A stretch of DNA of 64,000 nucleotides, taken from positions 1,229,206 through 1,293,205 of the forward strand of contig CAVQCN010000001.1 of the NCBI GenBank assembly GCA_963711035.1, in the 5' to 3' direction. The first letter of the stretch is position 1, and each line of letters opens with the position of its first letter. Below, piece by piece: positions 1 through 64,000 of this stretch. A model generated the notes under the pieces. It did no database searches and had not been told where the DNA came from. It saw only the letters and a list, made by a program, of their open reading frames with translations. This DNA comes from an uncultured Chloroflexia bacterium (GTDB lineage: Bacteria > Chloroflexota > Dehalococcoidia > DSTF01 > WHTK01). The position numbers were made by a program, and so were the translations under genes.

Positions 1-64
1 GAGCAGCATGCCTTCTTTTTACCTTGTGAAGAGCTGTTTGCCTAGTCCAGGCGTCGTTGTAACG

Positions 65-1990
65 CTACGGTTGCGCTTGTCCTGACTGTGGCGCTTCTTG
101 TGGCTGTGTCTGCTCTGCTTCTGTGAGGCCGGCCTGGTCGAAGCGGGCCAGCGCGTGCAGGCGGGCGGGCAGGTTGCCGGTGCGGCGGCGACGGTCGACC
201 TCGAGCTCACGGATGCCGGCACGCAGCTCGGCACCGGAGAAGTGCATGGACGAGATTGCCTTGAGCACGCGCGGGTGCGAGGTCGGCTCGATACTTTCGT
301 ACTCCGTGACCAGGTTCTCGCGCAGCTTGTCGCCCGGTCGCAGGCCCGTGTAGATGATCTCGATGTCTTTGCCCGGCTCCAGGCCGCGAGAGCGGATCAG
401 CCGCTCGGCGAGCTCGCCGATGCGCACCTCTTCGCCCACGTCCAGCAGGAAGATCTCGCCGCCGCGCGACAACGCCGCCGCCTGCAGGACGAGGCCCGCG
501 ACCTCGCTCACCGTGACGAAGTAGCGCGCCACGTGCGGGTCCGTCACGGAGACGGGTCCGCCGCTGGCGATCTGGCGCTCGAAGACGGAGAGCACGGCGC
601 CGCGCGCGTCGATGATGTTGGTCAAGCGAATGGCGCAGGTGCGCGTGCGCGGCGTCGACATCGACGCCATCAGCAGCTCGCCGACGCGCTTGCTGGCGCC
701 GTAGACGCTGGCCGGGTTCACGGCCACGTTGCTCGAGAGGAAGATGACCTGCTCGGTCTGCGCCGCCTGCGCTGCCTCGAGGACGCTGAGCGTGCCCAAA
801 ACGTTGGTTTCGAAGGCCTGGTCTGGGTGCTCCTCCATCATCGGCACGTGCTTGTAGGCGGCGAGGTGGAAGACGATCTGCGGCCGCGACGCCTCGAAGA
901 TATCGACCAGCTTTGTCCGGTCGACGATGCTGCACAGCCAGGGCTTCAACGTCAGGTCCTTGCCCCACTGCTGCAGCAGCTCGATGCGCATTTCGTGTAG
1001 GCCGGTCTCGTTCGTGTCGAGAAGATGGATGGCGGCCGGGCCCATGGAGGCGATGCGTCGCGTGAGCTCGCTGCCGATGAAGCCGACGGCGCCGGTGATC
1101 ATGACGACTTTGCCCGCGATCGCCTGGCGCAGGGCGTCCTCGTCCACTTCGACCGGCTCGCGCGCCAGCAGGTCTTCCATCGTGATCTCACGCAGCTCGC
1201 CGCGCTCGGCTCGGCCTTCCATGATGTCGCCCAGGCGCGGTACCAGCCGCACCGGCAGCTTGTAGGGCTCGATGAGCGTCAGGATCTCCTGCAGCCCCTG
1301 CGCCCGCGCCGGCAGGGCAAGTGCCACTAGCTCGACGCCGTTTTTCTCGATCGCCTGCGGGATGTCGTGGCGGTCGCCGACGACGGGGATGCCGTGCACG
1401 CGCTTGCCGCGCAACGCCGGGTCGTCATCGACGAAGGCAACGGCGCGGTAGGGACGGCTGCGGTTGTGCTGCAGCTCCCAGGCCAACAGCTGTCCAGTGT
1501 CGCCGGCGCCGACGATCAGTACCTTCTGGCGCACGACGGCTGGCTCGCCGGAGACGCCGGCGGCGGCGGTGAGGCGCGGCAGCATGCGGGCCAGGGCGTG
1601 GAACAGGAAGATGAAGGCCGCGCTGATCACGTTCACGGTCAGCGGGATTGGGCGGCGCGGCAACAGCACGTTCACGACCAGGATCGCTGCCGTGACAACG
1701 CCCACCGCGACGGCCAGTAGAAGGGCGTCGCGGACGCTGCCGTACTGCCACGCCGTCTTGTAGACGCCGAAAATCTGGTACGAGACGATGTAGGCGAACG
1801 CGATCAGCGGCCCGGCCCAGGCCAGCTGGCGCCAGGACTCGCCGGGCACGTTGCCGTCGAACTTCAGGTAGAGGGCGAGGGCGTAGCTGCCGATGACGAT
1901 GCCGACATCGAGCAGCAGCGTGAAAATCAGCCGGCCTGCGCGGTTGAGGCTGCTATGGCTCCCTGAAGGTGCGGGGGTTGCGGTCTTCAC
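65..1990 (-). CDS. Polysaccharide biosynthesis protein, CapD/PglF/WbpM-like membrane-anchored nucleotide-sugar 4,6-dehydratase. The start was trimmed to the GTG at 1990, which overlaps the upstream stop.
   Basis: N-terminal TM helices. Rossmann motif VVMITGAVGFIGSELTRRI. Long SDR/epimerase-dehydratase body. The 703-aa ORF N-terminus is run-through into the neighbouring gene. Confidence 0.85.
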   Translation of the reverse strand: MKTATPAPSGSHSSLNRAGRLIFTLLLDVGIVIGSYALALYLKFDGNVPGESWRQLAWAGPLIAFAYIVSYQIFGVYKTAWQYGSVRDALLLAVAVGVVTAAILVVNVLLPRRPIPLTVNVISAAFIFLFHALARMLPRLTAAAGVSGEPAVVRQKVLIVGAGDTGQLLAWELQHNRSRPYRAVAFVDDDPALRGKRVHGIPVVGDRHDIPQAIEKNGVELVALALPARAQGLQEILTLIEPYKLPVRLVPRLGDIMEGRAERGELREITMEDLLAREPVEVDEDALRQAIAGKVVMITGAVGFIGSELTRRIASMGPAAIHLLDTNETGLHEMRIELLQQWGKDLTLKPWLCSIVDRTKLVDIFEASRPQIVFHLAAYKHVPMMEEHPDQAFETNVLGTLSVLEAAQAAQTEQVIFLSSNVAVNPASVYGASKRVGELLMASMSTPRTRTCAIRLTNIIDARGAVLSVFERQIASGGPVSVTDPHVARYFVTVSEVAGLVLQAAALSRGGEIFLLDVGEEVRIGELAERLIRSRGLEPGKDIEIIYTGLRPGDKLRENLVTEYESIEPTSHPRVLKAISSMHFSGAELRAGIRELEVDRRRRTGNLPARLHALARFDQAGLTEAEQTQPQEAPQSGQAQP

Positions 1991-2607
1991 CGCGCGCCCT
2001 CGCGACGGAGGACGACGGCGAGCGTCTTCAGCATGATTCGCACGTCGAGGCCGAAGGACCGGTTTCTGACGTAGGCGAGATCGTAGGTCATCATTTCCTG
2101 GTAGGTCAAATCGGTGCGGCCGTGGATCTGGGCCAAACCGGTGATGCCGGGCTTCACGTCGTGACGCTGCCGCCACTCCGGCAGGTACTGCGCCACGAGC
2201 TCCGGCTCGTCCGGGCGCGGCCCGACGAGGTGCAGGTCGCCGCGCACGACGTTGAACAGGTTGGGCAGCTCGTCCAGGCTGCAGGCCCGCAACGCCCGAC
2301 CGATCGCCGTCCTGGCGCCGACTGGCCGGAACTGGAACGACTCGATGTCCTCGACGTTGGTCACGACGGTCTGCTCACCCGGCGGGGCGATGCGCATGGA
2401 GCGGAACTTGAGGATCTCGAAGGGCTTCTCGTCTTTGCCGACGCGCTTCTGGCGGAACAGGATCGGCCCCGGCGACTCGAGCTTTACGAGAAGGGCGATG
2501 AGCGCCAGCAGCGGGCTGAGGGCGACGATGCCCAGGACGCACGTGATCAGTTCGAAGATGCGCCGCTGCCGCTCGTCCCGTTGCCGGTCAGGCCCGGTGC
2601 TGCTCAA
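1987..2607 (-). CDS. Small monotopic sugar phosphotransferase (PglC/WbaP C-terminal-like undecaprenyl-phosphate sugar-1-phosphate transferase)
   Basis: Single N-terminal TM segment, then KFRSM and DELPNLFNVVRGDLHLVGPRP motifs typical of the bacterial sugar transferase family. Confidence 0.85.
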   Translation of the reverse strand: MSSTGPDRQRDERQRRIFELITCVLGIVALSPLLALIALLVKLESPGPILFRQKRVGKDEKPFEILKFRSMRIAPPGEQTVVTNVEDIESFQFRPVGARTAIGRALRACSLDELPNLFNVVRGDLHLVGPRPDEPELVAQYLPEWRQRHDVKPGITGLAQIHGRTDLTYQEMMTYDLAYVRNRSFGLDVRIMLKTLAVVLRREGAR

Positions 2608-3748
2608 CGATCTCCTCGACGGCGCCGACGACGCGGTCGACGTCCGCGTCGGTCAGCCCGGGGTACATGGGCAGCGACAGCAGTCGCTCGAAGGCGTCCT
2701 CGGTCACTGGATAGTCGCCCTTGTGGAAGCCGAAGCCCTCGCGGTAGAAGGCGTGGTAGTGAATCGGGATGAAGTTCACCGAGGTGCCCACCTTGCGCTT
2801 GCGTAGCTCCGCCTCGAACTCGTTGCGGCCGATGTCGAGCTGCTCCAGGCGCAGACGGATCGCGTACAGGTGCCAGGCGTGCGTCACGTCCTCGCGCGTT
2901 GAAGGCGTCTCGATAGCGTCGATCTTCGAGAGGCCGGCCGTGTAGCGTTCGGCGATGGCCGTGCGGCGGGCGTTGAAGTCGGCCAAGCGCTGCAGCTGGC
3001 CACGGCCGATAGCCGCCTGCACGTCCGTCATGCAGTAGTTGAAGCCGGGCGCGACAACGTCATAGAAAGAGTTGCCGTCGGGCCGGTGGCGCTTCCAGGC
3101 GTCGGTGCTGAGGCCGTGCTTGCGCAGGATACGCGCCTTGTCCGCGATCTCGGCGTCGTTGGTGGTGAGCATGCCGCCCTCGGAGGTGGTCATGTTCTTC
3201 GTGGGGTAGAAGCTGAACGACGCGGCGTCGCCGATGGCGCCGATGCGCTGCTCCCGGTACGCGGCGCCGCTGGCGTGCGCTGCGTCTTCGATGACGCGCA
3301 GGTCGTGGCGGCGGGCGATGTCGAGGATCTCGTCCATGCGACAGGGCTGGCCGCCGTAGTGCATCGGCATGACGGCCCGGGTGTGCGGCGTGATCTTCGC
3401 CTCGATCGCGGCGGGGTCGATGTTGAGGTCATCGGCGCAGACGTCGGCCAGCACCGGCGTCGCGCCGACGTGGACGATGACGTTGACGGTGGCGCAGAAG
3501 GTGAGCGGCGTCGTGATCACCTCGTCGCCGGGGCCGATGCCAGCTCCGATCAGCGCAAGGTGCATACCGGCAGTGCAGGAGTTGAGTCCGACGGCGTGCT
3601 CGGCGCCGACGAACTCGGCGAACTCCGCCTCGAACTGCTGCGTCTTGGGGCCGTACGTGATCCAGCCAGAGCGCAGCGAGTCGATCACCTCGGCGATCTC
3701 GGCTTCGCTTACGTTAGGTCTGGCGATGGGAAGGAATTCGTCGGACAA
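2588..3748 (-). CDS. DegT/DnrJ/EryC1/StrS family PLP-dependent sugar aminotransferase (PglE-like)
   Basis: FYPTKNMTTSEGGMLTTND motif with the Lys-containing PLP site. Overall family similarity. Confidence 0.9.
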   Translation of the reverse strand: MSDEFLPIARPNVSEAEIAEVIDSLRSGWITYGPKTQQFEAEFAEFVGAEHAVGLNSCTAGMHLALIGAGIGPGDEVITTPLTFCATVNVIVHVGATPVLADVCADDLNIDPAAIEAKITPHTRAVMPMHYGGQPCRMDEILDIARRHDLRVIEDAAHASGAAYREQRIGAIGDAASFSFYPTKNMTTSEGGMLTTNDAEIADKARILRKHGLSTDAWKRHRPDGNSFYDVVAPGFNYCMTDVQAAIGRGQLQRLADFNARRTAIAERYTAGLSKIDAIETPSTREDVTHAWHLYAIRLRLEQLDIGRNEFEAELRKRKVGTSVNFIPIHYHAFYREGFGFHKGDYPVTEDAFERLLSLPMYPGLTDADVDRVVGAVEEIVEQHRA

Positions 3749-3768
3749 AGGCGTCCTGTCGCTCGCGG

Positions 3769-4473
3769 TTAGCGGTGGATGGCCGCGAGGTAATGGGTTC
3801 GGAGAAAGGGTATCACCTCCAGCAGCGTGCAGGCGAGCCAGCCGCCTGGCAGCCTGATCAGCGGGCGCAGGAGCGGCGGCGCCAGCGTCAGGCCGCGAAA
3901 CTCCGTCTCGTAGCCCGCGAACAGCTCCCGCAGCTCTCGACGCCGCAGCGAGCGCGTGTCGCGGTTGAACGGGTTGACCCAGAAATCGTAGGCCAGGATG
4001 AGGCCGCCGGGGCGCGTCACACGTAGAAGCTCCGTCCGAACCCGCCCCCGTGCGGCTGTATCCGTGACGGACGTGAGCAGGGTGAAGGCGAGCACGACGT
4101 CGAAGCTGCCGTCTTCGTAGGGCAGCGCCTGCACGTCGCCAACACGAAGGTCGGCGCCGGGCAGCTCCGCCTTCGCGACGTCGACGCGGTCTTCGAGCAA
4201 GTCGATGCCGTGCAGGTCTTCGATGCGCGCGCCGTAGCGCAGCAGTTCGCCCAGGACGCTTCCGTCGCCGCAGCCGGCGTCGAGCACGCTGTGGCCGGTC
4301 AGCGGCAGCAGCGAGACGTCGCGTAGCGCTGCCAGCAGGGCCCTCTCTCGCGCCTGGTAGATGAACAGGTTGGCGGGCTGCCAGTACGCGTAGCGGTCGT
4401 CGAGGCCTAGCTCGGTGCGGCGGGCATAGGCGGCGCGGACGCGGTCAGCTTCCCGCTCAGTCTCTTCGGTCAT
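3769..4473 (-). CDS. Class I SAM-dependent methyltransferase. The start was trimmed to the internal ATG at 4473.
   Basis: VLDAGCGDGSVLGELL glycine-rich SAM motif and an acidic motif II. The upstream 220 codons of the 455-aa ORF are Cys/Arg/Thr-rich shadow that overlaps the GT2 gene. Confidence 0.7.
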   Translation of the reverse strand: MTEETEREADRVRAAYARRTELGLDDRYAYWQPANLFIYQARERALLAALRDVSLLPLTGHSVLDAGCGDGSVLGELLRYGARIEDLHGIDLLEDRVDVAKAELPGADLRVGDVQALPYEDGSFDVVLAFTLLTSVTDTAARGRVRTELLRVTRPGGLILAYDFWVNPFNRDTRSLRRRELRELFAGYETEFRGLTLAPPLLRPLIRLPGGWLACTLLEVIPFLRTHYLAAIHR

Positions 4474-5614
4474 GCTGCTGCTCCTTGCGTCGGGTGAGGA
4501 TGCGCCAGAAGCCGGCCAGCATGCCCGCGCCGGCGCCGAAGTGCATGGCTGCGAAGGCGAGGGGCAAGTAGCGCTCTTCCTGCTCATTGCCGTCGCGGGC
4601 GATCCGCAGCGTGGCAATGGCGTTGGCTGCCGCGTAGGCGCCGCCGGCCAGCACGGCAATGAGAGCGAAGCGGCGCCGCACCATGCCCAGCAACGCGCCG
4701 CCGCCGAGCGCGACGACAAGCGCCGACGGCACCAGGTGGCGCGGCCGCAGTCGCTGCGGGTGGCGGTGCAGCACCTCGGCCTTGGCGAGGCCGTAGCGCC
4801 AGTATTGCCGCAGCAGGCCGTCGAGGGAGTCGCGGCAGTAGTAAGTGGCCTTGATGGCCGGCGAGAGCAGGATGCGGCCGCCGCTCTCGCGCAGGCGGTA
4901 GTTGAATTCGTCGTCCTCGCCGTAGTCGACGTCCTCCGCGAAGCCGCCGAGGCGTGCGAACACGTCGCGGCGGTAGGCGCCGAACGCCACCGAGTCGGTC
5001 CAGATCGCCCGTGCGTCAGCATCGTTCGCCAGCGTGCGGAAGGACGCATCGCCGACGCCGAAGGGAGACGCCATCGCCAGCGCGATCGCGCGCCCCACGA
5101 CGCCGTGGCCGCGCGTCGTGATCGGCCCGCCGGCACAGTCGGCGTGAGAGTCCTGTAGCGCCTTCACGCTGGCAGAGATGAAGCTCTTGTCGACGCGCGT
5201 GTGGCCGTCGACCAGGATGATGACGTCGCCGGCGGCCGAGGCGATGCCGAGGTTTCGCCCTGTGGCCGTCGTCTGGCGCGGATTCGTCTTGAAGGTCTCC
5301 GGCAGGCCGTAGACCATGACCATTTCGCGCACCTCGGCGGCCGTGCCGTCGGTCGACTGGCCGTCGACGACGATGACCTCGTAGCGGTCGCGCGGGTAGT
5401 CCTGCGTGCTGAGGGCGTGCAGGCAGCGGGCGATGAAGCCCTCCTCGTTGCGCACGGCGATGACGACTGAGACGAAGGGCAGCTCGTCGTCCTCCGGCGC
5501 CTCGTAGAGCCAGGCCTCCTCGACGGGCTGTTCGGCAGCCTCGGCTTCGAGCTCTGCCAGGCGCTGCATGAGCATCTCCGGCGGCACCGGCGTTTCGTCT
5601 TGCTCGTAGGTCAT
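4457..5614 (-). CDS. Family 2 glycosyltransferase with a C-terminal membrane domain
   Basis: VSVVIAVRNEEGFIARCLHALSTQDY...EVIVVDGQSTDGT GT-A motif. C-terminal hydrophobic helices. Confidence 0.8.
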   Translation of the reverse strand: MTYEQDETPVPPEMLMQRLAELEAEAAEQPVEEAWLYEAPEDDELPFVSVVIAVRNEEGFIARCLHALSTQDYPRDRYEVIVVDGQSTDGTAAEVREMVMVYGLPETFKTNPRQTTATGRNLGIASAAGDVIILVDGHTRVDKSFISASVKALQDSHADCAGGPITTRGHGVVGRAIALAMASPFGVGDASFRTLANDADARAIWTDSVAFGAYRRDVFARLGGFAEDVDYGEDDEFNYRLRESGGRILLSPAIKATYYCRDSLDGLLRQYWRYGLAKAEVLHRHPQRLRPRHLVPSALVVALGGGALLGMVRRRFALIAVLAGGAYAAANAIATLRIARDGNEQEERYLPLAFAAMHFGAGAGMLAGFWRILTRRKEQQHDRRD

Positions 5615-6690
5615 GCGACTGCTTTGGGGCCGCCGTTGAGTAGCTGGTCGTAGATGCGGTCCATCTGCGCGACGTTCTTCTGCCAGTCGTACTGTCCGGC
5701 CACGTAGGCGCGTCCGGCCGCGCCGAGCTGGCGGCGCAGGGGAGCATCCTCTACCAGGACGGCGATGGCATCTGCCAGCGCTTTCGCGTCGCGGGGCGGT
5801 GTGAGGAAGCCGGTCTTGCCGTGACGCACCACGTCCGGGATGCCGTTGACGTTGGAGGCGACGACCGGCAGCGCCATGGCAGATGCCTCCACTGCGGCGA
5901 CGCCGAAGCCTTCGAACAACGACGGCAGCGCGAAGACGTCGAGCTCTTGCAGGAAGGCCGGCAGATCGTCGTGCTCCAGCCAGCCGCGGAACTCGATGCT
6001 GTCCTCGATGCCGAGACGGCGGGTCAGCGCCTGCAGACGGTCCTGCTCCGGCCCTTCGCCGGCGATCTTGAGGGTTACGCGGTCGCCGAAGCGGTGGCGG
6101 AGCAGGGCAAACGCCTCGATCAGGTACTCGAGGCCCTTTTCCTTCGACATGCGGGAGGCTGTACCGATGACGGCGCGTTTGACGTTGCGGCGCCGAGCCG
6201 GCTGGAAGCTCTCGATGTCGGCGCCGTAGGGAACGACGTTGACCGGCTTGCCGCGCGGCGCGTAGCGGCTCGTCTCGGTGGCCAGGTTGAGGCTTGTGGC
6301 CGTAATCGAGTCCGCGCGGGCCAGCGAGTATCGCGTCAGCCAGTGGTGGAAGGGAGTCAGGTTCGGTGCTTCCAGTACGTCGGTGCCCCAGACGGAGATG
6401 ATCAGCGGCCGGCAGCCGGACAGCGCTGAGAGGAAGCCATAGCTAGTCAGGTGTAGCGCGTGCACGAGGTCCGGCTCCATCTCCCGCACCATGCGGCCGA
6501 CGCGGCGAGCGTGGATCAGGTAGCGGGCCTTGCCCAGCCGCTCGGCGCCGTCGACGTAGTGGACACGAGCACCTTCGATCTCGGCTGGGCGGAAGGAGAT
6601 GACGTCGCAGTCGTAACCCTGGGAGACGGAGTGCTCGATCCAGCGTCGCGTATGGATGTACGGTGCGTCCGCCAGATAGACGACCTTCAT
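5611..6690 (-). CDS. GT4 (GT-B fold) glycosyltransferase
   Basis: C-terminal EGFGVAAVEASAMALPVVASNVNGIPDVV motif typical of the GT1/GT4 family. Confidence 0.85.
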   Translation of the reverse strand: MKVVYLADAPYIHTRRWIEHSVSQGYDCDVISFRPAEIEGARVHYVDGAERLGKARYLIHARRVGRMVREMEPDLVHALHLTSYGFLSALSGCRPLIISVWGTDVLEAPNLTPFHHWLTRYSLARADSITATSLNLATETSRYAPRGKPVNVVPYGADIESFQPARRRNVKRAVIGTASRMSKEKGLEYLIEAFALLRHRFGDRVTLKIAGEGPEQDRLQALTRRLGIEDSIEFRGWLEHDDLPAFLQELDVFALPSLFEGFGVAAVEASAMALPVVASNVNGIPDVVRHGKTGFLTPPRDAKALADAIAVLVEDAPLRRQLGAAGRAYVAGQYDWQKNVAQMDRIYDQLLNGGPKAVA

Positions 6691-6813
6691 CGCACGATCT
6701 TACCAGAGGGCCTGGACGGCTCTGCTGTCCAGCTCAGAAGACGGCTGTCGGCCGGTTCCCGTGGCCGTGGCGAGGGCCAACCATCTCCCGCTCAGCACGC
6801 CACCACGCAGTGG

Positions 6814-8406
6814 TTAGTGGAGGGGCGTGCCGTTGTAGACCATGTCCGGGTCGCCGTGGAAGAGATCCGTGTAGACGTCGGCCAGGGCGACGATCGGCTT
6901 GTCGGAGGAGATGATCGCGGTGCCGGCGAAGCCGTCCGGCAGCATCGATTCGTTGAACTGGAAGACGGTGAACTCGCGGTTGACCGGCACGGTGTAGGAG
7001 GCGCTGCCGCCCGGCAGGTCGAGGCCGTAGTAGGTGACCGTGACGTTCGCGGTGCTGCCATCCGCGACCATGACGCGAAACCAGCTGTTCCAGCCGTTGC
7101 CGACGCCGGCCTGCGACGCGTAGTTCTTGTTCAGGTCTGGCAGCAGCACCTGGTAGGCCGCGTCCTGGTCGGGCCGCATGCCGCGATAGTCCGTGAAGGT
7201 GTCGTTGAGAAAGGTGCCGCGGTCGACGACGACGGCGATGGGCTCGGTTGAAGATAGATGGGCCGTGCCGATGAAGTCGAAGGGCAGGTTGTCGCCGTCC
7301 GCGAGGCAGTCGGCGTTGTCGAGATCCTGGAAGCAGAGCTTCGACCCCTTCACCTCGAACGTGTTCGTCTTGGTGATGAGGTTGCCGTCCTGGTCGTAGC
7401 CGTCGAAGCGCAGGGTCACGTCGGCGGGCTGGTTCGGGTCCTTGTTCACGATCGTGAAGCGCGTGCTGTAGGAGTTGGACGGCCCGACCTGACGGTCAAC
7501 CTCCGGCAGGACGATCTCCTTGCCGAGGTCGTTGACGTCGAAGCCACGATACGAGCCGAACGAGGCCAGGTCCGAGTTCCAGATGTCGGCGGAGGCCGAG
7601 ATCCACTGCTGGTTCGGCCCCTGCCCGTCGGCGTTCGTCGAGAGGTCAATGCGAACAGAGCCGGTGAATTGGTTCGGCACCGCCATGGTGTCCGGGTCGC
7701 GGAAGATGGAGCCGCGCGGCGGCAGCGGCATGCCGCCGTTAGGGCAGCCGGGCAGCGGCGCGTCCGGCTTGCCGGACGAGGGCAGCTTGTAGGGGTCCCA
7801 CGATATCTCGCTGTCCGTGTAGAAGCTGAGGTAGGTGATGGTCACGCAGGCCGTCACCGTGTCGCTCATGTTCTGGATGACGAAGCGGCCGTTCCAGTCC
7901 TTGTTGGGGCCATCGCGCTTGCCGGTGACGGGCAGGAAGATCTGGTGCGAGCCCGGGCCCGTGTTCAGCGTGTCGCCGGCGATGGAGAAGGTGTCGCCAC
8001 GGCGCACGTCCTTCGCCAGCAGCGCGACCACGGGCTGGTCGGTGGAGATGACGGCTGAGCCCTGGAAGCCGAAGGGCAACGACGTGTTGTCCTTCTGGAA
8101 GAAGGTCCAGCCGCTGCCGGGGTACATGGGCGGGCAGGTCGCCGAGGGGCAGCTATCGGTACCGGCGATGTGGCCCTGGGCGTCGAAGTAGTTGAGCTCG
8201 ACGTTAGCGTCGTCGTCGCCGATGTTCTGGATGCGGATCCAGGAGTTCTCGGTGCCGAAGGAGTAGCCGGAGGTCGCGGATGCCTGGGGGCCGTCACGGC
8301 CCGCGATGGGCATCGCTGCCGCTACGATGGCGACGAGACCCGTGGCTACGAGGAGGGTCTTGAAGAGCGCGTTGGAGTATCTGCGAACTGGGTTCGGAAT
8401 CGACAA
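6814..8406 (-). CDS. Secreted protein of unknown function with four tandem ~110-aa repeats
   Basis: Signal peptide with hydrophobic core LLVATGLVAIVAAAMPIAG. The repeated pattern is [WR]F[RV][IV]xN...A.VT..YY...G...LP.GF.G[ST]A.ISSD.PIVA, seen four times. Confidence 0.6.
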   Translation of the reverse strand: MSIPNPVRRYSNALFKTLLVATGLVAIVAAAMPIAGRDGPQASATSGYSFGTENSWIRIQNIGDDDANVELNYFDAQGHIAGTDSCPSATCPPMYPGSGWTFFQKDNTSLPFGFQGSAVISTDQPVVALLAKDVRRGDTFSIAGDTLNTGPGSHQIFLPVTGKRDGPNKDWNGRFVIQNMSDTVTACVTITYLSFYTDSEISWDPYKLPSSGKPDAPLPGCPNGGMPLPPRGSIFRDPDTMAVPNQFTGSVRIDLSTNADGQGPNQQWISASADIWNSDLASFGSYRGFDVNDLGKEIVLPEVDRQVGPSNSYSTRFTIVNKDPNQPADVTLRFDGYDQDGNLITKTNTFEVKGSKLCFQDLDNADCLADGDNLPFDFIGTAHLSSTEPIAVVVDRGTFLNDTFTDYRGMRPDQDAAYQVLLPDLNKNYASQAGVGNGWNSWFRVMVADGSTANVTVTYYGLDLPGGSASYTVPVNREFTVFQFNESMLPDGFAGTAIISSDKPIVALADVYTDLFHGDPDMVYNGTPLH

Positions 8407-8470
8407 GAGGCCATCTCACTCATCCCCGCTGCAAGGATGATAAGGAGGGCCGCAACCGCGGTCAAACCGG

Positions 8471-8515
8471 CCTCGCGGAAAAGAACGAGGCCGCGTCAAA
8501 CGACGCGGCCTCGTT
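8471..8515 (-). terminator. Rho-independent terminator candidate downstream of the cytochrome c-cupredoxin gene
   Basis: Perfect 14-bp stem AACGAGGCCGCGTC/GACGCGGCCTCGTT with a 4-nt loop, followed on the minus strand by CUUUUCC. Confidence 0.45.
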
Positions 8516-8533
8516 AGCTTGATTGAGAAGGTC

Positions 8534-9814
8534 CTATTTGACCGTGAAGGTACCGAACATGATGGTCGGGTGGACGTCGCAGCGGAAGAAGTAGGTTCCC
8601 GGTGCCGGCACGTCGAACACCACGTCGTCCAGGCCAGGTCCGGCGAACTGGACGCCGACGCTGCCATCTGCGACCGGCGTCAAGTCGCTCTGACTCTTGT
8701 AGACGGCGATGTTGTGCTTCACACCATCGTCCTTGTTGTCGAGCCGGATGCGGACCTTGCCGCCCGAGTTCACCGTGATGTCCTTCGTGTCGAACTGGAC
8801 GTTCTGGGCGGTGACGTTGACCGTCTGGCCTGTGAACGGCTCCACCGTGGATGGAGTGCCAGCCGGCGCCGGGGCCTGGGCCGTCTGACCGCAGGCCGAC
8901 TGCACGATAGTGGGCGACTCCGGCGGCGCCGGGAAGTTGTACACCATGTCACCGGCGGCGTGCTCGGCTGCCGCCGTGTTGAGCGAGGCCCGCTCCACTT
9001 CGACCGTCGTGCCGTCCTTGTCGATGTTCGTGACCGTCATGCGCTCGTCGCCGATGCGGATGTAGCCCTTGGCGGTGAAGTGCGAGCTGTCCTTGACGTG
9101 GATCGTCGTGTCGTCGGGCGTAATGGCCGCGGTCAACGGCGAAAGCTGATCGACGTGGTCGTCTTGAGCCTTTACAAGATCCCACCGGTTCTGCGTGATC
9201 AGGGTCATGAGCTGGTCGATCTGCTCGAAATTGAGAGGACCGCCGTATTGGTCAGACCAGGTAGGCATGGCCGTGCCGACACGGCCGCAGGTAATCGTGT
9301 TGGTGATGAGCGTTTCGTTCTGGGTAAGCGTGGCGGAGGCGAAGAGCTGAATCGCCGCTCCCGAGAGGTGCGATTCGGCGGTGGTCCGATCGACGGCGCG
9401 CTTCACCGTGAGGGTGTTGTCGCTGACAGCAGTGACGTCCATGCGCTCGTTGTCGATGAGGATTAGGGCGCCGGCCTTGAACTTGGAGCCGTCAGTGACG
9501 TCGACAGTGGTGGCACTCGCAACCATGTCTGACGTGGTCGTCTGCTTGCTGTCGCTGAAGCCCTGCAGGGTGGGACGGTTGAGCGCCGGGGCGGCCGGGA
9601 GACGGCCGCCGGCCGCTCCACCTTGGCCGACGTCGCCGTGACAGAGACGGCAGTTCTGAGCAAAGATGATGGCGCCGCGCTCGGCCTGGGCCTGCTGGAA
9701 GTCCGCCTCGGCGCTGGTCTGGCGATTGGGGAGCCATGCGCCGTAGATGCCGACCGCGATCAGCATGAACATGAGCAGCGTCGCCATGATCAGGACCTGC
9801 TTACGCGTGTTCAT
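8534..9814 (-). CDS. Membrane-anchored monoheme cytochrome c fused to a C-terminal type-1 copper (cupredoxin) domain; putative electron-exit subunit of the bc complex
   Basis: N-terminal TM helix. CRLCH heme-binding motif at aa 55-59. Two ~55-aa internal repeats, aa 104-156 and 238-291. C-terminal HNIAVY...FFRCDVHPTIMF gives a His/Cys/His/Met copper ligand set. Confidence 0.75.
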   Translation of the reverse strand: MNTRKQVLIMATLLMFMLIAVGIYGAWLPNRQTSAEADFQQAQAERGAIIFAQNCRLCHGDVGQGGAAGGRLPAAPALNRPTLQGFSDSKQTTTSDMVASATTVDVTDGSKFKAGALILIDNERMDVTAVSDNTLTVKRAVDRTTAESHLSGAAIQLFASATLTQNETLITNTITCGRVGTAMPTWSDQYGGPLNFEQIDQLMTLITQNRWDLVKAQDDHVDQLSPLTAAITPDDTTIHVKDSSHFTAKGYIRIGDERMTVTNIDKDGTTVEVERASLNTAAAEHAAGDMVYNFPAPPESPTIVQSACGQTAQAPAPAGTPSTVEPFTGQTVNVTAQNVQFDTKDITVNSGGKVRIRLDNKDDGVKHNIAVYKSQSDLTPVADGSVGVQFAGPGLDDVVFDVPAPGTYFFRCDVHPTIMFGTFTVK

Positions 9815-9862
9815 CGGTCAGCACCATCGTTCTCTTGCCGATAACTCATCAGCCGTTCCTGC

Positions 9863-10903
9863 CTAACCTTCTGCTTGTACTGCAAAGCTTGCGTTATCGG
9901 TCGTGCCCTTCGTGATTGCACCGGTGTCGACGCTGATGTTGCCGCCGTTGATGGTGAGCTTCATGTGGTCCATCGAACGCGGGGCCGGTCCGTATACACG
10001 GTGGCCAGCGTCGTCGTATGTCGAGCCGTGGCAGGGGCAGCGGAACCAGCCCTGGCGGTCCTTGCCGTCGAGGCCTTTCCACGTGAACGTCGGGTTCCAC
10101 GGGACGGTGCATCCCAGGTGAGGGCACTTCCACCACAGTGCTAGATAGCCAGCCTTACCCGTTTCGGGGTCGCTGCGCTTGGCCTGCTCTTCAGTCAGGT
10201 TGACCAGCCAGAAGTGGCCGGCAACGATCTGCGTTTTGGTGCCAGGAGGGAACTGGTCCACGCTGCCAGCTTGCACGACGCTACCGAAGCCGGTGACGCC
10301 GCGCGGGTAGAGCATGTCGACCAGGGTGCCGCCGAAGGCGGCCAGACCGGCCAGCAGACCAGTCCAGAACGTGATGCGAAGCAGGCCGCGGCGAGAGATC
10401 TCGCGCCGCTCGACGCGCTCAATAGCAATGGCGGCGCCGGCGGCCGATTGCGCGGCCAGCGTCTGGTTGGAAACAGGCTCAATGAGCTGTCCGCCGGGGC
10501 CGACGATGGCAACGGCCTGCTCTTGCGGCGCCGCTTCCATCTCGCGCTGGATGTTGCTCATCCAGGCGCTACCGGAGCCGATCGCGAGCGGTACGGCGGC
10601 GATGAACGCGCCATACTCCCAGTCGTAGATCAGGCCGGCGGCGATGCCGACGATACCGAGAGCCAGGACGACAGGCCAGTAGCTCGGCCCGGGAGCCTGC
10701 TCCTCTTCCTCGTGTTCCGGTTCCACTGCCGGCGGGGGCCCGGCAACTTCGCGTGCCTCGAGGATCCAGCCGAGCAGGGCGATGATCACGACGCAGGCAC
10801 TGGCGTACGAAAGCGAACTCGTGACGGGCTGAATAATGGTCACAACGATCATCGCCAGAGCGAGACCAAAGATCGCAGGCCACCAACTCAAGCGCTCATT
10901 CAT
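9863..10903 (-). CDS. Rieske [2Fe-2S] subunit with three N-terminal TM helices and an internal twin-arginine motif
   Basis: CPHLGCTV...CPCHGSTY Rieske boxes. EISRRGLLRITFW lies just before TM3. Confidence 0.9.
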   Translation of the reverse strand: MNERLSWWPAIFGLALAMIVVTIIQPVTSSLSYASACVVIIALLGWILEAREVAGPPPAVEPEHEEEEQAPGPSYWPVVLALGIVGIAAGLIYDWEYGAFIAAVPLAIGSGSAWMSNIQREMEAAPQEQAVAIVGPGGQLIEPVSNQTLAAQSAAGAAIAIERVERREISRRGLLRITFWTGLLAGLAAFGGTLVDMLYPRGVTGFGSVVQAGSVDQFPPGTKTQIVAGHFWLVNLTEEQAKRSDPETGKAGYLALWWKCPHLGCTVPWNPTFTWKGLDGKDRQGWFRCPCHGSTYDDAGHRVYGPAPRSMDHMKLTINGGNISVDTGAITKGTTDNASFAVQAEG

Positions 10904-10965
10904 CGCACGCCCTCCTATCTAGAAGTTCTTTCGTAGCCGGCGTCTTCTGCCAGCGTGGTTTCTGC

Positions 10966-12006
10966 TTACCCGTCAATGTGAGGCACATGCCACGGCCAGA
11001 CTAGCTCCTGCCCCTGACCTCGGAAGGCTGAACCGATGATCGTCATCGTCCAGTAGGCGGCGATGAAGCCACTGAAGAGACAGAGCAGTACGTCGCGCCG
11101 TGTGCGTATCCAGCGGATGCGCCACAGGAGGTAAACCAGGAAGGCGGGTAGCGCGGTCATGATGATCGTCGGGATCAGGATCTCGACCAGGAAGGCCGGG
11201 AAGTTCAGGTTGAGGTCGTAGGGCAGAAGGCCCGTGAACCAGCCCGGCAGATTCTGGTACCACTGTGGTGGGTGACCGCCGTGGTGGCCGAGAAAGTGCC
11301 AGGGCCAGGAAGTGCCGTTGAGTGGCAGAGGAATCTGGCTGAAGTCCTGAGGCCAGTTGAGCCGGCCGTCGTGACCGGAGCCCTGGAGCAGTGGCACCAG
11401 ACCTCCCAGGTCGGTGCTCCATTTCCAGTCGGTCTGGATCGAGCGCGTGTTGGGGCTGAGGACCAGATCCCAGACGGCCTGGATGAAGCCGACATGGGGC
11501 AGCCAGCTGGGGCGGTCTGCACCTGTCGGCCAGTTACTGCCGGTGATTTTCTGGTACGCGCTGACATGCTCGCTGAAATCCCAGAGGATGAGGAGCGTGG
11601 TCGTGACGGCCGAAAAAACGGCGGAGAAGATCGAAATTCTGACGGCGTTTGCCGTCCCGAACCAGGTGCCCTGGCCCTCCTTGCTGCGGTCGAAGTACGG
11701 GACGGCTGCCAGGAGGATCAAGAAGACCGTCGGCACGATGACACCGGCGAGGGCCGGGTTCATGTGCAGCAGCAACTCCTGCAGGTTGAGGAAGTACCAC
11801 GGAGCCTTGGACGGGTTCGGCGTGACGTTGCCGTTGGCCCGGTTGATCAACGGCGCGTTCGCGATCGCCGAGATGATCGTGAAGCTGAAGGTGAAGAGGA
11901 CGGCACAGATGAACTCGACAAATACGAGGTCCGGCCAAACGAGGAGTTCCTCTTCTCGTTCGCGGCGGGGTCGTACCTGTGAGGGCGAAGAAGTAACTGC
12001 TGCCAA
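10966..12006 (-). CDS. Cytochrome b C-terminal half / subunit IV (PetD-like) with a long Trp-rich C-terminal extension
   Basis: PWYFLNLQELLLHMNPALAGVIVPTVFLILLAAVPYFD is PetD-like. About 190 extra residues carry additional TM helices. Confidence 0.8.
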   Translation of the reverse strand: MAAVTSSPSQVRPRREREEELLVWPDLVFVEFICAVLFTFSFTIISAIANAPLINRANGNVTPNPSKAPWYFLNLQELLLHMNPALAGVIVPTVFLILLAAVPYFDRSKEGQGTWFGTANAVRISIFSAVFSAVTTTLLILWDFSEHVSAYQKITGSNWPTGADRPSWLPHVGFIQAVWDLVLSPNTRSIQTDWKWSTDLGGLVPLLQGSGHDGRLNWPQDFSQIPLPLNGTSWPWHFLGHHGGHPPQWYQNLPGWFTGLLPYDLNLNFPAFLVEILIPTIIMTALPAFLVYLLWRIRWIRTRRDVLLCLFSGFIAAYWTMTIIGSAFRGQGQELVWPWHVPHIDG

Positions 12007-12029
12007 AGCTCCCCTCTCCTATCGCCTTT

Positions 12030-12800
12030 CTAGAGTGGGCGCGCCATGCCACCGTCGCGGCGGATGCGCCAGAAATGCACAGCCATGAAGACGGCAGCGA
12101 CGAGTGGTAAGGCGATCACATGTAAGGTGTAGAACCGAATCAGGGCATTCGGGCCGACCGAGAAGCCGCCGCGCATGACGAACACGACAGAGTCGCCGAG
12201 CACCGGGGCCGAGCCCACCATGTTCGTGCCGACCGTGATGGCCCACAGAGCCAGTTGGTCCCACGGCAGGAGGTAGCCGGTGAAGCTGAGGAGAAGGGTG
12301 AGGATCAGCAGGATCACACCTACGACCCAGTTGAACTCACGCGGCGGCTTGTAAGCGCCGGTGTAGAAGACACGCATCATGTGGAGCAGGACGGTGAGTA
12401 CCATGCCGTGCGCCATCCAGCGGTGCATGTTGCGGATCAGGGAGCCGTAGCGCACGTTCGTCTCGAGCGCGGCGATATCCGTGTAGGCGTGCTCTGTCGA
12501 GGGCACGTAGTAGAACATCAGCAGCACGCCGGTCACGGTGAGGCCCAGGAAGAGGAAGAAGCTCAACCCTCCCAGGCAGTAGGTATGCGTGATCTTGACG
12601 TGCGTCTTGTGGATGCGCGTGGGGTGGAGGTGAAGGAAGACGTTGGTAGCGACGACCAGCATCTGGTTACGGGGCGTGCTGGGGTAGCCGCTACGGAAGA
12701 TCGACTGCCAGACGTAGTTGTGAAAGATCTTGTCGTAGATGTTGCCGAGGAGCCCTGGACCTTTGGGCCGTTCTGTCCGGGATCGATTGCCTACGGCCAT
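12030..12800 (-). CDS. Cytochrome b6-type subunit (N-terminal cytochrome b domain, split form)
   Basis: Four TM helices with paired heme-ligand His residues (HLHPTRIH, HRWMAHGMVL, TLHVIALP, HFWRIR). About 256 aa, typical of b6. Confidence 0.9.
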   Translation of the reverse strand: MAVGNRSRTERPKGPGLLGNIYDKIFHNYVWQSIFRSGYPSTPRNQMLVVATNVFLHLHPTRIHKTHVKITHTYCLGGLSFFLFLGLTVTGVLLMFYYVPSTEHAYTDIAALETNVRYGSLIRNMHRWMAHGMVLTVLLHMMRVFYTGAYKPPREFNWVVGVILLILTLLLSFTGYLLPWDQLALWAITVGTNMVGSAPVLGDSVVFVMRGGFSVGPNALIRFYTLHVIALPLVAAVFMAVHFWRIRRDGGMARPL

Positions 12801-12815
12801 GCCGGGTGCCCCTCC

Positions 12816-12968
12816 TTAGCGTGACCACCAGTTGCCGAAAGCGACCATGATGGCCAGGCTTATAGCAATGGTGCCAAATACGAGAACCAGTTCAGCAAAG
12901 TCTGCAGAGACCTTGCTGAAAAAGAGTTGATAGGCCTCCCAACCATGGAACATCAGAACAGGATTCAT
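12816..12968 (-). CDS. Small single-TM protein immediately upstream of cytochrome b6; possible accessory subunit
   Basis: MNPVLMFHGWEAYQLFFSKVSADFAELVLVFGTIAISLAIMVAFGNWWSR. A GGAGCGGGGGG RBS-like stretch lies about 12 nt upstream. The gene is tightly coupled to petB-like. Confidence 0.35.
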   Translation of the reverse strand: MNPVLMFHGWEAYQLFFSKVSADFAELVLVFGTIAISLAIMVAFGNWWSR

Positions 12969-13143
12969 GTCCGTGTTCGCCCCCCCGCTCCTCGGTTTCC
13001 GTTGCTCAGGGAATCTTTGTGATGGCCTTAGCAAGCCGCAATCTAGCATCGGCCCCCATTAGAGTCAACCGAGCCTTGGTCGAAATTCGGTGCCCTGAAA
13101 GAGGTTTCGCAGATAGGAATGGGGGCTTGTTCGAGGGCCCGAG

Positions 13144-13869
13144 TCAGCTTGGTTTGCGGGCCTTCGACCAGTCGAAGCGGCGCATGCGGGCGAGGCCCTT
13201 GACGTCGCGCCAGACCGTCGACGTGACGTGCACGCGGCTGTCCGTGTCCTCCAGCCAGCGCACCGGCACGAACTGCACTCGCCAGCCGCCCTTTACGGCG
13301 AGCAACAGCAGCTCTGTGTCCCAGAACCAGCCCGTGTCCTTGACCAGGGGGAGCAGGTGCTGCGCCGCCTGGCGGCTGATCGCCTTGAAGCCGCATTGCG
13401 TGTCCCGCATGCGCGCCTGAAACGCCAGGTTCGTCATCAGCACGAAGCCGCGCGACAGCACCTCTCGCTTCAGCGAGCGCGTCGTCTCGGCTCCGGCGCC
13501 CAGGCGGCTGCCGGCGGCGAGATCGTAGCCGTGGTCGGTGATGGCGCTGATCAGGCGCGGGAAGGCGTCGAGGTCGGTCGAGAGGTCGATGTCCATGTAG
13601 CTGAGCACGTCGGCGTCGCTGTCCAGCCAGGCCAGCGTCAGGGCGCGACCGCGGCCGGCTTCGGGGATGTGCTGCGCCGCGACGTTGGGCAACTCCTTCT
13701 CGAGTGCCTGCGCAATCTCGAAGGTGCGGTCCCGCGAGCCGTTGTCGGCAACGACGATGCGCCACTCGTGCAGTACGTTGTCGGAGAGGTAGGCGTGCAG
13801 CGTGCGCACACTGCGCTCCAGCACGTGCTCCTCGTTGTACACCGGCAGGACAACGTCGACGCGTGCCAT
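13144..13869 (-). CDS. GT2 polyprenol-phosphate glycosyltransferase (Dpm1/Ppm1-like)
   Basis: VDVVLPVYNEE...IVVADNGSRDRT...DIDLSTD motifs. Confidence 0.8.
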   Translation of the reverse strand: MARVDVVLPVYNEEHVLERSVRTLHAYLSDNVLHEWRIVVADNGSRDRTFEIAQALEKELPNVAAQHIPEAGRGRALTLAWLDSDADVLSYMDIDLSTDLDAFPRLISAITDHGYDLAAGSRLGAGAETTRSLKREVLSRGFVLMTNLAFQARMRDTQCGFKAISRQAAQHLLPLVKDTGWFWDTELLLLAVKGGWRVQFVPVRWLEDTDSRVHVTSTVWRDVKGLARMRRFDWSKARKPS

Positions 13870-14147
13870 CGGTTAGCTGCGAGTTGCGAGCCGCGGGCTC
13901 CGAGCCACGAGGGAGGCCCTGGATTGCGTGAGCAGGGATGTAATTCTCATAGTCCTGCTTAGATTAGAAGCTGGGCTTGGCTTGCACCATTCGGGCGCGC
14001 CCTCATTCGGCAACTCGCTGAATCAGCTCCGATAGCATCCGCTTCACTTCGTTCAGACTTCTGATAGATATCAAGTGTGAGCTGGTGCGCCATGTTCCCG
14101 AGAGCTTTCCAAATCGCGCATTAGCCATGCTCGAAGCTCGTAGCTCG

Positions 14148-15693
14148 CTAGTGTCTGAAATGACGCTCGCCCGTAAAGACGACGGCCATGTTGGCCGCGT
14201 CCGCGAGGCCTACGACCTCCTCGTCGCGGACGGAGCCGCCCGGCTCGATGATGGCAGTGACGCCCGCCGCGGCGGCTGCTGCGACGCCGTCGAAGAAGGG
14301 GAAGAAGGCGTCCGAGGCGAGGACGCTGCCGCGCGCCCGCTCGCCGGCGCGCTCGACGGCGAGGCGCACGCTGGTGACGCGGTTGGGCTGGCCGGCGCCC
14401 ATGCCCAGCAGCGTGTTGTCCTTCGCGAGGACGATGGCGTTCGACTTGATGTGCTTGCAGGCGCGCCAGGCGAAGCGTAGATCGGCGAGCTCGTCCTCCG
14501 TCGGCTCGCGTTTGCTGACGACGCGCAGCTGCAGCGATCCGTCGGGCTTGCTGGTCCGGTTCCTGCAGTAGGAAGCCGCCGCTCACGCGGCGCAGATCGT
14601 AAGGCGTAGCGTCGCCGGGCGTCACGGCCAGGATGCGCGCGTCGCGCCAGCGGGTCAGCGCTGCCAGCGCCTCCTCGCTGAAGCCGGGCGCCACGACGAT
14701 GTCGTAGCGCATGCGCTGGCCGCTGCTGGGGCTGATGCTGGCCCGCATCGCCTGCGCCAGCGTGCCGTCGATGGGCCGGTTGCAGGCGACGATGCCGCCG
14801 AAGGCCGAGATCGGGTCGCCGCTCAGGGCGCGGGCGTAGGCGGCGGTGAGGTCATCGTCGCTGGCGAGGCCGCAGGGGTTGGTGTGCTTGATGACGGCGA
14901 CGGTCGGCGCCTCGAAGTCGCTGACCGTGCGCCAGGCTGCATCGGCGTCGAGCACGTTGTTGAACGAGATCGGCGCGCCGTGCAGCTGCTGGGCGTGGAC
15001 GATGCCGCGGTCACCGCTGCCGGGCTCCTCGTAGAGGACGGCGGCCTGGTGCGGGTTCTCGCCGTAGTGCAACGAGGTCAGGCGGCGTAGGCCGACCGTG
15101 AGCTCTGCCGGCCATTCGGCGTCCGTGCCGCGCAGGTATCCCGAGACCATCGTGTCGTAGAGCGCGACGTGCTGGAACGCTTTGGCCGCAAGCGCCTGGC
15201 GCGCATCGGGAGGCAGGCCGCCGTCGCGCAGCGCCGCCAGGGCGGCGTCGTAGTCGGCCGGGTCGCAGAGGACGACGACGTCCGGGAAGTTCTTGGCGGC
15301 GGCGCGCAGCATGGCCGGCCCGCCGATGTCGATGTTCTCGAGCGCGTCGTTCAGCGTGACGTCGGGCCTGGCGATCGTTGCCTCGAAGGGATAGAGGTTG
15401 TTGGCGACGAGGTCGATGTTGGCGAAGCCCTGCTCTTGCATCTCGCGCATGTGCTGCGGGTTGTCGCGGCGGGCGAGCAGGCCGCCGTGGATCGCCGGGT
15501 GCAGCGTCTTGACGCGTCCGTCCAGCATCTCCGGCGAGCCGGTGACGGCGGCGACGCTGGTGACCGGCAGGCCGGCGTCGCGTAGCGCCTTCTCGGTGCC
15601 GCCGGTGGCCAGCAGCTCCCAGCCGAGGTCGACGAGGCCGCGGGCGAACTCGACGAGGCCTGTCTTGTCATAAGGGGCGAGCAGCGCGCGCAT
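14148..15693 (-). pseudogene. purH: purH (bifunctional AICAR transformylase / IMP cyclohydrolase) interrupted by a frameshift near 14530-14560
   Basis: The N-terminal 390 aa are canonical PurH. The 540-aa ORF then runs into Arg-rich nonsense. The PurH C-terminus ([35 protein letters not shown]...[13 protein letters not shown]...[10 protein letters not shown]) resumes in another frame, ORF 14148..14402. Confidence 0.8.
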
Positions 15694-15707
15694 GCAGTCT
15701 CCTTTTG

Positions 15708-16760
15708 TTAGCCCAGCCGGACCTGGGGGTCACTGTCCTGGCGTTTGGTTATCTCACCGATCGCGATCGCGTTGGGAATCAGGCTGCGCAGCTTCGTCGC
15801 CACACCGGGCGAGACGATGACCGCCATGCCTATGCCCATGTTGAAGACGCGGTACATTTCCTCTTCGTCGATGCCGCCGGCTCGCTGGATGAAGGGGAAG
15901 ATGGGCGGCACGTCCCAGCTCGATTTGTCGATGCGGGCGCCCAGACCGTCGGGCAGCACCCGGGGCAGGTTCTCCTCGAAGGCGCCGCCCGTGATGTGGC
16001 AGAGCCCGTTGACCAGCCCCAGAGCCGGCTTCAACTCGTTGCTGTACGGCAGATGTGGTTTGAGCAGCGCGTCCGCCAGCGTCTCGCCGAGGTCCTCTTC
16101 GTGGCGCTCCAGGCGCTTGCGGTCGTCGGCCGCGTTCGCCGTGTCGATGCCGATGCGGAGGGCGGCGCGGGCCAGCGTGTAGCCGTTGGTATGCAGGCCG
16201 CTGGAGGGCAGGCCGAAGATGACGTCGCCGGCAGCGATCTTCGATCCATCGATGATCGCGTCGCGCTCCACGACGCTGACGACGAAGCCGGCGAGGTCGA
16301 ACTCGCCCGGCGGGTAGACGTCCGGCATGTCTGCGGTCTCGCCGCCGATCAGCGCCGCGCCGACAGCGGCGCAGGCGTCGGCCACGCCCTTGACGACGGC
16401 CACCTTGTCCTCCGGGTCCATGACGCCGCAGCTCATGTAGTCGAGGAAGAACAGGGGGTCGGCGCCGCAGCAAAGGGCGTCGTTCACCGACTGATTGACG
16501 ACGTCGTGGCCCAGACCCTCGTAGCGGCCGGCGAGAGCCGCGATCTTCACCTTGGTACCGACGCCGTCGGTGCTGCTGACGAGCACCGGATCGCGGTACT
16601 TTTGGCCGAGCTGGAAGAGCCCTCCGAACGGGCCGACGCCGCTGAGAACCTCCGGGCGCGTCGCGTGGCGCGTCACCTCTTTGTAGCGCTCGACGATACC
16701 GCGGCGCTTCTCGAGGTCGACGCCGACGCCGGCATAGGTCAACGGTTCGTTGTCAGTCAT
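15708..16760 (-). CDS. purM: Phosphoribosylformylglycinamidine cyclo-ligase (AIR synthase)
   Basis: DGVGTKVKIA and ALCCGADPLFFLDY motifs. Full-length PurM similarity. Confidence 0.9.
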   Translation of the reverse strand: MTDNEPLTYAGVGVDLEKRRGIVERYKEVTRHATRPEVLSGVGPFGGLFQLGQKYRDPVLVSSTDGVGTKVKIAALAGRYEGLGHDVVNQSVNDALCCGADPLFFLDYMSCGVMDPEDKVAVVKGVADACAAVGAALIGGETADMPDVYPPGEFDLAGFVVSVVERDAIIDGSKIAAGDVIFGLPSSGLHTNGYTLARAALRIGIDTANAADDRKRLERHEEDLGETLADALLKPHLPYSNELKPALGLVNGLCHITGGAFEENLPRVLPDGLGARIDKSSWDVPPIFPFIQRAGGIDEEEMYRVFNMGIGMAVIVSPGVATKLRSLIPNAIAIGEITKRQDSDPQVRLG

Positions 16761-16842
16761 GAGCGGGCCTGTCGTGGGAGCGATTCTCAGGGCCTCAGAT
16801 TGCCAGCAATGGGGCGATCAGGCAATGCGTGTTCCCCAAGCC

Positions 16843-16978
16843 TGTCATTCCGAGCAGCGTGAGGAATCCGGTGAATCTCACCAAACGGCATGGAGCTTCG
16901 CAATAGATGTCTCCGCGTTACGGATCCGGAGCGAGGCGCTGATATCGGCCGGCGATTCCTCCTGCGGCCGGGATGACA
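16843..16978. repeat. MITE-like element with ~26-bp terminal inverted repeats (TGTCATTCCGAGCAGCGTGAGGAATC ... GATTCCTCCTGCGGCCGGGATGACA)
   Basis: Inverted repeats flank about 85 bp in the purF-purM spacer. The IR sequence is related to the repeats at 50040-50178 and 55873-55898. Confidence 0.45.
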
Positions 16979-17010
16979 TACGAGGCGCTTCCGGAGGTGC
17001 GCAGAAAGGG

Positions 17011-18492
17011 TCAGGGCTGGACGACGATGGTGGAGGCGTCGATCACGGCCGGGGTGGCGGATTCGTCGTCCCAGTCGATGTTGTGGCGGTCGCCCCAGTC
17101 GGGCGGCTCCAGGCCGAGCTTGTCGAGCTCGGTCGGCACGTCCATCGGGTAGGAGCCGGTGAAGCAGCCCATGCAGAAGCTTTCGCGCGGCTGGCCGATG
17201 GCGGAGACGAGGCCTTCCTTGGTCAGGTAACCCAGGGAGTCGGCGCCGATGTCGGCTCGTATCTCTTCGACCGTCTCGTGCGCGGCAATCAGCTCCCATC
17301 GGCGGCCCATGTCGATACCGAAGAAGCAGGGATGCGTGATCGGCGGCGCCGTGACGCGCAGATGCACTTCCTTGGCGCCGGCGTCGCGCAGCATGCGCAC
17401 CACGTGACGGATAGTCGTGGAGCGCACGATCGTATCGTCGACGACGATGACGCGCTGGCCTTCGAGGACCTCGCGCAGAGGGTTGAACTTGACGTGCACG
17501 CCCTGATCGCGGATGCGCTGGTCGGGCATGATGAAGGTGCGGCCGACGTAGCGGTTCTTGACCAGCGCCTCGGCGAAGGGGATGCCTGATTCGCGCGCGT
17601 AGCCCACGGCGGCGGCCGTCGCGGAGTCGGGCACGCCGATGACGATGTCGGCGTCGACGGGATGCTCGCGGGCCAGCTCGGCGCCGAGCTCCATGCGCAC
17701 CGGGTAGACGCGCTCGCCGCGCAGGTAGCTGTCCGGGCGGGCGAAGTAGATGTACTCGAAGACGCAAAAGGCTTCCTGTTCGCGGTCCTTGAACTTGTAG
17801 CTGTGCAGGCCTTCGCCGTCGATCAGCAGCGTCTCACCCGGCTCGATGTCGCGGATGAACGTGGCGCCGAGGTGGTCGAAGGCGCAGGTCTCCGACGCGA
17901 AGCAGTAGCCGCCGTCGATGCGCGCCAGCGACAGGGGACGGATGCCCAGCGGGTCGCGCGCGGCGATGACGCCGTCTTTGGTGAGCACCGTAAGGCAGAA
18001 AGCGCCGTGAGCGCGCCGCATGACGTAGGACATGCGCTCGCCCCAGTCGCGGCCGGGGGCGGTGGCGACGAGGTGGGCGAGGACTTCGGAGTCGGTCGAC
18101 GTGGCGAACTGGCGCCCCTCGGCCTCGAGCTCGGCGCGCAGCATGTCCGCGTTGATGATATTGCCGTTGTGGCCCAGTGCGATGGGGCCGTCCGGGCCGT
18201 CCAGCAGGAAGGGCTGGGCGTTTTCGATGCGGCTGGAGCCGGTGGTGGAGTAGCGCGTGTGGCCGGCCGCGGCGAACCCCTGTAAATACAAAAGGTCTTC
18301 CTCCTGGAAGACCTGCGACACGAGGCCCATGTCTTTATGGACCTTCAGGGACGTTCCGTCAGTGGTCGCGATGCCTGCACTCTCCTGGCCCCTGTGCTGT
18401 AGCGCATAGAGCCCAAAAAAGGTAACGCGGGCGACGTCTTCCGATGGAGCGTACACTCCGAAAACGCCGCAGGCCTCGTGGAGGCTGTCCAA
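17011..18492 (-). CDS. purF: Amidophosphoribosyltransferase
   Basis: MDSLHEACGVFGVYA N-terminal nucleophile Cys, followed by the PRTase domain. Confidence 0.9.
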   Translation of the reverse strand: MDSLHEACGVFGVYAPSEDVARVTFFGLYALQHRGQESAGIATTDGTSLKVHKDMGLVSQVFQEEDLLYLQGFAAAGHTRYSTTGSSRIENAQPFLLDGPDGPIALGHNGNIINADMLRAELEAEGRQFATSTDSEVLAHLVATAPGRDWGERMSYVMRRAHGAFCLTVLTKDGVIAARDPLGIRPLSLARIDGGYCFASETCAFDHLGATFIRDIEPGETLLIDGEGLHSYKFKDREQEAFCVFEYIYFARPDSYLRGERVYPVRMELGAELAREHPVDADIVIGVPDSATAAAVGYARESGIPFAEALVKNRYVGRTFIMPDQRIRDQGVHVKFNPLREVLEGQRVIVVDDTIVRSTTIRHVVRMLRDAGAKEVHLRVTAPPITHPCFFGIDMGRRWELIAAHETVEEIRADIGADSLGYLTKEGLVSAIGQPRESFCMGCFTGSYPMDVPTELDKLGLEPPDWGDRHNIDWDDESATPAVIDASTIVVQP

Positions 18493-18830
18493 GCGCCTCT
18501 CCCCCGCTGCAAGGCTATGTCCGCCGACGCTAAGAATTTTAGCTCCCGCCGATCAGCAGGTCAAACCATTGACCTCGTATGAATCTGCAACGGCGCCTCG
18601 AGATGTGTTCCACAGAATTTGCTCGCTGAGCAGAGGTGAGGAGACGGCGAGTCTCCTGCCGGGTAGCGGGCCGATAGGCCGGCCGACCTTCGGCCCGAGC
18701 GGTGCCCCCCTCGAAGATCCCTTTCTTCGTCCTCCCTGCGTAGCAGGGAAGGAAGGGGGAAGGTCCGTGGGACACCCCCAGAGACCCCCGCGCATGGGGC
18801 TTTGCCCCCGCAACCCCTGCTGTTCCTTCT

Positions 18831-19814
18831 TTGCTCATCGTATTCATAGAAACGGCGGCTGTGGTCGTGATGCGCTACTTTCATACGCGGCGGCGCGGTA
18901 GGATCGGCAACGTGACCCGTCGCGTCGCCTTCTTCGTCATCCTCCTCGTCCTGCTGTTCTTCGTCGCCGGTCCCGCGTCGGCGCAGCAGGCCGACGCCGG
19001 CCCGCAGACCTGGATCTCGGGCGGCGATCTGCCTCACAAGGTCCGTCTGACGGCCGTCGACGAGGACGATTTCATGCGCCGCATCAACCTGCCCCCGCAG
19101 CTGGACAATGCGCCGGCGGTCAGCGGCCCGTCCTACACCGTCTCGTCGCCGTACTGGGATCACGCCGTTCGCGGCGAGGGCAGCAAGGACCCGGAGGTCG
19201 ACCTCGAGGCGCAGTACTACCCGAACGGCGGCTTCGTGCGCACCCGGCAGGACGGCGAGGACGTCTGGATCGTCATCGATCTGCGTCAGCGAGCCATCCT
19301 GGACCGCTACATCCGCCTCACGAAGGCGGGGGCTATCGATGAGGAGCCGGGGCCGTTGAACGTCATTGCAGCGGCCGTGAAAAACGGTGAGAACGTTGCG
19401 ATCCAGATCGGGAGCATCGAGCTCGACGCGGACCAAACGGCGGCGTTCTGGCAGGTGACCAACGGTCTCGAGGTGTATGAGCGTCCGGAGAACGTCCAGC
19501 TTAGCGATGGTCCAGGCAGTGTCTGGATCACGTTTAACCTGCCTGAAGGCCGGTCGGAGCAGATGCTCTATGTCGTCGCCAACGGCGAAATCTACGACCG
19601 ACTCGGCGCTACCTCGTACGTGGTGCCGTTCCTCTGGCTACAGCCCGTCCTGGGCGATCAGGCGCCTCGGCCTGGCCAGCCCATCCCTTACGCCGATACC
19701 ACCATCGAGCAGGACAAGAGCCCTGGGTCGCAATGGTGGTGGGTGATCATGATCGGCGGCGGGCTGAGCGCCCTCGGCGCGGCCTACTGGCTACGCCGTC
19801 ATTGGGTCCATTAG
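18831..19814 (+). CDS. Hypothetical exported protein with N-terminal signal/anchor and a C-terminal TM helix
   Basis: VAFFVILLVLLFFVAGPASAQQ signal. C-terminal WWWVIMIGGGLSALGAAYWLRR anchor. No recognisable domain. Confidence 0.5.
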   Translation: MLIVFIETAAVVVMRYFHTRRRGRIGNVTRRVAFFVILLVLLFFVAGPASAQQADAGPQTWISGGDLPHKVRLTAVDEDDFMRRINLPPQLDNAPAVSGPSYTVSSPYWDHAVRGEGSKDPEVDLEAQYYPNGGFVRTRQDGEDVWIVIDLRQRAILDRYIRLTKAGAIDEEPGPLNVIAAAVKNGENVAIQIGSIELDADQTAAFWQVTNGLEVYERPENVQLSDGPGSVWITFNLPEGRSEQMLYVVANGEIYDRLGATSYVVPFLWLQPVLGDQAPRPGQPIPYADTTIEQDKSPGSQWWWVIMIGGGLSALGAAYWLRRHWVH

Positions 19815-19880
19815 CGTGGCGGCGAGCCGCGCCTGAGGCTTCTGACGTCGAGACGCCTCGGAGACCGGCCATCAACCGCT

Positions 19881-20645
19881 CTAATCGCGCGCCATGACCC
19901 ATGGCGTCAGCAGCCGCGTGAGTCGAAGGCCGTACCATATGGCAACGACGGCCGAGACGATGGCGCCGCTGAGCATGGCGCCGGCCTGCCCAGTCCCGCC
20001 GCCGCTCATGAACAGCAGCGCCAGGGCGGCGACGCCGAACAGCGACGTGCCAATGGTGGGCACGATGAGCGGCGGCAGCGCGTCTCGCGTGTTCTTCTTG
20101 CCACGCGTGTAGAGCAGCGAGCCTCCCAGCATCAGCAACCCCAGGACGCCGGCCGCGACGCGGTAGTCGACGACCTCGCCGAAATGATGGGCGATGGCGG
20201 CCTGGTTGCAGTCCGTCTGGTTCGGCTCCAGCCGGAAGTAGTCGGCGCAGCGCGCTGCGGTGTAGGTGACGCCGGGCGCGTCGCCGGCCACGAAGTCCTT
20301 GCCGAACGGCGCGGAGAGGGCCAGCGCCAGCAGGCCGCTGCAGCCGATGGCGATCAGCCCGAGAACCGCGACGCCGTACAGCGAGCCGATGGCGCTGCGT
20401 ACGACCGCCAGCCACGCGATCGGTGCGGCGGCGAAGCTCCTGGCGACGACGTCCGGCCGTCCGAAGCGCTCGATTGCCTGCTGTTCCGCCTCGTCCGGCG
20501 AGGCGCCTTCGTCGATCAGCGCCTGCGTCGAAGCGCGGAGGTGGTCTTCGACCTCGATGGCGATGCGGCGGACGCGCTGCGGCGGCAGCGTCAGCAGCCC
20601 CGTCAGTGTATCGAGGTAGGCTTCGATGTTCGTGTTCTGGCTCAT
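19881..20645 (-). CDS. DUF1700/HAAS-like membrane protein partner of PadR
   Basis: N-terminal YLDTLTGLL...PPQRVRRIAIEVEDHL motif, then multiple TM helices. The gene overlaps padR by 4 nt. Confidence 0.6.
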   Translation of the reverse strand: MSQNTNIEAYLDTLTGLLTLPPQRVRRIAIEVEDHLRASTQALIDEGASPDEAEQQAIERFGRPDVVARSFAAAPIAWLAVVRSAIGSLYGVAVLGLIAIGCSGLLALALSAPFGKDFVAGDAPGVTYTAARCADYFRLEPNQTDCNQAAIAHHFGEVVDYRVAAGVLGLLMLGGSLLYTRGKKNTRDALPPLIVPTIGTSLFGVAALALLFMSGGGTGQAGAMLSGAIVSAVVAIWYGLRLTRLLTPWVMARD

Positions 20646-20962
20646 GATCCCGTCCCGATGACTGCCTGCATCGCGGTGGCGAAGCGGTTCCAGTCGCTAC
20701 GGCGCGACTGCATGACCTGCAGACCCGATGCTGTCAGGCTGTAGACGCGCCGTCGGCGCCCGTCTACGTCCTGCCAGTCGCTGGCCAGCATGCCGTCGCT
20801 CTCCAACCGGTGCAGAGCGGGGTAGACCGTGCCCTCCGGCAGGGTGAACTCGCCCTGGCTGCGCTGCTTGATCTGCTCGATGATGGCGTAGCCGTGCGCC
20901 GGTCCTGACTGCAGGACGGCGAGCACGAGCACCTCTACCTGACTGCGTTGCAAATCGCTCAT
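20642..20962 (-). CDS. PadR family transcriptional regulator
   Basis: VLAVLQSGPAHGYAIIEQI...EGTVYPALHRLESDGML winged-HTH signature. Confidence 0.85.
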   Translation of the reverse strand: MSDLQRSQVEVLVLAVLQSGPAHGYAIIEQIKQRSQGEFTLPEGTVYPALHRLESDGMLASDWQDVDGRRRRVYSLTASGLQVMQSRRSDWNRFATAMQAVIGTGS

Positions 20963-21029
20963 ACCTAGATTATCTAGGTACTGGTGAGGAAATGCAAGAG
21001 GACGTTCAGAAGGGCATGCAGGGCCGAGG

Positions 21030-21102
21030 TCCCGCCGTCCCCTCTCCGTTCACGGAGAGGGACCGAGGGGTGAGGTTGCCCGGGGTTGCCAACGTCCTCA
21101 CC
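21030..21102. repeat. GC-rich nested palindromic repeat (copy 1 of a family also seen at 36639-36700)
   Basis: GTCCCCTCTCCGTTCACGGAGAGGGGACCGAGGGGTGAGGT. About 90% identical to the reverse complement of 36639-36690. Confidence 0.45.
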
Positions 21103-22621
21103 TGTCCTGAAGTCCCGCAGCTACCTGAACCAGCATGTCCACGCTCAGGTCCTCTGATCTGAGCGTCCAGAAGCTGTCGTGGTCGCGCAGGTAGATGTCG
21201 ACCTCTTCTCCCGCGAAGCGCGGGTGCACCACGATGGCGGGCCTGCCGCCGATCGTCGTCGCCTCCAGGCGATCGGCGGAATAGTGGTTCGCGATGACGG
21301 GCGAGCTCGCCCGCCGCGAGACAGAAAAGTGGCCGGAAGGCGAGCTCCAGGTCTCGCTGACGAGGTCCACGGTGTCGCCGCATTGCCCGGCTAAGACATG
21401 GCCCCTTGCATCGCCGAAGCGGTCGGTCTGCAAGTCGGGCGCGTACCCGTCGGGGACATACGTTGCGTCGAAATCGAGGCCTGAGGCTGCGAGCAAGGCG
21501 GAGCCGTGCTCGCTGACAGCGCCGTTGGGGGGAGGTACGGTAGGGCAGACCGGCGGCACGCCGGCCTGAAACGTGAAGCCGTTCATTATTCCCGTGAAGA
21601 TGGGCTCCGGCGTGTTGCCGCCGTAATGCTCGATGATCTCGGTCAGTTGCGCGAGCTGGGTCGCGTTCGGTTTCGGCCGCACCGGCGTCGGGCCGAAGAC
21701 GCCGTGCTGCTGCTCCGCATCGGAGAGGCTGTCGACAACGTCAGCGAAGGTCTGCCCAGGGATTTTCGCGGTCTCGTCTTCGTTCTCGAGCTTGACCTGG
21801 TAGGTGTAGCCGTTCTCCTGCCAGGACACCGCGTAGTACTCGAACCACTGGCCGTTGCTCGTGCCGGTCGTATAGAGCTCTTCGCCATCGATGCAATGTT
21901 CGGGGCAGTGTATGCCAACCGTTGCCGTCCAGGTGGGGGGCCCCGATGTGTTGCCGTAGGCGGCGGCGTAGCTCTGGTTCAGGATGAAGACGAGGTAGCC
22001 ATGTGGGGCCTGGTAGAGCACCGTGTACTGAGGCGTCAGGTCAGGACCCAGGCAGGCCTCCATGAGCTGTGGCATGCCCAAACCTGCCGTCGTGTAAGGG
22101 GCGGGCTCGTAGACGTCGATATCGGCTGGCATCGTGCTGCGCGCCAGGGCCCAGCTGGTCTGGGGGTCCGGCGGCGGCGTCGCTTCCACCGGCTCCGCAA
22201 TGCCTCTCGGGTCGCACATAGGCGTCGTCAAGGCCCGGTTCGGCGAGGCCCGGTTGTTCATAGACAGAACACCGAAGGCGAGCAGTATCAGCCCCAGGCC
22301 GGTTGCGCCGACGAGGACCAGGCCTGCAGCTTTCGCGGCGAGGGCCGGCCGCGGCGGCCGCAGCAGTCGCATGACCGGAGCGAAGAAGCCCCATCGTCGA
22401 GGTGTGGCTGCCTTCGACTCCTCCTGCCAGGCGGCCGCTTCCTGACGAGAGGAGACGCCGAGCTTGGCCATGATCTGCGCCACGTGGTACTTGGCCGTGT
22501 TCTCGCTGATGCCGAGTCGGGTTGCGATCTGCTCGTTCGTGAGGTCTTGGCGCAGCAAGGCGACGACGTCCCACTCGCGGGGGGTCAGGATGTCGTCGTG
22601 TCGTGGCCGGCCTCGTCGCAT
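21098..22621 (-). CDS. Membrane-anchored LuxR/GerE-type HTH regulator with a large extracytoplasmic C-terminal domain
   Basis: N-terminal LTPREWDVVALLRQDLTNEQIATRLGISENTAKYHVAQIMAKLGV HTH. A single TM (LVLVGATGLGLILLAFGVL) follows, then about 380 aa Pro/Thr/Gly/Tyr-rich with no recognisable domain. Confidence 0.6.
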   Translation of the reverse strand: MRRGRPRHDDILTPREWDVVALLRQDLTNEQIATRLGISENTAKYHVAQIMAKLGVSSRQEAAAWQEESKAATPRRWGFFAPVMRLLRPPRPALAAKAAGLVLVGATGLGLILLAFGVLSMNNRASPNRALTTPMCDPRGIAEPVEATPPPDPQTSWALARSTMPADIDVYEPAPYTTAGLGMPQLMEACLGPDLTPQYTVLYQAPHGYLVFILNQSYAAAYGNTSGPPTWTATVGIHCPEHCIDGEELYTTGTSNGQWFEYYAVSWQENGYTYQVKLENEDETAKIPGQTFADVVDSLSDAEQQHGVFGPTPVRPKPNATQLAQLTEIIEHYGGNTPEPIFTGIMNGFTFQAGVPPVCPTVPPPNGAVSEHGSALLAASGLDFDATYVPDGYAPDLQTDRFGDARGHVLAGQCGDTVDLVSETWSSPSGHFSVSRRASSPVIANHYSADRLEATTIGGRPAIVVHPRFAGEEVDIYLRDHDSFWTLRSEDLSVDMLVQVAAGLQDR

Positions 22622-22669
22622 GCGCTCACCTTAGCAAGCGGCGCTGCGGAATAACCCCACCCGATAGGA

Positions 22670-22722
22670 TGTTCCAGAATGAGATCGGAGAGGCCGGAAC
22701 GCCATCGACGTCCCGGCCTCTC
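22670..22722 (-). terminator. Candidate terminator downstream of atpC
   Basis: 10-bp perfect stem GAGAGGCCGG...CCGGCCTCTC, followed on the minus strand by CGAUCUCAUUCUGG. Confidence 0.35.
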
Positions 22723-22741
22723 GAGTGATCGCTCGAAGCGG

Positions 22742-23188
22742 TTACTGGTTCTGCTGCTGTGGCTGTCCACGGCCTGCCGGGCGGCGGCGACGACGCTCGA
22801 TGACGCGCAGGCGGGCGGAGGCGCGCTCGAGGGCGGCCATCGTGGCGGCGATGTCGATCTCCCCTTCGCGCGTCGCGAGGAGGGCAGCGGCGCGGCGGCG
22901 CGCCTCTTCCGCGCGGGCGATGTCGATCTCCTCCGAGCGCTCGGCGGTGTCGGCCAGGATCACGACCTTGTCCTCGCGCACCTCCATGAAGCCGCCGGAG
23001 AGGGCCACGTCGGTCTCGTCCTCTCCACGGCGGAAGACGAGCGGTCCGGGCTGCAGGGCGGTCATGAGCGGCGCGTGCTGCGGCAGGATTGTGAGCTCAC
23101 CCTCGCTGCCGGGCACCGTGACGGAATCGATCGCCTCCTCGGAGAAGACGACGCGTTCCGGCGTGACGATTTGCAGGCTAAGCGGCAT
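22742..23188 (-). CDS. atpC: ATP synthase F1 epsilon subunit
   Basis: MPLSLQIVTPERVVF...GELTILPQHAPLMTAL. The internal ATG at 23188 abuts the atpD stop. Confidence 0.85.
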   Translation of the reverse strand: MPLSLQIVTPERVVFSEEAIDSVTVPGSEGELTILPQHAPLMTALQPGPLVFRRGEDETDVALSGGFMEVREDKVVILADTAERSEEIDIARAEEARRRAAALLATREGEIDIAATMAALERASARLRVIERRRRRPAGRGQPQQQNQ

Positions 23189-23189
23189 G

Positions 23190-24608
<1,419 letters not shown>

Positions 24609-24659
24609 CTACTCCCACGGCCCGCCAGGCCGCGGGCATTGGTTCTCTGGTTTGCGGAC

Positions 24660-25538
24660 TTACCCTGCCGCCTGGGACATTGCCTCGACGCCGCCGGTGA
24701 TGTCCAGCAGCTCCTTCGTGATCTGCTCCTGGCGCACCTTGTTGCGCACCAGGGTCAGCTCCATGATCATCTCCTGTGCCGCGTCGGTTGCGTTACGCAT
24801 CGCCACCATCTGGGCCGACTGGTAGCTGGCCTTCATCTCGATGACAGCGCGGTAGACCTGCACCTCAACATAGCGAGGCATCAACGTCTCCAAGAGCTGC
24901 GCAGCGCTGGGCTCGTAGATGTACTCAACCGTCCTCTTCTCGTCGCCTGCTGGCGGCGTCACGGGTAGCAGCTCCAGCTCCTCGGGTCGCTGTAGGACCG
25001 TGTTGATGAAGCGCGGGTAGACGATGATGACGCTGTCGACTTCGCCGTTCGTGTACGCGTCCATGATCAGCCGCGAGATCGGGCTTACCTCGTCGTAACC
25101 GGGATAGTCAGTCAGGTTCGTGAACTGGCCGATGATCTCGACGCCGCTGCGGCGGAAGAAATCGAACCCTTTGCGGCCGACGCAGATCATCTTGCTGCCG
25201 GGATGAGCGGCGACGTAGCCGCCGGCCAGGCGAATCAGGTTGGTGTTGAGGCCGCCGCAAAGGCCGCGATCGGGTGTGATCAGCAACACGGCCGGCGTAT
25301 TCACCTCGCGCCGCTCGAGGAGCGGGTGCATGCTGCCTTCTTCACCGCCGGTCTGCGGGATGTCCTCCACCACGTCGGCCAGCAGCGACTGTATCTCCTC
25401 CGCGTAGGGGCGTTGGGCCAGCGCCATCTGCTGGGCGCGGCGCATCTTGGAGCCGGCGACGAGCGACATGGCGCGCGTCGTCTTGGCCGTCGACTGGATC
25501 GAACGGATGCGGCGGTTAATCTGACGTAGCGTTGGCAT
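24660..25538 (-). CDS. atpG: ATP synthase F1 gamma subunit
   Basis: MPTLRQINRRIRSIQSTAKTTRAMSLVA N-terminus. Operon position. Confidence 0.9.
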   Translation of the reverse strand: MPTLRQINRRIRSIQSTAKTTRAMSLVAGSKMRRAQQMALAQRPYAEEIQSLLADVVEDIPQTGGEEGSMHPLLERREVNTPAVLLITPDRGLCGGLNTNLIRLAGGYVAAHPGSKMICVGRKGFDFFRRSGVEIIGQFTNLTDYPGYDEVSPISRLIMDAYTNGEVDSVIIVYPRFINTVLQRPEELELLPVTPPAGDEKRTVEYIYEPSAAQLLETLMPRYVEVQVYRAVIEMKASYQSAQMVAMRNATDAAQEMIMELTLVRNKVRQEQITKELLDITGGVEAMSQAAG

Positions 25539-25678
25539 CTAGCTTCGGCTCCTGGCCCTGCTTTGCATCGCTCTCGCGCTGCTCCGCCCCGATCTCAAAG
25601 TGAAGGTGGGGGGACACCCCTCACGGCCTCCCGCCAGGGGCGGCACCCATGGACCCCGATCCTTGTTTACGCTGATCA

Positions 25679-27190
<1,512 letters not shown>

Positions 27191-27242
27191 TGTGGCGTCC
27201 TCCGCTTGCTTAGATAGATTCGAATCTCGGGGGGAGCGGCCG

Positions 27243-27782
27243 TTAGACCGCACCCACCAGGCTTTCGCGCAGCGCGTCTAGCCGTGCCTTCGTGCTGGAA
27301 TCGATCAGCCGGTCACCGATCTGGAGCACGAGCCCACCGATCAGGTCAGGATCGACCTCTGTTTCGAGAATAACCTGACCGCCGGTCTGCTCGCGCAGGC
27401 GCTGTTCCAGGACCTGCCGCTCCGTGTCGCTCATGGCGACGGCGGTGACGGCACGAGCCCGGCTGATGCCCTGCTCTTCCTCGGTCAGACGCTTGAACTC
27501 GGAGGCGATGTCCGCCGCGAGTGGCGTGCGCCCCTTCTTCACCAACAAGCGCGCCAGGTTGAGCGGCAACGGGTCGAGGTCCGCCAGGGCTGTCTCGACC
27601 AGACGCTGCTTGGAATCGACCGGCACGCGTGTATTGGTCAGGACGCTCGCAACCTCGGGATCGCTCATGAACTCGGCGATCTGGTCGAGAGCTGCCGACC
27701 ATTCAGACGCAGTGCCCTTCTCGTCGGCGATCTCGAACGCCGCGAGCGCGTAGCGCTTTGCCGCCAGATCTACTGTTGCCAA
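27243..27782 (-). CDS. atpH: ATP synthase delta (OSCP) subunit
   Basis: Length, composition and operon position match OSCP. Confidence 0.85.
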
Positions 27783-27791
27783 CCCCGTCCC

Positions 27792-28304
27792 CTAGTTTTC
27801 ACGGAAAGAAGACTCCGCCAGCGCCTCGTCGATGAGACGCTGGTGCGCCGAGCGGTCCAGGGACTGACCGATGACCTTCTCCGCAGCGGAGATGGTCAGA
27901 TCGGCAAACTCACGCCGCAGCTGGGCGATTGCCGTGTCGCGCTCGAGCTGAATCTCGGCTCGGGCGCGCTCCAGCATCGCCTCTTGCTGCTGCTGGGCCT
28001 GCTGGCGCGCATCCTCCTGGATGCGCTGAGAGACCTGCTGCGCCTGCGCCACGATCGTCTGGCCCTCGCGTCGCGCCTCTTCGATCTGCGCCTGCGCTGC
28101 CGTGTTCGCTTCGGCTGCCTGTTCGCGACCGCGCTCGGCGGCGGAGAGGCCTTCGCGAATCCGCTCGCGCCGTTGCTCGAGCATGCGCAGGACCGGCTTG
28201 TACACGAGGAGGCGCATCACGATCAGCAGGAACGTGAAGTTCACTACTTGCGCGATCAAGACCGGTATGTTGATACCGATATCTGTGATGCCTAGGAAAA
28301 CCAT
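27792..28304 (-). CDS. atpF: ATP synthase Fo b subunit
   Basis: Single N-terminal TM followed by a long charged coiled-coil. Confidence 0.8.
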   Translation of the reverse strand: MVFLGITDIGINIPVLIAQVVNFTFLLIVMRLLVYKPVLRMLEQRRERIREGLSAAERGREQAAEANTAAQAQIEEARREGQTIVAQAQQVSQRIQEDARQQAQQQQEAMLERARAEIQLERDTAIAQLRREFADLTISAAEKVIGQSLDRSAHQRLIDEALAESSFREN

Positions 28305-28333
28305 CCGTTAGCCTCTCGGTCCGGTTTGTGGTC

Positions 28334-28597
<264 letters not shown>

Positions 28598-28642
28598 TCA
28601 AAATGCTCTGCAGCCCTTCCGCGGGCAAGTAACCGTAACGCT

Positions 28643-29707
28643 TCAGTGGCTTTCTGCCCCTTGTTGATGACCGGCCTCCTCCTCGTGGCCGTGATCGTCA
28701 TGAGACGTGATGGCCAGGATGGCGAAGACCAGGGTAAGCGCGCCGAAGATGAACGCCTGGACGGCGCCCACGAACAGCTCCAGACCGTAGAACACCACCA
28801 CGATGGGTGAGGCTACAGCGAGCAGGAAGGTCATGACCAGGAGAACGATCTCGCCCGCCAGCATGTTGCCAAACAGACGGAAGGAGAAGCTGAGAAGGCG
28901 GGCGACCTCCGCGACAAACTCGAGAATGCCGACGAAGAAATCGATTGGCCCCTTGAAATTGAGGAACTTGCTGCCGTATTTCAAAACGCCCTGGGCCTGA
29001 ATACCCCACAGCTCGACGAAGAACGCCGAGACGAGCGCAAAGGATAACGGCGTCATCAGATCCGTGTTGATGCCTCGGAAGTAGGGGTGCAGCACGCCGA
29101 TCTTCTCGTTGCCGCCGCTGGCATGTTCGGACGTGGCTTGGTCGATCGCGTCCTGGCGACAGGCATCGCCCTCGGTGCCCGTCGCGCAATCGCTGCCTTC
29201 GAGGTCAACGACCTTGGCTCCGGGATTGATGAGAGAGATGCCGCCCGAGTCCTTGAAGACGAGCGCCTCATTGTGGTAGCCGCTCTCTTGCGCCGTCAGC
29301 GGAACGTATTCGCCGAACGAGTTGAAGATCGGCGTCAGCGACATCCAGTTTGCGAACGTGATGTAGATAAAGAACGTGGCGATGAGGGGGAAGAATTTGC
29401 GGCCCCAGTGCTCTCCCGCCAGGCCAACGACGAAGTCGTAGATAACCTCGATCGTCGCTTCGAACAGGTTGTAGAACCCGCTGGGGATCAGCGACATCTT
29501 GCGCAGCGCGAAGAAGCACAGGATGAGTAGCAGCGCCATGATGACCCAGGCGGAAAACAGCGAGTTGAGGATATCGAGAGGACCGATGCTGCCGAGGCTC
29601 TCGCCGCGAATCTCGACGAGCGGCTTCGGCGGCTTGATGACGAGAAGGGAAACGGCAATGGCGGCGACGGTGTAGGCCAGGCCGCCGAGTATGATGAGCC
29701 GCTTCAA
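28643..29707 (-). CDS. atpB: ATP synthase Fo a subunit with a ~70-aa periplasmic-loop insertion and a His-rich C-terminal tail
   Basis: SFSFRLFGNMLAGE conserved Arg motif. The insertion is NSFGEYVPLTAQES...CATGTEGDACRQD.... The tail is SHDDHGHEEEAGHQQGAESH. Confidence 0.85.
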   Translation of the reverse strand: MKRLIILGGLAYTVAAIAVSLLVIKPPKPLVEIRGESLGSIGPLDILNSLFSAWVIMALLLILCFFALRKMSLIPSGFYNLFEATIEVIYDFVVGLAGEHWGRKFFPLIATFFIYITFANWMSLTPIFNSFGEYVPLTAQESGYHNEALVFKDSGGISLINPGAKVVDLEGSDCATGTEGDACRQDAIDQATSEHASGGNEKIGVLHPYFRGINTDLMTPLSFALVSAFFVELWGIQAQGVLKYGSKFLNFKGPIDFFVGILEFVAEVARLLSFSFRLFGNMLAGEIVLLVMTFLLAVASPIVVVFYGLELFVGAVQAFIFGALTLVFAILAITSHDDHGHEEEAGHQQGAESH

Positions 29708-29931
29708 TCCTGTTTACCCCCCGTTCGTCGCCGGTCGATCTCGGCGAGCACTTCCTGTAGTTGGTGCACACCGCCGACAAGGGCCATCGTCAATCCGACG
29801 AGCAGCCCGAGGATTGTCATTACGTTGCCCGTGTCCAGGGCTTTGTCCAATTCCCGCCCGCCCAGAGTGCCCAAGACGATACAAAGGGCTATGTAAAAGC
29901 CGATACCGACGAGCCGCGCGCTTGCAGGCAT
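29704..29931 (-). CDS. AtpI/AtpZ-like small membrane protein at the head of the atp operon
   Basis: 75 aa with two TM helices. Overlaps the atpB start. Confidence 0.5.
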   Translation of the reverse strand: MPASARLVGIGFYIALCIVLGTLGGRELDKALDTGNVMTILGLLVGLTMALVGGVHQLQEVLAEIDRRRTGGKQD

Positions 29932-30380
29932 ACGCCCTCAGCAGGGCTCCACTATCGCCTTGCTCTGAGACTTTGCGCACAATATCACAGAGCTTTCTCA
30001 CGATCAAAGAAATTTACAGCAATATTTTTCGGCTTCATCCGGCAGTCAGTGGAGCCTAGCAGATCGGTTGCTGCTCGGCCAGCGCCATCCATATCCCGAC
30101 CGCATGCGACGGTCCGTTCGCCATCCTTCCGCTCTGGCGGGCTACCAGCGCCGATGGCAAGCAGCCGTCGCTGGCCCCCTGCGGGAATGCGGTACTTCGG
30201 CCGCTGCTCCTTAGCCTGATTACAGATGTGGCGATTAGGCGATTAGAGGTGAGACGTGAGGAGGACGATATCTGGCGGCCGCACCAGCAGACCGGTTATT
30301 CACGCGGTTCGCCGGATGGTCACCGACAAGGCTTCTCTCTTGGTCGATCGTTGGTGAGGTAGCAGCGGGATGCTAATTCC

Positions 30381-30941
30381 CTAGCGGCGCTTCTCGAAGT
30401 CGTCCAGGTCGAGCGATTCGATGAAGTCCTTGAAGGCGGACATCTTCTCCAGCTCTTCTGGGTTCACCTGGGTGGGTTGTTCGCGGCCTGGCGATGGCGT
30501 CTGGCTCGTGCCGGCGGTGAGGGCGCCCGTCTCGGCGTCCTTGTCCAGCAGGATACCGGCGCGCTCCAGGACGCTCTCCTCGGCGTAGATCGGCGCATTG
30601 GCGCGCACCGCCAGGGCGATGGCGTCGCTGGTGCGCGAGTCGATCTCGACCTGGCGCTCCCCGGCCTGGAGGACGATGCGGGCATAGTAGGTGTCGTTGT
30701 TGAGGTCATTGACGACGACGTAGGCGACCTGCGCACCCAGCTGCTCGACGACGTTGCGCAGCAGGTCGTGGGTCTGCGGCCGGGGCGGCTGGACATCGCC
30801 GAGGCGCATGGCGATCGCCTCGGCTTCGGACGGGCCGATCCAGATCAGGAGATAGCGATCGGACTCTTTCTCCTTGAGGATGACGACTCGGTTGTAGTTC
30901 TGCATGCTGACGCGGACGAACTCGACGCTCATCTCGATCAT
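30381..30941 (-). CDS. Bifunctional nuclease family protein (DUF151/BFN)
   Basis: VVILKEKESDRYLLIWIGPSEAEAIA...DTYYARIVL family signature. Confidence 0.75.
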   Translation of the reverse strand: MIEMSVEFVRVSMQNYNRVVILKEKESDRYLLIWIGPSEAEAIAMRLGDVQPPRPQTHDLLRNVVEQLGAQVAYVVVNDLNNDTYYARIVLQAGERQVEIDSRTSDAIALAVRANAPIYAEESVLERAGILLDKDAETGALTAGTSQTPSPGREQPTQVNPEELEKMSAFKDFIESLDLDDFEKRR

Positions 30942-31009
30942 CTCTCGTCCACCTCCTGAAGTGTCACCGCTGTCCCAGTCTAGGATTCGCTGTTTTGAGG
31001 TGTCAAACG

Positions 31010-32362
31010 TCAGGCCAGGCCCTCGACCGGCAGGGCCCGGCTGCTGCGCGCCTGCGACCAGGCCGCGGCAAGCAGCGCGGCGACACCGGCCACCACCATC
31101 ACCGGCGCTACACCTACAGCATCGGCAACGATGCCGGCGAGGACTACCGGCACGATGGCTGCCAGATTGGCCAGCACAGCCTGAGCGGCAAAGACGCGTC
31201 CTTGCATCTCGATCGGGATACGTTCGTTGATCAGGACGCGTCCCATCGTGATGACTACGGTGAGCGAGAAGCCGTAGAGGTTGGAATAGACGACGGTCGC
31301 CAGGATGCGGGCGTGTTGCTCGGTCAGCGGGCCGGAGCTGAATAGCCCCAGCGGGTCGAGGGAGACGAGGAAGTTGCCGCTCGGCACGACGAGGCCGAGC
31401 GCCACCAGAGAGACCGCCATGAGGAGATAGGCGCCGCTGATCGTGACGAGCTTGTTGAAGCGGTTGACCAGCAACTCGACGCTGCGCAGGCCCATGAAGA
31501 CCGAGACGCCCACCGGCGCCAGCACGAAGACGATGTTCTCCGGCCTGATCTCCAGCACGTGGGTGGAGAACTTCGGCAGCAGCGTGCCGATCACGAGCAT
31601 CGAGACGCTCGTCACCACCAGCAAGACGAGGGCGAGGAAGGAGGTCGGGTCGCGATTGAGGCGCAGCCAGCTCTCGGCGAAGTCGCGTCGTACGGTGCGC
31701 ATCGAGACGTCGTGCTTGCCGGTGCTGGCGAAATGGAACTGCGGGATGATCGTGACCAGGCCGGCGGAGAAGGCAAAGAGGCCCATGAGGATGAAGAGCA
31801 GCGGGTCGCCGTCCGTCGTCTTAAGCAAGATTGGCGCCAGCACGAGCATGCCGAGGACCTGCGTCCCCAGCGTGCCGAGGTTGATGATCGAGTTTGCCGC
31901 GACGAGGCGGGAGTTACGCACGATGTGCGGCACGACCGCGGCCTCGGCCGGAACGGCGAACTGGGTGACGACGCTGATGCCCAGCGCGACGACGTAGATC
32001 GACGGCAGCGTATCTTTGGCGCCGATCAGGAAGAAGACGAGAACTGCCTTGAGCAGGTTGGCGAGGAACAGGATCAGGCCGCGCGGCAGGCGGTCGACGG
32101 CAACGCCGGCCAGGGCGCCGAGCAGCGCCGATGGCACGATGAGACAGAGCAGCAGCCCGCCAGTGGCGATGGCAGACGCCGATCGCCGGATCGTGAAGAC
32201 GAGGAGGGCGTAGGTCAGGGCGTTGGACGCACCGTAGCTGGCCATGCGCATGATCCAGTAGCGCCGGAAGGAATCGTCCTCCAGTAGGTCGGTCCACTGC
32301 GCCAGCATGAAGCGGTTGCGGCGCTTGATGACCAGCTCGGTCTCGGTGTTGATATCGGCCAT
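31010..32362 (-). CDS. MFS transporter
   Basis: About 12 TM helices across 450 aa with MFS-like loop motifs. Confidence 0.8.
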   Translation of the reverse strand: MADINTETELVIKRRNRFMLAQWTDLLEDDSFRRYWIMRMASYGASNALTYALLVFTIRRSASAIATGGLLLCLIVPSALLGALAGVAVDRLPRGLILFLANLLKAVLVFFLIGAKDTLPSIYVVALGISVVTQFAVPAEAAVVPHIVRNSRLVAANSIINLGTLGTQVLGMLVLAPILLKTTDGDPLLFILMGLFAFSAGLVTIIPQFHFASTGKHDVSMRTVRRDFAESWLRLNRDPTSFLALVLLVVTSVSMLVIGTLLPKFSTHVLEIRPENIVFVLAPVGVSVFMGLRSVELLVNRFNKLVTISGAYLLMAVSLVALGLVVPSGNFLVSLDPLGLFSSGPLTEQHARILATVVYSNLYGFSLTVVITMGRVLINERIPIEMQGRVFAAQAVLANLAAIVPVVLAGIVADAVGVAPVMVVAGVAALLAAAWSQARSSRALPVEGLA

Positions 32363-32559
32363 CAGGCTTCCGGTTCGGGCTGGACCTGGGCAGCGAGGCG
32401 GGCGTGGAAGACGAACTCTTTCGTCCGCTTCTCCAGCGTGGCCCGGTCGAGCATAACGCGCCGGTCGCAGGTCAGGCAGCGCAGGCCGATATCAGCGCCC
32501 AGGCGCGTCACCTGCCAGTCGGAGCCGCCGCAAGGGTGGCGCTTGCGCAGACGGACCAC
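32362..32559 (-). CDS. Small hypothetical protein with a Cys-containing putative zinc-ribbon-like motif
   Basis: 65 aa, HPCGG...CLTCD. Start is coupled to the MFS gene. Confidence 0.3.
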   Translation of the reverse strand: MVRLRKRHPCGGSDWQVTRLGADIGLRCLTCDRRVMLDRATLEKRTKEFVFHARLAAQVQPEPEA

Positions 32560-32587
32560 GTCGCCGAGGTTGACTTCGAGAACCGTG

Positions 32588-33427
32588 TCACTCCTCCGTG
32601 AAGTAGGCCGGCCGCGGCCGGATACGGCTCTGATTGATCTGGTAGCGCAGCTGTGTGGCGGCGGCGCGAGCCGCCATCGCGAAGTCGGAGGCCCGGCTGG
32701 CGTAGAGCACGCCGCGAGAGGAGGAGATGATGGCGCCGTCGCCGTTCATCGTCGTGCCGGCCTTGACGGACTCGGCCAGGCTGCCTTCCTGCGCGCCGAT
32801 GCCGGGGATGAGGATCGTCATGTCGGGCACCAGCTGTCGCGCCTGCGCCAGCTGCTCCGGGAACGTTGCTCCCATGACGATGCTGACGTTGCCGTTCTTG
32901 TTCCACTCCTGCGCCTTGAGGGCGACGACCTGCCACACGGTCCGCTCCTCGCCCTCGTACTGCACGACGAGGTCCTGGAAGTCGCCGGCGCTGGGGTTGG
33001 AAGAGCGGCACCAGACGATGACGCCCTTCTCGGGGTAGTCGAGGAAGGGCTCGACCGCGTCCTTGCCGCCGTAGGCATTGACCGTCATGGCGTCGGCGCC
33101 CAGATCTTCGAAGATCGCCTTGGCGTAGGCGGCGGCCGTGTTGCCGATGTCGCCGCGCTTGGCGTCGATGATCACCGGGATGTCGACCGGGATGGCAGCC
33201 AGCGTCGCTTCCAGTGCCTGCATGCCTTCGGCGCCCATCGCCTCGTAGAAGGCAATGTTGGGCTTGTAGCAGCAGACCTGGTCGGAGGTCGCGTCGATGA
33301 TCGCCTTGTTGAATTCGGCGACGTTGGCGATGGGCATCAGCGCCGGGTCGGGATCGAGGCCGACGCAGAGCAGGCTGTCGTTTTTGGCCACGGCGGCCTG
33401 GAGCTTGGCGAGGAAATCTTGGCTCAT
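32588..33427 (-). CDS. pyrF: Orotidine 5'-phosphate decarboxylase (type 2). The start was trimmed to the internal ATG at 33427.
   Basis: LCVGLDPDP...DAKRGDIGNTA motifs. The upstream 189 codons of the ORF are the antisense shadow of the plus-strand gene at 33488-33967. Confidence 0.85.
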   Translation of the reverse strand: MSQDFLAKLQAAVAKNDSLLCVGLDPDPALMPIANVAEFNKAIIDATSDQVCCYKPNIAFYEAMGAEGMQALEATLAAIPVDIPVIIDAKRGDIGNTAAAYAKAIFEDLGADAMTVNAYGGKDAVEPFLDYPEKGVIVWCRSSNPSAGDFQDLVVQYEGEERTVWQVVALKAQEWNKNGNVSIVMGATFPEQLAQARQLVPDMTILIPGIGAQEGSLAESVKAGTTMNGDGAIISSSRGVLYASRASDFAMAARAAATQLRYQINQSRIRPRPAYFTEE

Positions 33428-33487
33428 GTCGAGGTTATTGTAGCGTCCGGCAGCGTCGTCGCTGTGGCTCGCCGCTAAGATTGACGC

Positions 33488-33967
33488 ATGAAAACGCCTT
33501 CGGACGACGCCGGCGCCCTCGTGATGGTGCGTGAGGCCTTTGCCTCGGTGTCGAGGCCGGAGCACTTCACCAACTACCGCCATTGCGACGAGTGCCTGGA
33601 GCACGACGAACTCCTGCAGCAGCGTGACTGCGACACGCTGACGATGGACGACATGGGCAGCGGATCCTGGGACCCGATCACGATGACGACGCCGGAGGCG
33701 TTCGCTTACCTGATGCCGGGCCTGGTGCGGCTGGCGCTGCAGCCGGAGCACGAGAAGTGGGGTTGGTACGGCGACCGGCTCGTGTTCCAGCTTCGCTGGA
33801 ACGGTTCGCGCAACGAACGATGGCAGTTCTGCAGCCCGGCCATGCGCGAGGTCGTCGTGGCGTTGCTCGAGTACATCATCGAGACGCGGCAGGAGCTGAT
33901 CGAGGACTGGAACTGCAGTGAGGAGTTCCTCGATACGATCGATATCTGGTCCGATACGGGCGATTAA
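33488..33967 (+). CDS. Hypothetical protein (159 aa) with Cys/His motifs
   Basis: Protein-like composition with high GC3. HCDECLEH and DC/WNCSE motifs. It is the only plus-strand gene in a 10-kb minus-strand block. Confidence 0.5.
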   Translation: MKTPSDDAGALVMVREAFASVSRPEHFTNYRHCDECLEHDELLQQRDCDTLTMDDMGSGSWDPITMTTPEAFAYLMPGLVRLALQPEHEKWGWYGDRLVFQLRWNGSRNERWQFCSPAMREVVVALLEYIIETRQELIEDWNCSEEFLDTIDIWSDTGD

Positions 33968-35319
33968 GGCGGGCTGCGGCGCACGCGGTCCCATTCTTCG
34001 CGCAACGTCCGCACCTGCCCCGGCGACGGCGTGAGCCCGCCGAAGTGCACGTCGTCGAAGAGCGAAGTGATGCGCCCCGGCGTCTGCGCCGCGAAGGCCT
34101 GGTCGAGGCGCGGCGCCAGCTCCAGCGGCGTCTCGCCCGGCTCCCGCTCGATGCCGCGTTGTGCCGCCGCGTTCAGCAGGTCGAAGTAGAGGCGTCTCGC
34201 CGGGTCCAGGCCGCTACGAGGGCTGAAGCGGAGGCGGTTCAGCATCGAGCCGAACATGCCTCCCAGGTCCATGCCCAGGCGTCCCTCCTGGTAAGTCGTC
34301 TCCTTGACCTCCTCGGGCTCGCGGCGCCGCTCGTAGCGCTTGAAGAGCAGCGCAATGCCGAGGACGATGACGGCGCCCATCGCTCCGAGGCCGAAGAGCT
34401 TGAAGAGCAGGCCGAGCCAGCCGGGCAGGCTGCCGCCGCCCGAGTTGTCGGCATTTGGCGGCGGGGGCGTTGGCTGCGCCTGCGGCGGTTGTTGGTGCCG
34501 GCCGCCCGCGATCCAGACGAAGACGTCCACGAGACCCTGGATGACGAGAAGAATTGGATAGATGATGTAGTAGATTGCCTTGCCAGCCAGCAGCACGATT
34601 GGATGGCCGACGGCGATGATCGCGTGCACCATCGTGCCGAAGTCGAACAGGACAAAGAGCACCGCGACGATGCTGAGCAGCAGCACGGAGCCGCCGACAG
34701 CGACCAGCCAGGTCGACGAGAACGACTTGCCGTAGTCGGCCTCGCCCTGGCCGGCGTTCGTCAGGCTGATGCTCAGGAGGCCGACGGCCATGTACGGCAC
34801 CGCGATCTGGCGCACGGCCCAGGGTGCGCCTGCCGGCCGCGCCAGCAGCTCGACGATAACGATGATCACGACACCGGCAGCGAAGCTCGTCACGACGCCG
34901 TCGAAGGTGACCTCCTCCTGGCCGCGCAGGATGCCACGCAGCCAGAAGGCCCAGAGCAGCACCGCGGCGATGACGAGGCCGCCGCGGCCTTCCGTCGCTG
35001 CACCGCCGTGGTTGAAGAGCTGATCGGCCCAGCCGAAGTCCCACAGCCGCCAGCTATCGAAGAGGTCGACGCGCACGATGGCGTAGAAGAGCAGCAGCGA
35101 CGCGATCGTGCCCCAAACGCGCAGCACGCCGAGGTCGAGGTCGCTCTGCTGCAGCGCACGCGAGATCAGGAATGACGTGAAGACAACTGCCGCCACTCCG
35201 AAGGGTGACGGCTCGCCCGCGTTGCCGCCGGCTGCCGCCAGCAGTGCCACGAGGGCATAGACCCAGAACGTCTCCATGAGCAGCATCGCGCCGCGTACGG
35301 TCGAGGCGCGCCAGCTCAT
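33964..35319 (-). CDS. DUF4129-like (transglutaminase-associated) polytopic membrane protein
   Basis: Multiple TM helices followed by a C-terminal cytoplasmic domain, ...YFDLLNAAAQRGIEREPGETPLELAPRLD.... It is the third member of the MoxR triad. Confidence 0.7.
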   Translation of the reverse strand: MSWRASTVRGAMLLMETFWVYALVALLAAAGGNAGEPSPFGVAAVVFTSFLISRALQQSDLDLGVLRVWGTIASLLLFYAIVRVDLFDSWRLWDFGWADQLFNHGGAATEGRGGLVIAAVLLWAFWLRGILRGQEEVTFDGVVTSFAAGVVIIVIVELLARPAGAPWAVRQIAVPYMAVGLLSISLTNAGQGEADYGKSFSSTWLVAVGGSVLLLSIVAVLFVLFDFGTMVHAIIAVGHPIVLLAGKAIYYIIYPILLVIQGLVDVFVWIAGGRHQQPPQAQPTPPPPNADNSGGGSLPGWLGLLFKLFGLGAMGAVIVLGIALLFKRYERRREPEEVKETTYQEGRLGMDLGGMFGSMLNRLRFSPRSGLDPARRLYFDLLNAAAQRGIEREPGETPLELAPRLDQAFAAQTPGRITSLFDDVHFGGLTPSPGQVRTLREEWDRVRRSPP

Positions 35320-36554
35320 GTCTCTGTCTCCTCAAACATGACGCTGGCGCGCTGCTCCAGCGACTTCATCGCGTTGCTGATGTTGTAGACGCGTGTCGCG
35401 CCCAGGTCGGCCTCGAACTCCGTGTCCGCGAGCGAGAGCAGCGTCACGGAGTGGCCGGCGGCGGCGATGCGTCGCAGCGAGGCGGCGAGCTCATCGTCCA
35501 TGCGGGCCGAGATGCACACGAGCGTGGCACCGAAGGGGAACGCCTGGGCCTCGCGGTCGAGCACGGTGTGGAGCGGCACCAGGGTTAGCGGCCCGATCAC
35601 GGCCAGAGATTCGAGGATGCGCATGAGTTGATCGGAGTGTCGGCCCACCGGCACGCGCATCGGCCGGTCCGAGGTCGGGTAGGAGCCGTTCGCCACCAGG
35701 CCGACCGAGTAGCCGGCCTCGAATCCATAGCGTGCTACAGAGCCGGCCGCCGAGAGCAGGCGTTCCAGCAGGTCGGGGATGTACCCCTCCCAGGTGTACT
35801 GCAGCGTGTGGACGTTGAGCGCCACGAGCATGTGCAGCGTGCTGGACGGCTCGTAGACGCGCGACTGCAGGCTCTGGTGTCGCGCCGAAGCCTTCCAGTC
35901 GATGCGGCGCATGCGGTCGCCGGGCTGATACTCGCGCAGGCCGGCGATGCGTCCCGGGTCCTCGAAGATGCGGTCGACGCCGCGGCGTTCGCCGAAGGGC
36001 CGGCGCGAGGGCAGGCCCAACTCCGGCAGCTCGTAGGTGCGCGGATAGACGATGATCGAGTCGAAGCCCTCCTCTTCGCGGTCGACCGGGAAGAAGCCAA
36101 AGAGGTCGCCCGCCTCCAGCCGCGCCGGGCCAAGGCGGTAGTAGCCCCGCGGCGGTGCATCGAATTCGAGAGGCCAGTTGACGCGCTCGTACCAGCTGAG
36201 GTGGGAAGCGCGGTGGATCATCACATAGTTCGGAAACGGCGCCGGTGTCAGGTGTTTCTCGTCGGTGAGCACGTTGTCGGGGAAGGAGTCGCGCACCTCG
36301 ACCACCGGCAGCGGCAGCAGTTTGTCGTTGCTCAGCCGCAGCGTCATGGTCATCTTCTCGCCGGCGAAGGCGCGGTTATGCGGGATGATGCGCTGGTAGC
36401 GCACCTTGTCGAGGGCGTGTCGCGACCAGTAACGCCCGACGATCCCGGCCAACAGGAGCAGGATCGCCAGACCCACCACGGGACCGCTGCTGAACGCGAC
36501 GCCGAGCACGAACAGTAGCAGCGGCACGCCGTACCAGGACTTCGTCAGCCACAT
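35316..36554 (-). CDS. DUF58 domain protein (vWA-like, MoxR partner)
   Basis: EYQPGDRMRRIDWKASARHQSLQSRVYE hallmark motif. Two N-terminal TM helices. Confidence 0.8.
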   Translation of the reverse strand: MWLTKSWYGVPLLLFVLGVAFSSGPVVGLAILLLLAGIVGRYWSRHALDKVRYQRIIPHNRAFAGEKMTMTLRLSNDKLLPLPVVEVRDSFPDNVLTDEKHLTPAPFPNYVMIHRASHLSWYERVNWPLEFDAPPRGYYRLGPARLEAGDLFGFFPVDREEEGFDSIIVYPRTYELPELGLPSRRPFGERRGVDRIFEDPGRIAGLREYQPGDRMRRIDWKASARHQSLQSRVYEPSSTLHMLVALNVHTLQYTWEGYIPDLLERLLSAAGSVARYGFEAGYSVGLVANGSYPTSDRPMRVPVGRHSDQLMRILESLAVIGPLTLVPLHTVLDREAQAFPFGATLVCISARMDDELAASLRRIAAAGHSVTLLSLADTEFEADLGATRVYNISNAMKSLEQRASVMFEETET

Positions 36555-36638
36555 GGCGGCTTCGAGCTTTCAGCTACGAACTTCGAGCAATCAGATAGTG
36601 GTTTCGTCGACGGACGGCGTTCGAGGTTGGGACGCGGG

Positions 36639-36700
36639 ACCTCACCCCTCGGTCCCCTCTTCGTACACGGAGAGGGGATGGCGGCAGCCAGGGGTGAGGT
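36639..36700. repeat. GC-rich nested palindromic repeat (copy 2)
   Basis: ACCTCACCCCTCGGTCCCCTCTTCGTACACGGAGAGGGGATGG...GGGGTGAGGT. A GGGGGGTGTCCCCCC motif lies nearby at about 36805. Confidence 0.45.
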
Positions 36701-36866
36701 TGTGTACCGGCCGCTGATCTTGCCTCGCGCTCTCCGAGCGGGAGCTGGCGTCAGTCTTGAATGGGGGCACAGGGGGCGTAGCCCTCTGACGCGGGGCTTT
36801 GGGGGGTGTCCCCCCAATCTCTCCTCGCTCGCTGGCGGAGCAGCGCGATAGCGATGCGCAGCCACC

Positions 36867-37847
36867 CTAGTCTTCGACCGGGACGGGGACGTTCTCGATG
36901 ATCTCCTTTAGCACACCCTCGGCGTCGCGGCCGCGCAGGCGGCTCTGCGAGTTGAGCACGGCGCGGTGGGTCAGGACGTACGGTGCCAGGAACTTGATGT
37001 CGTCCGGCAATACGTAGTCGCGGCCCCGCAACGCGGCCAGGGCGCGGGAGCCGCGGAACAGGTTCAGGCTGCCTCGAGGACTGGCGCCGATCTCGTAGGC
37101 CGTGTGATGGCGCGTCGCCTGCACGAGGCGCACGACGTAGCGGCGGACTGACGCTTCGCAGTGCACCTGCGGCACGAGATGCGCCATGCGAACGAGGTCG
37201 TCGGCCGTGATGACGGGCTCCAGCTCCTCCAGCGGGCTGGCGTCCTCGAATCGCAGCAGGATGGCGTCTTCGTCCTCTTCGTCCGGGTAGCCGAGACGCA
37301 GGCGCATGAAGAAGCGGTCCAGCTGCGCCTCTGGCAGCGGGAAGGTGCCTTCGAGCTCGATAGGGTTCTGCGTAGCAATGACGAGGAACGGCGATGGCAG
37401 CGCCATGGTCACGCCCTCGACCGTGAGCTGGTGCTCCTCCATCGCCTCGAGCAGCGCGCTCTGGGTGCGAGGCGTGGCGCGGTTAATCTCGTCGGCGAGG
37501 ACGATGTTGGCCTGGATGGGACCGGGGCGGAACTCGAACTCGCCTTGCTTCTGGTTGAAGAAGTTGATGCCGGTGATGTCGGAGGGCATAACGTCGGGCG
37601 TGAACTGGATGCGCTTGAAGGTACAGCCGATCGAGCGCGCCACAGACTTGGCCAGCGTCGTCTTGCCAATACCAGGCACGTCTTCCATCAGGACGTGGCC
37701 GTCCGAGAGCAGCGCCACGAGCAGCAGATCGATGACCTCGTCCTTGCCCACCATGACGCGGGCGATGTTCTGTTTGACCCGCTCCGCCACCTGGCGAATC
37801 TCGTTCGCGGCGGTGGTGGCGTCTTCCCTGGTTCTGCTCTGGGTCAT
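36867..37847 (-). CDS. MoxR-like AAA+ ATPase
   Basis: GIGKTTLAK Walker A, VLADEINRA Walker B, and the sensor region. Confidence 0.9.
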   Translation of the reverse strand: MTQSRTREDATTAANEIRQVAERVKQNIARVMVGKDEVIDLLLVALLSDGHVLMEDVPGIGKTTLAKSVARSIGCTFKRIQFTPDVMPSDITGINFFNQKQGEFEFRPGPIQANIVLADEINRATPRTQSALLEAMEEHQLTVEGVTMALPSPFLVIATQNPIELEGTFPLPEAQLDRFFMRLRLGYPDEEDEDAILLRFEDASPLEELEPVITADDLVRMAHLVPQVHCEASVRRYVVRLVQATRHHTAYEIGASPRGSLNLFRGSRALAALRGRDYVLPDDIKFLAPYVLTHRAVLNSQSRLRGRDAEGVLKEIIENVPVPVED

Positions 37848-37971
37848 AAGGTTGTCCTGACTGAGAAGTTGTCATAACGGAGGCATGCGCTCCCGAAAGT
37901 GCCCATAGGATAGCAGGATTGGTTCGTCGGAGAGCCGAGGCCGTGTATCCTCCTTCCCGAAGGAGGCTCCG

Positions 37972-39240
37972 ATGAGCCAGATGCTGACCGAGTCCGACAG
38001 CGCTTTCGCAACGGCGCAGGCGCAGCTACGCAACGCAGCGAAACTCCTGGACGTGCGGCCCGGCCTGATCGAGGTGCTGGCCCATCCGAAGCGTGAGCTG
38101 GCCGTGAACTTCCCGGTGCGCATGGACGACGGAACCACCCGGATCTTCACCGGCTACCGGGTGCAGCACAACGAGGCGCGCGGTCCCGTGAAGGGAGGCA
38201 TCCGCTACAGCCCCATGGTCTCGCTGGACGAGGTGCGGGCGCTGGCGATGTGGATGACGTGGAAGTGCGCCGTCGTCAACCTGCCGTTCGGCGGCGCCAA
38301 GGGCGGCGTCATCGTCGACCCGCATGCGCTCTCCGAGGGAGAGCTGGAGCGCCTCACGCGCCGCTACGCTGCCGAGATCAGCATCATCATCGGCCCCGAC
38401 ACGGACATTCCCGCGCCCGACATGGGCACCGACGGCCGCATCATGGCCTGGATCATGGACACCTACAGCATGCACCACGGCCACTCGGTGCCGGGAGTCG
38501 TTACCGGTAAGCCCGTCGACATCGGCGGCAGCCGCGGCCGCGTGGAGGCGACCGGTCGCGGCGTGCTCTACGTCACGCAGGAAGCCTGTCGCCAGCGCGG
38601 GTTGGAGCTGGAGGGTGCGACCGTTGCGGTCCAGGGCTTCGGCAACGTGGGCAGCGTCACCGCCCGGCTGCTGTCGCAGGCGGGCGCTCGCGTCGTCGCC
38701 GTCAGCGACGCGGACGGCGGCGTCTACCACGAGTCCGGTCTCGATGTTGCGACGCTGTACGCCAACCGCCAGCCCGGGGGCCGTCTCGGTCCCGATGCGG
38801 CGTCCGCGTACTCGCGGGTCACCAATGCGGAGCTGCTGGAGCTGCCGGTCGACATCCTGATTCCCGCCGCAATCGAGGGGCAGATCACGGAGCAGAACGC
38901 CTTACGAGTCAAGGCAAAGATGGTCATCGAAGCCGCCAATGGCCCCGTGACGGAAGCGGGCGACGCCATCCTGGCTGCGCGCGACATCTACCTGGTCCCC
39001 GACATCCTCGCCAACGCGGGCGGCGTCATAGTCTCGTACTTCGAGTGGGTGCAGGACCTGCAGTCCTTCTTCTGGGAGGAATCGACTGTCGACGAGCGGC
39101 TGCATCACATCATCACGCACGCCTTCTCGGAGGTAGCGGCGATGGCGCAGGCGCGCAGCCTGCGCATGCGCGAGGCCGCCTACATAGTCGCGTTGCAGCG
39201 CGTCATCGACGCTATCCGCCTGCGCGGCATCTACCCCTAG
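37972..39240 (+). CDS. gdhA: Glutamate dehydrogenase
   Basis: GGAKGGV catalytic Lys region. Rossmann GFGNVG. Confidence 0.9.
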   Translation: MSQMLTESDSAFATAQAQLRNAAKLLDVRPGLIEVLAHPKRELAVNFPVRMDDGTTRIFTGYRVQHNEARGPVKGGIRYSPMVSLDEVRALAMWMTWKCAVVNLPFGGAKGGVIVDPHALSEGELERLTRRYAAEISIIIGPDTDIPAPDMGTDGRIMAWIMDTYSMHHGHSVPGVVTGKPVDIGGSRGRVEATGRGVLYVTQEACRQRGLELEGATVAVQGFGNVGSVTARLLSQAGARVVAVSDADGGVYHESGLDVATLYANRQPGGRLGPDAASAYSRVTNAELLELPVDILIPAAIEGQITEQNALRVKAKMVIEAANGPVTEAGDAILAARDIYLVPDILANAGGVIVSYFEWVQDLQSFFWEESTVDERLHHIITHAFSEVAAMAQARSLRMREAAYIVALQRVIDAIRLRGIYP

Positions 39241-39338
39241 GCCATGAGCATGGCGGCAGACCGCGCAAGAGGCTTCTGGAGTCCGTGTGTCGACGAGACC
39301 GGCCAACCGCCGTCAACGCCGCCGAGGTCCTAACCACA

Positions 39339-40100
39339 GTGCCCTACGCTCTCAACGACGGCGTCCGCATCTACTTCGAGGTCGAAGGCGAAGGTCCACC
39401 GCTGGTCCTGCACCACGGCCTGACCGATACGCTGGACGGCTGGCGTCGCGCCGGCTACGTCGCAGCCCTGCGCGACAGCTACCGCCTTATCCTGATGGAC
39501 TCGCGCGGCCATGGTCAGTCGGACAAGCCGCACGACCCGGCGGCGTACGCGCTGCCGCTGCGCATCGGCGACGTCACCTGCGTGCTCGACAGCCTGGGCC
39601 TGGCGACGGCGTGCTTCTGGGGCTTTTCGATGGGCGGCAACATCGGCCTGGCGTTGGCGGCCTGCGCGGAGGAGCGCTTCGACGCCTTCGTCATCGGCGG
39701 GTCGGCGCCGGGGCCGCGCTCGCCGGGCAGCCGGCTGCACGAGTACGTCGACCGCATCAAGGCAGGCGGCATGGCTGCGATCGCGGAAGGCCTGCCGCCG
39801 CGCTTTGCCGCGCAGGTCATGGAGAACGACCCCAAAGCGATCATGGCGCTGGCCCAGGCGATGCTCGATTATCCCACCTTCGACCTCGCCGGCCTGCAGA
39901 CGCCCTGCCTGATCTATAACGGGACGAGGGATAACGCATCCGAGCGCGCCCGGCGAGCGGAAGCGACTTCGTCGGCCCGCGTGCGCTACGCCTACCTCGA
40001 TGGGCTGGACCACGACCGCACTTTCTCGCGACGCAGCATCGTCTTGCCCATCGTGCAGCCGTTCCTGGACGAGGCCGTCGCGGCCGCGCGGCAGCGCTAG
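39339..40100 (+). CDS. Alpha/beta hydrolase fold protein. The GTG start is approximate.
   Basis: VLHHGLTDT HG motif and GFSMGG nucleophile elbow. The upstream part of the ORF overlaps the gdhA 3' end. Confidence 0.7.
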   Translation: MPYALNDGVRIYFEVEGEGPPLVLHHGLTDTLDGWRRAGYVAALRDSYRLILMDSRGHGQSDKPHDPAAYALPLRIGDVTCVLDSLGLATACFWGFSMGGNIGLALAACAEERFDAFVIGGSAPGPRSPGSRLHEYVDRIKAGGMAAIAEGLPPRFAAQVMENDPKAIMALAQAMLDYPTFDLAGLQTPCLIYNGTRDNASERARRAEATSSARVRYAYLDGLDHDRTFSRRSIVLPIVQPFLDEAVAAARQR

Positions 40101-40102
40101 CG

Positions 40103-40807
40103 GTGGGTCCTTCCGGCCACGAGGGGCTGCTCCTCGAATGGCACCGCACGGCGCGGCGTGACCTGCCGTGGCGCCGGTCGCGCGACCCGTGGGCCGTGCT
40201 CGTCTCGGAGATGATGTTGCAGCAGACGCAGGTGTCGCGCGTCCTCGATCGTTGGCAGGAGTGGATGGAGCGCTGGCCGACGCCGCAGGCATGCGCCGCC
40301 GCGGACCGCGACGACGTGCTCCGCGCCTGGCAGGGTCTGGGCTACAACCGCCGCGCCGTTAACCTGCATCGGGCGGCACAGGCCATCGCCGCGGAGGGCT
40401 GGCCGCACGACCTGACGCAGCTGCCAGGCGTGGGGCGCTATACCGCCGCGGCAATTCGCCGCTTCGCGCTCGGCGAGCCTGTCCTGCCCGTCGACGTCAA
40501 CATCGGTCGCGTGTTGGAGCGCAGCGGCGGCGCGTTCACGCCGGCCGCGGCCGAGGCGCTGATGGACCTCGGCGCCACGGTCTGCATTGCTCGTCAACCT
40601 CGCTGCGGCGTCTGTCCGCTGGCAGGCGTCTGTCCCTCCCGCGACCAGACCTACGAGCCGTTGCGCCGCCAGTCGCGGTTCGAGGGCTCGTTCCGTCAGC
40701 GCCGGGCCGAGACGCTACGGGCGCTGTTGGCCGGCTGCGCGGATCCGCACGCGGACGAGCCGGAGGTAATGGCGTCGCTGGTTCAGGACGGTCTCGCTCC
40801 CGGCTGA
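40103..40807 (+). CDS. MutY-family A/G-specific adenine glycosylase, catalytic HhH-GPD domain only (no NUDIX-like C-terminal domain)
   Basis: LLEWHRTARRDLPWR...VLVSEMMLQQTQV, plus the C..C..C..C FeS cluster loop (CGVCPLAGVC). Confidence 0.75.
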   Translation: MGPSGHEGLLLEWHRTARRDLPWRRSRDPWAVLVSEMMLQQTQVSRVLDRWQEWMERWPTPQACAAADRDDVLRAWQGLGYNRRAVNLHRAAQAIAAEGWPHDLTQLPGVGRYTAAAIRRFALGEPVLPVDVNIGRVLERSGGAFTPAAAEALMDLGATVCIARQPRCGVCPLAGVCPSRDQTYEPLRRQSRFEGSFRQRRAETLRALLAGCADPHADEPEVMASLVQDGLAPG

Positions 40808-40809
40808 GG

Positions 40810-41583
40810 CTATTTGTGGGGCTCCCAGCTGAAATAGCGCATGGCCAGGCCGATACCCAGCAGTCCCCACGCGGCCATCACGATAAGGCTCTTTACCTCG
40901 AAGCCGCTGCCACTCTGGAACGGATCGAAAACGGCGAATAGGGAGTCGGCGAAATGGCGTACCGGGAAGATGGAGGCGAAGCTGTTCATCCAGCCCGGGG
41001 CGTTTTCCATCGGCACGAACACGTTGGAGATGAACAGCAGCGGCAGGATCGAGGCGTTGATGATCGCCGAACCTGCGTCGGCGTTCGGAACGAAGCCCGT
41101 GATCGCCAGGCCCAGCGCGCAGAAGCAGCCCGCCCCAACGATCAGTGAGACTACGAGCGCCGGTATCTTGCTCGCGTCCATATGCACGCCGTAGAAGACG
41201 ATGCCGGCGAACAGCACGATCACGACCAGCAGGAACGTCACGCCGATCGCCTGCATGATGCGTCCCAGGATATAGGCCAGCGCCGGAAGCGGCGTGCCGC
41301 GCACTCGCTTGAGCAACCCGCGATCGCGCGCGAATGTCACGCTCATCGCGATGTTCGTGTAGGTGGCGCTGATTACGGCGAACGCCAGGATCGCCGGCAC
41401 ATAGAAGGTCGAGGTGTCCACGGTGCCGTCTTTGACGTCGATGGTGCTGTGCCCAAACACCGTGTTGAAGATGACCAGGAACATCAGCGGGAAGATGACC
41501 GTGAAAAACGCCGACGCCGGGTTGCGCCAAAACGCGATCGTTTCGTAGCGCGCCTGTCGCAAGGCCATGCTAGCGAAGCTCAT
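40810..41583 (-). CDS. ABC-2 type transporter permease
   Basis: Six TM helices. Coupled to the upstream ATPase gene. Confidence 0.8.
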   Translation of the reverse strand: MSFASMALRQARYETIAFWRNPASAFFTVIFPLMFLVIFNTVFGHSTIDVKDGTVDTSTFYVPAILAFAVISATYTNIAMSVTFARDRGLLKRVRGTPLPALAYILGRIMQAIGVTFLLVVIVLFAGIVFYGVHMDASKIPALVVSLIVGAGCFCALGLAITGFVPNADAGSAIINASILPLLFISNVFVPMENAPGWMNSFASIFPVRHFADSLFAVFDPFQSGSGFEVKSLIVMAAWGLLGIGLAMRYFSWEPHK

Positions 41584-42494
41584 CAGCCCTCGCCCTCCTC
41601 GCCGACCAGTCGCAGGTAGGTCGACTCCAGCGATCCGTGCGATACCGAGAGATCGTCGAGTTCGATGCCCTGGTCTTGTGCGCGACTGGTCAGCATGTAG
41701 AGCACGGCGGTCGGCTGAGGCGTCATCAGCGAGACGTAGCCCGGCTGAGAGCGGTCGATGTTCTCGATTCCTCCCAGCAGCGTCTCAGGGTTGGCCGGCT
41801 CCTTGAAGCGAATCGTACTCTCTGGTTCGGCCTGGATCAGGCTGTCCGGCGTGCCCTCGGCGATGATCACGCCGCGCCGGATAATGGCGACGCGGTCGGC
41901 TAGCAGTTGCGCTTCTTCCATATAGTGCGTCGTGAGGAAGATCGTCTTTCCGAGTGTCTGCAGCCCGCGCAACATGTCCCAGGCGCCGCGACGGGCTGCC
42001 GGGTCGAAGCCCGTCGTTGGTTCATCCAGAAAGAGCAAGTCGGGGTCGCCGGCGAGGCCGATGCCGACGTCGAGGCGCCGCTGCTGCCCGCCCGAGAGCT
42101 TCTTCACGCGCACGGCCCGTTGGCCGGCCAGCCCAACCAGCGTCAACACCTCGTCCAGCGGCCGGGGGTGCGGGTAGAACGAGCGGAACATGTCGATCGT
42201 CTCTTCTACCGTCAGGTAAGGCTCGACGCCCGTCTCCTGCAGCACGATACCGATACGCTGCTTGAACTCGGTGTCGTCGTGCCCAGGGTCGTAGCCGAGC
42301 ACGCTGACTTCGCCGGAGGTGCGGCTGCGATGCCCTTCGAGGATCTCGGTGGTCGTGGTCTTGCCGGCGCCGTTGGGCCCGAGCAACGCGAATATCTCGC
42401 CGCGCTGCACACGCAAATCGATGCCGGCAACGGCCTCGAACTCACCGTAGGTTTTGTGCAGGCCATGAACCTCGATTGCCAGGTCGTCAGCCAT
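41583..42494 (-). CDS. ABC transporter ATP-binding protein
   Basis: GPNGAGKTT Walker A, LSGGQQRRL signature, LFLDEPT Walker B. Confidence 0.9.
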   Translation of the reverse strand: MADDLAIEVHGLHKTYGEFEAVAGIDLRVQRGEIFALLGPNGAGKTTTTEILEGHRSRTSGEVSVLGYDPGHDDTEFKQRIGIVLQETGVEPYLTVEETIDMFRSFYPHPRPLDEVLTLVGLAGQRAVRVKKLSGGQQRRLDVGIGLAGDPDLLFLDEPTTGFDPAARRGAWDMLRGLQTLGKTIFLTTHYMEEAQLLADRVAIIRRGVIIAEGTPDSLIQAEPESTIRFKEPANPETLLGGIENIDRSQPGYVSLMTPQPTAVLYMLTSRAQDQGIELDDLSVSHGSLESTYLRLVGEEGEG

Positions 42495-42548
42495 CGTCTA
42501 AATGCTAGCACCGGGCGTCGTAAGAAACAGGCAAAACAACTGCAGTGG

Positions 42549-43481
42549 TCAGGAGGCGTAAGCCAGGTCGGGCTTCAGCACCAGGTCGATGAGGGCGAGC
42601 TGTTCCGCAGCGGGCGGCGGGCGGATCGGCGCGCGGCGGCGGTCGGAGACGTCGTAGGCGGCGCGCAGCTCGGCGACGCGCTGCAGCGTCGGCTTCGTCT
42701 CCGTCTCGGGCAGGTAGGCGTCGAAGCGATAGAGGCGCCGGTAGTGGTCGAGCAGGTCGGGCCAGTCGCGCGCCAGGTGGTTGAGGAAGTGCTCACGCGT
42801 GCCTGGCCGGAGATGGAGGAGGTTCGCCCACAGGCCGGTCGCTCCCGCCTCGTGCGCCGCCTTGACGACCTCCTCCAGTTGCTCCGGTCGATCAGAGATG
42901 CCGGGCAGGACGGGCGCCATGGCCACGTTGACCTTGATCCCGGCGTCGATGAGCGTCTTCACCGCCCGCAGGCGCTGCCGCGGCGGCGACGTGCCCGGCT
43001 CCGTCTTGCGCCACACCTCCGTGTCCAGCGTGGGAATCGAGACGTTGACGTTGACCTCGGCCCGCCGCGAGCCTTCCTGCAGCACGTCGACGTCCCGCAC
43101 GATCATGGGGCCGCGCGTGATTAGCCCGTAAGGGTTGTGCGCCGCTGCCAGCACCTCGAGGCAGGAGCGCGTCAGCCGGTACTGGCCCTCGGCCGGCTGA
43201 TACGGGTCCGTTGCAGCGCCGATCGCGACCGTCTCGTGGCGCCAGCCGCGCTTCTGCACCTCCCAGCGCAGCACCTGCGCCACGTTCGTCTTCACCCGGA
43301 TCGAGCGGCCGTAGCGGTCGTCGGACGGGCGGTCGGCGCGCTGCTCATAGGCACGGACGTAGCAGTAGGTGCAGCGGTGCACGCAGCCCATATACGGGTT
43401 GAGCGTCCAGCGGAAGGGCATGCCCTTCGTTCTGTTGAGGGCGGTCTTGCAGGGCTCTTCGCGGTAGGCCACGGCTGCCAT
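42549..43481 (-). CDS. Radical SAM protein, SplB-like (COG1533 DNA repair photolyase family)
   Basis: CVHRCTYC CxxxCxxC cluster motif. Confidence 0.8.
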   Translation of the reverse strand: MAAVAYREEPCKTALNRTKGMPFRWTLNPYMGCVHRCTYCYVRAYEQRADRPSDDRYGRSIRVKTNVAQVLRWEVQKRGWRHETVAIGAATDPYQPAEGQYRLTRSCLEVLAAAHNPYGLITRGPMIVRDVDVLQEGSRRAEVNVNVSIPTLDTEVWRKTEPGTSPPRQRLRAVKTLIDAGIKVNVAMAPVLPGISDRPEQLEEVVKAAHEAGATGLWANLLHLRPGTREHFLNHLARDWPDLLDHYRRLYRFDAYLPETETKPTLQRVAELRAAYDVSDRRRAPIRPPPAAEQLALIDLVLKPDLAYAS

Positions 43482-43568
43482 GGCCAGCAGTATGGAACGT
43501 ATGTTCTATATCTGTCAACCCTTTGGCATCCCATCGCCCTCGAGAACTCGAAGGTCATAATTGACCGC

Positions 43569-45071
43569 GTGTTTGCCCGCCGTCTGAAGTCTCCTGCGTT
43601 CCTCATCGCCGCGTTCGCCTGCTTGCTGCTCGTGCTGCTGCGTCTGCCGGCGTTCTTCCAGCCCGCCTGGTCCGATGACGAGGGCATCTTCGCGTCCGTG
43701 GCCTACGCCATGCGCCACGGCCAGATGCTCTACAGCGACGTCTGGGACAACAAGCCGCCGGGCCTCTATCTCATCTTTGCTGTTGCGTGGTGGCCTGCCG
43801 TCGGCATGGTCGTCGTACGACTGATAGCGCTGGCGGCGTCGGCAGGCGTGCTGCTGCTCGTCTTCGCGTTGGCGCGGCGCGAGGCCGGTCTGCTGGCGGC
43901 GTCGATATCGGCGCTGGTCTGCGCTCTCGCCCTGGGCCTGCCGACCTTCGCTGCGCACGAGGTCAACACCGAGACGTTCATGATCCTGTTTACGACGCTG
44001 GGCATGTTCCTGCTCTGGCCCCGCCTGGACCGCATGGTGCAGCCCAGGGCGCTTGTCGTCCCCGGACTGGCCTTTGGTGGTGCTGCCTTTTTCAAGCAGA
44101 TCGCGGCGTTCGATGCTGCGGCAGCCCTCGTGTTCCTGACGCTGTACTTCCGCTTCGACTGGCGCTACCCGGCTGCCTTCTTGGCCGGGTGCGCCGTTGT
44201 TCCCTTGATTACGGCTGCCGTCTTCCTACCCTTCGGGGCCCTGAGCGACCTCTGGTCTGCGGTCGTCTGGTCCCTGGTCACCTATCGCACCGACCTGCCG
44301 GAGGGCCAGCACGCGACAACGACTGCGGACCTCTTCATCATGCTGGCCCCGCTCGGCGCCGCGCTGCCGTATGTGGCCTGGGCCCGGCCCTGGCGCTTCG
44401 AGTCACGCCAGCCGTTGTTCATCCTGTGGCTGGCGTTCGCCGCTGTGGGTGTGGCCGCCAGCGGGCGCAGCTATCCCCATTACCTGCTGCAGCTCGTGCC
44501 GCCCATGTCGCTCGCCGTCGCAACCTGGCTGCCGCAGCGACCCGTGGCCGCCCATCGAGCCGCCGCTGCCGCCGTGGTGCTGGCGACGCTGGCCGTGTAC
44601 GACGCCTTCGTCGGGCCGTGGGGCTGGGTGGCCTGGAACCAGGAGCCGCAGCATACGCGCGGCTACTACCACAACTTCATCGACTACGCTTTGGGCTACC
44701 GCTCGCGAACAGACTACGAAGCCTCCTTCGATCCGAACACGCCAGGCCGGTTGCGTCTGATCCGGCAGGTCGACGGATTGCAGCTCGACAGCCGCCGGGT
44801 CTTCGTCTGGGGCGATCTCGCGTGGGCGTACCCCCTCGCGCGCCTCGACAACCCGCTGCCGTATTCGACCCTGTTCAACCTGCGCGACGCCGAGGGCGAC
44901 ACGCCGGGCTCGGTTTCGATGGTCCTGGCGCGCCGGCCACGCTATCTCCTCGTCCTCGATTCTGCAAAGGAGTACTGGGACGAGGCAGCGCCGTCGCTTC
45001 TGCCGGAAATCGAGCCCGTGCAAACACTCGACGGGGCGACGTTGTACCGCTGGCGTGGGGCCGGTCGGTGA
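43569..45071 (+). CDS. GT-C fold glycosyltransferase (PMT/ArnT-like, GT39/GT83-like). The GTG start is approximate.
   Basis: Polytopic membrane protein with the SDDEG loop motif after TM1. The upstream part of the ORF is the shadow of the radical SAM gene. Confidence 0.7.
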   Translation: MFARRLKSPAFLIAAFACLLLVLLRLPAFFQPAWSDDEGIFASVAYAMRHGQMLYSDVWDNKPPGLYLIFAVAWWPAVGMVVVRLIALAASAGVLLLVFALARREAGLLAASISALVCALALGLPTFAAHEVNTETFMILFTTLGMFLLWPRLDRMVQPRALVVPGLAFGGAAFFKQIAAFDAAAALVFLTLYFRFDWRYPAAFLAGCAVVPLITAAVFLPFGALSDLWSAVVWSLVTYRTDLPEGQHATTTADLFIMLAPLGAALPYVAWARPWRFESRQPLFILWLAFAAVGVAASGRSYPHYLLQLVPPMSLAVATWLPQRPVAAHRAAAAAVVLATLAVYDAFVGPWGWVAWNQEPQHTRGYYHNFIDYALGYRSRTDYEASFDPNTPGRLRLIRQVDGLQLDSRRVFVWGDLAWAYPLARLDNPLPYSTLFNLRDAEGDTPGSVSMVLARRPRYLLVLDSAKEYWDEAAPSLLPEIEPVQTLDGATLYRWRGAGR

Positions 45072-45296
45072 GCGCGCTTTCTGCTGGCGAGAGGCCTTGG
45101 TATGATTGCTGCGATGTTGTGCATATCTCCGGAGACAAGGAAACGCCCCGACTCATCATCGGGGCGGGCGATTAGCGCCTGACCCGCTCGGCCGCGGCTC
45201 CTGACATGAGCCCGTTTCCTCATTCCCCTGCTCCGGAGGTTCCGTTGACGATCCCCAACCTGCTTCTGCAAACGCCTGAGTCAGCCGGAGGCTGTC

Positions 45297-48200
45297 GTGT
45301 TTAAGCCTGTCCCGACCCGCATCGACTACGTCGAGCTCGAGCATGAGGTGCAGGCCTGGTGGGACGAAAACCAGGTCCTGCAGCAGTACCTGCGCCGCAA
45401 TCAGCACTCGCACCAGCGCTGGTCCTTCATCGACGGGCCGATCACGGCCAACAACCCCATGGGTGTGCACCACGCCTGGGGCCGCTCCTACAAGGACCTC
45501 TACAACCGCTTCTGGACGCTTCGCGGCCACAAGCTGCGCTATCAGAACGGCTTCGACTGTCAGGGCCTCTGGATCGAGGTCGAGGTCGAGAAGGAACTCG
45601 GCTTCACCTCGAAGCACGACATCGAGGACTACGGCGTCGCCGACTTCGTCGAGGCCTGCAAGGAGCGGGTGCGGCGCTTCTCCGCCATCCAGACCGACCA
45701 GTCGAAGCGTCTCGGTTACTGGATGGACTGGGACAACAGCTACTTCACCAACTCGGACGAGAACAACTACACGATCTGGGGCTTCCTCAAGAAGTGCTGG
45801 GAGAAGGGCTGGATCTACAAAGGCAAGGACACGATGCCGTGGTGCCCCCGCTGCGGCACCGGCATCTCGCAGCACGAGATCGTCACCGAGGGCTACCAGG
45901 AGATCACGCACAAGTCCGTCTTCCTCAAGTTCCCCTTGACGGGCCGTGCTGAAGGAGCTGAGGGATTCATCCCTCAGGGGAACGAGAGCCTCCTCGTCTG
46001 GACGACGACGCCCTGGACGCTGGCGGCGAACATCGCTGCCGCCGTGCATCCCGATCTCACCTACCTCAAGGTGAAGCAGGGCGACGACGTGCTCTACGTG
46101 TCGCAGGGCGCCGTCGCCAACGCGATCCGCGGCGAGCACGAGGTGATCGGCGAGGTGAAGGGCAGCGAGCTCGTAGGTCTCACCTACAGCGGTCCGTTCG
46201 ACGAGCTGCCCGTGCAGAACGGCGTGCGCCATCGCGTCATCCGCTGGGATGAGGTCAGCGATGCCGAAGGTACCGGCATCGTCCACATCGCTCCGGGCGC
46301 CGGCGCCGAGGACTTCGCGCTGTCGAAGGAGTACGGCCTCGACGTCATCGCGCCGCTGGAGGAAGACGGCACCTACATCGTCGACGGCGGCTTCGGCTTC
46401 CTCGAAGGCCGTTTCGCCGGCGACGTGGCCGACGACGTCTTCGCCAGCCTGCGCGACAAGGGCATCCTCTACCGCGTGCAGGAGTACCTGCACCGCTACC
46501 CGACCTGCTGGCGCTGCGGCTCCGAGCTCGTCTTCCGCCTGGTCGACGAGTGGTTCATCTCCATGGACGAGCTGCGTTTCAAGATCATGGACACGACACG
46601 GCAGGTGCGCTGGATCCCCGACTTCGGCGAGGCGCGCGAGATCGACTGGCTGCGCAACATGCACGACTGGATGATCTCGAAGAAGCGCTACTACGGCCTC
46701 GCCCTGCCCATCTTCGACTGCCACGCCTGCGGCAACTTCGAGATCATCGGCTCGGAGACGGAGCTGCGCGAGCGCGCCGTCGAGGGCTGGGACCAGTTCG
46801 AAGGCCACAGCCCGCACCGTCCCTACATCGACGCGGTGAAGATCGCCTGCAGTAGCTGCGGCGCCACCGTCGAGCGCATCAGCGACGTCGGCAATCCATG
46901 GCTGGACGCCGGCATCGTGCCCTTCTCCACCCTCGAGTATCGCCACAACCTGGACTACTGGAAGCAGTGGTTCCCGGCCGACTGGGTGTCGGAGAGCTTC
47001 CCGGGCCAGTTCCGCAACTGGTTCTACGCCCTGCTCACCATGGGCACCGTCATGGTGCTCGACACGGATCACGAGGGCGACCCGCCGTTCAAGACGCTGT
47101 TCTCGCTACGGCGCCCTGCGCGACGAGCACGGCGAGGAGATGCACAAGTCGAAAGGCAACGCCATCTGGTTCGAGGACGCCGCCGAGCGCATGGGCTCCG
47201 ACGTCATGCGCTGGCTGTTCATGCGCGCGAACCCGGCCAACAACCTCAACTTCGGCTGGGGCGCCGGCGACGAGCTGAAACGCGGTTTCCTCTCGACGCT
47301 GTGGAACACGTACTCGTTCTTCGTGACGTACGCCAACATCGACGGCTGGACGCCGGGCGGCACTCTCGCTCCGTCCCTCTTCCAGGGCTCGGAAGGCATG
47401 GAAACCGACCCGCACTCGGGCAGAGCGATGGCCAGCCAGGCGATCCTCACCGAGCTGGACCGCTGGGTGCTGTCCGAGCTCAACTCCCTGGTGCAGGTGG
47501 TTACCACGTCGCTGGAGAACTACGACTCGATGACCGCCTGCCGCCAGATGGAGGAGTTCGTCGAGGGCCTCTCGAACTGGTACGTGCGCCGCAGCCGGCG
47601 CCGCTTCTGGAAGCCCGTGCTCGAAGGGGACGGCGACACAGAGACCGATCCCGACAAGCAGGCGGCCTACGAGACGTTGTGGACCTGCCTCGAGACGCTG
47701 AACCGCCTCATGGCGCCGTTCATGCCCTTCCTGGCCGAGGACGTCTACCGCAACCTCGTCTGCAGCTGGAGCGACGACGCGCCGGCCAGCGTGCACCTCG
47801 CCGACTGGCCCGAGGTCAACGAGAGCTTGATCGACGAGGAGCTCTGTCCGCGTCGGTTCGCCTGGTGCAGCGCCTCGTCTCCCTGGGCCGCGCGGCGAGG
47901 TCGAAGGCGAACCTGCGCGTGCGCCAGCCCCTTGCGACGGTGCACGTGCGCGTCCTCAACGACCGGGAAGCGCACACGATCCGCGAGCTCGCCGAGCAGG
48001 TCACCGAAGAGCTGAATGTTAAGGCGCTCGAAGTGATCGGCGACGAGTCCGGCTTCTTCGAGTACCAGGTGCGCCCCAACCTGCCCGTGCTCGGTCCGAA
48101 GTACGGTAGCGACGTCGGCCGCATCCAACGCGCTCTCGCAGCCGCCGACAAGGCTTCGATCGCGCGGGCCGTGAGCAGCGGCCAGACGGTGACGCTGGAC

Positions 48201-48572
48201 GGCATCGAGCTGCTGCCGGGCGAGTTGCTGGTCAGCCTCACGGGCAAGCCCGGCTTCGCGGTCGCCGAGGAGGCAGGCTACGCCGTCGCCGTCACGACGG
48301 ACGTGACGCCGGAGCTGGCGGACGAGGGCCTGGCGCGCGAGCTGGTGCGCCGCGTCCAGGAGATGCGCAAGAACGCCGGCTTCGAGATTGCCGACCGCAT
48401 TCGCCTCAGCTTCGACGGCGACGCGGACGTGGAGCGCGTCATGGAGTCGTGGGGCGAATACATCCGCCAGGAGACGCTCTCGGAAGCGATCGCTGCAGGC
48501 GCGGACGGGGGCTACCGTGAAGACCACGAGATCGACGGCCGCAAGCTGAGCCTCGGCGTCACGCGTATCTAG
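45297..48572 (+). pseudogene. ileS: Isoleucyl-tRNA synthetase carrying two compensating frameshifts, about 47104 and about 47850
   Basis: HIGH region (PMGVHHAWG) and ~600 aa of canonical IleS. From FKTLFSLRRPARR the main frame becomes Arg-rich nonsense. The KMSKS region (EEMHKSKGN) and the following 240 aa read in the +1 frame (ORF 47140..48015). The original frame then resumes (VRLVQRLVSLGRAARSKANLRVRQPL...). Confidence 0.85.
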
Positions 48573-48585
48573 CTGGCTCCCCGTC

Positions 48586-49476
48586 ATGGACGTCTACCTG
48601 GTCGACGGCACCTACGAGCTGTTCCGTCACTTCTTCGCCATCCCGTCGCGCAAGAACGGCGGCGGTCGCGAGATTGCTGCGACCCGTGGCGTGCTCGCCT
48701 CCATGCTGTCGATGCTGGAGACGGGTGTCACGCATCTCGGCGTCGCCACCGACCACGTCATCGAGTCGTTTCGCAACGACCTCTGGGCCGGGTACAAGAC
48801 GAGCGCCGGCGCCGACCCGCAGCTGCTGCAGCAATTCCCGTTGCTGGAGGACGGCCTGCGAGCTCTCGGCGTCGTCGCATGGCCGATGGTCGAGATGGAG
48901 GCGGACGATGGGCTGGCGTCGGCTGCGCGGCTGGCGGCGGCAGACCCGGCGGTCGACCGCGTGGTGATCTGCTCGCCCGACAAAGACCTCTCGCAGTGCG
49001 TACGCGACGGCCGCGTCGTGATGCTGGACCGGCGCAAGGACGTGATCACGGACGCCGATGGCGTCGTCGCGCGCTTTGGCGTGCCGCCCGAGTCGATCCC
49101 CGACTACCTGGCGTTGGTCGGCGACAGCGCGGACGGTTTCCCCGGCCTGCCGGGCTGGGGCCCGCGCGCTGCCGCCACGCTGCTGGCGCGCTACAGCCAC
49201 ATCGATGCCATCCCGTCGAATGTATCCAAGTGGGACGTGTCGTTGCGCGGCGCCGAACGCCTGGCGGCCACGCTGCGTGAGCAGACGGATCGGGCGTTGC
49301 TCTTCCGCGACCTCGCCACGCTGCGCGACCAGGAGCCGCTATTCGAGTCGGTCGAAGCGCTGCGCTGGCGCGGCCCGACTCCGGACTTCGAGACGTTCAG
49401 CCGCGAGATTGACGGCGCCGTGTTGCTCGACCGGGCGCGCGCTGCCGCACGGGCCCGTGATGCGGGCGTGAGCTGA
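48586..49476 (+). CDS. 5'-3' exonuclease / FEN-like (Pol I N-terminal domain homologue)
   Basis: MDVYLVDGTYELFRHF...VATDH...EADD acidic metal site and the H3TH region. Confidence 0.8.
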   Translation: MDVYLVDGTYELFRHFFAIPSRKNGGGREIAATRGVLASMLSMLETGVTHLGVATDHVIESFRNDLWAGYKTSAGADPQLLQQFPLLEDGLRALGVVAWPMVEMEADDGLASAARLAAADPAVDRVVICSPDKDLSQCVRDGRVVMLDRRKDVITDADGVVARFGVPPESIPDYLALVGDSADGFPGLPGWGPRAAATLLARYSHIDAIPSNVSKWDVSLRGAERLAATLREQTDRALLFRDLATLRDQEPLFESVEALRWRGPTPDFETFSREIDGAVLLDRARAAARARDAGVS

Positions 49477-49515
49477 CTGGATGACGAATCGCCTTTGTGG
49501 CGGTAGGCTGAGGGC

Positions 49516-50025
49516 ATGAAGGGTACCGACAAGCTGAGCAAGGGCGAAGCCAGCCCGTCCATGGTCGTGCAGGGCCTGATCTACTTCCTGGCGGGCCTGT
49601 GGCCGCTGGTGAGCTACCGCAGCTTCAGCCGCGCCGCCACGCCAAAGGCCCCTCCGCAACTGGTCAAGGGCTTCGGCGCCATCGTCTCGGTCACGGGGCT
49701 GTTGCTGATCGTGGCGGGCCTGCGCGCCAAGCGCACGTCCGGTGAGCCGATGCCGGTGGCCGGCAGCGCGATGGCGGGGATCATGGCCGTCATGGAAATT
49801 GTTGGCAGCTTCCGCGGCAGCCTCTCGCCGCTCACGGTCGCGACGACGGCGCTCGATACGCTCGCGGCCGGTGTGCGTGAGAACGACGAGCGGCGCGCGG
49901 TCGCGTTGGCAGAAGAGCTCATCGTGGAGTTGGAGCCGGACGAAGGGGCTCTGGACGAGGACGAGTCCGCAGCAGGCATCCCTGAAGACGAGGAGCCGGC
50001 GGCGATCGTGGCGGAAGAGGCCTGA
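49516..50025 (+). CDS. Hypothetical small membrane protein with an acidic C-terminal tail
   Basis: Three predicted TM helices. DEDESAAGIPEDEEP tail. Confidence 0.4.
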   Translation: MKGTDKLSKGEASPSMVVQGLIYFLAGLWPLVSYRSFSRAATPKAPPQLVKGFGAIVSVTGLLLIVAGLRAKRTSGEPMPVAGSAMAGIMAVMEIVGSFRGSLSPLTVATTALDTLAAGVRENDERRAVALAEELIVELEPDEGALDEDESAAGIPEDEEPAAIVAEEA

Positions 50026-50039
50026 TCAGCCAGGGACCG

Positions 50040-50178
50040 GATTCTTCGCTGCGCTCAGAATGGACAACGAGGCGTTTCGTCATTGCGAGGAGCGCATGCG
50101 ACGAAGCAATCCCGGTCGGGGCGTCGTCTTCAGAGGTGGCGTTGTCCGAGGAGATTCTTCGCTGCGCTCAGAATGACA
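50040..50178. repeat. Two copies of the GATTCTTCGCTGCGCTCAGAATGACA repeat (copy A forms a hairpin with GTCATTGCGAGGAGCGCATGCGACGAAGCAATC)
   Basis: Copy A at 50040-50111 and copy B at 50153-50178. It translates as DSSLRSE / LRCAQND in spurious ORFs. Related copies are at 16843-16978 and 55873-55898. Confidence 0.55.
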
Positions 50179-50345
50179 GACGAGCGAAAACGTGGAGACG
50201 TAGCTTTAGCTCCGTCCGAGCGACGTCCCGTTTTCTAAACACGCTGCACTATTTGGCGGCCATACGCTATGAGAAGATGAGGCGCCTCTTTGAGGCGCCT
50301 CATCTTGGGCTCGAAGCTTGTGGGCTGACAGCTCGAAGCTGTTAG

Positions 50346-51227
50346 CTAGAGCGCTGCCAGCACCTTGCGGGTCGAGACGACGTGGCGGTCGACCTTGAGC
50401 TCCTTCGGGTCGATGCCGAGCGCCAGGCCGATGAGCTGCGGTAGGTGCAGGATCGGCACCTCCAGCCCGTTGACCGAGGCGTACTTCGCCGCGTCGGGCT
50501 GCTGCGCGTCCAGGTTGAGGTGGCAGAGCGGGCAGGGCGTGACCAGGCAGTCGGCGCCCTCTTCCTGAGCCTCACTGAGGTGGTTCGCGGCCATCTGAAG
50601 CGAGTTCTTCTTGTTGATGGTCAGGATCGGGAAGCCGCAGCACTTGTCCTGGCCCTCGTAGGTGACGAGGGTGCACCCCAGGGCCTCGATGACGTACTCG
50701 AGGTACTTGTCGCGGTCCGGGTGCTCGTCGAAGCCGAGGACCGGCTCCGGCCGGATGATGTAGCAGCCGTAGAAGGGGCCCGCCTTGAGGCCGGTCAGCG
50801 GCTTGCGCACCATGCTCTTCAGCTTGTCGAGGCCGATGTCTTCCACCAGCACCCAGAGGAAGTTCTTGACCTCGAGTCCCTGCTCGGCGTCGTAGTAGAG
50901 GCCCTCGTCGGCCAGGGCCGCGTTGACCTTCTCGGCCAGTTCGGGATGGTTGCGCATGCGGTTCTGGGCCATGCTCTGCACGCCCTGACAGGTGCTGCAG
51001 ATGTTGATCAGGGGCAGGTCCAGGCGCTGCGCCATGGCGAAGTTGCGCGCGTTGAGCGCGTCCGCCGTCTCCATGCTGTGCTCGCTGATTACGCCGGCGC
51101 CGGTGCAGTTGCCGTCGTACAGCTCTTCGAGCTCGATGCCGAGCTCCGGCGCTACGCGCACCATGGAGGCGTACAGTTCCGGCGCCGCGCCCTTGGAGAC
51201 GCAACCCGGCCAGAAAGCGTATCGCAT
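50346..51227 (-). CDS. Succinate dehydrogenase / fumarate reductase CCG-domain subunit (SdhE/HdrB-like). The start was trimmed to the ATG that overlaps the sdhB stop.
   Basis: Two cysteine-rich CCG motifs (CSTCQG...; CCGFP...CPLC). MRYAFWPGC start. Confidence 0.8.
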   Translation of the reverse strand: MRYAFWPGCVSKGAAPELYASMVRVAPELGIELEELYDGNCTGAGVISEHSMETADALNARNFAMAQRLDLPLINICSTCQGVQSMAQNRMRNHPELAEKVNAALADEGLYYDAEQGLEVKNFLWVLVEDIGLDKLKSMVRKPLTGLKAGPFYGCYIIRPEPVLGFDEHPDRDKYLEYVIEALGCTLVTYEGQDKCCGFPILTINKKNSLQMAANHLSEAQEEGADCLVTPCPLCHLNLDAQQPDAAKYASVNGLEVPILHLPQLIGLALGIDPKELKVDRHVVSTRKVLAAL

Positions 51228-52201
51228 TAGTGACCCCCTACGGCCTGCTTGTGTTCGAACCGCTCGAAGCTCTTGAAGATGCGCTTGACGTGCTTGATGC
51301 CGCCGATCGGCTTGTGGATCGGGTTTGGCATCTTGCCCGACTTGATCATGCGTAGACCCACCGGGATGTCGGATATCTGGCCGATCAGGTTGAAGCGGCC
51401 GTGCGTGTACACGGGCAGCCGGAACTCGTCCAGCCGGCCGCTGTGCTCCACCAGGTTGACGAAGGCGAGCGTGTGACGGCTGCCGTAGTTGTGGGTGATA
51501 CCGTCGTGGACCGCCTCGGCGCGCAGCTTGAGGATCTGGTCCATCGGTTTGACGTCCTTGGGGCAAACCTGCACGCACATGTTGCAGCGGGTGCAGTCCC
51601 ACATGCCGCTCGGGTCGCTGTACTCGCGCAGGCGGGGCAGGTCTTCGGCGTCTCGCGGGTCGCCGACGAAGCGCCAGGCTTTGGCCAGCGCCGCGGGCCC
51701 GACGAAGGTGCGGTCGACTTCGAGGACGGTGCAGTCCATGACGCAGGCGCCGCACATGATGCAGCCCATGGGCTCCATGAGCGCCGACATCGCCTCGTTG
51801 GGCACGACGTACTCGCGCTCCGGCACGGGGCCGCTGGGCTGCAGCCAGGGCTTGACGGATCGCACCTTGTCCCAGAAGGGCGCCATATCGACGACGAGAT
51901 CCTTGATCACCGGCAAGTTGCCGCCGGGCTCGACCGTAATCTCGTCAGCTTCGTCGGCGATGCTGCTCACCTGTGTCTTGCAGGCCAGGCGCGCCGTACC
52001 GTTGATATGCATGGCGCAGGAGCCGCAGATGGCGCTGCGACAGGAGCAGCGCAGCGACAGGGTGCCGTCATGGTACTCGCGCACCTCGATCAGGCTGTCG
52101 AGGACGGTAGCGCTTTCCGGCATGTCGACCGTGTACTGGCGGTAGCCGTCTTCGACGAGCCCGTCAGGGTCGAAGCGTTTGACTTTGAGCTTGACCTCCA
52201 T
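51227..52201 (-). CDS. sdhB: Succinate dehydrogenase iron-sulfur subunit
   Basis: CSCRSAICGSCAM 2Fe-2S motif and CIMCGACVMDC / CTRCNMCVQVCP 4Fe-4S/3Fe-4S motifs. Confidence 0.9.
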   Translation of the reverse strand: MEVKLKVKRFDPDGLVEDGYRQYTVDMPESATVLDSLIEVREYHDGTLSLRCSCRSAICGSCAMHINGTARLACKTQVSSIADEADEITVEPGGNLPVIKDLVVDMAPFWDKVRSVKPWLQPSGPVPEREYVVPNEAMSALMEPMGCIMCGACVMDCTVLEVDRTFVGPAALAKAWRFVGDPRDAEDLPRLREYSDPSGMWDCTRCNMCVQVCPKDVKPMDQILKLRAEAVHDGITHNYGSRHTLAFVNLVEHSGRLDEFRLPVYTHGRFNLIGQISDIPVGLRMIKSGKMPNPIHKPIGGIKHVKRIFKSFERFEHKQAVGGH

Positions 52202-53880
52202 CAGTACGTCCTTTCCTGGGGCTCCCAGCGCGTGATCGTCACCGGCAGCTCGCCGAGTTGGGGTCCCTGCGGCGCGTAGCTGCAGGTGATGTGCTTCAGC
52301 CAGTTCTCGTCGTCCCGGTTCGGGAAGTCGAGGCGCGTGTGAGCGCCGCGGCTCTCCTTACGCTCGATGGCCGACGCGACGATCGTCTCGGCAACTTCGA
52401 GCATGAAGCCGAGCTCGATATGGAAGAGGAGGTCGGTGTTGAACACCTTGCCCTTGGATTCGACGCCGACGGTCTGATAGCGCTTCTGCAGCGCCTTGAT
52501 GTCTTCCAGGCCGGACTTGAGCAGCTCCTCGTTGCGGAACACCTGCACCTTTTCGTTCATGGCGCGGCCCATGTCGCGGCGGATGTGGGCGATACGCTCG
52601 TCTGTCAGCGGACGGTCGAGGATCGACTGGACGTTGCGCTTGGCGGCCTCGGCATAGCGCTCGTCCGGCAGGCGCCACTGCAGGCCGCGAGCGCGCTCGG
52701 CGGCATCGGCGCCGGAGCGCTTGCCGAAGATGACGGTGTCGAGCAGCGAGTTCGCGCCGAGACGGTTGGCGCCGTGGACGCTGACGCAGGCGGTCTCGCC
52801 GGCGGCGTAGAGGCCCGCGACGTTCGTCTTGCCGTCCACGTCGGTCTTGATGCCCCCCATGATGTAGTGCATGCCGGGCAGGATCGGGATCGGCTCCTTG
52901 ACGACGTCGACGCCGGCGAAGTCGATGCCGATTTCGCGGATCTGCCACAAGCGCTCGCGGATGCGGTCGTAGCCCAGGTGCCGCAGGTCGAGCAGCACGC
53001 AGCCGTCGATGCCGCGTCCTTCGTTGATCTCGGTCTGCTCGGCGCGCGAGACGACGTCGCGGCTGGCCAGCTCCATCATGTTCGGTGCGTATTTCTCCAT
53101 GAAGCGATCGCCGGCGGCGTTGAGCAGGTAGGCGCCCTCGCCGCGCGCGCCCTCGGTGATGAGGACGCCGGAGCCCTTCAGGGTTGTGGGGTGGAACTGC
53201 ACCATCTCCATGTCCATGAGCGGCGCGCCGGCGTGGTACGCCAGGCTGAGGCCGTCACCGGTGCAGATGAGGGCGTTGGTGCTGGGCTCGTAGACGCGGC
53301 CGGCACCGCCGGTGGCGACGATGACCGCTTTGGCAGCGATCGTGTGGATCTCGCCGGTGCGGATCTCCATGGCGACGGCGCCTTTGCACATGCCGTCTTC
53401 CATAATCAGGTCAAGGACGAACCACTCTTCGTAGACGCGCAGGCCGTTCTTCATGAGCTGCTCGTACAGCACGTGCAGGATGGCCTGGCCGGTGATGTCG
53501 CCGACGAAGTAGGTCCGGGCGCGTTGCTGGCCGCCGAAGGCGCGCGAGCCGAGGTGGCCCGATTCGTCGCGGTGGAAGATGACGCCCATGCGCTCGAGGG
53601 CGAGCACCTCAGCGCCGGCCTCGGAGCATAGGACCTCGATGGCGTCCTGGTCGCCGAGGTAGTCGCTGCCCTTCACGGTGTCGTACGCGTGGTCTTCCCA
53701 GGTATCGTCTACGTCGACGGCGGCGTTGATACCGCCCTGGGCAGCGTTGGAGTGGCTGCGGACCGGGTGCACTTTGGTGATGATCGCGACGTCCGCGCCT
53801 TCTGCTTGAGCAGCGAGACCGGCTCGCATACCGGCCAGACCGGCGCCGATAATCAGGACATCGTGCTCGAATATGGCCAT
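52201..53880 (-). CDS. sdhA: Succinate dehydrogenase flavoprotein subunit. The start was trimmed to the ATG at 53880.
   Basis: DVLIIGAGLAGMRAG FAD motif. HSNAAQGG covalent-FAD His region. Confidence 0.9.
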   Translation of the reverse strand: MAIFEHDVLIIGAGLAGMRAGLAAQAEGADVAIITKVHPVRSHSNAAQGGINAAVDVDDTWEDHAYDTVKGSDYLGDQDAIEVLCSEAGAEVLALERMGVIFHRDESGHLGSRAFGGQQRARTYFVGDITGQAILHVLYEQLMKNGLRVYEEWFVLDLIMEDGMCKGAVAMEIRTGEIHTIAAKAVIVATGGAGRVYEPSTNALICTGDGLSLAYHAGAPLMDMEMVQFHPTTLKGSGVLITEGARGEGAYLLNAAGDRFMEKYAPNMMELASRDVVSRAEQTEINEGRGIDGCVLLDLRHLGYDRIRERLWQIREIGIDFAGVDVVKEPIPILPGMHYIMGGIKTDVDGKTNVAGLYAAGETACVSVHGANRLGANSLLDTVIFGKRSGADAAERARGLQWRLPDERYAEAAKRNVQSILDRPLTDERIAHIRRDMGRAMNEKVQVFRNEELLKSGLEDIKALQKRYQTVGVESKGKVFNTDLLFHIELGFMLEVAETIVASAIERKESRGAHTRLDFPNRDDENWLKHITCSYAPQGPQLGELPVTITRWEPQERTY

Positions 53881-54051
53881 GTATGGGACCTCCCGGGGGT
53901 CGCCAGCGCGGGATCGTCGGTTGTTGGCTCGTGAGCCAGCCCCCATGACTCTGAACCAAAAGCGATGTTAGCGCTGACCCCAGATACGAGCAAGGAAACC
54001 GATCCAATTTTCATGTCTGGTTCACATGCGCTGACGAAGGACTTCGGCTCT

Positions 54052-54093
54052 AGGGCAGAAAAGGAATCGGAGGCTCATCATGAGCCTCCGATT
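54052..54093 (-). terminator. Rho-independent terminator candidate between the GNAT gene and sdhA
   Basis: 12-bp perfect stem AATCGGAGGCTC/GAGCCTCCGATT, followed on the minus strand by CCUUUUCUGCC. Confidence 0.45.
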
Positions 54094-54375
54094 GCATGTC
54101 CACGTCTTGGATTTGCTTCAGTCCTGCTCCGCCTCTGGGAAATCGTTCCCGTCAACTCGGGCCTCGTTGCGAGGCGCCCGCTGAACTTTCGATTTGGGCG
54201 GGCTCAGGACTCTTCGCTGCCTTGCCAGACTCCTTCCGGCAAGGCCTTATCTGTCAACCTGCCAGACTCCGTAGAGGACCCTGATGTTGGTGCTGAATCT
54301 CTTCATGTCACCCTCTTTCGGGTTTATTCGAGGTGTTCTCTTCTTTCTCTCTACACCTTGATCATACTCCGCCGG

Positions 54376-54972
54376 TCAAGGATTTGCCGGCACGTTTGTC
54401 AGCTTCGGATTGGGCAGGATCCCGGCGACCTCGAACCAGGCTGGCTCACTGCGCGGATTGACGTAGACGGTCATGCCGAGCTTCCGCATGACTGCTTGCG
54501 AAGCCACGTTGTCCTGCTCGGTCGTTGCCACCACCCGGCGCAGGTTCATCTCGCCGAAGAGAAAGTCGATGACGGCACGCGCCGCCTCCGTCGCGTAGCC
54601 CTTTCGTAGATGCGTGTCGCGTGTCGCCCAGAAGAGGCCGACTTCCGGCTGGAAGAAGCCAGCTTCATCGCCGTCGACGGGTGCCGTGAGCTGATCGAAG
54701 GGTGCCAGGCTTGGCACGACTCCCACCGCGCCGACGAGCTCCGACGTTGCCTTGAGAACAACGGCGCGATCGCCGTACGGCGGCTGGTCCATCTCGGCCA
54801 GGATGTCGTAGTTGAGCAGCGTCCAGTCGAGCCATCTGCGCCGTTGGTCCAATGTCTGTCCCGTTTGCCATGCCTCCAGGTCGAGGAGACGCCAGCAAGC
54901 CTCGAGGTCGTTGGGCGCAAAAGGCCGGACGAGCAAGCGTTCCGTTTCCAGGATCGGCATCGCGGTGCTCAT
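54376..54972 (-). CDS. GNAT family N-acetyltransferase (RimJ/RimL-like)
   Basis: RLLVRPFAPNDLEA...ATTEQDNVASQAVMRKLGM acetyl-CoA fold motifs. Confidence 0.8.
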   Translation of the reverse strand: MSTAMPILETERLLVRPFAPNDLEACWRLLDLEAWQTGQTLDQRRRWLDWTLLNYDILAEMDQPPYGDRAVVLKATSELVGAVGVVPSLAPFDQLTAPVDGDEAGFFQPEVGLFWATRDTHLRKGYATEAARAVIDFLFGEMNLRRVVATTEQDNVASQAVMRKLGMTVYVNPRSEPAWFEVAGILPNPKLTNVPANP

Positions 54973-55003
54973 GGGCGGCCTATCGAGGCGTGTGGAGCGT
55001 CCG

Positions 55004-55822
55004 TCAGGCGTTCAGGCTTTCGGCCCACTGCGGCGGGTTCTCGGCCTTGTAGCGCTCGAAGACGCCGGGTTCGGCCAGCTTCTGCAGGATCTCGGCGTCG
55101 CTGTAGTTCTCGCCGGTGCAGGTGGCTGTCGTCTGCATGGCCATGATGATCGCCGCCTCGACGTAGCTGTCTTCGGGCGTCACGAGGCCGGTACTCGGGC
55201 CGCGCACGTCGCGACCGTAGCGCCAGCCCGGCGTCGAGATGGCGGCGACGGGCCGCAGGCTGTTGACGGCGATCCCTTTGTCGCGTAGCTCGTCCGCCAG
55301 GCCGATGGTCATGCTCTCGATGGCGCGCTTGGTGGCGCCGTAATGGCCGCCGCCGCGGTGCGCCGCGATCGACGAGATGTTGATGATGGTGCCGCTGCCG
55401 TGCTCGATCATCGAGGGTAGGGCGGCGCGGATCGTGTAGAAGGCGCCGTGCACGTTGATGCGGAACTCCAGCTCCCAGTGGCGGATCTGCATCGTAGCGA
55501 CGGTGCCGGGCGGCTGCACGGCGGCGTTGGTCATGAGCACGTCGATGCGGCCGTAGCGGTCGAGCACCTTCTGCACCATGGCTTCGACCGACTCGTAGTC
55601 GGCGACGTTGCACGCGACGGGAAACGCCTGGCCGCCGGCCTCTTCGACCAGCTTCGCCGTTTCGTAGATGGTGCCGGGCAGGCGCTCGTCGCGTACCTCT
55701 TCGCTGCGTGCCGCCACGACCACGGTCGCGCCCTCGCGTCCGTAGCCGATAGCGCAGTACTGTCCCAGGCCCCGGCTGGAGCCCGTGATCACCGCTACCT
55801 TGCCCTCGAGTCTGCCTGCCAT
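55004..55822 (-). CDS. SDR family oxidoreductase
   Basis: VAVITGSSRGLG TGxxxGxG motif, NAA, and the YxxxK region. Confidence 0.9.
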   Translation of the reverse strand: MAGRLEGKVAVITGSSRGLGQYCAIGYGREGATVVVAARSEEVRDERLPGTIYETAKLVEEAGGQAFPVACNVADYESVEAMVQKVLDRYGRIDVLMTNAAVQPPGTVATMQIRHWELEFRINVHGAFYTIRAALPSMIEHGSGTIINISSIAAHRGGGHYGATKRAIESMTIGLADELRDKGIAVNSLRPVAAISTPGWRYGRDVRGPSTGLVTPEDSYVEAAIIMAMQTTATCTGENYSDAEILQKLAEPGVFERYKAENPPQWAESLNA

Positions 55823-55872
55823 GTCAGCGTCTCCTCTCTGCCGGTCGATGATAGGCCATTGACACGGCTGGT

Positions 55873-55898
55873 TGTCACTCTGAACGAAGTGAAGAGTC
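55873..55898. repeat. Diverged copy of the TGTCA(T/C)TCTGA(G/A)CG..G.GAAGA(A/G)TC repeat family
   Basis: TGTCACTCTGAACGAAGTGAAGAGTC. Compare the reverse complement of 50040-50066. Confidence 0.35.
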
Positions 55899-56258
55899 TG
55901 GCCTTGGCTGATGAGCCGCCATCTGGTCAGCGGTTGCCCTCCTCACTCCGCATCCGGGAGGCTGCTTCGTCCCCGCCCCTTTCGAGGGAGGAGAATCGGG
56001 AGGACACCTCCCGAACCCACCGCGCATGGGCTTCGTCCCCGCGACCCTTGCTGGCATTTCCCTCCGACTGAGGGTAGCCCTTGCAGAGCCATGCCCTACT
56101 GCCATTCGGAAGTGTTGGGGCCGGCGCGTGGCTGGGCTTGCAAACCGGTTTAGTGACCTCCGCTTCGCCTATTGTTGCCGTTCGACGGGAAGTAGCCTGT
56201 TTCAGTCCCGATTCGCGGTTGGGGAGACCGCAAACGTTTCGATCTCCGGGGAGAATGC

Positions 56259-57545
56259 GTGACGTCTATCCAGGCCTCGTCCGGGAGGAAGGTCTTCTAC
56301 GGCTGGAAGGTGCTGGGCGTCAGCGTGGCCGGCGCCTTCCTGGCGGCGACGACCTCCCAGCTGTTCATGGGGGCCATGCTGCCCGACATCCAGGACGGCA
56401 CCGGCTGGAGTCGCAGCTCGATCACGCTGGGCGTGACGCTGGGCAGCATGACGGCCGGCTTCGTGGCGCCGTTCTTCGGCCGGCTGGCCGACCTGTACGG
56501 CTCGCGGATCCTGAGCTCGATTGGCGCCGTCGTTTCGGCGGCTGGGCTTTGTCTCATTGCCCTGAGCGCGACGGCAGGCATCCTCGTCTTCTACGCCGGC
56601 TTCATCGTGGCGCGGGCCTCGTCCGCCAACATGCTTTCGGGTGTGGTGCCGCGCACGACGATTGTGAACTGGTTCCGGCGCCGTCGCGGCCGGGCGCTGG
56701 GGCTGCTGAGCATGGCGATCCCGCTGGGCGGTGCGGCCCTCGTGCCCATCGCCAAGCTGGTCAGCGACCTCTACGGCTGGTCGACGGTGTTCTACGCCGT
56801 CGGCGTTGCCATGCTGCTTCTGCTGCCCGTGCTGGCGCTGGTGCTGCGCCGCCGGCCGGAGGACCTTGGCCTGCAACCGGACGGCGACGAAACACCCGCG
56901 GTTTCCGCTGAGCTGCAACCTGCCGCAAGGGACCCCGACGACGACTGGAGCCTGCGCCAGGCGATGCGCACGCCGCCCTTCTGGCTGCTCATCGGGGCCC
57001 TCACCTGCGGCACGTTTGCCAATGGTGGCGTCGGCTTTCACCAGGCCGCGTATTTCGAGGACCAGGGCGTTTCCACCGCCGCCGTAGCGTTGGCGATTAG
57101 CACCTATGCCATTTCAGGCGCCTTTGCCAACGGCCTCTGGGGTTTCCTGGTCGAGTACGTCTCGGAGCGGCTCCTGGGCGCGCTGACTCTGTTCTCGGCG
57201 GCCCTGCTGCAGCTGTTTCTGCTCACCGTAGCTTCGCCGGTCGGCGCGGTGCTCTTCGCCGTGGGCTTCGGCCTGTCGGCGCGGGGCCAGCAATCGATCA
57301 TCGTGGTGATGCAGGCGAAGTACTTCGGCCGCGGCTCCTTCGGCGCCATCTCCGGTTTCTCGACACCGTTCCAACAGATCTCGCTGGGCCTCGGTCCCAT
57401 CGTGGCGGCGCTTATCTACGACGCCTCAGGCGCCAGCTACACGATTGCCTTCCTGCTCTTCGGAGTCATGTTCGCGATTGCCGCGTCCCTGGTCTGGCTG
57501 GCGAAGCAGCCGTCGCTGCCGCCGGAGGGTGGTTCGGTGGCCTGA
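56259..57545 (+). CDS. MFS transporter
   Basis: Twelve TM helices. GRLADLYGSR loop motif. Confidence 0.8.
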   Translation: MTSIQASSGRKVFYGWKVLGVSVAGAFLAATTSQLFMGAMLPDIQDGTGWSRSSITLGVTLGSMTAGFVAPFFGRLADLYGSRILSSIGAVVSAAGLCLIALSATAGILVFYAGFIVARASSANMLSGVVPRTTIVNWFRRRRGRALGLLSMAIPLGGAALVPIAKLVSDLYGWSTVFYAVGVAMLLLLPVLALVLRRRPEDLGLQPDGDETPAVSAELQPAARDPDDDWSLRQAMRTPPFWLLIGALTCGTFANGGVGFHQAAYFEDQGVSTAAVALAISTYAISGAFANGLWGFLVEYVSERLLGALTLFSAALLQLFLLTVASPVGAVLFAVGFGLSARGQQSIIVVMQAKYFGRGSFGAISGFSTPFQQISLGLGPIVAALIYDASGASYTIAFLLFGVMFAIAASLVWLAKQPSLPPEGGSVA

Positions 57546-57553
57546 CGACCGGT

Positions 57554-59074
57554 TCAGGCGCTGTCGGAGACGGTGGCCGACGCGTGCGGATAGCCGGTCG
57601 CGCCCGACGGATACGGGTCGGCGACCTGCTTCGTCTGCACCTGGCCGTCACCGTCCGTTGCGCGCGCGACGATGTTGAGGTTCTTGGCGGCGGGCTTCGA
57701 GGTGATGTCGTAGTACCAGAGCACCCACGTGTACGGCGACAGCGCCGGTTTCAATGTGGCGTCCGCCCACGTCGTGCCGTCATCGAGCGAGACCTCGACC
57801 TTGCTGATGCCGCGGTTGCCGGAGAACGCGATGCCGTGGATCCGGTAGGGGAGGCTCTCGATCGACGTGTGGACGTAAGGCACGTCGATGCGGGTCGAGG
57901 TGTTCATGCGCCCGACCTCGTCCCAGCCGCGCTGCTCCCAGTAGCCGAGCGTCTCCTTCGAGGAGAGGGCAATCTCGGTGATCCACTTCGGACCTTTGAA
58001 GCCGTACTTGCCGGGAGCGATCATGCGCAACGGATAGCCGTGCTTGGAGGGCAGCGTCTCGCCGTTCATCTGCCACACGAGCATGACGGACTCGTTCATG
58101 ACGAAGTCGAGCGGCAGGCACTGCGTGAAGTCATCGGCCGCCTTGAAGGCGACGAAGTTCGCGCCGGGCCTGGGCTGCGCCATGTCCAGCAGGTCCTTGA
58201 GCGGGAAACCGCGCCACAGGGCGTTGCTGATCAAGTCGCCGCCGACCTCATTGCTGATGCACTGCAGCGTCGTGTACTGCTCGCGTGAGGGCAGGGCTTT
58301 GATCTCGTCGTAGGTGAACTCGAGCATGTTCTCCGCCTCGCCGCCGACGCGCAGCCGCCAGGAGCCGGCGTCGACCGTCGGGTCGAAGAGGTTCTTGGAG
58401 ACGAGGTAGAAGTTTTCGTTGGGCGTGATCTCGGGAGTCGGATCGCCGGTGGGGCCGCTGCTCTGCACGCCGCCGTGGCTCGTCTTCAGCACCTGGCGGG
58501 CCACGATGTACAACGCCAGCCCGGCGGTGAGGATGGGCAGCGCGCCCAGGAAGCGGCGCCGCGATGGTGCTTCGGCGCCCGCGGTGGCAGGCTCCGGTTC
58601 GCGTGTCGGCAGCAGCGTGATCATCGTGGTGGTCGCGACGACGCCGAAAACGGCGCAGCGTGCCGCGGTCAGCAGGCCGTACTCGAGCCAGGTCGTGTGG
58701 CTGCCGAGCTGCGCCTTGGTCAGCACGATGAGGGCGGCGGTGGCGACCATGAGAGCCAGCCAGGCGGCGCCGGCGGCGAACACCACCTTGGTGCGCAGCG
58801 CGAGGAGCTGCCAGACGACCACGTACAGCGCCAGCTCGCCCAGGATGACCGACGTGAAGAGCAGGGGCTTGCCGACGGGGCCGAGCTTCTCCAGCAGGAA
58901 GGCGAAGCCACGCGGCTGCAGCGTGTCGCTGCTGGCGTCAACGACGATCTCGGCCAGCAGCTTGCCGTCGATAACCTCGCGCAACAGCAGGCCGACCGCG
59001 ACCGCGCAGACGCCGCCCACGAGGGGCGGCAACAGCATTGTGGTCAGGGATGGTCGCGATAGGTCGTCTTGCAT
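57554..59074 (-). CDS. Polytopic membrane protein with a C-terminal sulfite-oxidase-fold molybdopterin domain and an internal twin-arginine motif
   Basis: About 150 aa with four TM helices, then APSRRRFLGALPILTAGLALY (Tat-like motif), then the SUOX-family Mo domain (LQCISNEVGG...PLRMIAPGKYGFKGPKWI). Confidence 0.8.
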   Translation of the reverse strand: MQDDLSRPSLTTMLLPPLVGGVCAVAVGLLLREVIDGKLLAEIVVDASSDTLQPRGFAFLLEKLGPVGKPLLFTSVILGELALYVVVWQLLALRTKVVFAAGAAWLALMVATAALIVLTKAQLGSHTTWLEYGLLTAARCAVFGVVATTTMITLLPTREPEPATAGAEAPSRRRFLGALPILTAGLALYIVARQVLKTSHGGVQSSGPTGDPTPEITPNENFYLVSKNLFDPTVDAGSWRLRVGGEAENMLEFTYDEIKALPSREQYTTLQCISNEVGGDLISNALWRGFPLKDLLDMAQPRPGANFVAFKAADDFTQCLPLDFVMNESVMLVWQMNGETLPSKHGYPLRMIAPGKYGFKGPKWITEIALSSKETLGYWEQRGWDEVGRMNTSTRIDVPYVHTSIESLPYRIHGIAFSGNRGISKVEVSLDDGTTWADATLKPALSPYTWVLWYYDITSKPAAKNLNIVARATDGDGQVQTKQVADPYPSGATGYPHASATVSDSA

Positions 59075-59128
59075 GGCACCGGCCCCGATTCATCGGCGAC
59101 TTTGCCAGTGCATCATACCGTCGAGTTA

Positions 59129-59497
59129 TTACGAAGCCCTTACACTCGGCCGTCGTGAGCGGGTCGAGGACTTGTTCTGGGGCGCGGCTTCTTTAGTCGT
59201 CAGGTGGTGTACCTGCGTGTCGAGCTCGCCTACCCTCGTGCGCAGGCCAGAGAGCTCCTCCTTGAGTTCGAGCATCTCAGTCAGGGCGTCGGCCAGCAGG
59301 ACGTCGCTCTGGCTGATCGTCGCGTTGTCGTAGGCTCCGCGGTCCGAGGTAATGGGATGCGTCGACGTATCCGCTGTTGGGGACCTCGGAACGAAGGTGT
59401 GACGCTGCGGGATCGGCATCGAGCGTTCCGACAGAGCCATGTAGATGGCGGCGCCGCCCATGAACATGAGCAGCGGGATGACGAGCAGCATTTCCAT
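59129..59497 (-). CDS. Hypothetical small membrane-anchored coiled-coil protein
   Basis: N-terminal TM (LLVIPLLMFMGGAAIYMAL). C-terminal heptad-like ELKEELSGLRTRVGELDTQVHHL. Confidence 0.4.
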   Translation of the reverse strand: MEMLLVIPLLMFMGGAAIYMALSERSMPIPQRHTFVPRSPTADTSTHPITSDRGAYDNATISQSDVLLADALTEMLELKEELSGLRTRVGELDTQVHHLTTKEAAPQNKSSTRSRRPSVRAS

Positions 59498-59603
59498 CGT
59501 CCACCTCCAGAAGGGGTGGAATCACCATAGACCCGCGATTCGTCGAGGCGAATCAGGAAAGCCCCTATCTCCGCGGCCATCTTTCCGGAGGTGTGATCCC
59601 TAG

Positions 59604-60002
59604 CTACGACCTCTGGACGATCTGCGTGAGCACGCCGCCCGTCATCGAGGGGTGGACGAAGACCATGCCTTTCACCGGGTTGCCTTCGCCGGGGTCGCCG
59701 ACCAGCCGGATGCCCTTGGCTCGCAGGTCAGAGAGCGTCGCGTTGATGTCGTCGACGCGTGCCGCGATCATGTAGACGCCTTCGCCCGACGTGGCGACGC
59801 GCCGGCCTACCGGTCCCGCCTCGTCGGTTGGGCATACAAGCTCGACGTAGCTGTCCGCGAGCCGGAAGTAGACGTTCTCGAAGCCGGCGCCTTCGGTGGC
59901 GTGTCGCTCCGTGGCCGGGACGCCGTAGATCGCCTCGTACTGCTTGATGCTGGCGTCGAGGTCTTTGACCGCGATGACGACGTGGTCGATGTCCTTGAAC
60001 AT
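59604..60002 (-). CDS. Methylmalonyl-CoA epimerase / VOC (glyoxalase) family protein
   Basis: IDHVVIAVKDLDASI...GIRLV... paired beta-alpha-beta-beta-beta modules. Confidence 0.8.
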   Translation of the reverse strand: MFKDIDHVVIAVKDLDASIKQYEAIYGVPATERHATEGAGFENVYFRLADSYVELVCPTDEAGPVGRRVATSGEGVYMIAARVDDINATLSDLRAKGIRLVGDPGEGNPVKGMVFVHPSMTGGVLTQIVQRS

Positions 60003-60148
60003 GGTCTGATTCCTCCTCCTATTACAGGTACCGCGCCTCCGGATTCTCGCCCATTCGGGGGCGGGAGGCTACTCGGTCGATCGATGGGCCATCCTGCGCT
60101 CGGATCGGCGACGAACGGCCCTACGCCGCTGCCGGAGGCAGCGTCATA

Positions 60149-60430
60149 GTGGTGGTGGAGGTGGTCATGGTGGACAAGGAGACCTTCAAGCTCGACGTCA
60201 ACGACATGAGCGAGAAGCTCAAGCAGCTCCTGCACGAAGGCAACGTCCGGCGCATCTCCGTCAAGCGCGGCGATGACGTAATCGCCGAGTTTCCACTGAC
60301 GGCAGCGGTGGTCGGTGCGGTGATTGCGCCGGTACTGGCGGCCGTAGGCGCCATTGCCGCGCTGGTAACGGACTGCACGATCGAGGTGGAGCGGACGGAT
60401 GCAAGCGAGGAGCAGGAGCCGCAGAGCTAA
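60149..60430 (+). CDS. DUF4342 domain protein
   Basis: KLKQLLHEGNVRRISVKRGDDVIAEFPLTAAVVGAVIAPVLAAVGAIAALVTDCTIEVER matches the DUF4342 signature. Confidence 0.7.
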   Translation: MVVEVVMVDKETFKLDVNDMSEKLKQLLHEGNVRRISVKRGDDVIAEFPLTAAVVGAVIAPVLAAVGAIAALVTDCTIEVERTDASEEQEPQS

Positions 60431-60457
60431 TCGCAAAAATCGACAAGGGGGTAAAGG

Positions 60458-60961
60458 ATGAAAGCCCTGGTCGTAGTTGATTCCAGGTTTGGCAACACGG
60501 AGGAGTTGGCGCGCATCATCGGCGACGCGCTGGTCGACAACTATGTGGTCGAGATCGTCAAGGCTCCGGCGCCGCTGCCGGCGGGCGAGTTCGACCTCGT
60601 CGTTGTAGGCGGACCGACGGAGGGGCACGGCATCAGCGTCAATCTGCGCCGCAGCCTCGGTGGCATATCGCGTCCCGATCTGAAGGGCGCGAAGGCGGCG
60701 GTCTTCGACACGCGTTTTCGCATGCCGCGCTTCCTCACCGGCTCGGCGGCCTCCGGTGCGGCGTCCCGCCTGCGCAAGGCCGGCTGCCAGCTGGTAGTCG
60801 AGCCCGAGAGCTTCTTCGTGCAACGCTCCAAGGCGCCCGAGGGCGAGCCACAGCGGGACGCTATCTTACTCGACGGCGAGAAGAGAGCGGGCAGAGCAGT
60901 GGGCGCTGGCGCTGTTGCAGCGCCTGGCGCTATCGCACGAGGCGCAGCGCGTCTGACATGA
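60458..60961 (+). CDS. Flavodoxin-like domain protein
   Basis: MKALVVVDSRFGNTEELA...DLVVVGGPTEGHG flavodoxin fold motifs. Confidence 0.7.
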   Translation: MKALVVVDSRFGNTEELARIIGDALVDNYVVEIVKAPAPLPAGEFDLVVVGGPTEGHGISVNLRRSLGGISRPDLKGAKAAVFDTRFRMPRFLTGSAASGAASRLRKAGCQLVVEPESFFVQRSKAPEGEPQRDAILLDGEKRAGRAVGAGAVAAPGAIARGAARLT

Positions 60962-60989
60962 CCGTGGGGGCGAGGACGAAGCTGGGCAG

Positions 60990-61440
60990 CGGCCACCTAT
61001 TTGGTGTCGCTGCCCTTGGCTTTCAATGTCGGGAACTTGTCGAAGTCTGATCACGACCGAGTCGATGGGTCCGCTGTCATTCGCCGCCGACCCCGCTTTC
61101 GACGGACGTGATGATCCGTTGGCAAACGTGGCGGAAACGTGGTGTTGACGCTGCCATCATCGGCTTGCTTGAGAGCCTCGAAGTGGCCCGTCTTGATCGA
61201 CTTGCCGGAAGCAGCCACCTGCATGAGCTTCGGCGTGCCGCCGTCCGTCGGTTTGAGGAATTTGATGTCAAACGAAGATGGCTCGGAATTCCCTGTGTTG
61301 CCTTGGTTAGTAACCGGTGACCTCGTGCGATTCCATGTTCAGCGAGAGGATGTCGATGTCCCCCTTGTGGCCGGGGACTTTGCTCTCGCCCTCGATTTTA
61401 TTTCCGTCCGCGGTCACGAGGTTGGCAACTCCCCAGGCCA
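60990..61440 (-). pseudogene. Hcp-family (type VI secretion tube-like) pseudogene fragmented over three reading frames
   Basis: Frame 1: VANLVTADGNKIEGESKVPGHKGDIDILSLNMESHEVTG (compare Hcp MAVDMFIKIGDVKGESKD.THAEEIDVLAWSWGMSQ). Frame 2: SSFDIKFLKPTDGGTPKLMQVAASGKSIKTGHFEALKQADDG (compare VQDLSFTKYIDKSTPNLMMACSSGKHYPQAKLTIRKAGG). Frame 3: RIITSVESGVGGE (compare VLVSSVSTGGSGGED). It then returns to frame 1 (PIDSVVIRLRQVPDIE). Confidence 0.55.
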
Positions 61441-61688
61441 CCGGTTTCTTTGGCTTTGGCCTCGTCGCTCTTATTCGGCGCCCGCTGCACAAGGAGGCGC
61501 TGCACGGCCTGATTGCCGATGGTGCGCTGCAGCCCGAGGATGCGCGCGGGGGAGAGGCCCGAAAGGGCGTGCGGGCGGACGCCGATCTCGGGGCGAGCCT
61601 TCGGCTGTTCTCGCAGCTCGTGCTTGCCCGACCGATGCCGGTGCAGCGGTGCCGCGCTGTGATGTGTCCGATTCATCAACTTGGCCAT
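61398..61688 (-). pseudogene. Orphan N-terminal leader fragment carrying the LQRTIGNQAVQRLL motif, typical of the N-termini of DUF4157 / eCIS-associated toxin-like proteins. It is truncated after 96 codons and overlaps the Hcp-like fragment in another frame.
   Basis: MAKLMNRTHHSAAPLHRHRSGKHELREQPKARPEIGVRPHALSGLSPARILGLQRTIGNQAVQRLLVQRAPNKSDEAKAKETGG. No downstream catalytic domain. Confidence 0.45.
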
Positions 61689-61824
61689 CTATGTGCCTTG
61701 AAGTCTATGGGGACCTCCGGGGAAATACAAGGCAGGAAGAAGGCTTCGTCGATTACCCCCGGGCCCATTGCGTCCAATAGTGACGATGCCAGAGGCGTTG
61801 ACACGGGAATGCAGCGTGCTGATG

Positions 61825-61913
61825 TGGTGCCGAAGGTGGGACTCGAACCCACACGAGGTGTTAGCCTCAACGGTTTTTGAGACCGTCGCGTCTGCCTATT
61901 CCGCCACTTCGGC
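61825..61913 (-). tRNA. tRNA-Leu (anticodon CAA) with a long variable arm and encoded CCA
   Basis: Acceptor GCCGAAG/CTTCGGC. D-arm GTGGCGGAATAGGCAGAC. Anticodon stem-loop ACGGT-CTCAAAA-ACCGT. GGTTCGAGTCC T-loop. ...CACCA 3' end. Confidence 0.85.
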
Positions 61914-62229
61914 GCGAGGTGAGCGAGAGCTAGTCTAGAGTTCGCCGCCCGGCGCGGGCAAGCTCCGGTACTCGTCCGAAACGGGAGCCGGCGATTGGTG
62001 GCCTCCCGCTGGCGGGGCGTGCATGATCCTGTGGTAAACGTCCCTCTATTGCCGGTTCGCTGCTAGGCCGCGGTCACCCGTGTTGGGCGGCTCGGTCCGA
62101 GGTCAACGCCTGAACAAATGATCGCTAGACAGCCAAGGTAGCACCGTGGATAGTCCGCCTAGCGATCCAGGCCGCCCGGATTGAATCGTTTCCCCGCCCC
62201 CGCCGCGCTAGCTTGAGGTAAGGAGACCC

Positions 62230-62784
62230 TTGAAGTCGCTAGTTCTTGTCGTCCTTGCACTGGGCGCCATCGGGGGCGCACTCATCGTACCGGCCGCTGC
62301 TCAGGATGGAGAGGTAACGGCCAAAGTCACACCACTTATGATCGCGGTAAACGTCTCATCGAGCCAAATCGATTACGGCAACCTGGAGCTGAGTCCGGCC
62401 GACAATGACAGGATGCACGCTGAGAGCGAGGCCATCACGGCCACCAACGTGGGAAATGTTCCCATCGACATGACGATATACGGTTCCAACGCCACTCCGG
62501 CCAATGGGGACGACGAGATCTGGACACTCGACTGTTCATCCGCTACCGGCGTGGTCGGGGACAATCAGTTCGTGCACCGCTTCTCGAAAGCAACTGGTCC
62601 GGTCTGGAACTCGTCAGACTCCAATACCCTCTGTCCATCCTCATCCCAGGCCAAGTCCCTGGCTTCGAATCTGCTGGCCGGGACCGGAGCGGTCGACTTC
62701 AGGCTGCGGCTCGATATGCCCACCAGCTCGACTGGCTATAGCCAGCGCTCGACCACCGTAACCATCGTTGCCGCCGCACATTAG
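62230..62784 (+). CDS. Secreted protein of unknown function (possible TasA/camelysin-like or pilin-like beta-sandwich)
   Basis: Signal peptide MKSLVLVVLALGAIGGALIVPAAAQD. Ser/Thr/Asn-rich mature part. Confidence 0.55.
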   Translation: MKSLVLVVLALGAIGGALIVPAAAQDGEVTAKVTPLMIAVNVSSSQIDYGNLELSPADNDRMHAESEAITATNVGNVPIDMTIYGSNATPANGDDEIWTLDCSSATGVVGDNQFVHRFSKATGPVWNSSDSNTLCPSSSQAKSLASNLLAGTGAVDFRLRLDMPTSSTGYSQRSTTVTIVAAAH

Positions 62785-63394
62785 AACGTTGACTGCGAGT
62801 CCGGTGAGGAAACTGCTCGCCGTCACGGTGTTGCTGTCGTTGTCCCTGTTCGCCATCGTTCACGCCGATCCGGGCGTCGGCGTGAACGTCGGTAGCATCG
62901 ACGTCGAGGACGAGCTGACGCCCGGCGGTGGCTACGACCTGCCTGGCGTGGGCGTCATCAACACCGGCGACGATGCGCTCGACTACACGCTGAGCGTCGG
63001 CTACGACGAGGGTCAGTCCGCGCTGCGTCCGCCCGAGGACTGGTTCGGCTTTCAGCCGTCGCGGTTTACGCTGGAGCCGGGCGCTGCCCGGGCGGTGAGC
63101 GTGCGACTCACCTTGCCCGCCAGCGCCCGGCCCGGCCACTACTTCGCTTACCTGGAAGCGCATCCAGTGGCTGCAGCCAATGGGGTGTCGGTGAGCGTGG
63201 CGGCCGCGACCAAGCTATCGTTCAGTGTGAAGCAGACGAGTTGGCTGGACGCGCAGCGGACGCGGCTCAATCGCTGGTTAGACGAGCATCAAACGCTCAT
63301 CTTTGTCGTGACCGGGACCGTTCTGCTCGGCTTGGCGCTCTGGACCTGGCGTCGCCTCCCTTTCGAGATAGCAGTGCGACGAAAGGGTGGTTGA
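62768..63394 (+). CDS. Exported protein with a C-terminal TM anchor; partner of the upstream secreted protein
   Basis: Signal LLAVTVLLSLSLFAIVHA. C-terminal TM LIFVVTGTVLLGLALWTW followed by RRLPFE. Overlaps the upstream gene by 17 nt. Confidence 0.55.
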   Translation: MPPHIRTLTASPVRKLLAVTVLLSLSLFAIVHADPGVGVNVGSIDVEDELTPGGGYDLPGVGVINTGDDALDYTLSVGYDEGQSALRPPEDWFGFQPSRFTLEPGAARAVSVRLTLPASARPGHYFAYLEAHPVAAANGVSVSVAAATKLSFSVKQTSWLDAQRTRLNRWLDEHQTLIFVVTGTVLLGLALWTWRRLPFEIAVRRKGG

Positions 63395-63556
63395 CGGCGC
63401 GTATGCAAGGTACCGAGTGCATGCGTGTAGCGGCAGGCCTAGATACCGATAACCACACATCGGCAATCCCGACAACTCGTGAGACTGGCGAAGATGCCAA
63501 CTGGCGACCTAGATGGGTCGCCAGTTGGGAGAAGCTTTGGGCAGGCTGACGTTGGG

Positions 63557-64000
63557 CTATGGGCGGTTCGCCGCCAGGCCGCCGTCGCCGGTGTTCGGCG
63601 GCTGGATGGTCGGCTGTGAGCCGGCTTGGGGCGCGACCGCCGTCGGCTGCGGCTGCTGGATCAGCGGACCGAAGAGGCCGCCGAGGTTAGGCCGGCTGAT
63701 CGGTCGAGGTGTTGGCGTGACTGTGGCTGTCGGAGAAGGTGTCGCCGTGTCCGACGGCGTGGCGGCAGGCGTTTCCGTTGGCTGTGGCGGCTGCAGCTCA
63801 TAGGCGCCGATGTCGCAGATGGGGCTGCCGTTGCCGTCGCCATCCTGAGGCCGCGAGACGCCGCGCTGGTCGATGCCGTTTACCGGGTCCGCGGCGCAGA
63901 TAGCGTTGTCGCCCGCATCGATGGCGTCGCTGCGGGGAAGCAGGGCGCGTGTCGTGGTTTGGCCGCCGTTGTTGTGCAGCGGACCCAGGTTGGGGTCGCC
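63557..64000 (-). CDS. 3' end of a large surface protein with a choice-of-anchor-Q / CSLREA-like terminal domain (partial; the N-terminus lies beyond the window)
   Basis: The minus-strand translation reads ...[68 protein letters not shown], followed by a Pro/Thr linker [25 protein letters not shown] and a stop near 63557. Confidence 0.55.

What the first reader, a model, noticed from the sequence alone, without database searches (positions are those of the whole stretch)
8534..9814. Cytochrome c fused to a cupredoxin, with an internal tandem duplication, as the terminal gene of a bc-complex operon
The last gene of the Rieske/cytochrome b operon encodes a membrane-anchored protein with three parts. 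First comes a CxxCH monoheme cytochrome c domain at aa 55-59. Second come two ~55-aa internal repeats, VDVTDGSKFKAGALILIDNERMDVT... and IHVKDSSHFTAKGYIRIGDERMTVT.... Third comes a C-terminal blue-copper domain, HNIAVY...FFRCDVHPTIMF, with the canonical His/Cys/His/Met ligand set. In characterised bc1/b6f complexes the electron-exit subunit is cytochrome c1, cytochrome f or a diheme cytochrome c, and the soluble acceptor (plastocyanin, auracyanin, cytochrome c) is a separate protein. A covalent fusion of the heme-c subunit to a cupredoxin would build the mobile carrier into the complex. I do not recognise this architecture as a described subunit type.
Basis: partly seen in the sequence, partly recalled or inferred. 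Interest (0 to 1): 0.7.

Follow-up and report, generated by a model that had tools for sequence, protein, structure and literature searches.

The report
Heme-plus-copper exit subunit of bc complex
The last gene of a respiratory Rieske/cytochrome b operon in an uncultured Dehalococcoidia bacterium encodes one membrane-anchored protein that carries both a heme c domain and a blue-copper domain, so the electron carrier that is normally a separate protein appears to be built into the complex, a design I could not find described in the papers I searched.

Summary
The ORF at 8534..9814 (-) is real, uninterrupted and 426 aa long. It is the last gene of a cyt b6 / subunit IV / Rieske operon. It has an N-terminal TM anchor, one class I cytochrome c domain (C55xxCH59, axial M183), two copies of a ~70-aa beta module and a C-terminal type-1 copper cupredoxin (H367, C412, H415, M419). 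The heme and copper ligands are invariant in 27 homologs.

One correction: the two repeats are not tandem. Repeat 1 is nested inside the cytochrome c fold. Repeat 2 follows it. The module is homologous to a small domain of phage tail proteins and has no redox residues.

The operon order is conserved in all related Chloroflexota loci with enough flank. At the same operon position, sister lineages keep the anchored cytochrome c and a Cys-containing linker. They vary the middle (0-8 beta modules, or four LysM) and end in a cupredoxin or a second cytochrome c.

I read this as a hard-wired Rieske -> heme c -> Cu -> oxidase exit. It is analogous to, but not a member of, actinobacterial diheme QcrC. 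Function is inferred, not shown. I found no published description. Cultured Tepidiforma flava carries a sister form. Novelty: new variant of a known kind. Interest: 0.6.

The parts
9728..9814 (-). N-terminal signal-anchor: conserved MNTRKQ motif plus one TM helix (aa 1-29)
   Evidence: Single hydrophobic segment at aa 3-29. AF2 models a helix at 3-27. M1-Q6 are nearly invariant across homologs. The N-terminus matches that of actinobacterial QcrC, profile positions 4-67.
9554..9709 (-). Cytochrome c domain, N-terminal half (aa ~36-87), with C55-R-L-C58-H59 heme-attachment motif at 9638..9652
   Evidence: PF13442 and PF00034 match only the first part of their profiles. C55, C58 and H59 are invariant in 27 homologs.
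9335..9553 (-). Beta module 1 (aa ~88-160), nested inside the cytochrome c fold
   Evidence: pLDDT 87-96, all-beta. Its removal restores a full-length PF00034 match. Short relatives (L020/P0130) have ~20 aa at this position. The module profile hits phage minor tail protein 8vjh at E=1.8e-13.
9167..9334 (-). Cytochrome c domain, C-terminal half (aa ~161-216), with invariant C176-G-R and axial-ligand M183-P184
   Evidence: T173, C176, G177, R178, G180, M183, P184 and W186 are invariant. The spliced sequence matches PF00034 positions 1-86 of 90.
8927..9151 (-). Beta module 2 (aa ~222-296), paralog of module 1
   Evidence: BLASTP vs module 1: 34% identity, E=2e-10. pLDDT ~80-93. This is where single-module relatives carry their module.
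8828..8926 (-). Linker (aa 297-329) with invariant C308-G-Q (codon 8891..8893), followed by a ~21-residue Pro/Ala/Thr-rich tether
   Evidence: C308, G309 and Q310 are invariant. pLDDT is below 50 at 298-314. Every variant has exactly one linker Cys plus one pre-Met Cys.
8537..8827 (-). Type-1 copper cupredoxin domain (aa 330-426): ligands H367, C412, H415, M419 (C-x2-H-x3-M loop)
   Evidence: PF13473 and PF00127 score above their cut-offs. Foldseek top hits are auracyanin A/B and Roseiflexus auracyanin. Profile vs PDB: auracyanin A at E=1.3e-7. The ligands align to auracyanin and plastocyanin ligands and are invariant.
9863..10903 (-). Rieske iron-sulfur protein (346 aa) with CPHLGC / CPCHGSTY boxes, a Tat-like RRGLLR anchor and a ~125-aa 4-TM N-terminal extension
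   Evidence: PF00355 33.2 bits. Syntenic in all loci.
10966..12006 (-). Subunit IV-like protein (346 aa) with Qo motif APWY
   Evidence: PF00032 26 bits. KAPWYF read. The APWY clade includes Chloroflexi (PMC4122944).
12030..12800 (-). Cytochrome b6-type subunit (256 aa) with its single Cys75 in a YCLGG motif, the position I recall as the heme c_i-binding Cys of b6-type cytochromes
   Evidence: PF00033 160.5 bits. NCBIfam PRK03735 cytochrome b6 209.6 bits and ExtP 298 bits. Cys75 is the only Cys, in THTYCLGG.
12816..12968 (-). Small conserved single-TM ORF (~50 aa from M28 of the listed 77-aa ORF) directly upstream of cyt b: a possible small subunit
   Evidence: tblastn finds it at the same position in most related loci. 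One TM at aa 47-75. No Pfam match.
8490..8504 (-). Terminator-like hairpin ~30 nt after the stop codon of the target gene
   Evidence: Consensus scan. Weak evidence, because the count in the region equals the shuffled expectation.
13040..13068 (-). Sigma-70-like promoter match upstream of the small ORF and cyt b
   Evidence: Consensus scan, 9 of 12 with TG extension. Weak evidence.

Best explanation
The gene encodes the c-type, electron-exit subunit of a b6-type Rieske/cytochrome b complex of an aerobic Dehalococcoidia (Chloroflexota) bacterium.

Proposed layout:
- A single N-terminal TM helix holds the protein on the outer face of the membrane.
- The class I heme c domain (His59/Met183 ligation) plays the role of cytochrome c1 or f and takes electrons from the Rieske cluster.
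- A type-1 copper cupredoxin hangs from a ~21-residue Pro/Ala/Thr-rich tether. It takes the electron from the heme and delivers it to a terminal acceptor, most likely the CuA site of a heme-copper oxidase encoded elsewhere.
- The carrier that is normally a separate protein (auracyanin, plastocyanin, halocyanin or cytochrome c) is therefore part of the complex. This makes sense for a single-membrane cell that cannot retain a soluble carrier.
- The two beta modules are non-redox decorations of phage-tail type. One is looped out of the cytochrome c fold. The other is looped out between the cytochrome and the linker.
- The two invariant extra cysteines (C176 next to the axial-Met loop, C308 in the linker) probably form a disulfide. 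It would pin the start of the tether to the heme domain and keep heme and copper within electron-transfer range whatever is inserted between them.

Shown: the domain composition, ligand conservation, nesting, synteny, and the heme-for-copper module swap in relatives.
Inferred: cofactor loading, complex membership, the disulfide, the direction of electron flow and the identity of the acceptor.
For: (1) The ORF is intact and conserved: 337 or more homologs at 90% clustering. At 50% clustering there are 61 clusters at E<=1e-30 and 657 at E<=1e-10.
(2) Heme motif C55/C58/H59, M183-P184 and copper ligands H367/C412/H415/M419 are invariant in 27 sequences at 50-70% identity.
(3) The cytochrome c profile match becomes full-length when module 1 is excised.
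(4) The cupredoxin is modelled confidently. Its best PDB matches are auracyanins, the Chloroflexota blue-copper carriers. The ligand columns align with auracyanin and plastocyanin ligands.
(5) The order small ORF - cyt b - subunit IV - Rieske - this gene is kept in all loci with flank, including cultured Tepidiforma flava. No other c-type cytochrome gene is in the operon.
(6) At the same operon position relatives carry cyt c + linker + cupredoxin with no inserts (L020, L036). Others carry cyt c + linker + a second cyt c (L025-27, L032), cyt c + 4 LysM + cupredoxin (L030, P0296), or cyt c + up to 8 beta modules + cupredoxin. So the C-terminal redox module is interchangeable between heme and copper.
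(7) Every variant has exactly one pre-Met Cys and one linker Cys, 65 to ~430 residues apart. The triheme relative L037 lacks both. By my reading of the sequences printed, the tether after the linker Cys is about 20-32 residues in each variant.
(8) The N-terminal anchor plus first heme motif gives the best NCBIfam hit to actinobacterial QcrC. QcrC's second heme domain carries electrons to the oxidase (PMC8361435).
(9) Copper proteins are accepted acceptors of archaeal Rieske/cyt b complexes (PMC4122944; PMC3509893).
Against: - There are no experimental data on heme or copper content, co-purification or activity.
- No terminal oxidase gene lies in the 64-kb window or within ~8 kb of the operon in 54 related loci, so the acceptor is unidentified.
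- AF2 confidence is low exactly at the heme loops and linker (62-74, 176-191, 298-314), and I could not read coordinates. The heme-copper distance, the copper-site geometry and C176-C308 proximity are therefore untested.
- The cyt b belongs to the APWY clade and scores as 'ExtP' in NCBIfam (298 vs cut-off 290). The physiological role of that group is not settled, so oxygen respiration is an assumption.
- Promoter and terminator matches are no more frequent than in shuffled sequence.
Confidence: 0.62

Rival explanations
1. The cupredoxin does not swing as a tethered carrier. It is a fixed wire inside an obligate complex III-IV supercomplex, docked permanently between heme c and the oxidase CuA site, as the QcrC cyt cc head is in mycobacteria. 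The beta modules and the Rieske N-terminal 4-TM extension would be docking or scaffold elements.
For: - Actinobacteria have no free cytochrome c, use QcrC's second domain in an obligate supercomplex, and are monoderm (PMC8361435). Chloroflexota are reported as single-membrane cells (PMC3971608).
- The Rieske N-terminal extension co-occurs only with this subfamily's nested-module cytochrome.
- That extension gives PF12270 (actinobacterial oxidase subunit IV, CtaF) as top Pfam hit in 8 of 9 orthologs. One scores above the cut-off (28.8 vs 26.9 bits).
Against: - A profile of the extension finds no CtaF chain among solved supercomplex structures, even at E<=10, so the CtaF resemblance may be generic TM-helix similarity.
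- The Pro/Ala/Thr-rich, low-pLDDT tether looks flexible rather than fixed.
- No oxidase genes are linked to the operon.
Confidence: 0.2
2. The complex does not feed an oxygen reductase. The heme-copper subunit links the quinol pool to another extracytoplasmic partner (for example copper nitrite reductase or N2O reductase, or a metal or metalloid substrate at the cell surface), or it works in the reverse direction as an electron entry point.
For: - The cyt b passes the NCBIfam ExtP threshold (selenite/tellurite-reduction operon cytochrome of Geobacter).
- The cyt b belongs to the APWY clade, which Kao and Hunte link to special environmental adaptation.
- No oxidase is encoded nearby.
- Sister forms carry cell-wall-binding LysM arrays or up to 8 beta modules, which could reach into the envelope.
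- From general knowledge, cupredoxins are the usual donors to NirK and NosZ.
Against: - The window carries ATP synthase-like and succinate dehydrogenase-like ORFs (functions judged from the N-terminal sequences alone, not scanned), which would be typical of a respirer.
- The sister form is in aerobic cultured Tepidiforma.
- None of the Ext porin-cytochrome genes or nir/nos motifs were seen near the operon.
- A single copper centre at the end of a long spacer could not receive electrons from the heme unless it stays near it. The conserved Cys pair argues for proximity.
Confidence: 0.12
3. The N-terminal helix is a cleaved signal peptide. The protein would then be a free, secreted or wall-bound two-centre electron carrier that is merely co-transcribed with the Rieske/cyt b genes and is not a subunit.
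For: - There is only one hydrophobic segment, and it is at the extreme N-terminus.
- In the haloarchaeal cluster the co-encoded halocyanin is a separate protein.
Against: - The N-terminal MNTRKQ motif is nearly invariant and the TM helix is retained across all variants. That is unusual for a cleaved leader.
- I saw no obvious Ala-x-Ala cleavage site after the helix.
- The operon would otherwise lack any c1/f-equivalent acceptor for the Rieske cluster.
- A soluble carrier would be lost from a single-membrane cell.
Confidence: 0.06

Closest known systems
Actinobacterial QcrC (diheme cytochrome cc subunit of the bcc complex)
   Same: It is a membrane-anchored c-type subunit of a Rieske/cyt b complex in a monoderm bacterium. 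Its first redox domain receives electrons from the Rieske protein. Its second, C-terminal redox domain replaces a free carrier and donates to the oxidase (PMC8361435). It gives the best NCBIfam hit for the N-terminus (NF050122, E=4.4e-7) and weak PDB hits to QcrC chains. Sister Chloroflexota lineages do have a diheme form at this position.
   Different: Here the second centre is type-1 copper in a cupredoxin, not heme c. There is only one CxxCH. The score is far below the family cut-off (29.5 vs 200 bits). Here a single N-terminal TM helix is the only hydrophobic segment. Beta modules are inserted. The partner cytochrome b is split b6-type with the c_i-position cysteine, not the fused QcrB.
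Haloarchaeal halocyanin-Rieske/cyt b gene cluster and Sulfolobus SoxM/sulfocyanin
   Same: A type-1 copper protein encoded with, or assembled into, a Rieske/cyt b complex serves as its high-potential acceptor and as donor to the oxidase. The haloarchaeal cluster also has a split cytochrome b (PMC3509893; PMC4122944).
   Different: In archaea the copper protein replaces cytochrome c altogether and is a separate polypeptide. Here heme c and copper are in series on one chain, in a bacterium.
Auracyanins A/B of Chloroflexus and Roseiflexus
   Same: They give the best structural and sequence matches of the C-terminal domain (Foldseek E 1e-7 to 2e-6; profile E=1.3e-7). They have the same His/Cys/His/Met ligand set, the same HN[IW] first-ligand motif and come from the same phylum. 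They are membrane-associated carriers.
   Different: Auracyanins are stand-alone proteins that work with alternative complex III, not with a Rieske/cyt b complex (PMC10873879 abstract). Identity is only ~22-23%. The ligand loop here is shorter: C-x2-H-x3-M, against the longer Cys-to-Met loop in the aligned auracyanin A sequence.
caa3-type oxidase subunit II, membrane-anchored cytochrome cy, and three-domain copper nitrite reductases with tethered cytochrome c or cupredoxin
   Same: They follow the same design principle: the redox partner or carrier is covalently tethered to, or anchored beside, the enzyme it serves (cy: PMC8361435; tethered CuNiR: PMC13324648 and PMC6278305). From general knowledge, caa3 subunit II also combines a cupredoxin fold and a cytochrome c domain on one chain.
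   Different: In caa3 the cupredoxin is the binuclear CuA site of the oxidase and the fusion is on the acceptor enzyme. In CuNiRs the tethered domain feeds a nitrite reductase. None of them is a subunit of a Rieske/cyt b complex.
Small beta domain of phage tail proteins (minor tail protein 8vjh, tip attachment protein J 8rk3, K1 depolymerase 'rider' domain PF24149)
   Same: The two internal repeats are homologous to it. The profile gives E=1.8e-13 and 4.8e-7 against these solved chains, with the conserved E-R...R-G...T-x-A-x-x-H motif.
   Different: Here the module is placed in a respiratory cytochrome, once inside the cytochrome c fold. Pfam PF24149 scores stay below its cut-off (16-19 vs 27 bits).

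Membership tests
Class I c-type cytochrome (Pfam PF00034 / PF13442) | CxxCH heme-attachment motif near the N-terminus of the domain | tested here: met
   C55-R-L-C58-H59 is the only CxxCH. It is invariant in 27 homologs.
Class I c-type cytochrome (Pfam PF00034 / PF13442) | Sixth-ligand Met in the C-terminal part of the fold, and a full-length domain match | tested here: met
   M183-P184 is invariant. The native sequence matches only profile positions 1-43 of 90. With aa 92-163 removed it matches 1-86 of 90 at 28.8 bits, above the 21.3 cut-off.
Class I c-type cytochrome (Pfam PF00034 / PF13442) | Covalently bound heme in the mature protein | not testable with these tools
   This needs heme staining, mass spectrometry or spectroscopy.
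Type-1 (blue) copper cupredoxin (PF00127 / PF13473) | Cupredoxin beta-sandwich fold | tested here: met
   PF13473 scores 30.1 bits (cut-off 27) and PF00127 26.6 bits (cut-off 21.2). AF2 block pLDDT is mostly 77-95 for aa 330-426, with one block at 69. Foldseek gives probability 1.00 to auracyanins, amicyanin and plastocyanin-type proteins, with target TM 0.58-0.78.
Type-1 (blue) copper cupredoxin (PF00127 / PF13473) | His ... Cys-x(n)-His-x(n)-Met ligand set, with a single Cys (not the two-Cys CuA motif) | tested here: met
   H367, C412, H415 and M419 are invariant. HNI aligns to auracyanin HNI/HNW, and C-x2-H-x3-M aligns to the Cys-His-Met loops of plastocyanin and auracyanin. The domain has only one Cys.
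Type-1 (blue) copper cupredoxin (PF00127 / PF13473) | Trigonal copper-site geometry and bound Cu(II) with the blue-copper spectrum | not testable with these tools
   Model coordinates could not be read, so ligand distances were not measured. EPR and UV-vis are needed.
b6-type Rieske/cytochrome b complex (operon context) | Split cytochrome b (b6 + subunit IV) and a Rieske protein with CxH...CxxH boxes, encoded together | tested here: met
   PF00033 160.5 bits, PF00032 26 bits, PF00355 33.2 bits. CPHLGC and CPCHGS boxes, the single Cys75 in a YCLGG motif and the APWY Qo motif are present. Synteny holds in every locus with sufficient flank.
b6-type Rieske/cytochrome b complex (operon context) | The target protein physically assembles with cyt b and Rieske | not testable with these tools
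   This is inferred only from conserved adjacency and from the absence of another c-type cytochrome gene in the operon.
Actinobacterial QcrC (NCBIfam NF050122) | Two CxxCH heme c domains and a score at or above 200 bits | tested here: not met
   There is one CxxCH. The score is 29.5 bits over aa 7-70 only. The protein is not a member. It is only a functional analogue.
Cytochrome c1 / cytochrome f | Match to the cytochrome c1 or cytochrome f families | tested here: not met
   No such family appears among the Pfam or NCBIfam hits at E<=0.1.
Auracyanin | Stand-alone blue-copper carrier with the longer auracyanin-type ligand loop | tested here: not met
   Auracyanin is the best structural relative, but here the domain is fused. 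Identity is 22-23%, and the loop is C-x2-H-x3-M, shorter than in the aligned auracyanin A sequence.
Phage-tail small beta domain (Pfam PF24149 K1-lyase_Rider and relatives) | Significant sequence match of the repeat unit | tested here: inconclusive
   Pfam PF24149 is below its cut-off (16-19 bits vs 27). A profile of 22 repeat copies does hit phage minor tail protein 8vjh at E=1.8e-13 (two copies) and 8rk3 at 4.8e-7. Homology to the phage-tail module is therefore supported, but membership of that particular Pfam family is not.

The most novel reading that the evidence does not exclude
Soil and aquifer Dehalococcoidia, and Chloroflexota more widely, run a fully hard-wired quinol-to-oxidase chain. 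The exit subunit of the Rieske/b6 complex carries heme c and a disulfide-latched, tethered type-1 copper domain in series. Evolution has repeatedly swapped that terminal module between copper and heme, a genetic fixed-form counterpart of the plastocyanin/cytochrome c6 switch. It has also looped non-redox modules (phage-tail beta domains, LysM) out of the cytochrome without changing the tether. In this subfamily the complex would additionally form an obligate supercomplex with the oxidase through the Rieske protein's extra 4-TM module.
Probability: 0.25. Interest if true: 0.8.

Novelty: new variant of a known kind. Interest (0 to 1): 0.6.

Why it matters
Rieske/cytochrome b complexes are central to nearly all respiratory and photosynthetic chains. 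The review I checked gives cytochrome c1 as the c-type subunit of bc1 complexes and a diheme cytochrome c as its mycobacterial equivalent, and cytochrome f fills that role in b6f complexes. In archaea the acceptor is a separate copper protein.

A subunit with heme c and blue copper in series on one chain would add another solution. It would show that the tethered-carrier logic of actinobacterial cyt cc also evolved with copper. It would also give a natural series of heme-for-copper module swaps and insert-length variants for studying intramolecular electron transfer and carrier tethering.

The family is abundant in uncultured Dehalococcoidia from soils and sediments, whose respiration is poorly characterised. 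Source annotations name it only 'plastocyanin', 'hypothetical' or 'LysM protein'. Metabolic reconstructions could therefore mislabel this subunit and conclude that no carrier exists.

Because cultured Tepidiforma flava has a sister form, the idea can be tested directly.

Tried and rejected
- The first genome-collection scan, with patterns from the single protein, found no relative. It succeeded only with alignment-derived patterns.
- An exact-sequence contig look-up for the window protein found no record, so the source genome beyond the window could not be examined.
- Motif scans for heme-copper oxidase subunits I and II, NirK and NosZ found nothing in the window (oxidase motifs only) or in 54 related loci. 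The electron acceptor stays unidentified. The regex motifs are strict and may miss divergent oxidases.
- Is the Rieske N-terminal extension a CtaF-like oxidase subunit IV module? Pfam signals are consistent but weak. There is no hit to solved CtaF chains. I left this as inconclusive.
- The 530-aa downstream ORF is often syntenic but has no Pfam, NCBIfam or PDB relatives. It is absent from several loci and is preceded by its own promoter-like site. I did not count it as part of the system.
- I considered reading the operon as a Geobacter-type ExtPQ selenite/tellurite system, because cyt b scores 298 vs the 290 cut-off. I rejected this as a functional label, because none of the other Ext genes are present. 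The similarity fits shared membership of the APWY cyt b clade.
- CuA instead of type-1 copper is rejected: the domain has a single Cys and a C-x2-H-x3-M loop.
- 'Two genes with a missed stop' is rejected.
- Seven literature searches and reading of four reviews or phylogenomic papers gave no description of the architecture. The library lacks most subscription-journal papers, including the earlier phylogenomic paper by the authors of the paper read, so absence is not proof.
- The copper-site geometry and C176-C308 distance in the AF2 model could not be measured, because model coordinates are not exposed.
I did not pursue it, because the duplication is old (34% amino-acid identity).
Full report

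The window has a single ORF at 8534..9814 on the minus strand, 426 aa, with no internal stop. It aligns end to end with 26 homologs of 423-516 aa at 50-70% identity, so it is one gene. It contains one CxxCH, at C55-H59.

Pfam finds a cupredoxin at aa 330-426: PF13473 at 30.1 bits (cut-off 27) and PF00127 at 26.6 bits (cut-off 21.2). It also finds the start of a class I cytochrome c at aa 42-95. The two quoted repeats are homologous (34% identity, E=2e-10).

Directly upstream on the same strand lie:
- a Rieske protein (9863..10903);
- a subunit IV-like protein (10966..12006);
- a cytochrome b6-like protein (12030..12800).

A terminator-like hairpin follows the stop codon and a promoter-like site precedes cyt b. 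These consensus matches are no more frequent than in shuffled sequence.

**2. What had to be corrected**

The cytochrome c profile matched only its first ~43 of 90 positions. The alignment showed an invariant T-C-G-R-x-G-x-x-M-P-x-W block at aa 173-186, after the first repeat. When I removed aa 92-163 in silico, the PF00034 match extended to profile positions 1-86 of 90 and the score rose from 25.6 to 28.8 bits. Relatives without repeats have about 20 residues at that point (L020/P0130).

So repeat 1 is an insertion nested inside the cytochrome c fold. M183 is the likely sixth heme ligand. The second half of the cytochrome separates the two repeats, so they are not tandem.

The AF2 model has a mean pLDDT of 78.8. 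It shows two confident all-beta modules (block pLDDT mostly 79-96) and a confident cupredoxin. Confidence is low only at the heme loops and the linker.

**3. What the repeat module is**

A profile of 22 copies hits two solved phage tail proteins: minor tail protein 8vjh (E=1.8e-13, two copies) and tip attachment protein J 8rk3 (E=4.8e-7). It hits the K1 depolymerase more weakly. All share an E-R...R-G...T-x-A-x-x-H signature. Pfam PF24149 (K1-lyase 'rider' domain) stays below threshold. The module has no Cys or metal-site pattern beyond a fold-conserved His. I treat it as a structural decoration.

**4. The copper site**

H367, C412, H415 and M419 are invariant. The best structural matches of the model are auracyanin A, auracyanin B and Roseiflexus auracyanin. 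Auracyanin A is also the best sequence-profile match in the PDB (E=1.3e-7).

In pairwise alignments, HNI aligns with the HNI/HNW of auracyanins. Y-F-F-R-C-D-V-H-P-T-I-M aligns with the Cys-His-Met loops of auracyanin and plastocyanin. With one Cys and a C-x2-H-x3-M loop this is a type-1 site, not CuA. I could not measure the site geometry, because model coordinates are not exposed.

**5. Context in other genomes**

A scan of GTDB species genomes returned 53 loci. Loci L001-L037 are from Chloroflexota, mostly Dehalococcoidia MAGs. The weaker matches beyond that include other phyla.

tblastn with the window's operon proteins shows the order small ORF - cyt b - subunit IV - Rieske - this gene in every locus with enough flank. 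The 530-aa downstream ORF is present in about half of them. An independent metagenome contig shows the same order with Pfam labels and no oxidase nearby.

The exhaustive search of 1.84 billion representatives gives 61 clusters at E<=1e-30 and 657 at E<=1e-10.

**6. A modular family**

At the same operon position I found these forms:
- cyt c + linker + cupredoxin with no inserts (277-308 aa: L020, L021, L028, L036);
- cyt c + linker + a second cyt c, a diheme form (L025, L026, L027, L032; two Pfam cytochrome c stretches);
- cyt c + four LysM + cupredoxin (L030, L031, L033; LysM E=5e-36);
- cyt c + six to eight beta modules + cupredoxin (L022, P0126, P0131, P0141);
- three-module forms (L011/P0003).

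Among the 60 best representatives, the commonest anchored form has one beta module and one cupredoxin. The nested insertion is confined to the window's subfamily (P0103, P0121, P0122).

The interchange of cupredoxin and cytochrome c at the C-terminus is the strongest argument that this position holds an electron-carrier module.

**7. The two extra cysteines**

Every variant has exactly one Cys just before the axial-Met loop (C176 here) and one Cys in the linker (C308 here, usually C-G-Q). This holds whether 65 or ~430 residues separate them. A triheme relative that lacks the first also lacks the second. By my reading of the sequences printed, the Pro/Ala/Thr-rich stretch from the linker Cys to the first strand of the C-terminal domain is about 20-32 residues in every variant.

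I infer a disulfide that pins the start of the tether to the heme domain. The variable modules would then be looped-out decorations rather than spacers, and heme and copper would stay within electron-transfer range. This is inference and has not been tested.

**8. The partner subunits**

- Cytochrome b has a single Cys, in a T-H-T-Y-C-L-G-G motif. From general knowledge this is the position of the heme c_i ligand of b6-type cytochromes.
- Subunit IV carries the Qo motif APWY. That places it in the 'APWY clade' that includes Chloroflexi (PMC4122944).
- The Rieske protein has CPHLGC and CPCHGSTY boxes, a Tat-like RRGLLR anchor and a ~125-aa 4-TM N-terminal extension.
- That extension occurs only in operons with the nested-module cytochrome. 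It gives PF12270 (actinobacterial oxidase subunit IV) as top hit in 8 of 9 orthologs, near the threshold. A profile of it finds no solved CtaF chain, so this lead is inconclusive.

**9. Mechanism proposed**

From established knowledge of bc and b6f complexes, the Rieske head domain delivers one electron from quinol oxidation to a membrane-anchored high-potential c-type centre (PMC7908018). Here that centre is the heme c domain.

The electron then passes to the tethered type-1 copper and on to a terminal acceptor, most likely an oxidase CuA site. This parallels the actinobacterial diheme QcrC, whose ectodomain carries electrons to the oxidase in organisms that lack any free cytochrome c (PMC8361435). 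It also parallels archaeal complexes that use halocyanin or sulfocyanin.

Chloroflexota are described as single-membrane cells (PMC3971608). That gives a rationale for anchoring or fusing the carrier.

- Shown: composition, conservation, nesting, synteny and module swapping.
- Inferred: cofactor loading, assembly, the disulfide, the direction of flow and the acceptor.

No oxidase gene lies in the window or within ~8 kb of the operon in 54 loci.

**10. Comparison with what is known, and novelty**

The protein is not a member of QcrC (one heme; 29.5 vs 200 bits). It is not cytochrome c1 or f (no match). It is not an auracyanin in the strict sense, because it is fused, 22-23% identical and has a shorter ligand loop.

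It works like QcrC with copper in place of the second heme. It combines the bacterial (cytochrome c) and archaeal (cupredoxin) solutions in one chain.

Seven full-text searches and four papers read found no description of such a subunit. The library is incomplete, so prior mention elsewhere cannot be excluded. Sources annotate members as 'plastocyanin', 'mono/diheme cytochrome c family protein', 'hypothetical' or 'LysM peptidoglycan-binding domain-containing protein'.

I rate it a new variant of a known kind.

**11. Tractability**

The LysM sister form is encoded in the complete genome of cultured Tepidiforma flava (P0296, CP115149.1). It sits in the same operon and keeps HNI...CDYHPPM and both extra cysteines. 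The predictions can therefore be tested by standard membrane biochemistry.

Noticed in passing
window 10529..10903 (-), N-terminal ~125 aa of the Rieske gene 9863..10903: The Rieske protein carries an extra 4-TM N-terminal module with an invariant EPEHEEEE loop, ahead of its Tat-like anchor. The module occurs only in operons that have the nested-beta-module cytochrome. It weakly resembles actinobacterial oxidase subunit IV (PF12270: top hit in 8 of 9 orthologs, 14-28.8 bits vs cut-off 26.9). It has no match to solved CtaF chains.
   Followed up: partly
window 12816..12968 (-): A small (~50 aa) single-TM ORF lies directly upstream of cyt b. It is conserved at the same position in most related loci and has no Pfam match. 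It may be a small subunit of the complex. The listed 77-aa ORF probably starts at its M28, because a promoter-like -10 element overlaps the longer start.
   Followed up: partly
window 6814..8406 (-): A 530-aa protein with one N-terminal TM or signal segment has no Pfam, NCBIfam or PDB relatives. It lies immediately downstream of the operon in about half of the related loci (63-69% identity) and is followed by glycosyltransferase genes. It may be a cell-surface protein. It has its own promoter-like site at 8437..8465.
   Followed up: partly
window 12030..12800 (-) and 10966..12006 (-): The cyt b passes NCBIfam's equivalog cut-off for 'ExtP' (selenite/tellurite-reduction operon cytochrome of Geobacter; 298 vs 290 bits), and subunit IV hits ExtQ, although no other Ext genes are present. 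If annotation pipelines apply this cut-off, they would probably mislabel this respiratory cyt b. Subunit IV is also unusually long (346 aa), with a ~120-aa Trp/Pro/His-rich insert between TM segments.
   Followed up: partly
L030, L031, L033 (8001..~9860) and L055 10001..11851 (Tepidiforma flava): Sister forms of the subunit carry four LysM peptidoglycan-binding domains between the cytochrome c and the cupredoxin. This suggests that the respiratory complex is tied to the cell wall in Tepidiformaceae. These proteins are annotated only as LysM proteins.
   Followed up: partly
L022 8001..10031; proteins P0126, P0131, P0141, P0148, P0150: Some relatives have six to eight phage-tail-type beta modules between the cytochrome c and a cupredoxin with a different ligand loop (C-N-[VI]-P-x-H-Y-x-x-G-M, as in auracyanin-like proteins). 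Proteins made only of this beta module (16 copies in P0155), and giant proteins of 1700-4200 aa that contain it, also exist.
   Followed up: no
L016 8237..9313 and L019 8407..8754: In two MAG loci the gene appears broken into shorter ORFs that lack the N-terminal heme motif. This is likely a frameshift from assembly error, or pseudogenisation.
   Followed up: no
proteins P0135, P0136, P0143, P0144, P0162-P0165, P0170: The closest cupredoxin-only relatives are proteins with two to four tandem copies of a very similar domain (…GVPHNFAVY…YFFRCDVHPxxMxG…) and lipoprotein-like or signal N-termini. The cupredoxin module therefore also circulates as multi-copper-domain arrays outside the bc operon.
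   Followed up: no
window 23190..29707 (-) and 51227..53946 (-): Judged from the N-terminal sequences of the ORFs alone, and not scanned against any family library, the window also holds what looks like an F1Fo ATP synthase operon and a succinate dehydrogenase/fumarate reductase flavoprotein plus iron-sulfur pair. That would be consistent with a respiratory lifestyle. No oxidase motifs were found anywhere in the 64 kb.
   Followed up: no

Follow-up and report, generated by a model that had tools for sequence, protein, structure and literature searches.

A leader-Hcp gene beside tRNA-Leu(CAA), read in three frames, is probably one intact gene interrupted by assembly indels

In the stretch of DNA analysed here (64,000 nucleotides, referred to as the window), the sequence adjoining tRNA-Leu(CAA) probably represents one intact, stand-alone gene of the minus strand, encoding an N-terminal leader followed by an Hcp (PF05638) domain. 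In the window as given, Hcp-like sequence downstream of the leader ORF was shared among three frames of the same strand. We attribute these breaks to single-base indels of the assembly, most probably consensus errors, and not to decay, and the probability of this reading is estimated at roughly three in four. As judged from homologous sequences, leader and Hcp pieces belong to a single gene, of which the leader is the N-terminus, because the same architecture was found in about 65 intact homologue clusters; an earlier note on this DNA had described the leader as an orphan fragment, which is not upheld. After removal of the single-base indels, a repaired product of approximately 229 aa was obtained, although translation may actually begin at M5 (61676) instead of the ATG at 61688. 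The features of the locus are listed in Table 1.

Table 1 Positions of the leader-Hcp gene, its parts, its frame changes, and the neighbouring features in the window.
Feature	Position	Strand	Basis or remark
Single leader-Hcp gene, repaired	60997..61688	(-)	Frame-aware repair and in-frame 3' end from contig L124
Stop codon of leader-Hcp gene (TAG)	60997-60999	(-)	
96-codon ORF with GLQRTIGNQAVQRLL	61398-61688	(-)	ORF translation
N-terminal leader: basic hydrophilic segment of ~50 aa, then motif LQRTIGNQAVQRLL	61491..61688	(-)	
Motif LQRTIGNQAVQRLL	61491-61532	(-)	
Hcp (PF05638) domain	61036..61408	(-)	Residues ~94-217 of repaired protein, Pfam
Six single-base indels relative to L124	61026..61138	(.)	Alignment A2
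Extra A; missing G (relative to L124)	~61026; ~61033		
Extra C; extra A (relative to L124)	61047; 61079		
Missing C; missing G (relative to L124)	after 61114; after 61137		
Two further frame changes: ILSL|TWNR; leader/Hcp junction	~61339; ~61448 (61339..61448)	(.)	Inferred from frame analysis
Upstream element CATAGACT	61702..61709	(-)	14 nt before ATG at 61688; ~31 nt before alternative start M5
tRNA-Leu(CAA)	61825..61913	(-)	ARAGORN; immediately upstream of leader-Hcp gene, same orientation
Flavodoxin-like gene, convergent with leader-Hcp gene	60458..60961	(+)	Extra A at 60884

The 96-codon ORF was present as the earlier note had claimed, and a scan of all six frames indicated that its motif GLQRTIGNQAVQRLL was unique in the window. 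The first 35 aa of the leader had a mean Kyte-Doolittle hydropathy of -1.38 and contained 8 K+R against 3 D+E. Neither Pfam nor NCBIfam gave a match when the leader ORF alone was searched. The Hcp assignment of the downstream pieces, by comparison, became stronger as more of the reading frame was restored: the frame-0 piece by itself scored 27.1 bits on Pfam T6SS_HCP (gathering score, 23.5), a hand-made three-frame reconstruction scored 58.1 bits (E=1.5e-15), and the repaired protein scored 69.5 bits, as compared with 67.7 bits for P0026, an intact relative. In a PDB sequence search, the three-frame reconstruction matched Hcp1 of P. aeruginosa (1y12) with E=2.7e-6, and the match spanned the frame junctions. 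An Hcp-family sequence broken over three frames was therefore confirmed at a level well above chance, and the profile search that the earlier note had proposed for it returned a significant hit and not the null result that was to count against it. When the first hand reconstruction was used in word-indexed protein searches, no match was obtained even at E<=10, and a scan of genome contigs with the hand reconstruction gave no relative. When a 62-aa in-frame fragment was compared with representative proteins, only six-fold tandem Hcp proteins (31-35% identity) and spurious repeat proteins were returned.

Relatives were obtained by a profile search, which yielded approximately 65 intact clusters (P0013-P0077) of 166-237 aa, each with PF05638 and the leader. 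The motif was near-invariant across this family and was located at around aa 40-50. Over its whole length, the repaired protein could be aligned with 15 intact relatives (25-41% identity), and the alignments ran without interruption across both ~61339 and ~61448. Furthermore, an intact 211-aa ORF on contig L125 matched residues 26-227 of the repaired protein in one frame. Once the indels were removed, the window gene thus had the family layout, namely a single ORF with the leader motif at around aa 40-50 followed by PF05638, whereas the raw window ORF was interrupted. All relatives with an organism name were from Chloroflexota (P0023 and P0043 are named 'Anaerolineae bacterium' and P0061 'Dehalococcoidia bacterium'), and the family appears to be undescribed so far. 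An alternative arrangement would be two genes, that is, a short gene for a 96-aa leader peptide overlapping an independent Hcp gene with an internal GTG or TTG start. Possible start codons for an Hcp ORF beginning with MAWGVANLV do exist, namely a GTG (V in KKPVAWG) and a TTG at 61492. However, every intact relative had leader and Hcp in a single ORF with a similar linker, and the tail of the 96-aa ORF (GGLGSCQPRDRGRK) had no counterpart in any relative; we give the two-gene arrangement next to no chance.

The fold was assessed on the AF2 model of P0026 (from GCA_964572535.1), which stood in for the repaired window protein. The pLDDT was above 90 over the Hcp domain (residues 80-212) and about 50 over the N-terminal 78 aa, in which one helix was modelled at residues 44-52 and overlapped the beginning of the motif, which spans residues 49-61. 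A Foldseek search of the model against PDB gave Hcp structures or Hcp1 fusion constructs as the top 50 hits, and the target-normalised TM with Hcp crystal structures was 0.6-0.7. According to this model, the C-terminal part is predicted to be an Hcp beta-barrel fold, and the leader segment of about 50 aa is probably disordered.

The reading of the breaks as assembly errors was supported by contig L124, a JGI contig from an independent metagenome that is approximately 99% identical to the window and spans the 3' 183 nt of the leader-Hcp gene together with the flavodoxin gene. Both the leader-Hcp 3' end and the flavodoxin gene were in frame in L124, and its uninterrupted ORF across 61026-61138 reads EALKQADDGSVNTTLSATFANGVITSVESGVGGEDSGPIDSVVINFDKFPDMKAKGSDTK*. 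Relative to L124, the window had 7 single-base indels, all of which fell within 60884-61138 and were accompanied there by only 1 substitution (297 nt), whereas the flanking ~2.2 kb had 11 substitutions and no indels (Fisher p=1.6e-4 for the clustering). The overall divergence was only ~0.5%, and blastn of the window against L124 gave 5 mismatches and 7 gaps. An 11-nt tandem duplication near 61140 was considered and rejected, since the alignment with L124 showed a single missing G. L124 covers 6 of the 8 frame changes of the leader-Hcp gene, and all six were absent from it (seven of seven when the flavodoxin indel is included); the changes at ~61339 and ~61448 lie outside L124. The earlier note had stated that its proposal of decay would fail if the frame changes vanished on re-sequencing. 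This has largely happened for the part that L124 covers, and the two 5'-most changes lie beyond its reach.

Housekeeping genes of the same window gave a similar picture. The purH gene was split over two frames, one holding positions 1-256 of the AICARFT profile and the other positions 250-311, and the essential ileS gene was also frameshifted, its Anticodon_1 domain being in an alternative frame. Since both genes are frameshifted, the assembly of the window carries indel errors. We weighed against this the possibility of a genuine pseudogene, in which small indels have truly inactivated the leader-Hcp gene and the flavodoxin 3' end in this strain while the JGI strain remained intact. The breaks do exist in the deposited sequence, most of the indels are outside long homopolymers, and they cluster at a single non-essential locus with a density (~9 in 570 nt) far above that of the rest of the window (~3 frame changes detected in 63 kb); moreover, the two 5'-most changes could be real. 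Natural decay, however, gives more substitutions than indels, in contrast to the 7 indels and 1 substitution observed here, and the residues of each frame segment were otherwise essentially the same as those of the intact strain. Breaks that recur in independent sequence together with substitutional decay, by which a pseudogene would be recognised, were not found for the 7 indels covered by L124, and a pseudogene is considered unlikely. An exact-protein match with the broken ORFs of the window and several neighbouring ORFs retrieved no contig. Taken together, these findings argue for an intact gene in place of the decayed one first proposed. They also suggest that a gene seemingly decayed into several frames in one assembly can owe this appearance to consensus errors, and that such cases should be compared with frameshifts in nearby essential genes and with near-identical independent contigs.

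ARAGORN located tRNA-Leu(CAA) where it had been reported and gave it as the sole tRNA in the window, whose genes are of the housekeeping type (purH, purF, ATP synthase, ileS, and sdhA). On the other side, the extra A in the flavodoxin-like gene frameshifts its last 24 codons in the window; the JGI protein P0011 was identical to the window flavodoxin over residues 1-141 and then continued as ERAEQWALALLQRLALSHEAQRV, which is an alternative frame of the window sequence. The earlier note regarded the locus as a degraded, horizontally acquired cassette at the tRNA, that is, the remnant of a tRNA-linked injection-system or toxin island. Several observations agree with an island: the gene lies directly next to tRNA-Leu, on its 3' side, the closest relative (P0026) adjoins tRNA-Gly, one relative is within a region resembling a conjugative element, and the genomic contexts of the relatives differ from one another. 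However, no integrase ORF was found between the flavodoxin gene and the tRNA, and as the leader-Hcp gene occupies most of the ~860 bp between them, an integrase does not fit. No second copy of the tRNA 3' end was found in the window with up to 3 mismatches allowed, and no direct repeat involving it was found in 56000-64000. GC3 was 0.82 for the leader and 0.77 for the Hcp part, which is inside the host gene range of about 0.75-0.93, and the lower overall GC of the gene stemmed from codon position 1. In addition, the independent strain represented by L124 had the same flavodoxin/leader-Hcp arrangement, and the scan of window ORFs gave no CIS (contractile injection system) or T6SS gene, which agrees with the earlier note. 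With neither an integrase and repeat nor a deviating composition, a tRNA-linked island is very unlikely.

Upstream of the leader-Hcp gene, the element CATAGACT was common to the window, L199, L192 (first copy), and L196/L197, and was located 44-47 nt upstream of the starts in the relatives. A possible role is that of a -10-like promoter element. A simple sigma-70 scan called no promoter upstream of the gene, so it is the conservation of the element that suggests this role.

The leader was then considered together with other proteins that carry its motif. Among 96 motif-bearing proteins from genome contigs, in which the motif was located at a median of 50 aa from the protein start, 32 carried PF13699 (eCIS_core/DUF4157), and others carried PLDc_2, Ntox47, WHH, Colicin-DNase, or Amidase_2 domains. 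The statement of the earlier note that the motif is typical of DUF4157, eCIS, and toxin proteins was thus correct. P0013, a leader-Hcp protein, and P0079, a protein of 380 aa with an unrelated C-terminus, were 45% identical over exactly the first 60 aa. The genes neighbouring motif genes were inspected at 24 random loci, and the recurrent families included AAA (3), WHD (3), Pvc16_N (2), and eCIS_core (2). None of the 96 genome proteins had an Hcp domain, nor did a local Hcp HMM find one in 120 motif-bearing ORFs; an Hcp gene was nearby in 1 of 119 genome loci (L075), with a Sec signal and without the leader. The window protein itself had no PF13699 match, even at E<=10 for the reconstruction and likewise in the repaired protein, so that the DUF4157 search suggested for this locus was negative. 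Literature string searches returned nothing for the motif and nothing for PF05638 together with PF13699.

DUF4157 has been linked to eCIS (Geller et al. 2021, PMC8213781), and AAA+-dependent loading of AlgoCIS cargo requires the disordered domain at its N-terminus (bioRxiv 10.64898/2026.05.27.728243). According to PMC11297309, a conserved signal sequence has not been detected for eCIS. The window protein had one of the features by which eCIS cargo was judged here, namely a hydrophilic, probably disordered N-terminal domain with LQxxxGNxAxxxL, the disorder being taken from the low pLDDT of the relative. No CIS structural or T6SS gene was found within 10 kb of leader-Hcp in L192, L193, L196, and L198, and none was found on the 3-kb contig L199 of a fifth relative. 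Since no CIS gene was found among the window ORFs scanned or in the loci of the relatives, it is the leader that provides the link to a CIS. In the mechanism that we propose, the leader would be a modular address tag, used also on eCIS_core/DUF4157 and toxin-domain proteins, and would bring its cargo to a contractile injection system, or to a AAA+ loader associated with one, whose genes would lie in another part of the genome. A ring is the probable assembly of the Hcp domain, which may itself be delivered or may serve as a carrier or chaperone for a partner. We infer that the function of leader-Hcp would be the leader-dependent packaging or export of the Hcp ring. It is put forward only tentatively that leader-Hcp could be an undescribed CIS-associated class in a phylum from which no T6SS is known. 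Its ring would be addressed by the leader of eCIS_core/DUF4157 toxins and would either be packaged or exported as cargo or assist small effectors as an adaptor or a chaperone of the lumen type. If this were true, the chaperone logic of T6SS Hcp would be linked to phage-tail-like eCIS machines. Likewise, should the leader serve as a signal for loading or export, the Hcp fold would be handled by a non-T6SS machine, and the short, near-invariant LQ(R/H)TIGNQAVQRL would offer a concrete and testable candidate for a signal conserved among cargo proteins.

Finally, the leader-Hcp protein was compared with known systems. With T6SS Hcp/TssD, represented by P. aeruginosa Hcp1 (1y12), it shares PF05638, the sequence match, and the predicted fold, and public records name the relatives 'type VI secretion system tube protein Hcp'. 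It could accordingly be proposed to be a canonical tube protein (TssD/Hcp) for a T6SS encoded elsewhere in the genome. However, the first reconstruction scored 23.9 bits on TIGR03344 of NCBIfam (cutoff, 58.9), the N-terminal leader of ~85 aa is foreign to canonical Hcp, the named relatives are confined to Chloroflexota, and no T6SS gene accompanies the gene in the window or in the contexts of the five relatives. No T6SS is known from this phylum, and a canonical TssD is extremely unlikely. Chloroflexota proteins recorded under this name carry the conserved leader seen on eCIS-type cargo, and their genes stand alone. Hcp-ET proteins of Enterobacteriaceae consist of Hcp with a C-terminal toxin extension and are delivered by T6SS. 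Both kinds of protein join an additional module to Hcp, whereas the extension of leader-Hcp is an N-terminal leader without a toxin domain.

With eCIS cargo (DUF4157/eCIS_core; AlgoCIS Cgo1/Cgo2), the window protein shares LQ(R/H)xxGNQAxxRL at ~45-50 aa from the start, and here too the motif comes after a hydrophilic basic segment. Some motif-bearing eCIS-type genes adjoin Pvc16_N and AAA+WHD genes. Unlike eCIS_core cargo, the window protein carries neither PF13699 nor a toxin domain, its payload being the predicted Hcp fold, and leader-Hcp genes were not beside a CIS operon in any context examined. The leader-Hcp proteins of Chloroflexota MAGs have the same length class, leader, and Hcp domain as the window protein and are likewise encoded by stand-alone genes, several of which share the upstream CATAGACT. 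The window copy differs from them in that single-base indels break it up in the deposited sequence and in that the loop following ILSLTW in its Hcp domain has ~14 aa more than the loop of L125 and P0013.

Downstream of the 96-codon ORF, which carries the only GLQRTIGNQAVQRLL-type motif in a six-frame translation of the window, Hcp-like peptides were encoded in three frames. A first reconstruction by hand scored 58.1 bits (E=1.5e-15) with Pfam T6SS_HCP (PF05638) and matched P. aeruginosa Hcp1 (1y12), junctions included; a lone single-frame fragment was already above the gathering score. Because of these matches, the tRNA called by ARAGORN, and the motif-bearing ORF, the description in the earlier note of a tRNA-Leu(CAA), a leader motif, and a multi-frame Hcp sequence was accurate, and its Hcp-family assignment was right. 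Beyond the tRNA, two consecutive ORFs of 184 and 208 aa with hydrophobic N-termini lie at 62230-63394 (+), for which Pfam gave nothing significant, the sole match being a weak NPCBM_assoc.

Features of the leader-Hcp locus and frameshifted genes in the window
Feature	Position	Strand	Remark
purH frameshift	14071-15693, shift near 14523-14582	-	AICARFT_IMPCHas profile split over two frames
ileS frame shifts	45297-48572, shifts within 47103-47458 and 47857-48015	+	Anticodon_1 out of frame
Extra A, flavodoxin-like gene	60884		Last 24 codons frameshifted in the window; P0011 (JGI protein) keeps intact C-terminus ERAEQWALALLQRLALSHEAQRV
Leader-Hcp gene	60997-61688	-	About 229 aa after removal of single-base indels; alternative start M5 (61676)
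96-codon ORF with GLQRTIGNQAVQRLL	61398-61688	-	Same strand as tRNA-Leu(CAA), directly downstream of it
Element CATAGACT	61702-61709	-	14 nt upstream of annotated ATG 61688, about 31 nt from M5
tRNA-Leu(CAA)	61825-61913	-	ARAGORN; sole tRNA in the window

When the repaired protein was compared with JGI metagenome contigs, one contig (L125) was found to carry an intact 211-aa ORF that matched residues 26-227 in one frame and consisted of the leader, a short linker, and the Hcp domain. A profile from these two sequences retrieved about 65 protein clusters (166-237 aa), nearly all with PF05638 and all but four with LQ(R/H)TIGNQAVQRL near residues 40-50. Some of them are named 'type VI secretion system tube protein Hcp' in public records of Anaerolineae and Dehalococcoidia MAGs, and one relative sits on a contig labelled with the Chloroflexota family Phototrophicaceae. 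The repaired protein aligned end to end with 15 relatives (25-41% identity), with both 5' junctions spanned, and its T6SS_HCP score (69.5 bits) was comparable to that of P0026, the closest intact relative (67.7 bits). Judging from these sequence comparisons, the leader and the Hcp pieces are a single gene, and the leader, previously taken for an orphan fragment, is its N-terminus. The architecture, present in about 65 public clusters, is apparently undescribed so far, and the remaining, modest interest of the locus lies in it.

The frame breaks had been read as decay. The flavodoxin-like protein of the window and P0011 fell into one 90% cluster and were identical over 141 residues, beyond which P0011 continued exactly in the alternative frame of the window. 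Between the corresponding contig (L124, 1004 bp) and window 60176-61180 there were 5 substitutions and 7 single-base indels. The indels were confined to 60884-61138, six of them at the 3' end of the Hcp gene and one at that of the flavodoxin gene; in L124, the Hcp reading frame stayed open over its last 60 codons. A Logan contig over 58593-60081 showed 7 substitutions and no indels. Thus, 11 substitutions and no indels were counted in about 2.2 kb of flank, as against 7 indels with a single substitution in 297 nt (Fisher p=1.6e-4), which is the opposite of natural pseudogene decay. Furthermore, the assembly carries indel errors, since the housekeeping genes purH and ileS are also frameshifted. 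In purH, AICARFT profile positions 1-256 were found in the main ORF and 250-311 in an overlapping alternative-frame ORF (14148-14582); in ileS, Anticodon_1 (E=3.5e-28) was encoded by an alternative-frame ORF (47140-48015) inside a 1091-codon ORF, so that ileS appears to leave and then regain its frame, with the long ORF open by chance. In the hot spot at 60884-61448, about 9 single-base indels fell within some 570 nt, mostly outside long homopolymers, vs about 3 frame changes detected across the remaining 63 kb. These findings suggest that the frameshifts in the leader-Hcp gene are most probably artefacts and leave decay unsupported. The locus largely reads as a single intact gene, an outcome that the earlier note had named as refuting its reading: its 3' end is in frame in L124, and we infer the frame changes near 61339 and 61448, which lie beyond the span of any second sequence.

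The proposal of a horizontally acquired island or remnant cassette likewise found no support. The tRNA-Leu 3' end had no further copy in the window and was involved in no direct repeat within 56000-64000. The flavodoxin gene and the tRNA are only about 860 bp apart, mostly taken up by the leader-Hcp gene, and GC3 (0.82 for the leader and 0.77 for the Hcp part) was inside the range of the host genes. Codon position 1 accounts for the lower total GC, which therefore stems from amino-acid composition. The rest of the window encodes core metabolism (purH, purF, ATP synthase, ileS, sdhA, MFS transporters, and a molybdopterin oxidoreductase), and its scanned ORFs included no CIS or T6SS genes.

The relatives are likewise stand-alone genes, and no CIS or T6SS structural genes were seen around them in the five contigs L192, L193, L196, L198, and L199. 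In L192 (Phototrophicaceae), three tandem paralogues (9282-11288) are flanked by AadA_C and ATP-sulfurylase genes; the syntenic site in L196 holds one copy (3008-3634). Accordingly, copy number varies at this locus. In L193, the gene (10001-10645) is surrounded by unannotated genes, with a topoisomerase, a DUF433/DUF5615 pair, and a TraG/TrwB-like coupling protein close by, and the region is possibly a conjugative element. The L198 gene adjoins that of a histidine kinase. The P0026 gene (L199, GCA_964572535.1; 452-1105) is about 150 bp from a divergent tRNA-Gly(TCC) (223-298), the second tRNA-adjacent case after that of the window. In L199, L192, and L196/L197, the element CATAGACT also precedes the start codons, at a distance of 44-47 nt, and may be a promoter because a TTG-containing hexamer is often found about 17 nt further upstream. 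A simple promoter scan upstream of the window gene called no promoter.

A degenerate DNA pattern for LQR..GNQA...LL, scanned against genomes, matched at least 119 loci. The matches listed include Chloroflexota, Actinomycetota, Acidobacteriota, Paenibacillus, and even Methanoperedens, with the motif at a median of 50 aa from the start (120 ORFs). Among the 96 complete motif-bearing proteins in these matches, 32 carried PF13699 (eCIS_core, formerly DUF4157), single members carried PLDc_2, Ntox47, WHH, Colicin-DNase, Amidase_2, Polysacc_deac_1, or Peptidase_M91, and none carried an Hcp domain. The motif is therefore typical of DUF4157/eCIS and toxin N-termini, as the earlier note had proposed. 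Recurrent families among 108 neighbouring ORFs of 24 random loci include AAA (3), WHD (3), Pvc16_N (2), and eCIS_core (2). The leader is modular over its whole 60 aa: the leader-Hcp protein P0013 was 45% identical to P0079 over residues 1-60, with no likeness beyond. P0079 and P0080 (380-390 aa) share this leader, have no Pfam domain, and could represent additional cargo for the same system.

On a contig filed as viral (L003, IMGVR_UViG_3300047160_017196; 1821-4397), two adjacent genes bear the leader; one of them shows the identical 14-mer LQRTIGNQAVQRLL but lacks any Pfam domain, and the other has eCIS_core and a weak OmpA match. In a Solirubrobacteraceae MAG (L075, CAVPQQ010000004.1; 1326-2915), a WHH/Colicin-DNase toxin with the leader precedes a small ORF, possibly an immunity gene; an Hcp-domain protein (5965-6633; PF05638, 76 bits) about 3.4 kb downstream of the toxin has a Sec-signal-peptide-like N-terminus, not the leader.

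For P0026, AlphaFold2 with the family alignment as input gave a model with pLDDT >90 across residues 80-212. Residues 1-78 were at about 50 and contained one helix (44-52), which overlaps the motif start. The best Foldseek matches of the model in the PDB were T6SS Hcp structures or Hcp1 fusion constructs. With NCBIfam TIGR03344, the first reconstruction of the window protein scored below cutoff. The leader, the phylum, and the lack of T6SS genes in all contexts seen make a role as a canonical T6SS tube protein unlikely. The window gene is a single, stand-alone gene that joins an Hcp fold to a leader common to eCIS_core and toxin proteins. By inference, the leader would direct it to a CIS encoded elsewhere in the genome or to the AAA+ loader of such a system, with the Hcp domain forming a ring that would serve as cargo or as carrier. 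Separately, the proteins P0003-P0006 (1068-1486 aa) contain six tandem Hcp domains each, some with Calx-beta or dockerin, and might be single-chain hexamers.

Our literature search found no publication on the leader motif, nor on PF05638 together with PF13699. DUF4157 has been named an eCIS core marker (PMC8213781), and a conserved signal sequence was stated not to have been detected (PMC11297309). In AlgoCIS, the cargo has a disordered N-terminal domain needed for AAA+-dependent loading (bioRxiv 10.64898/2026.05.27.728243).
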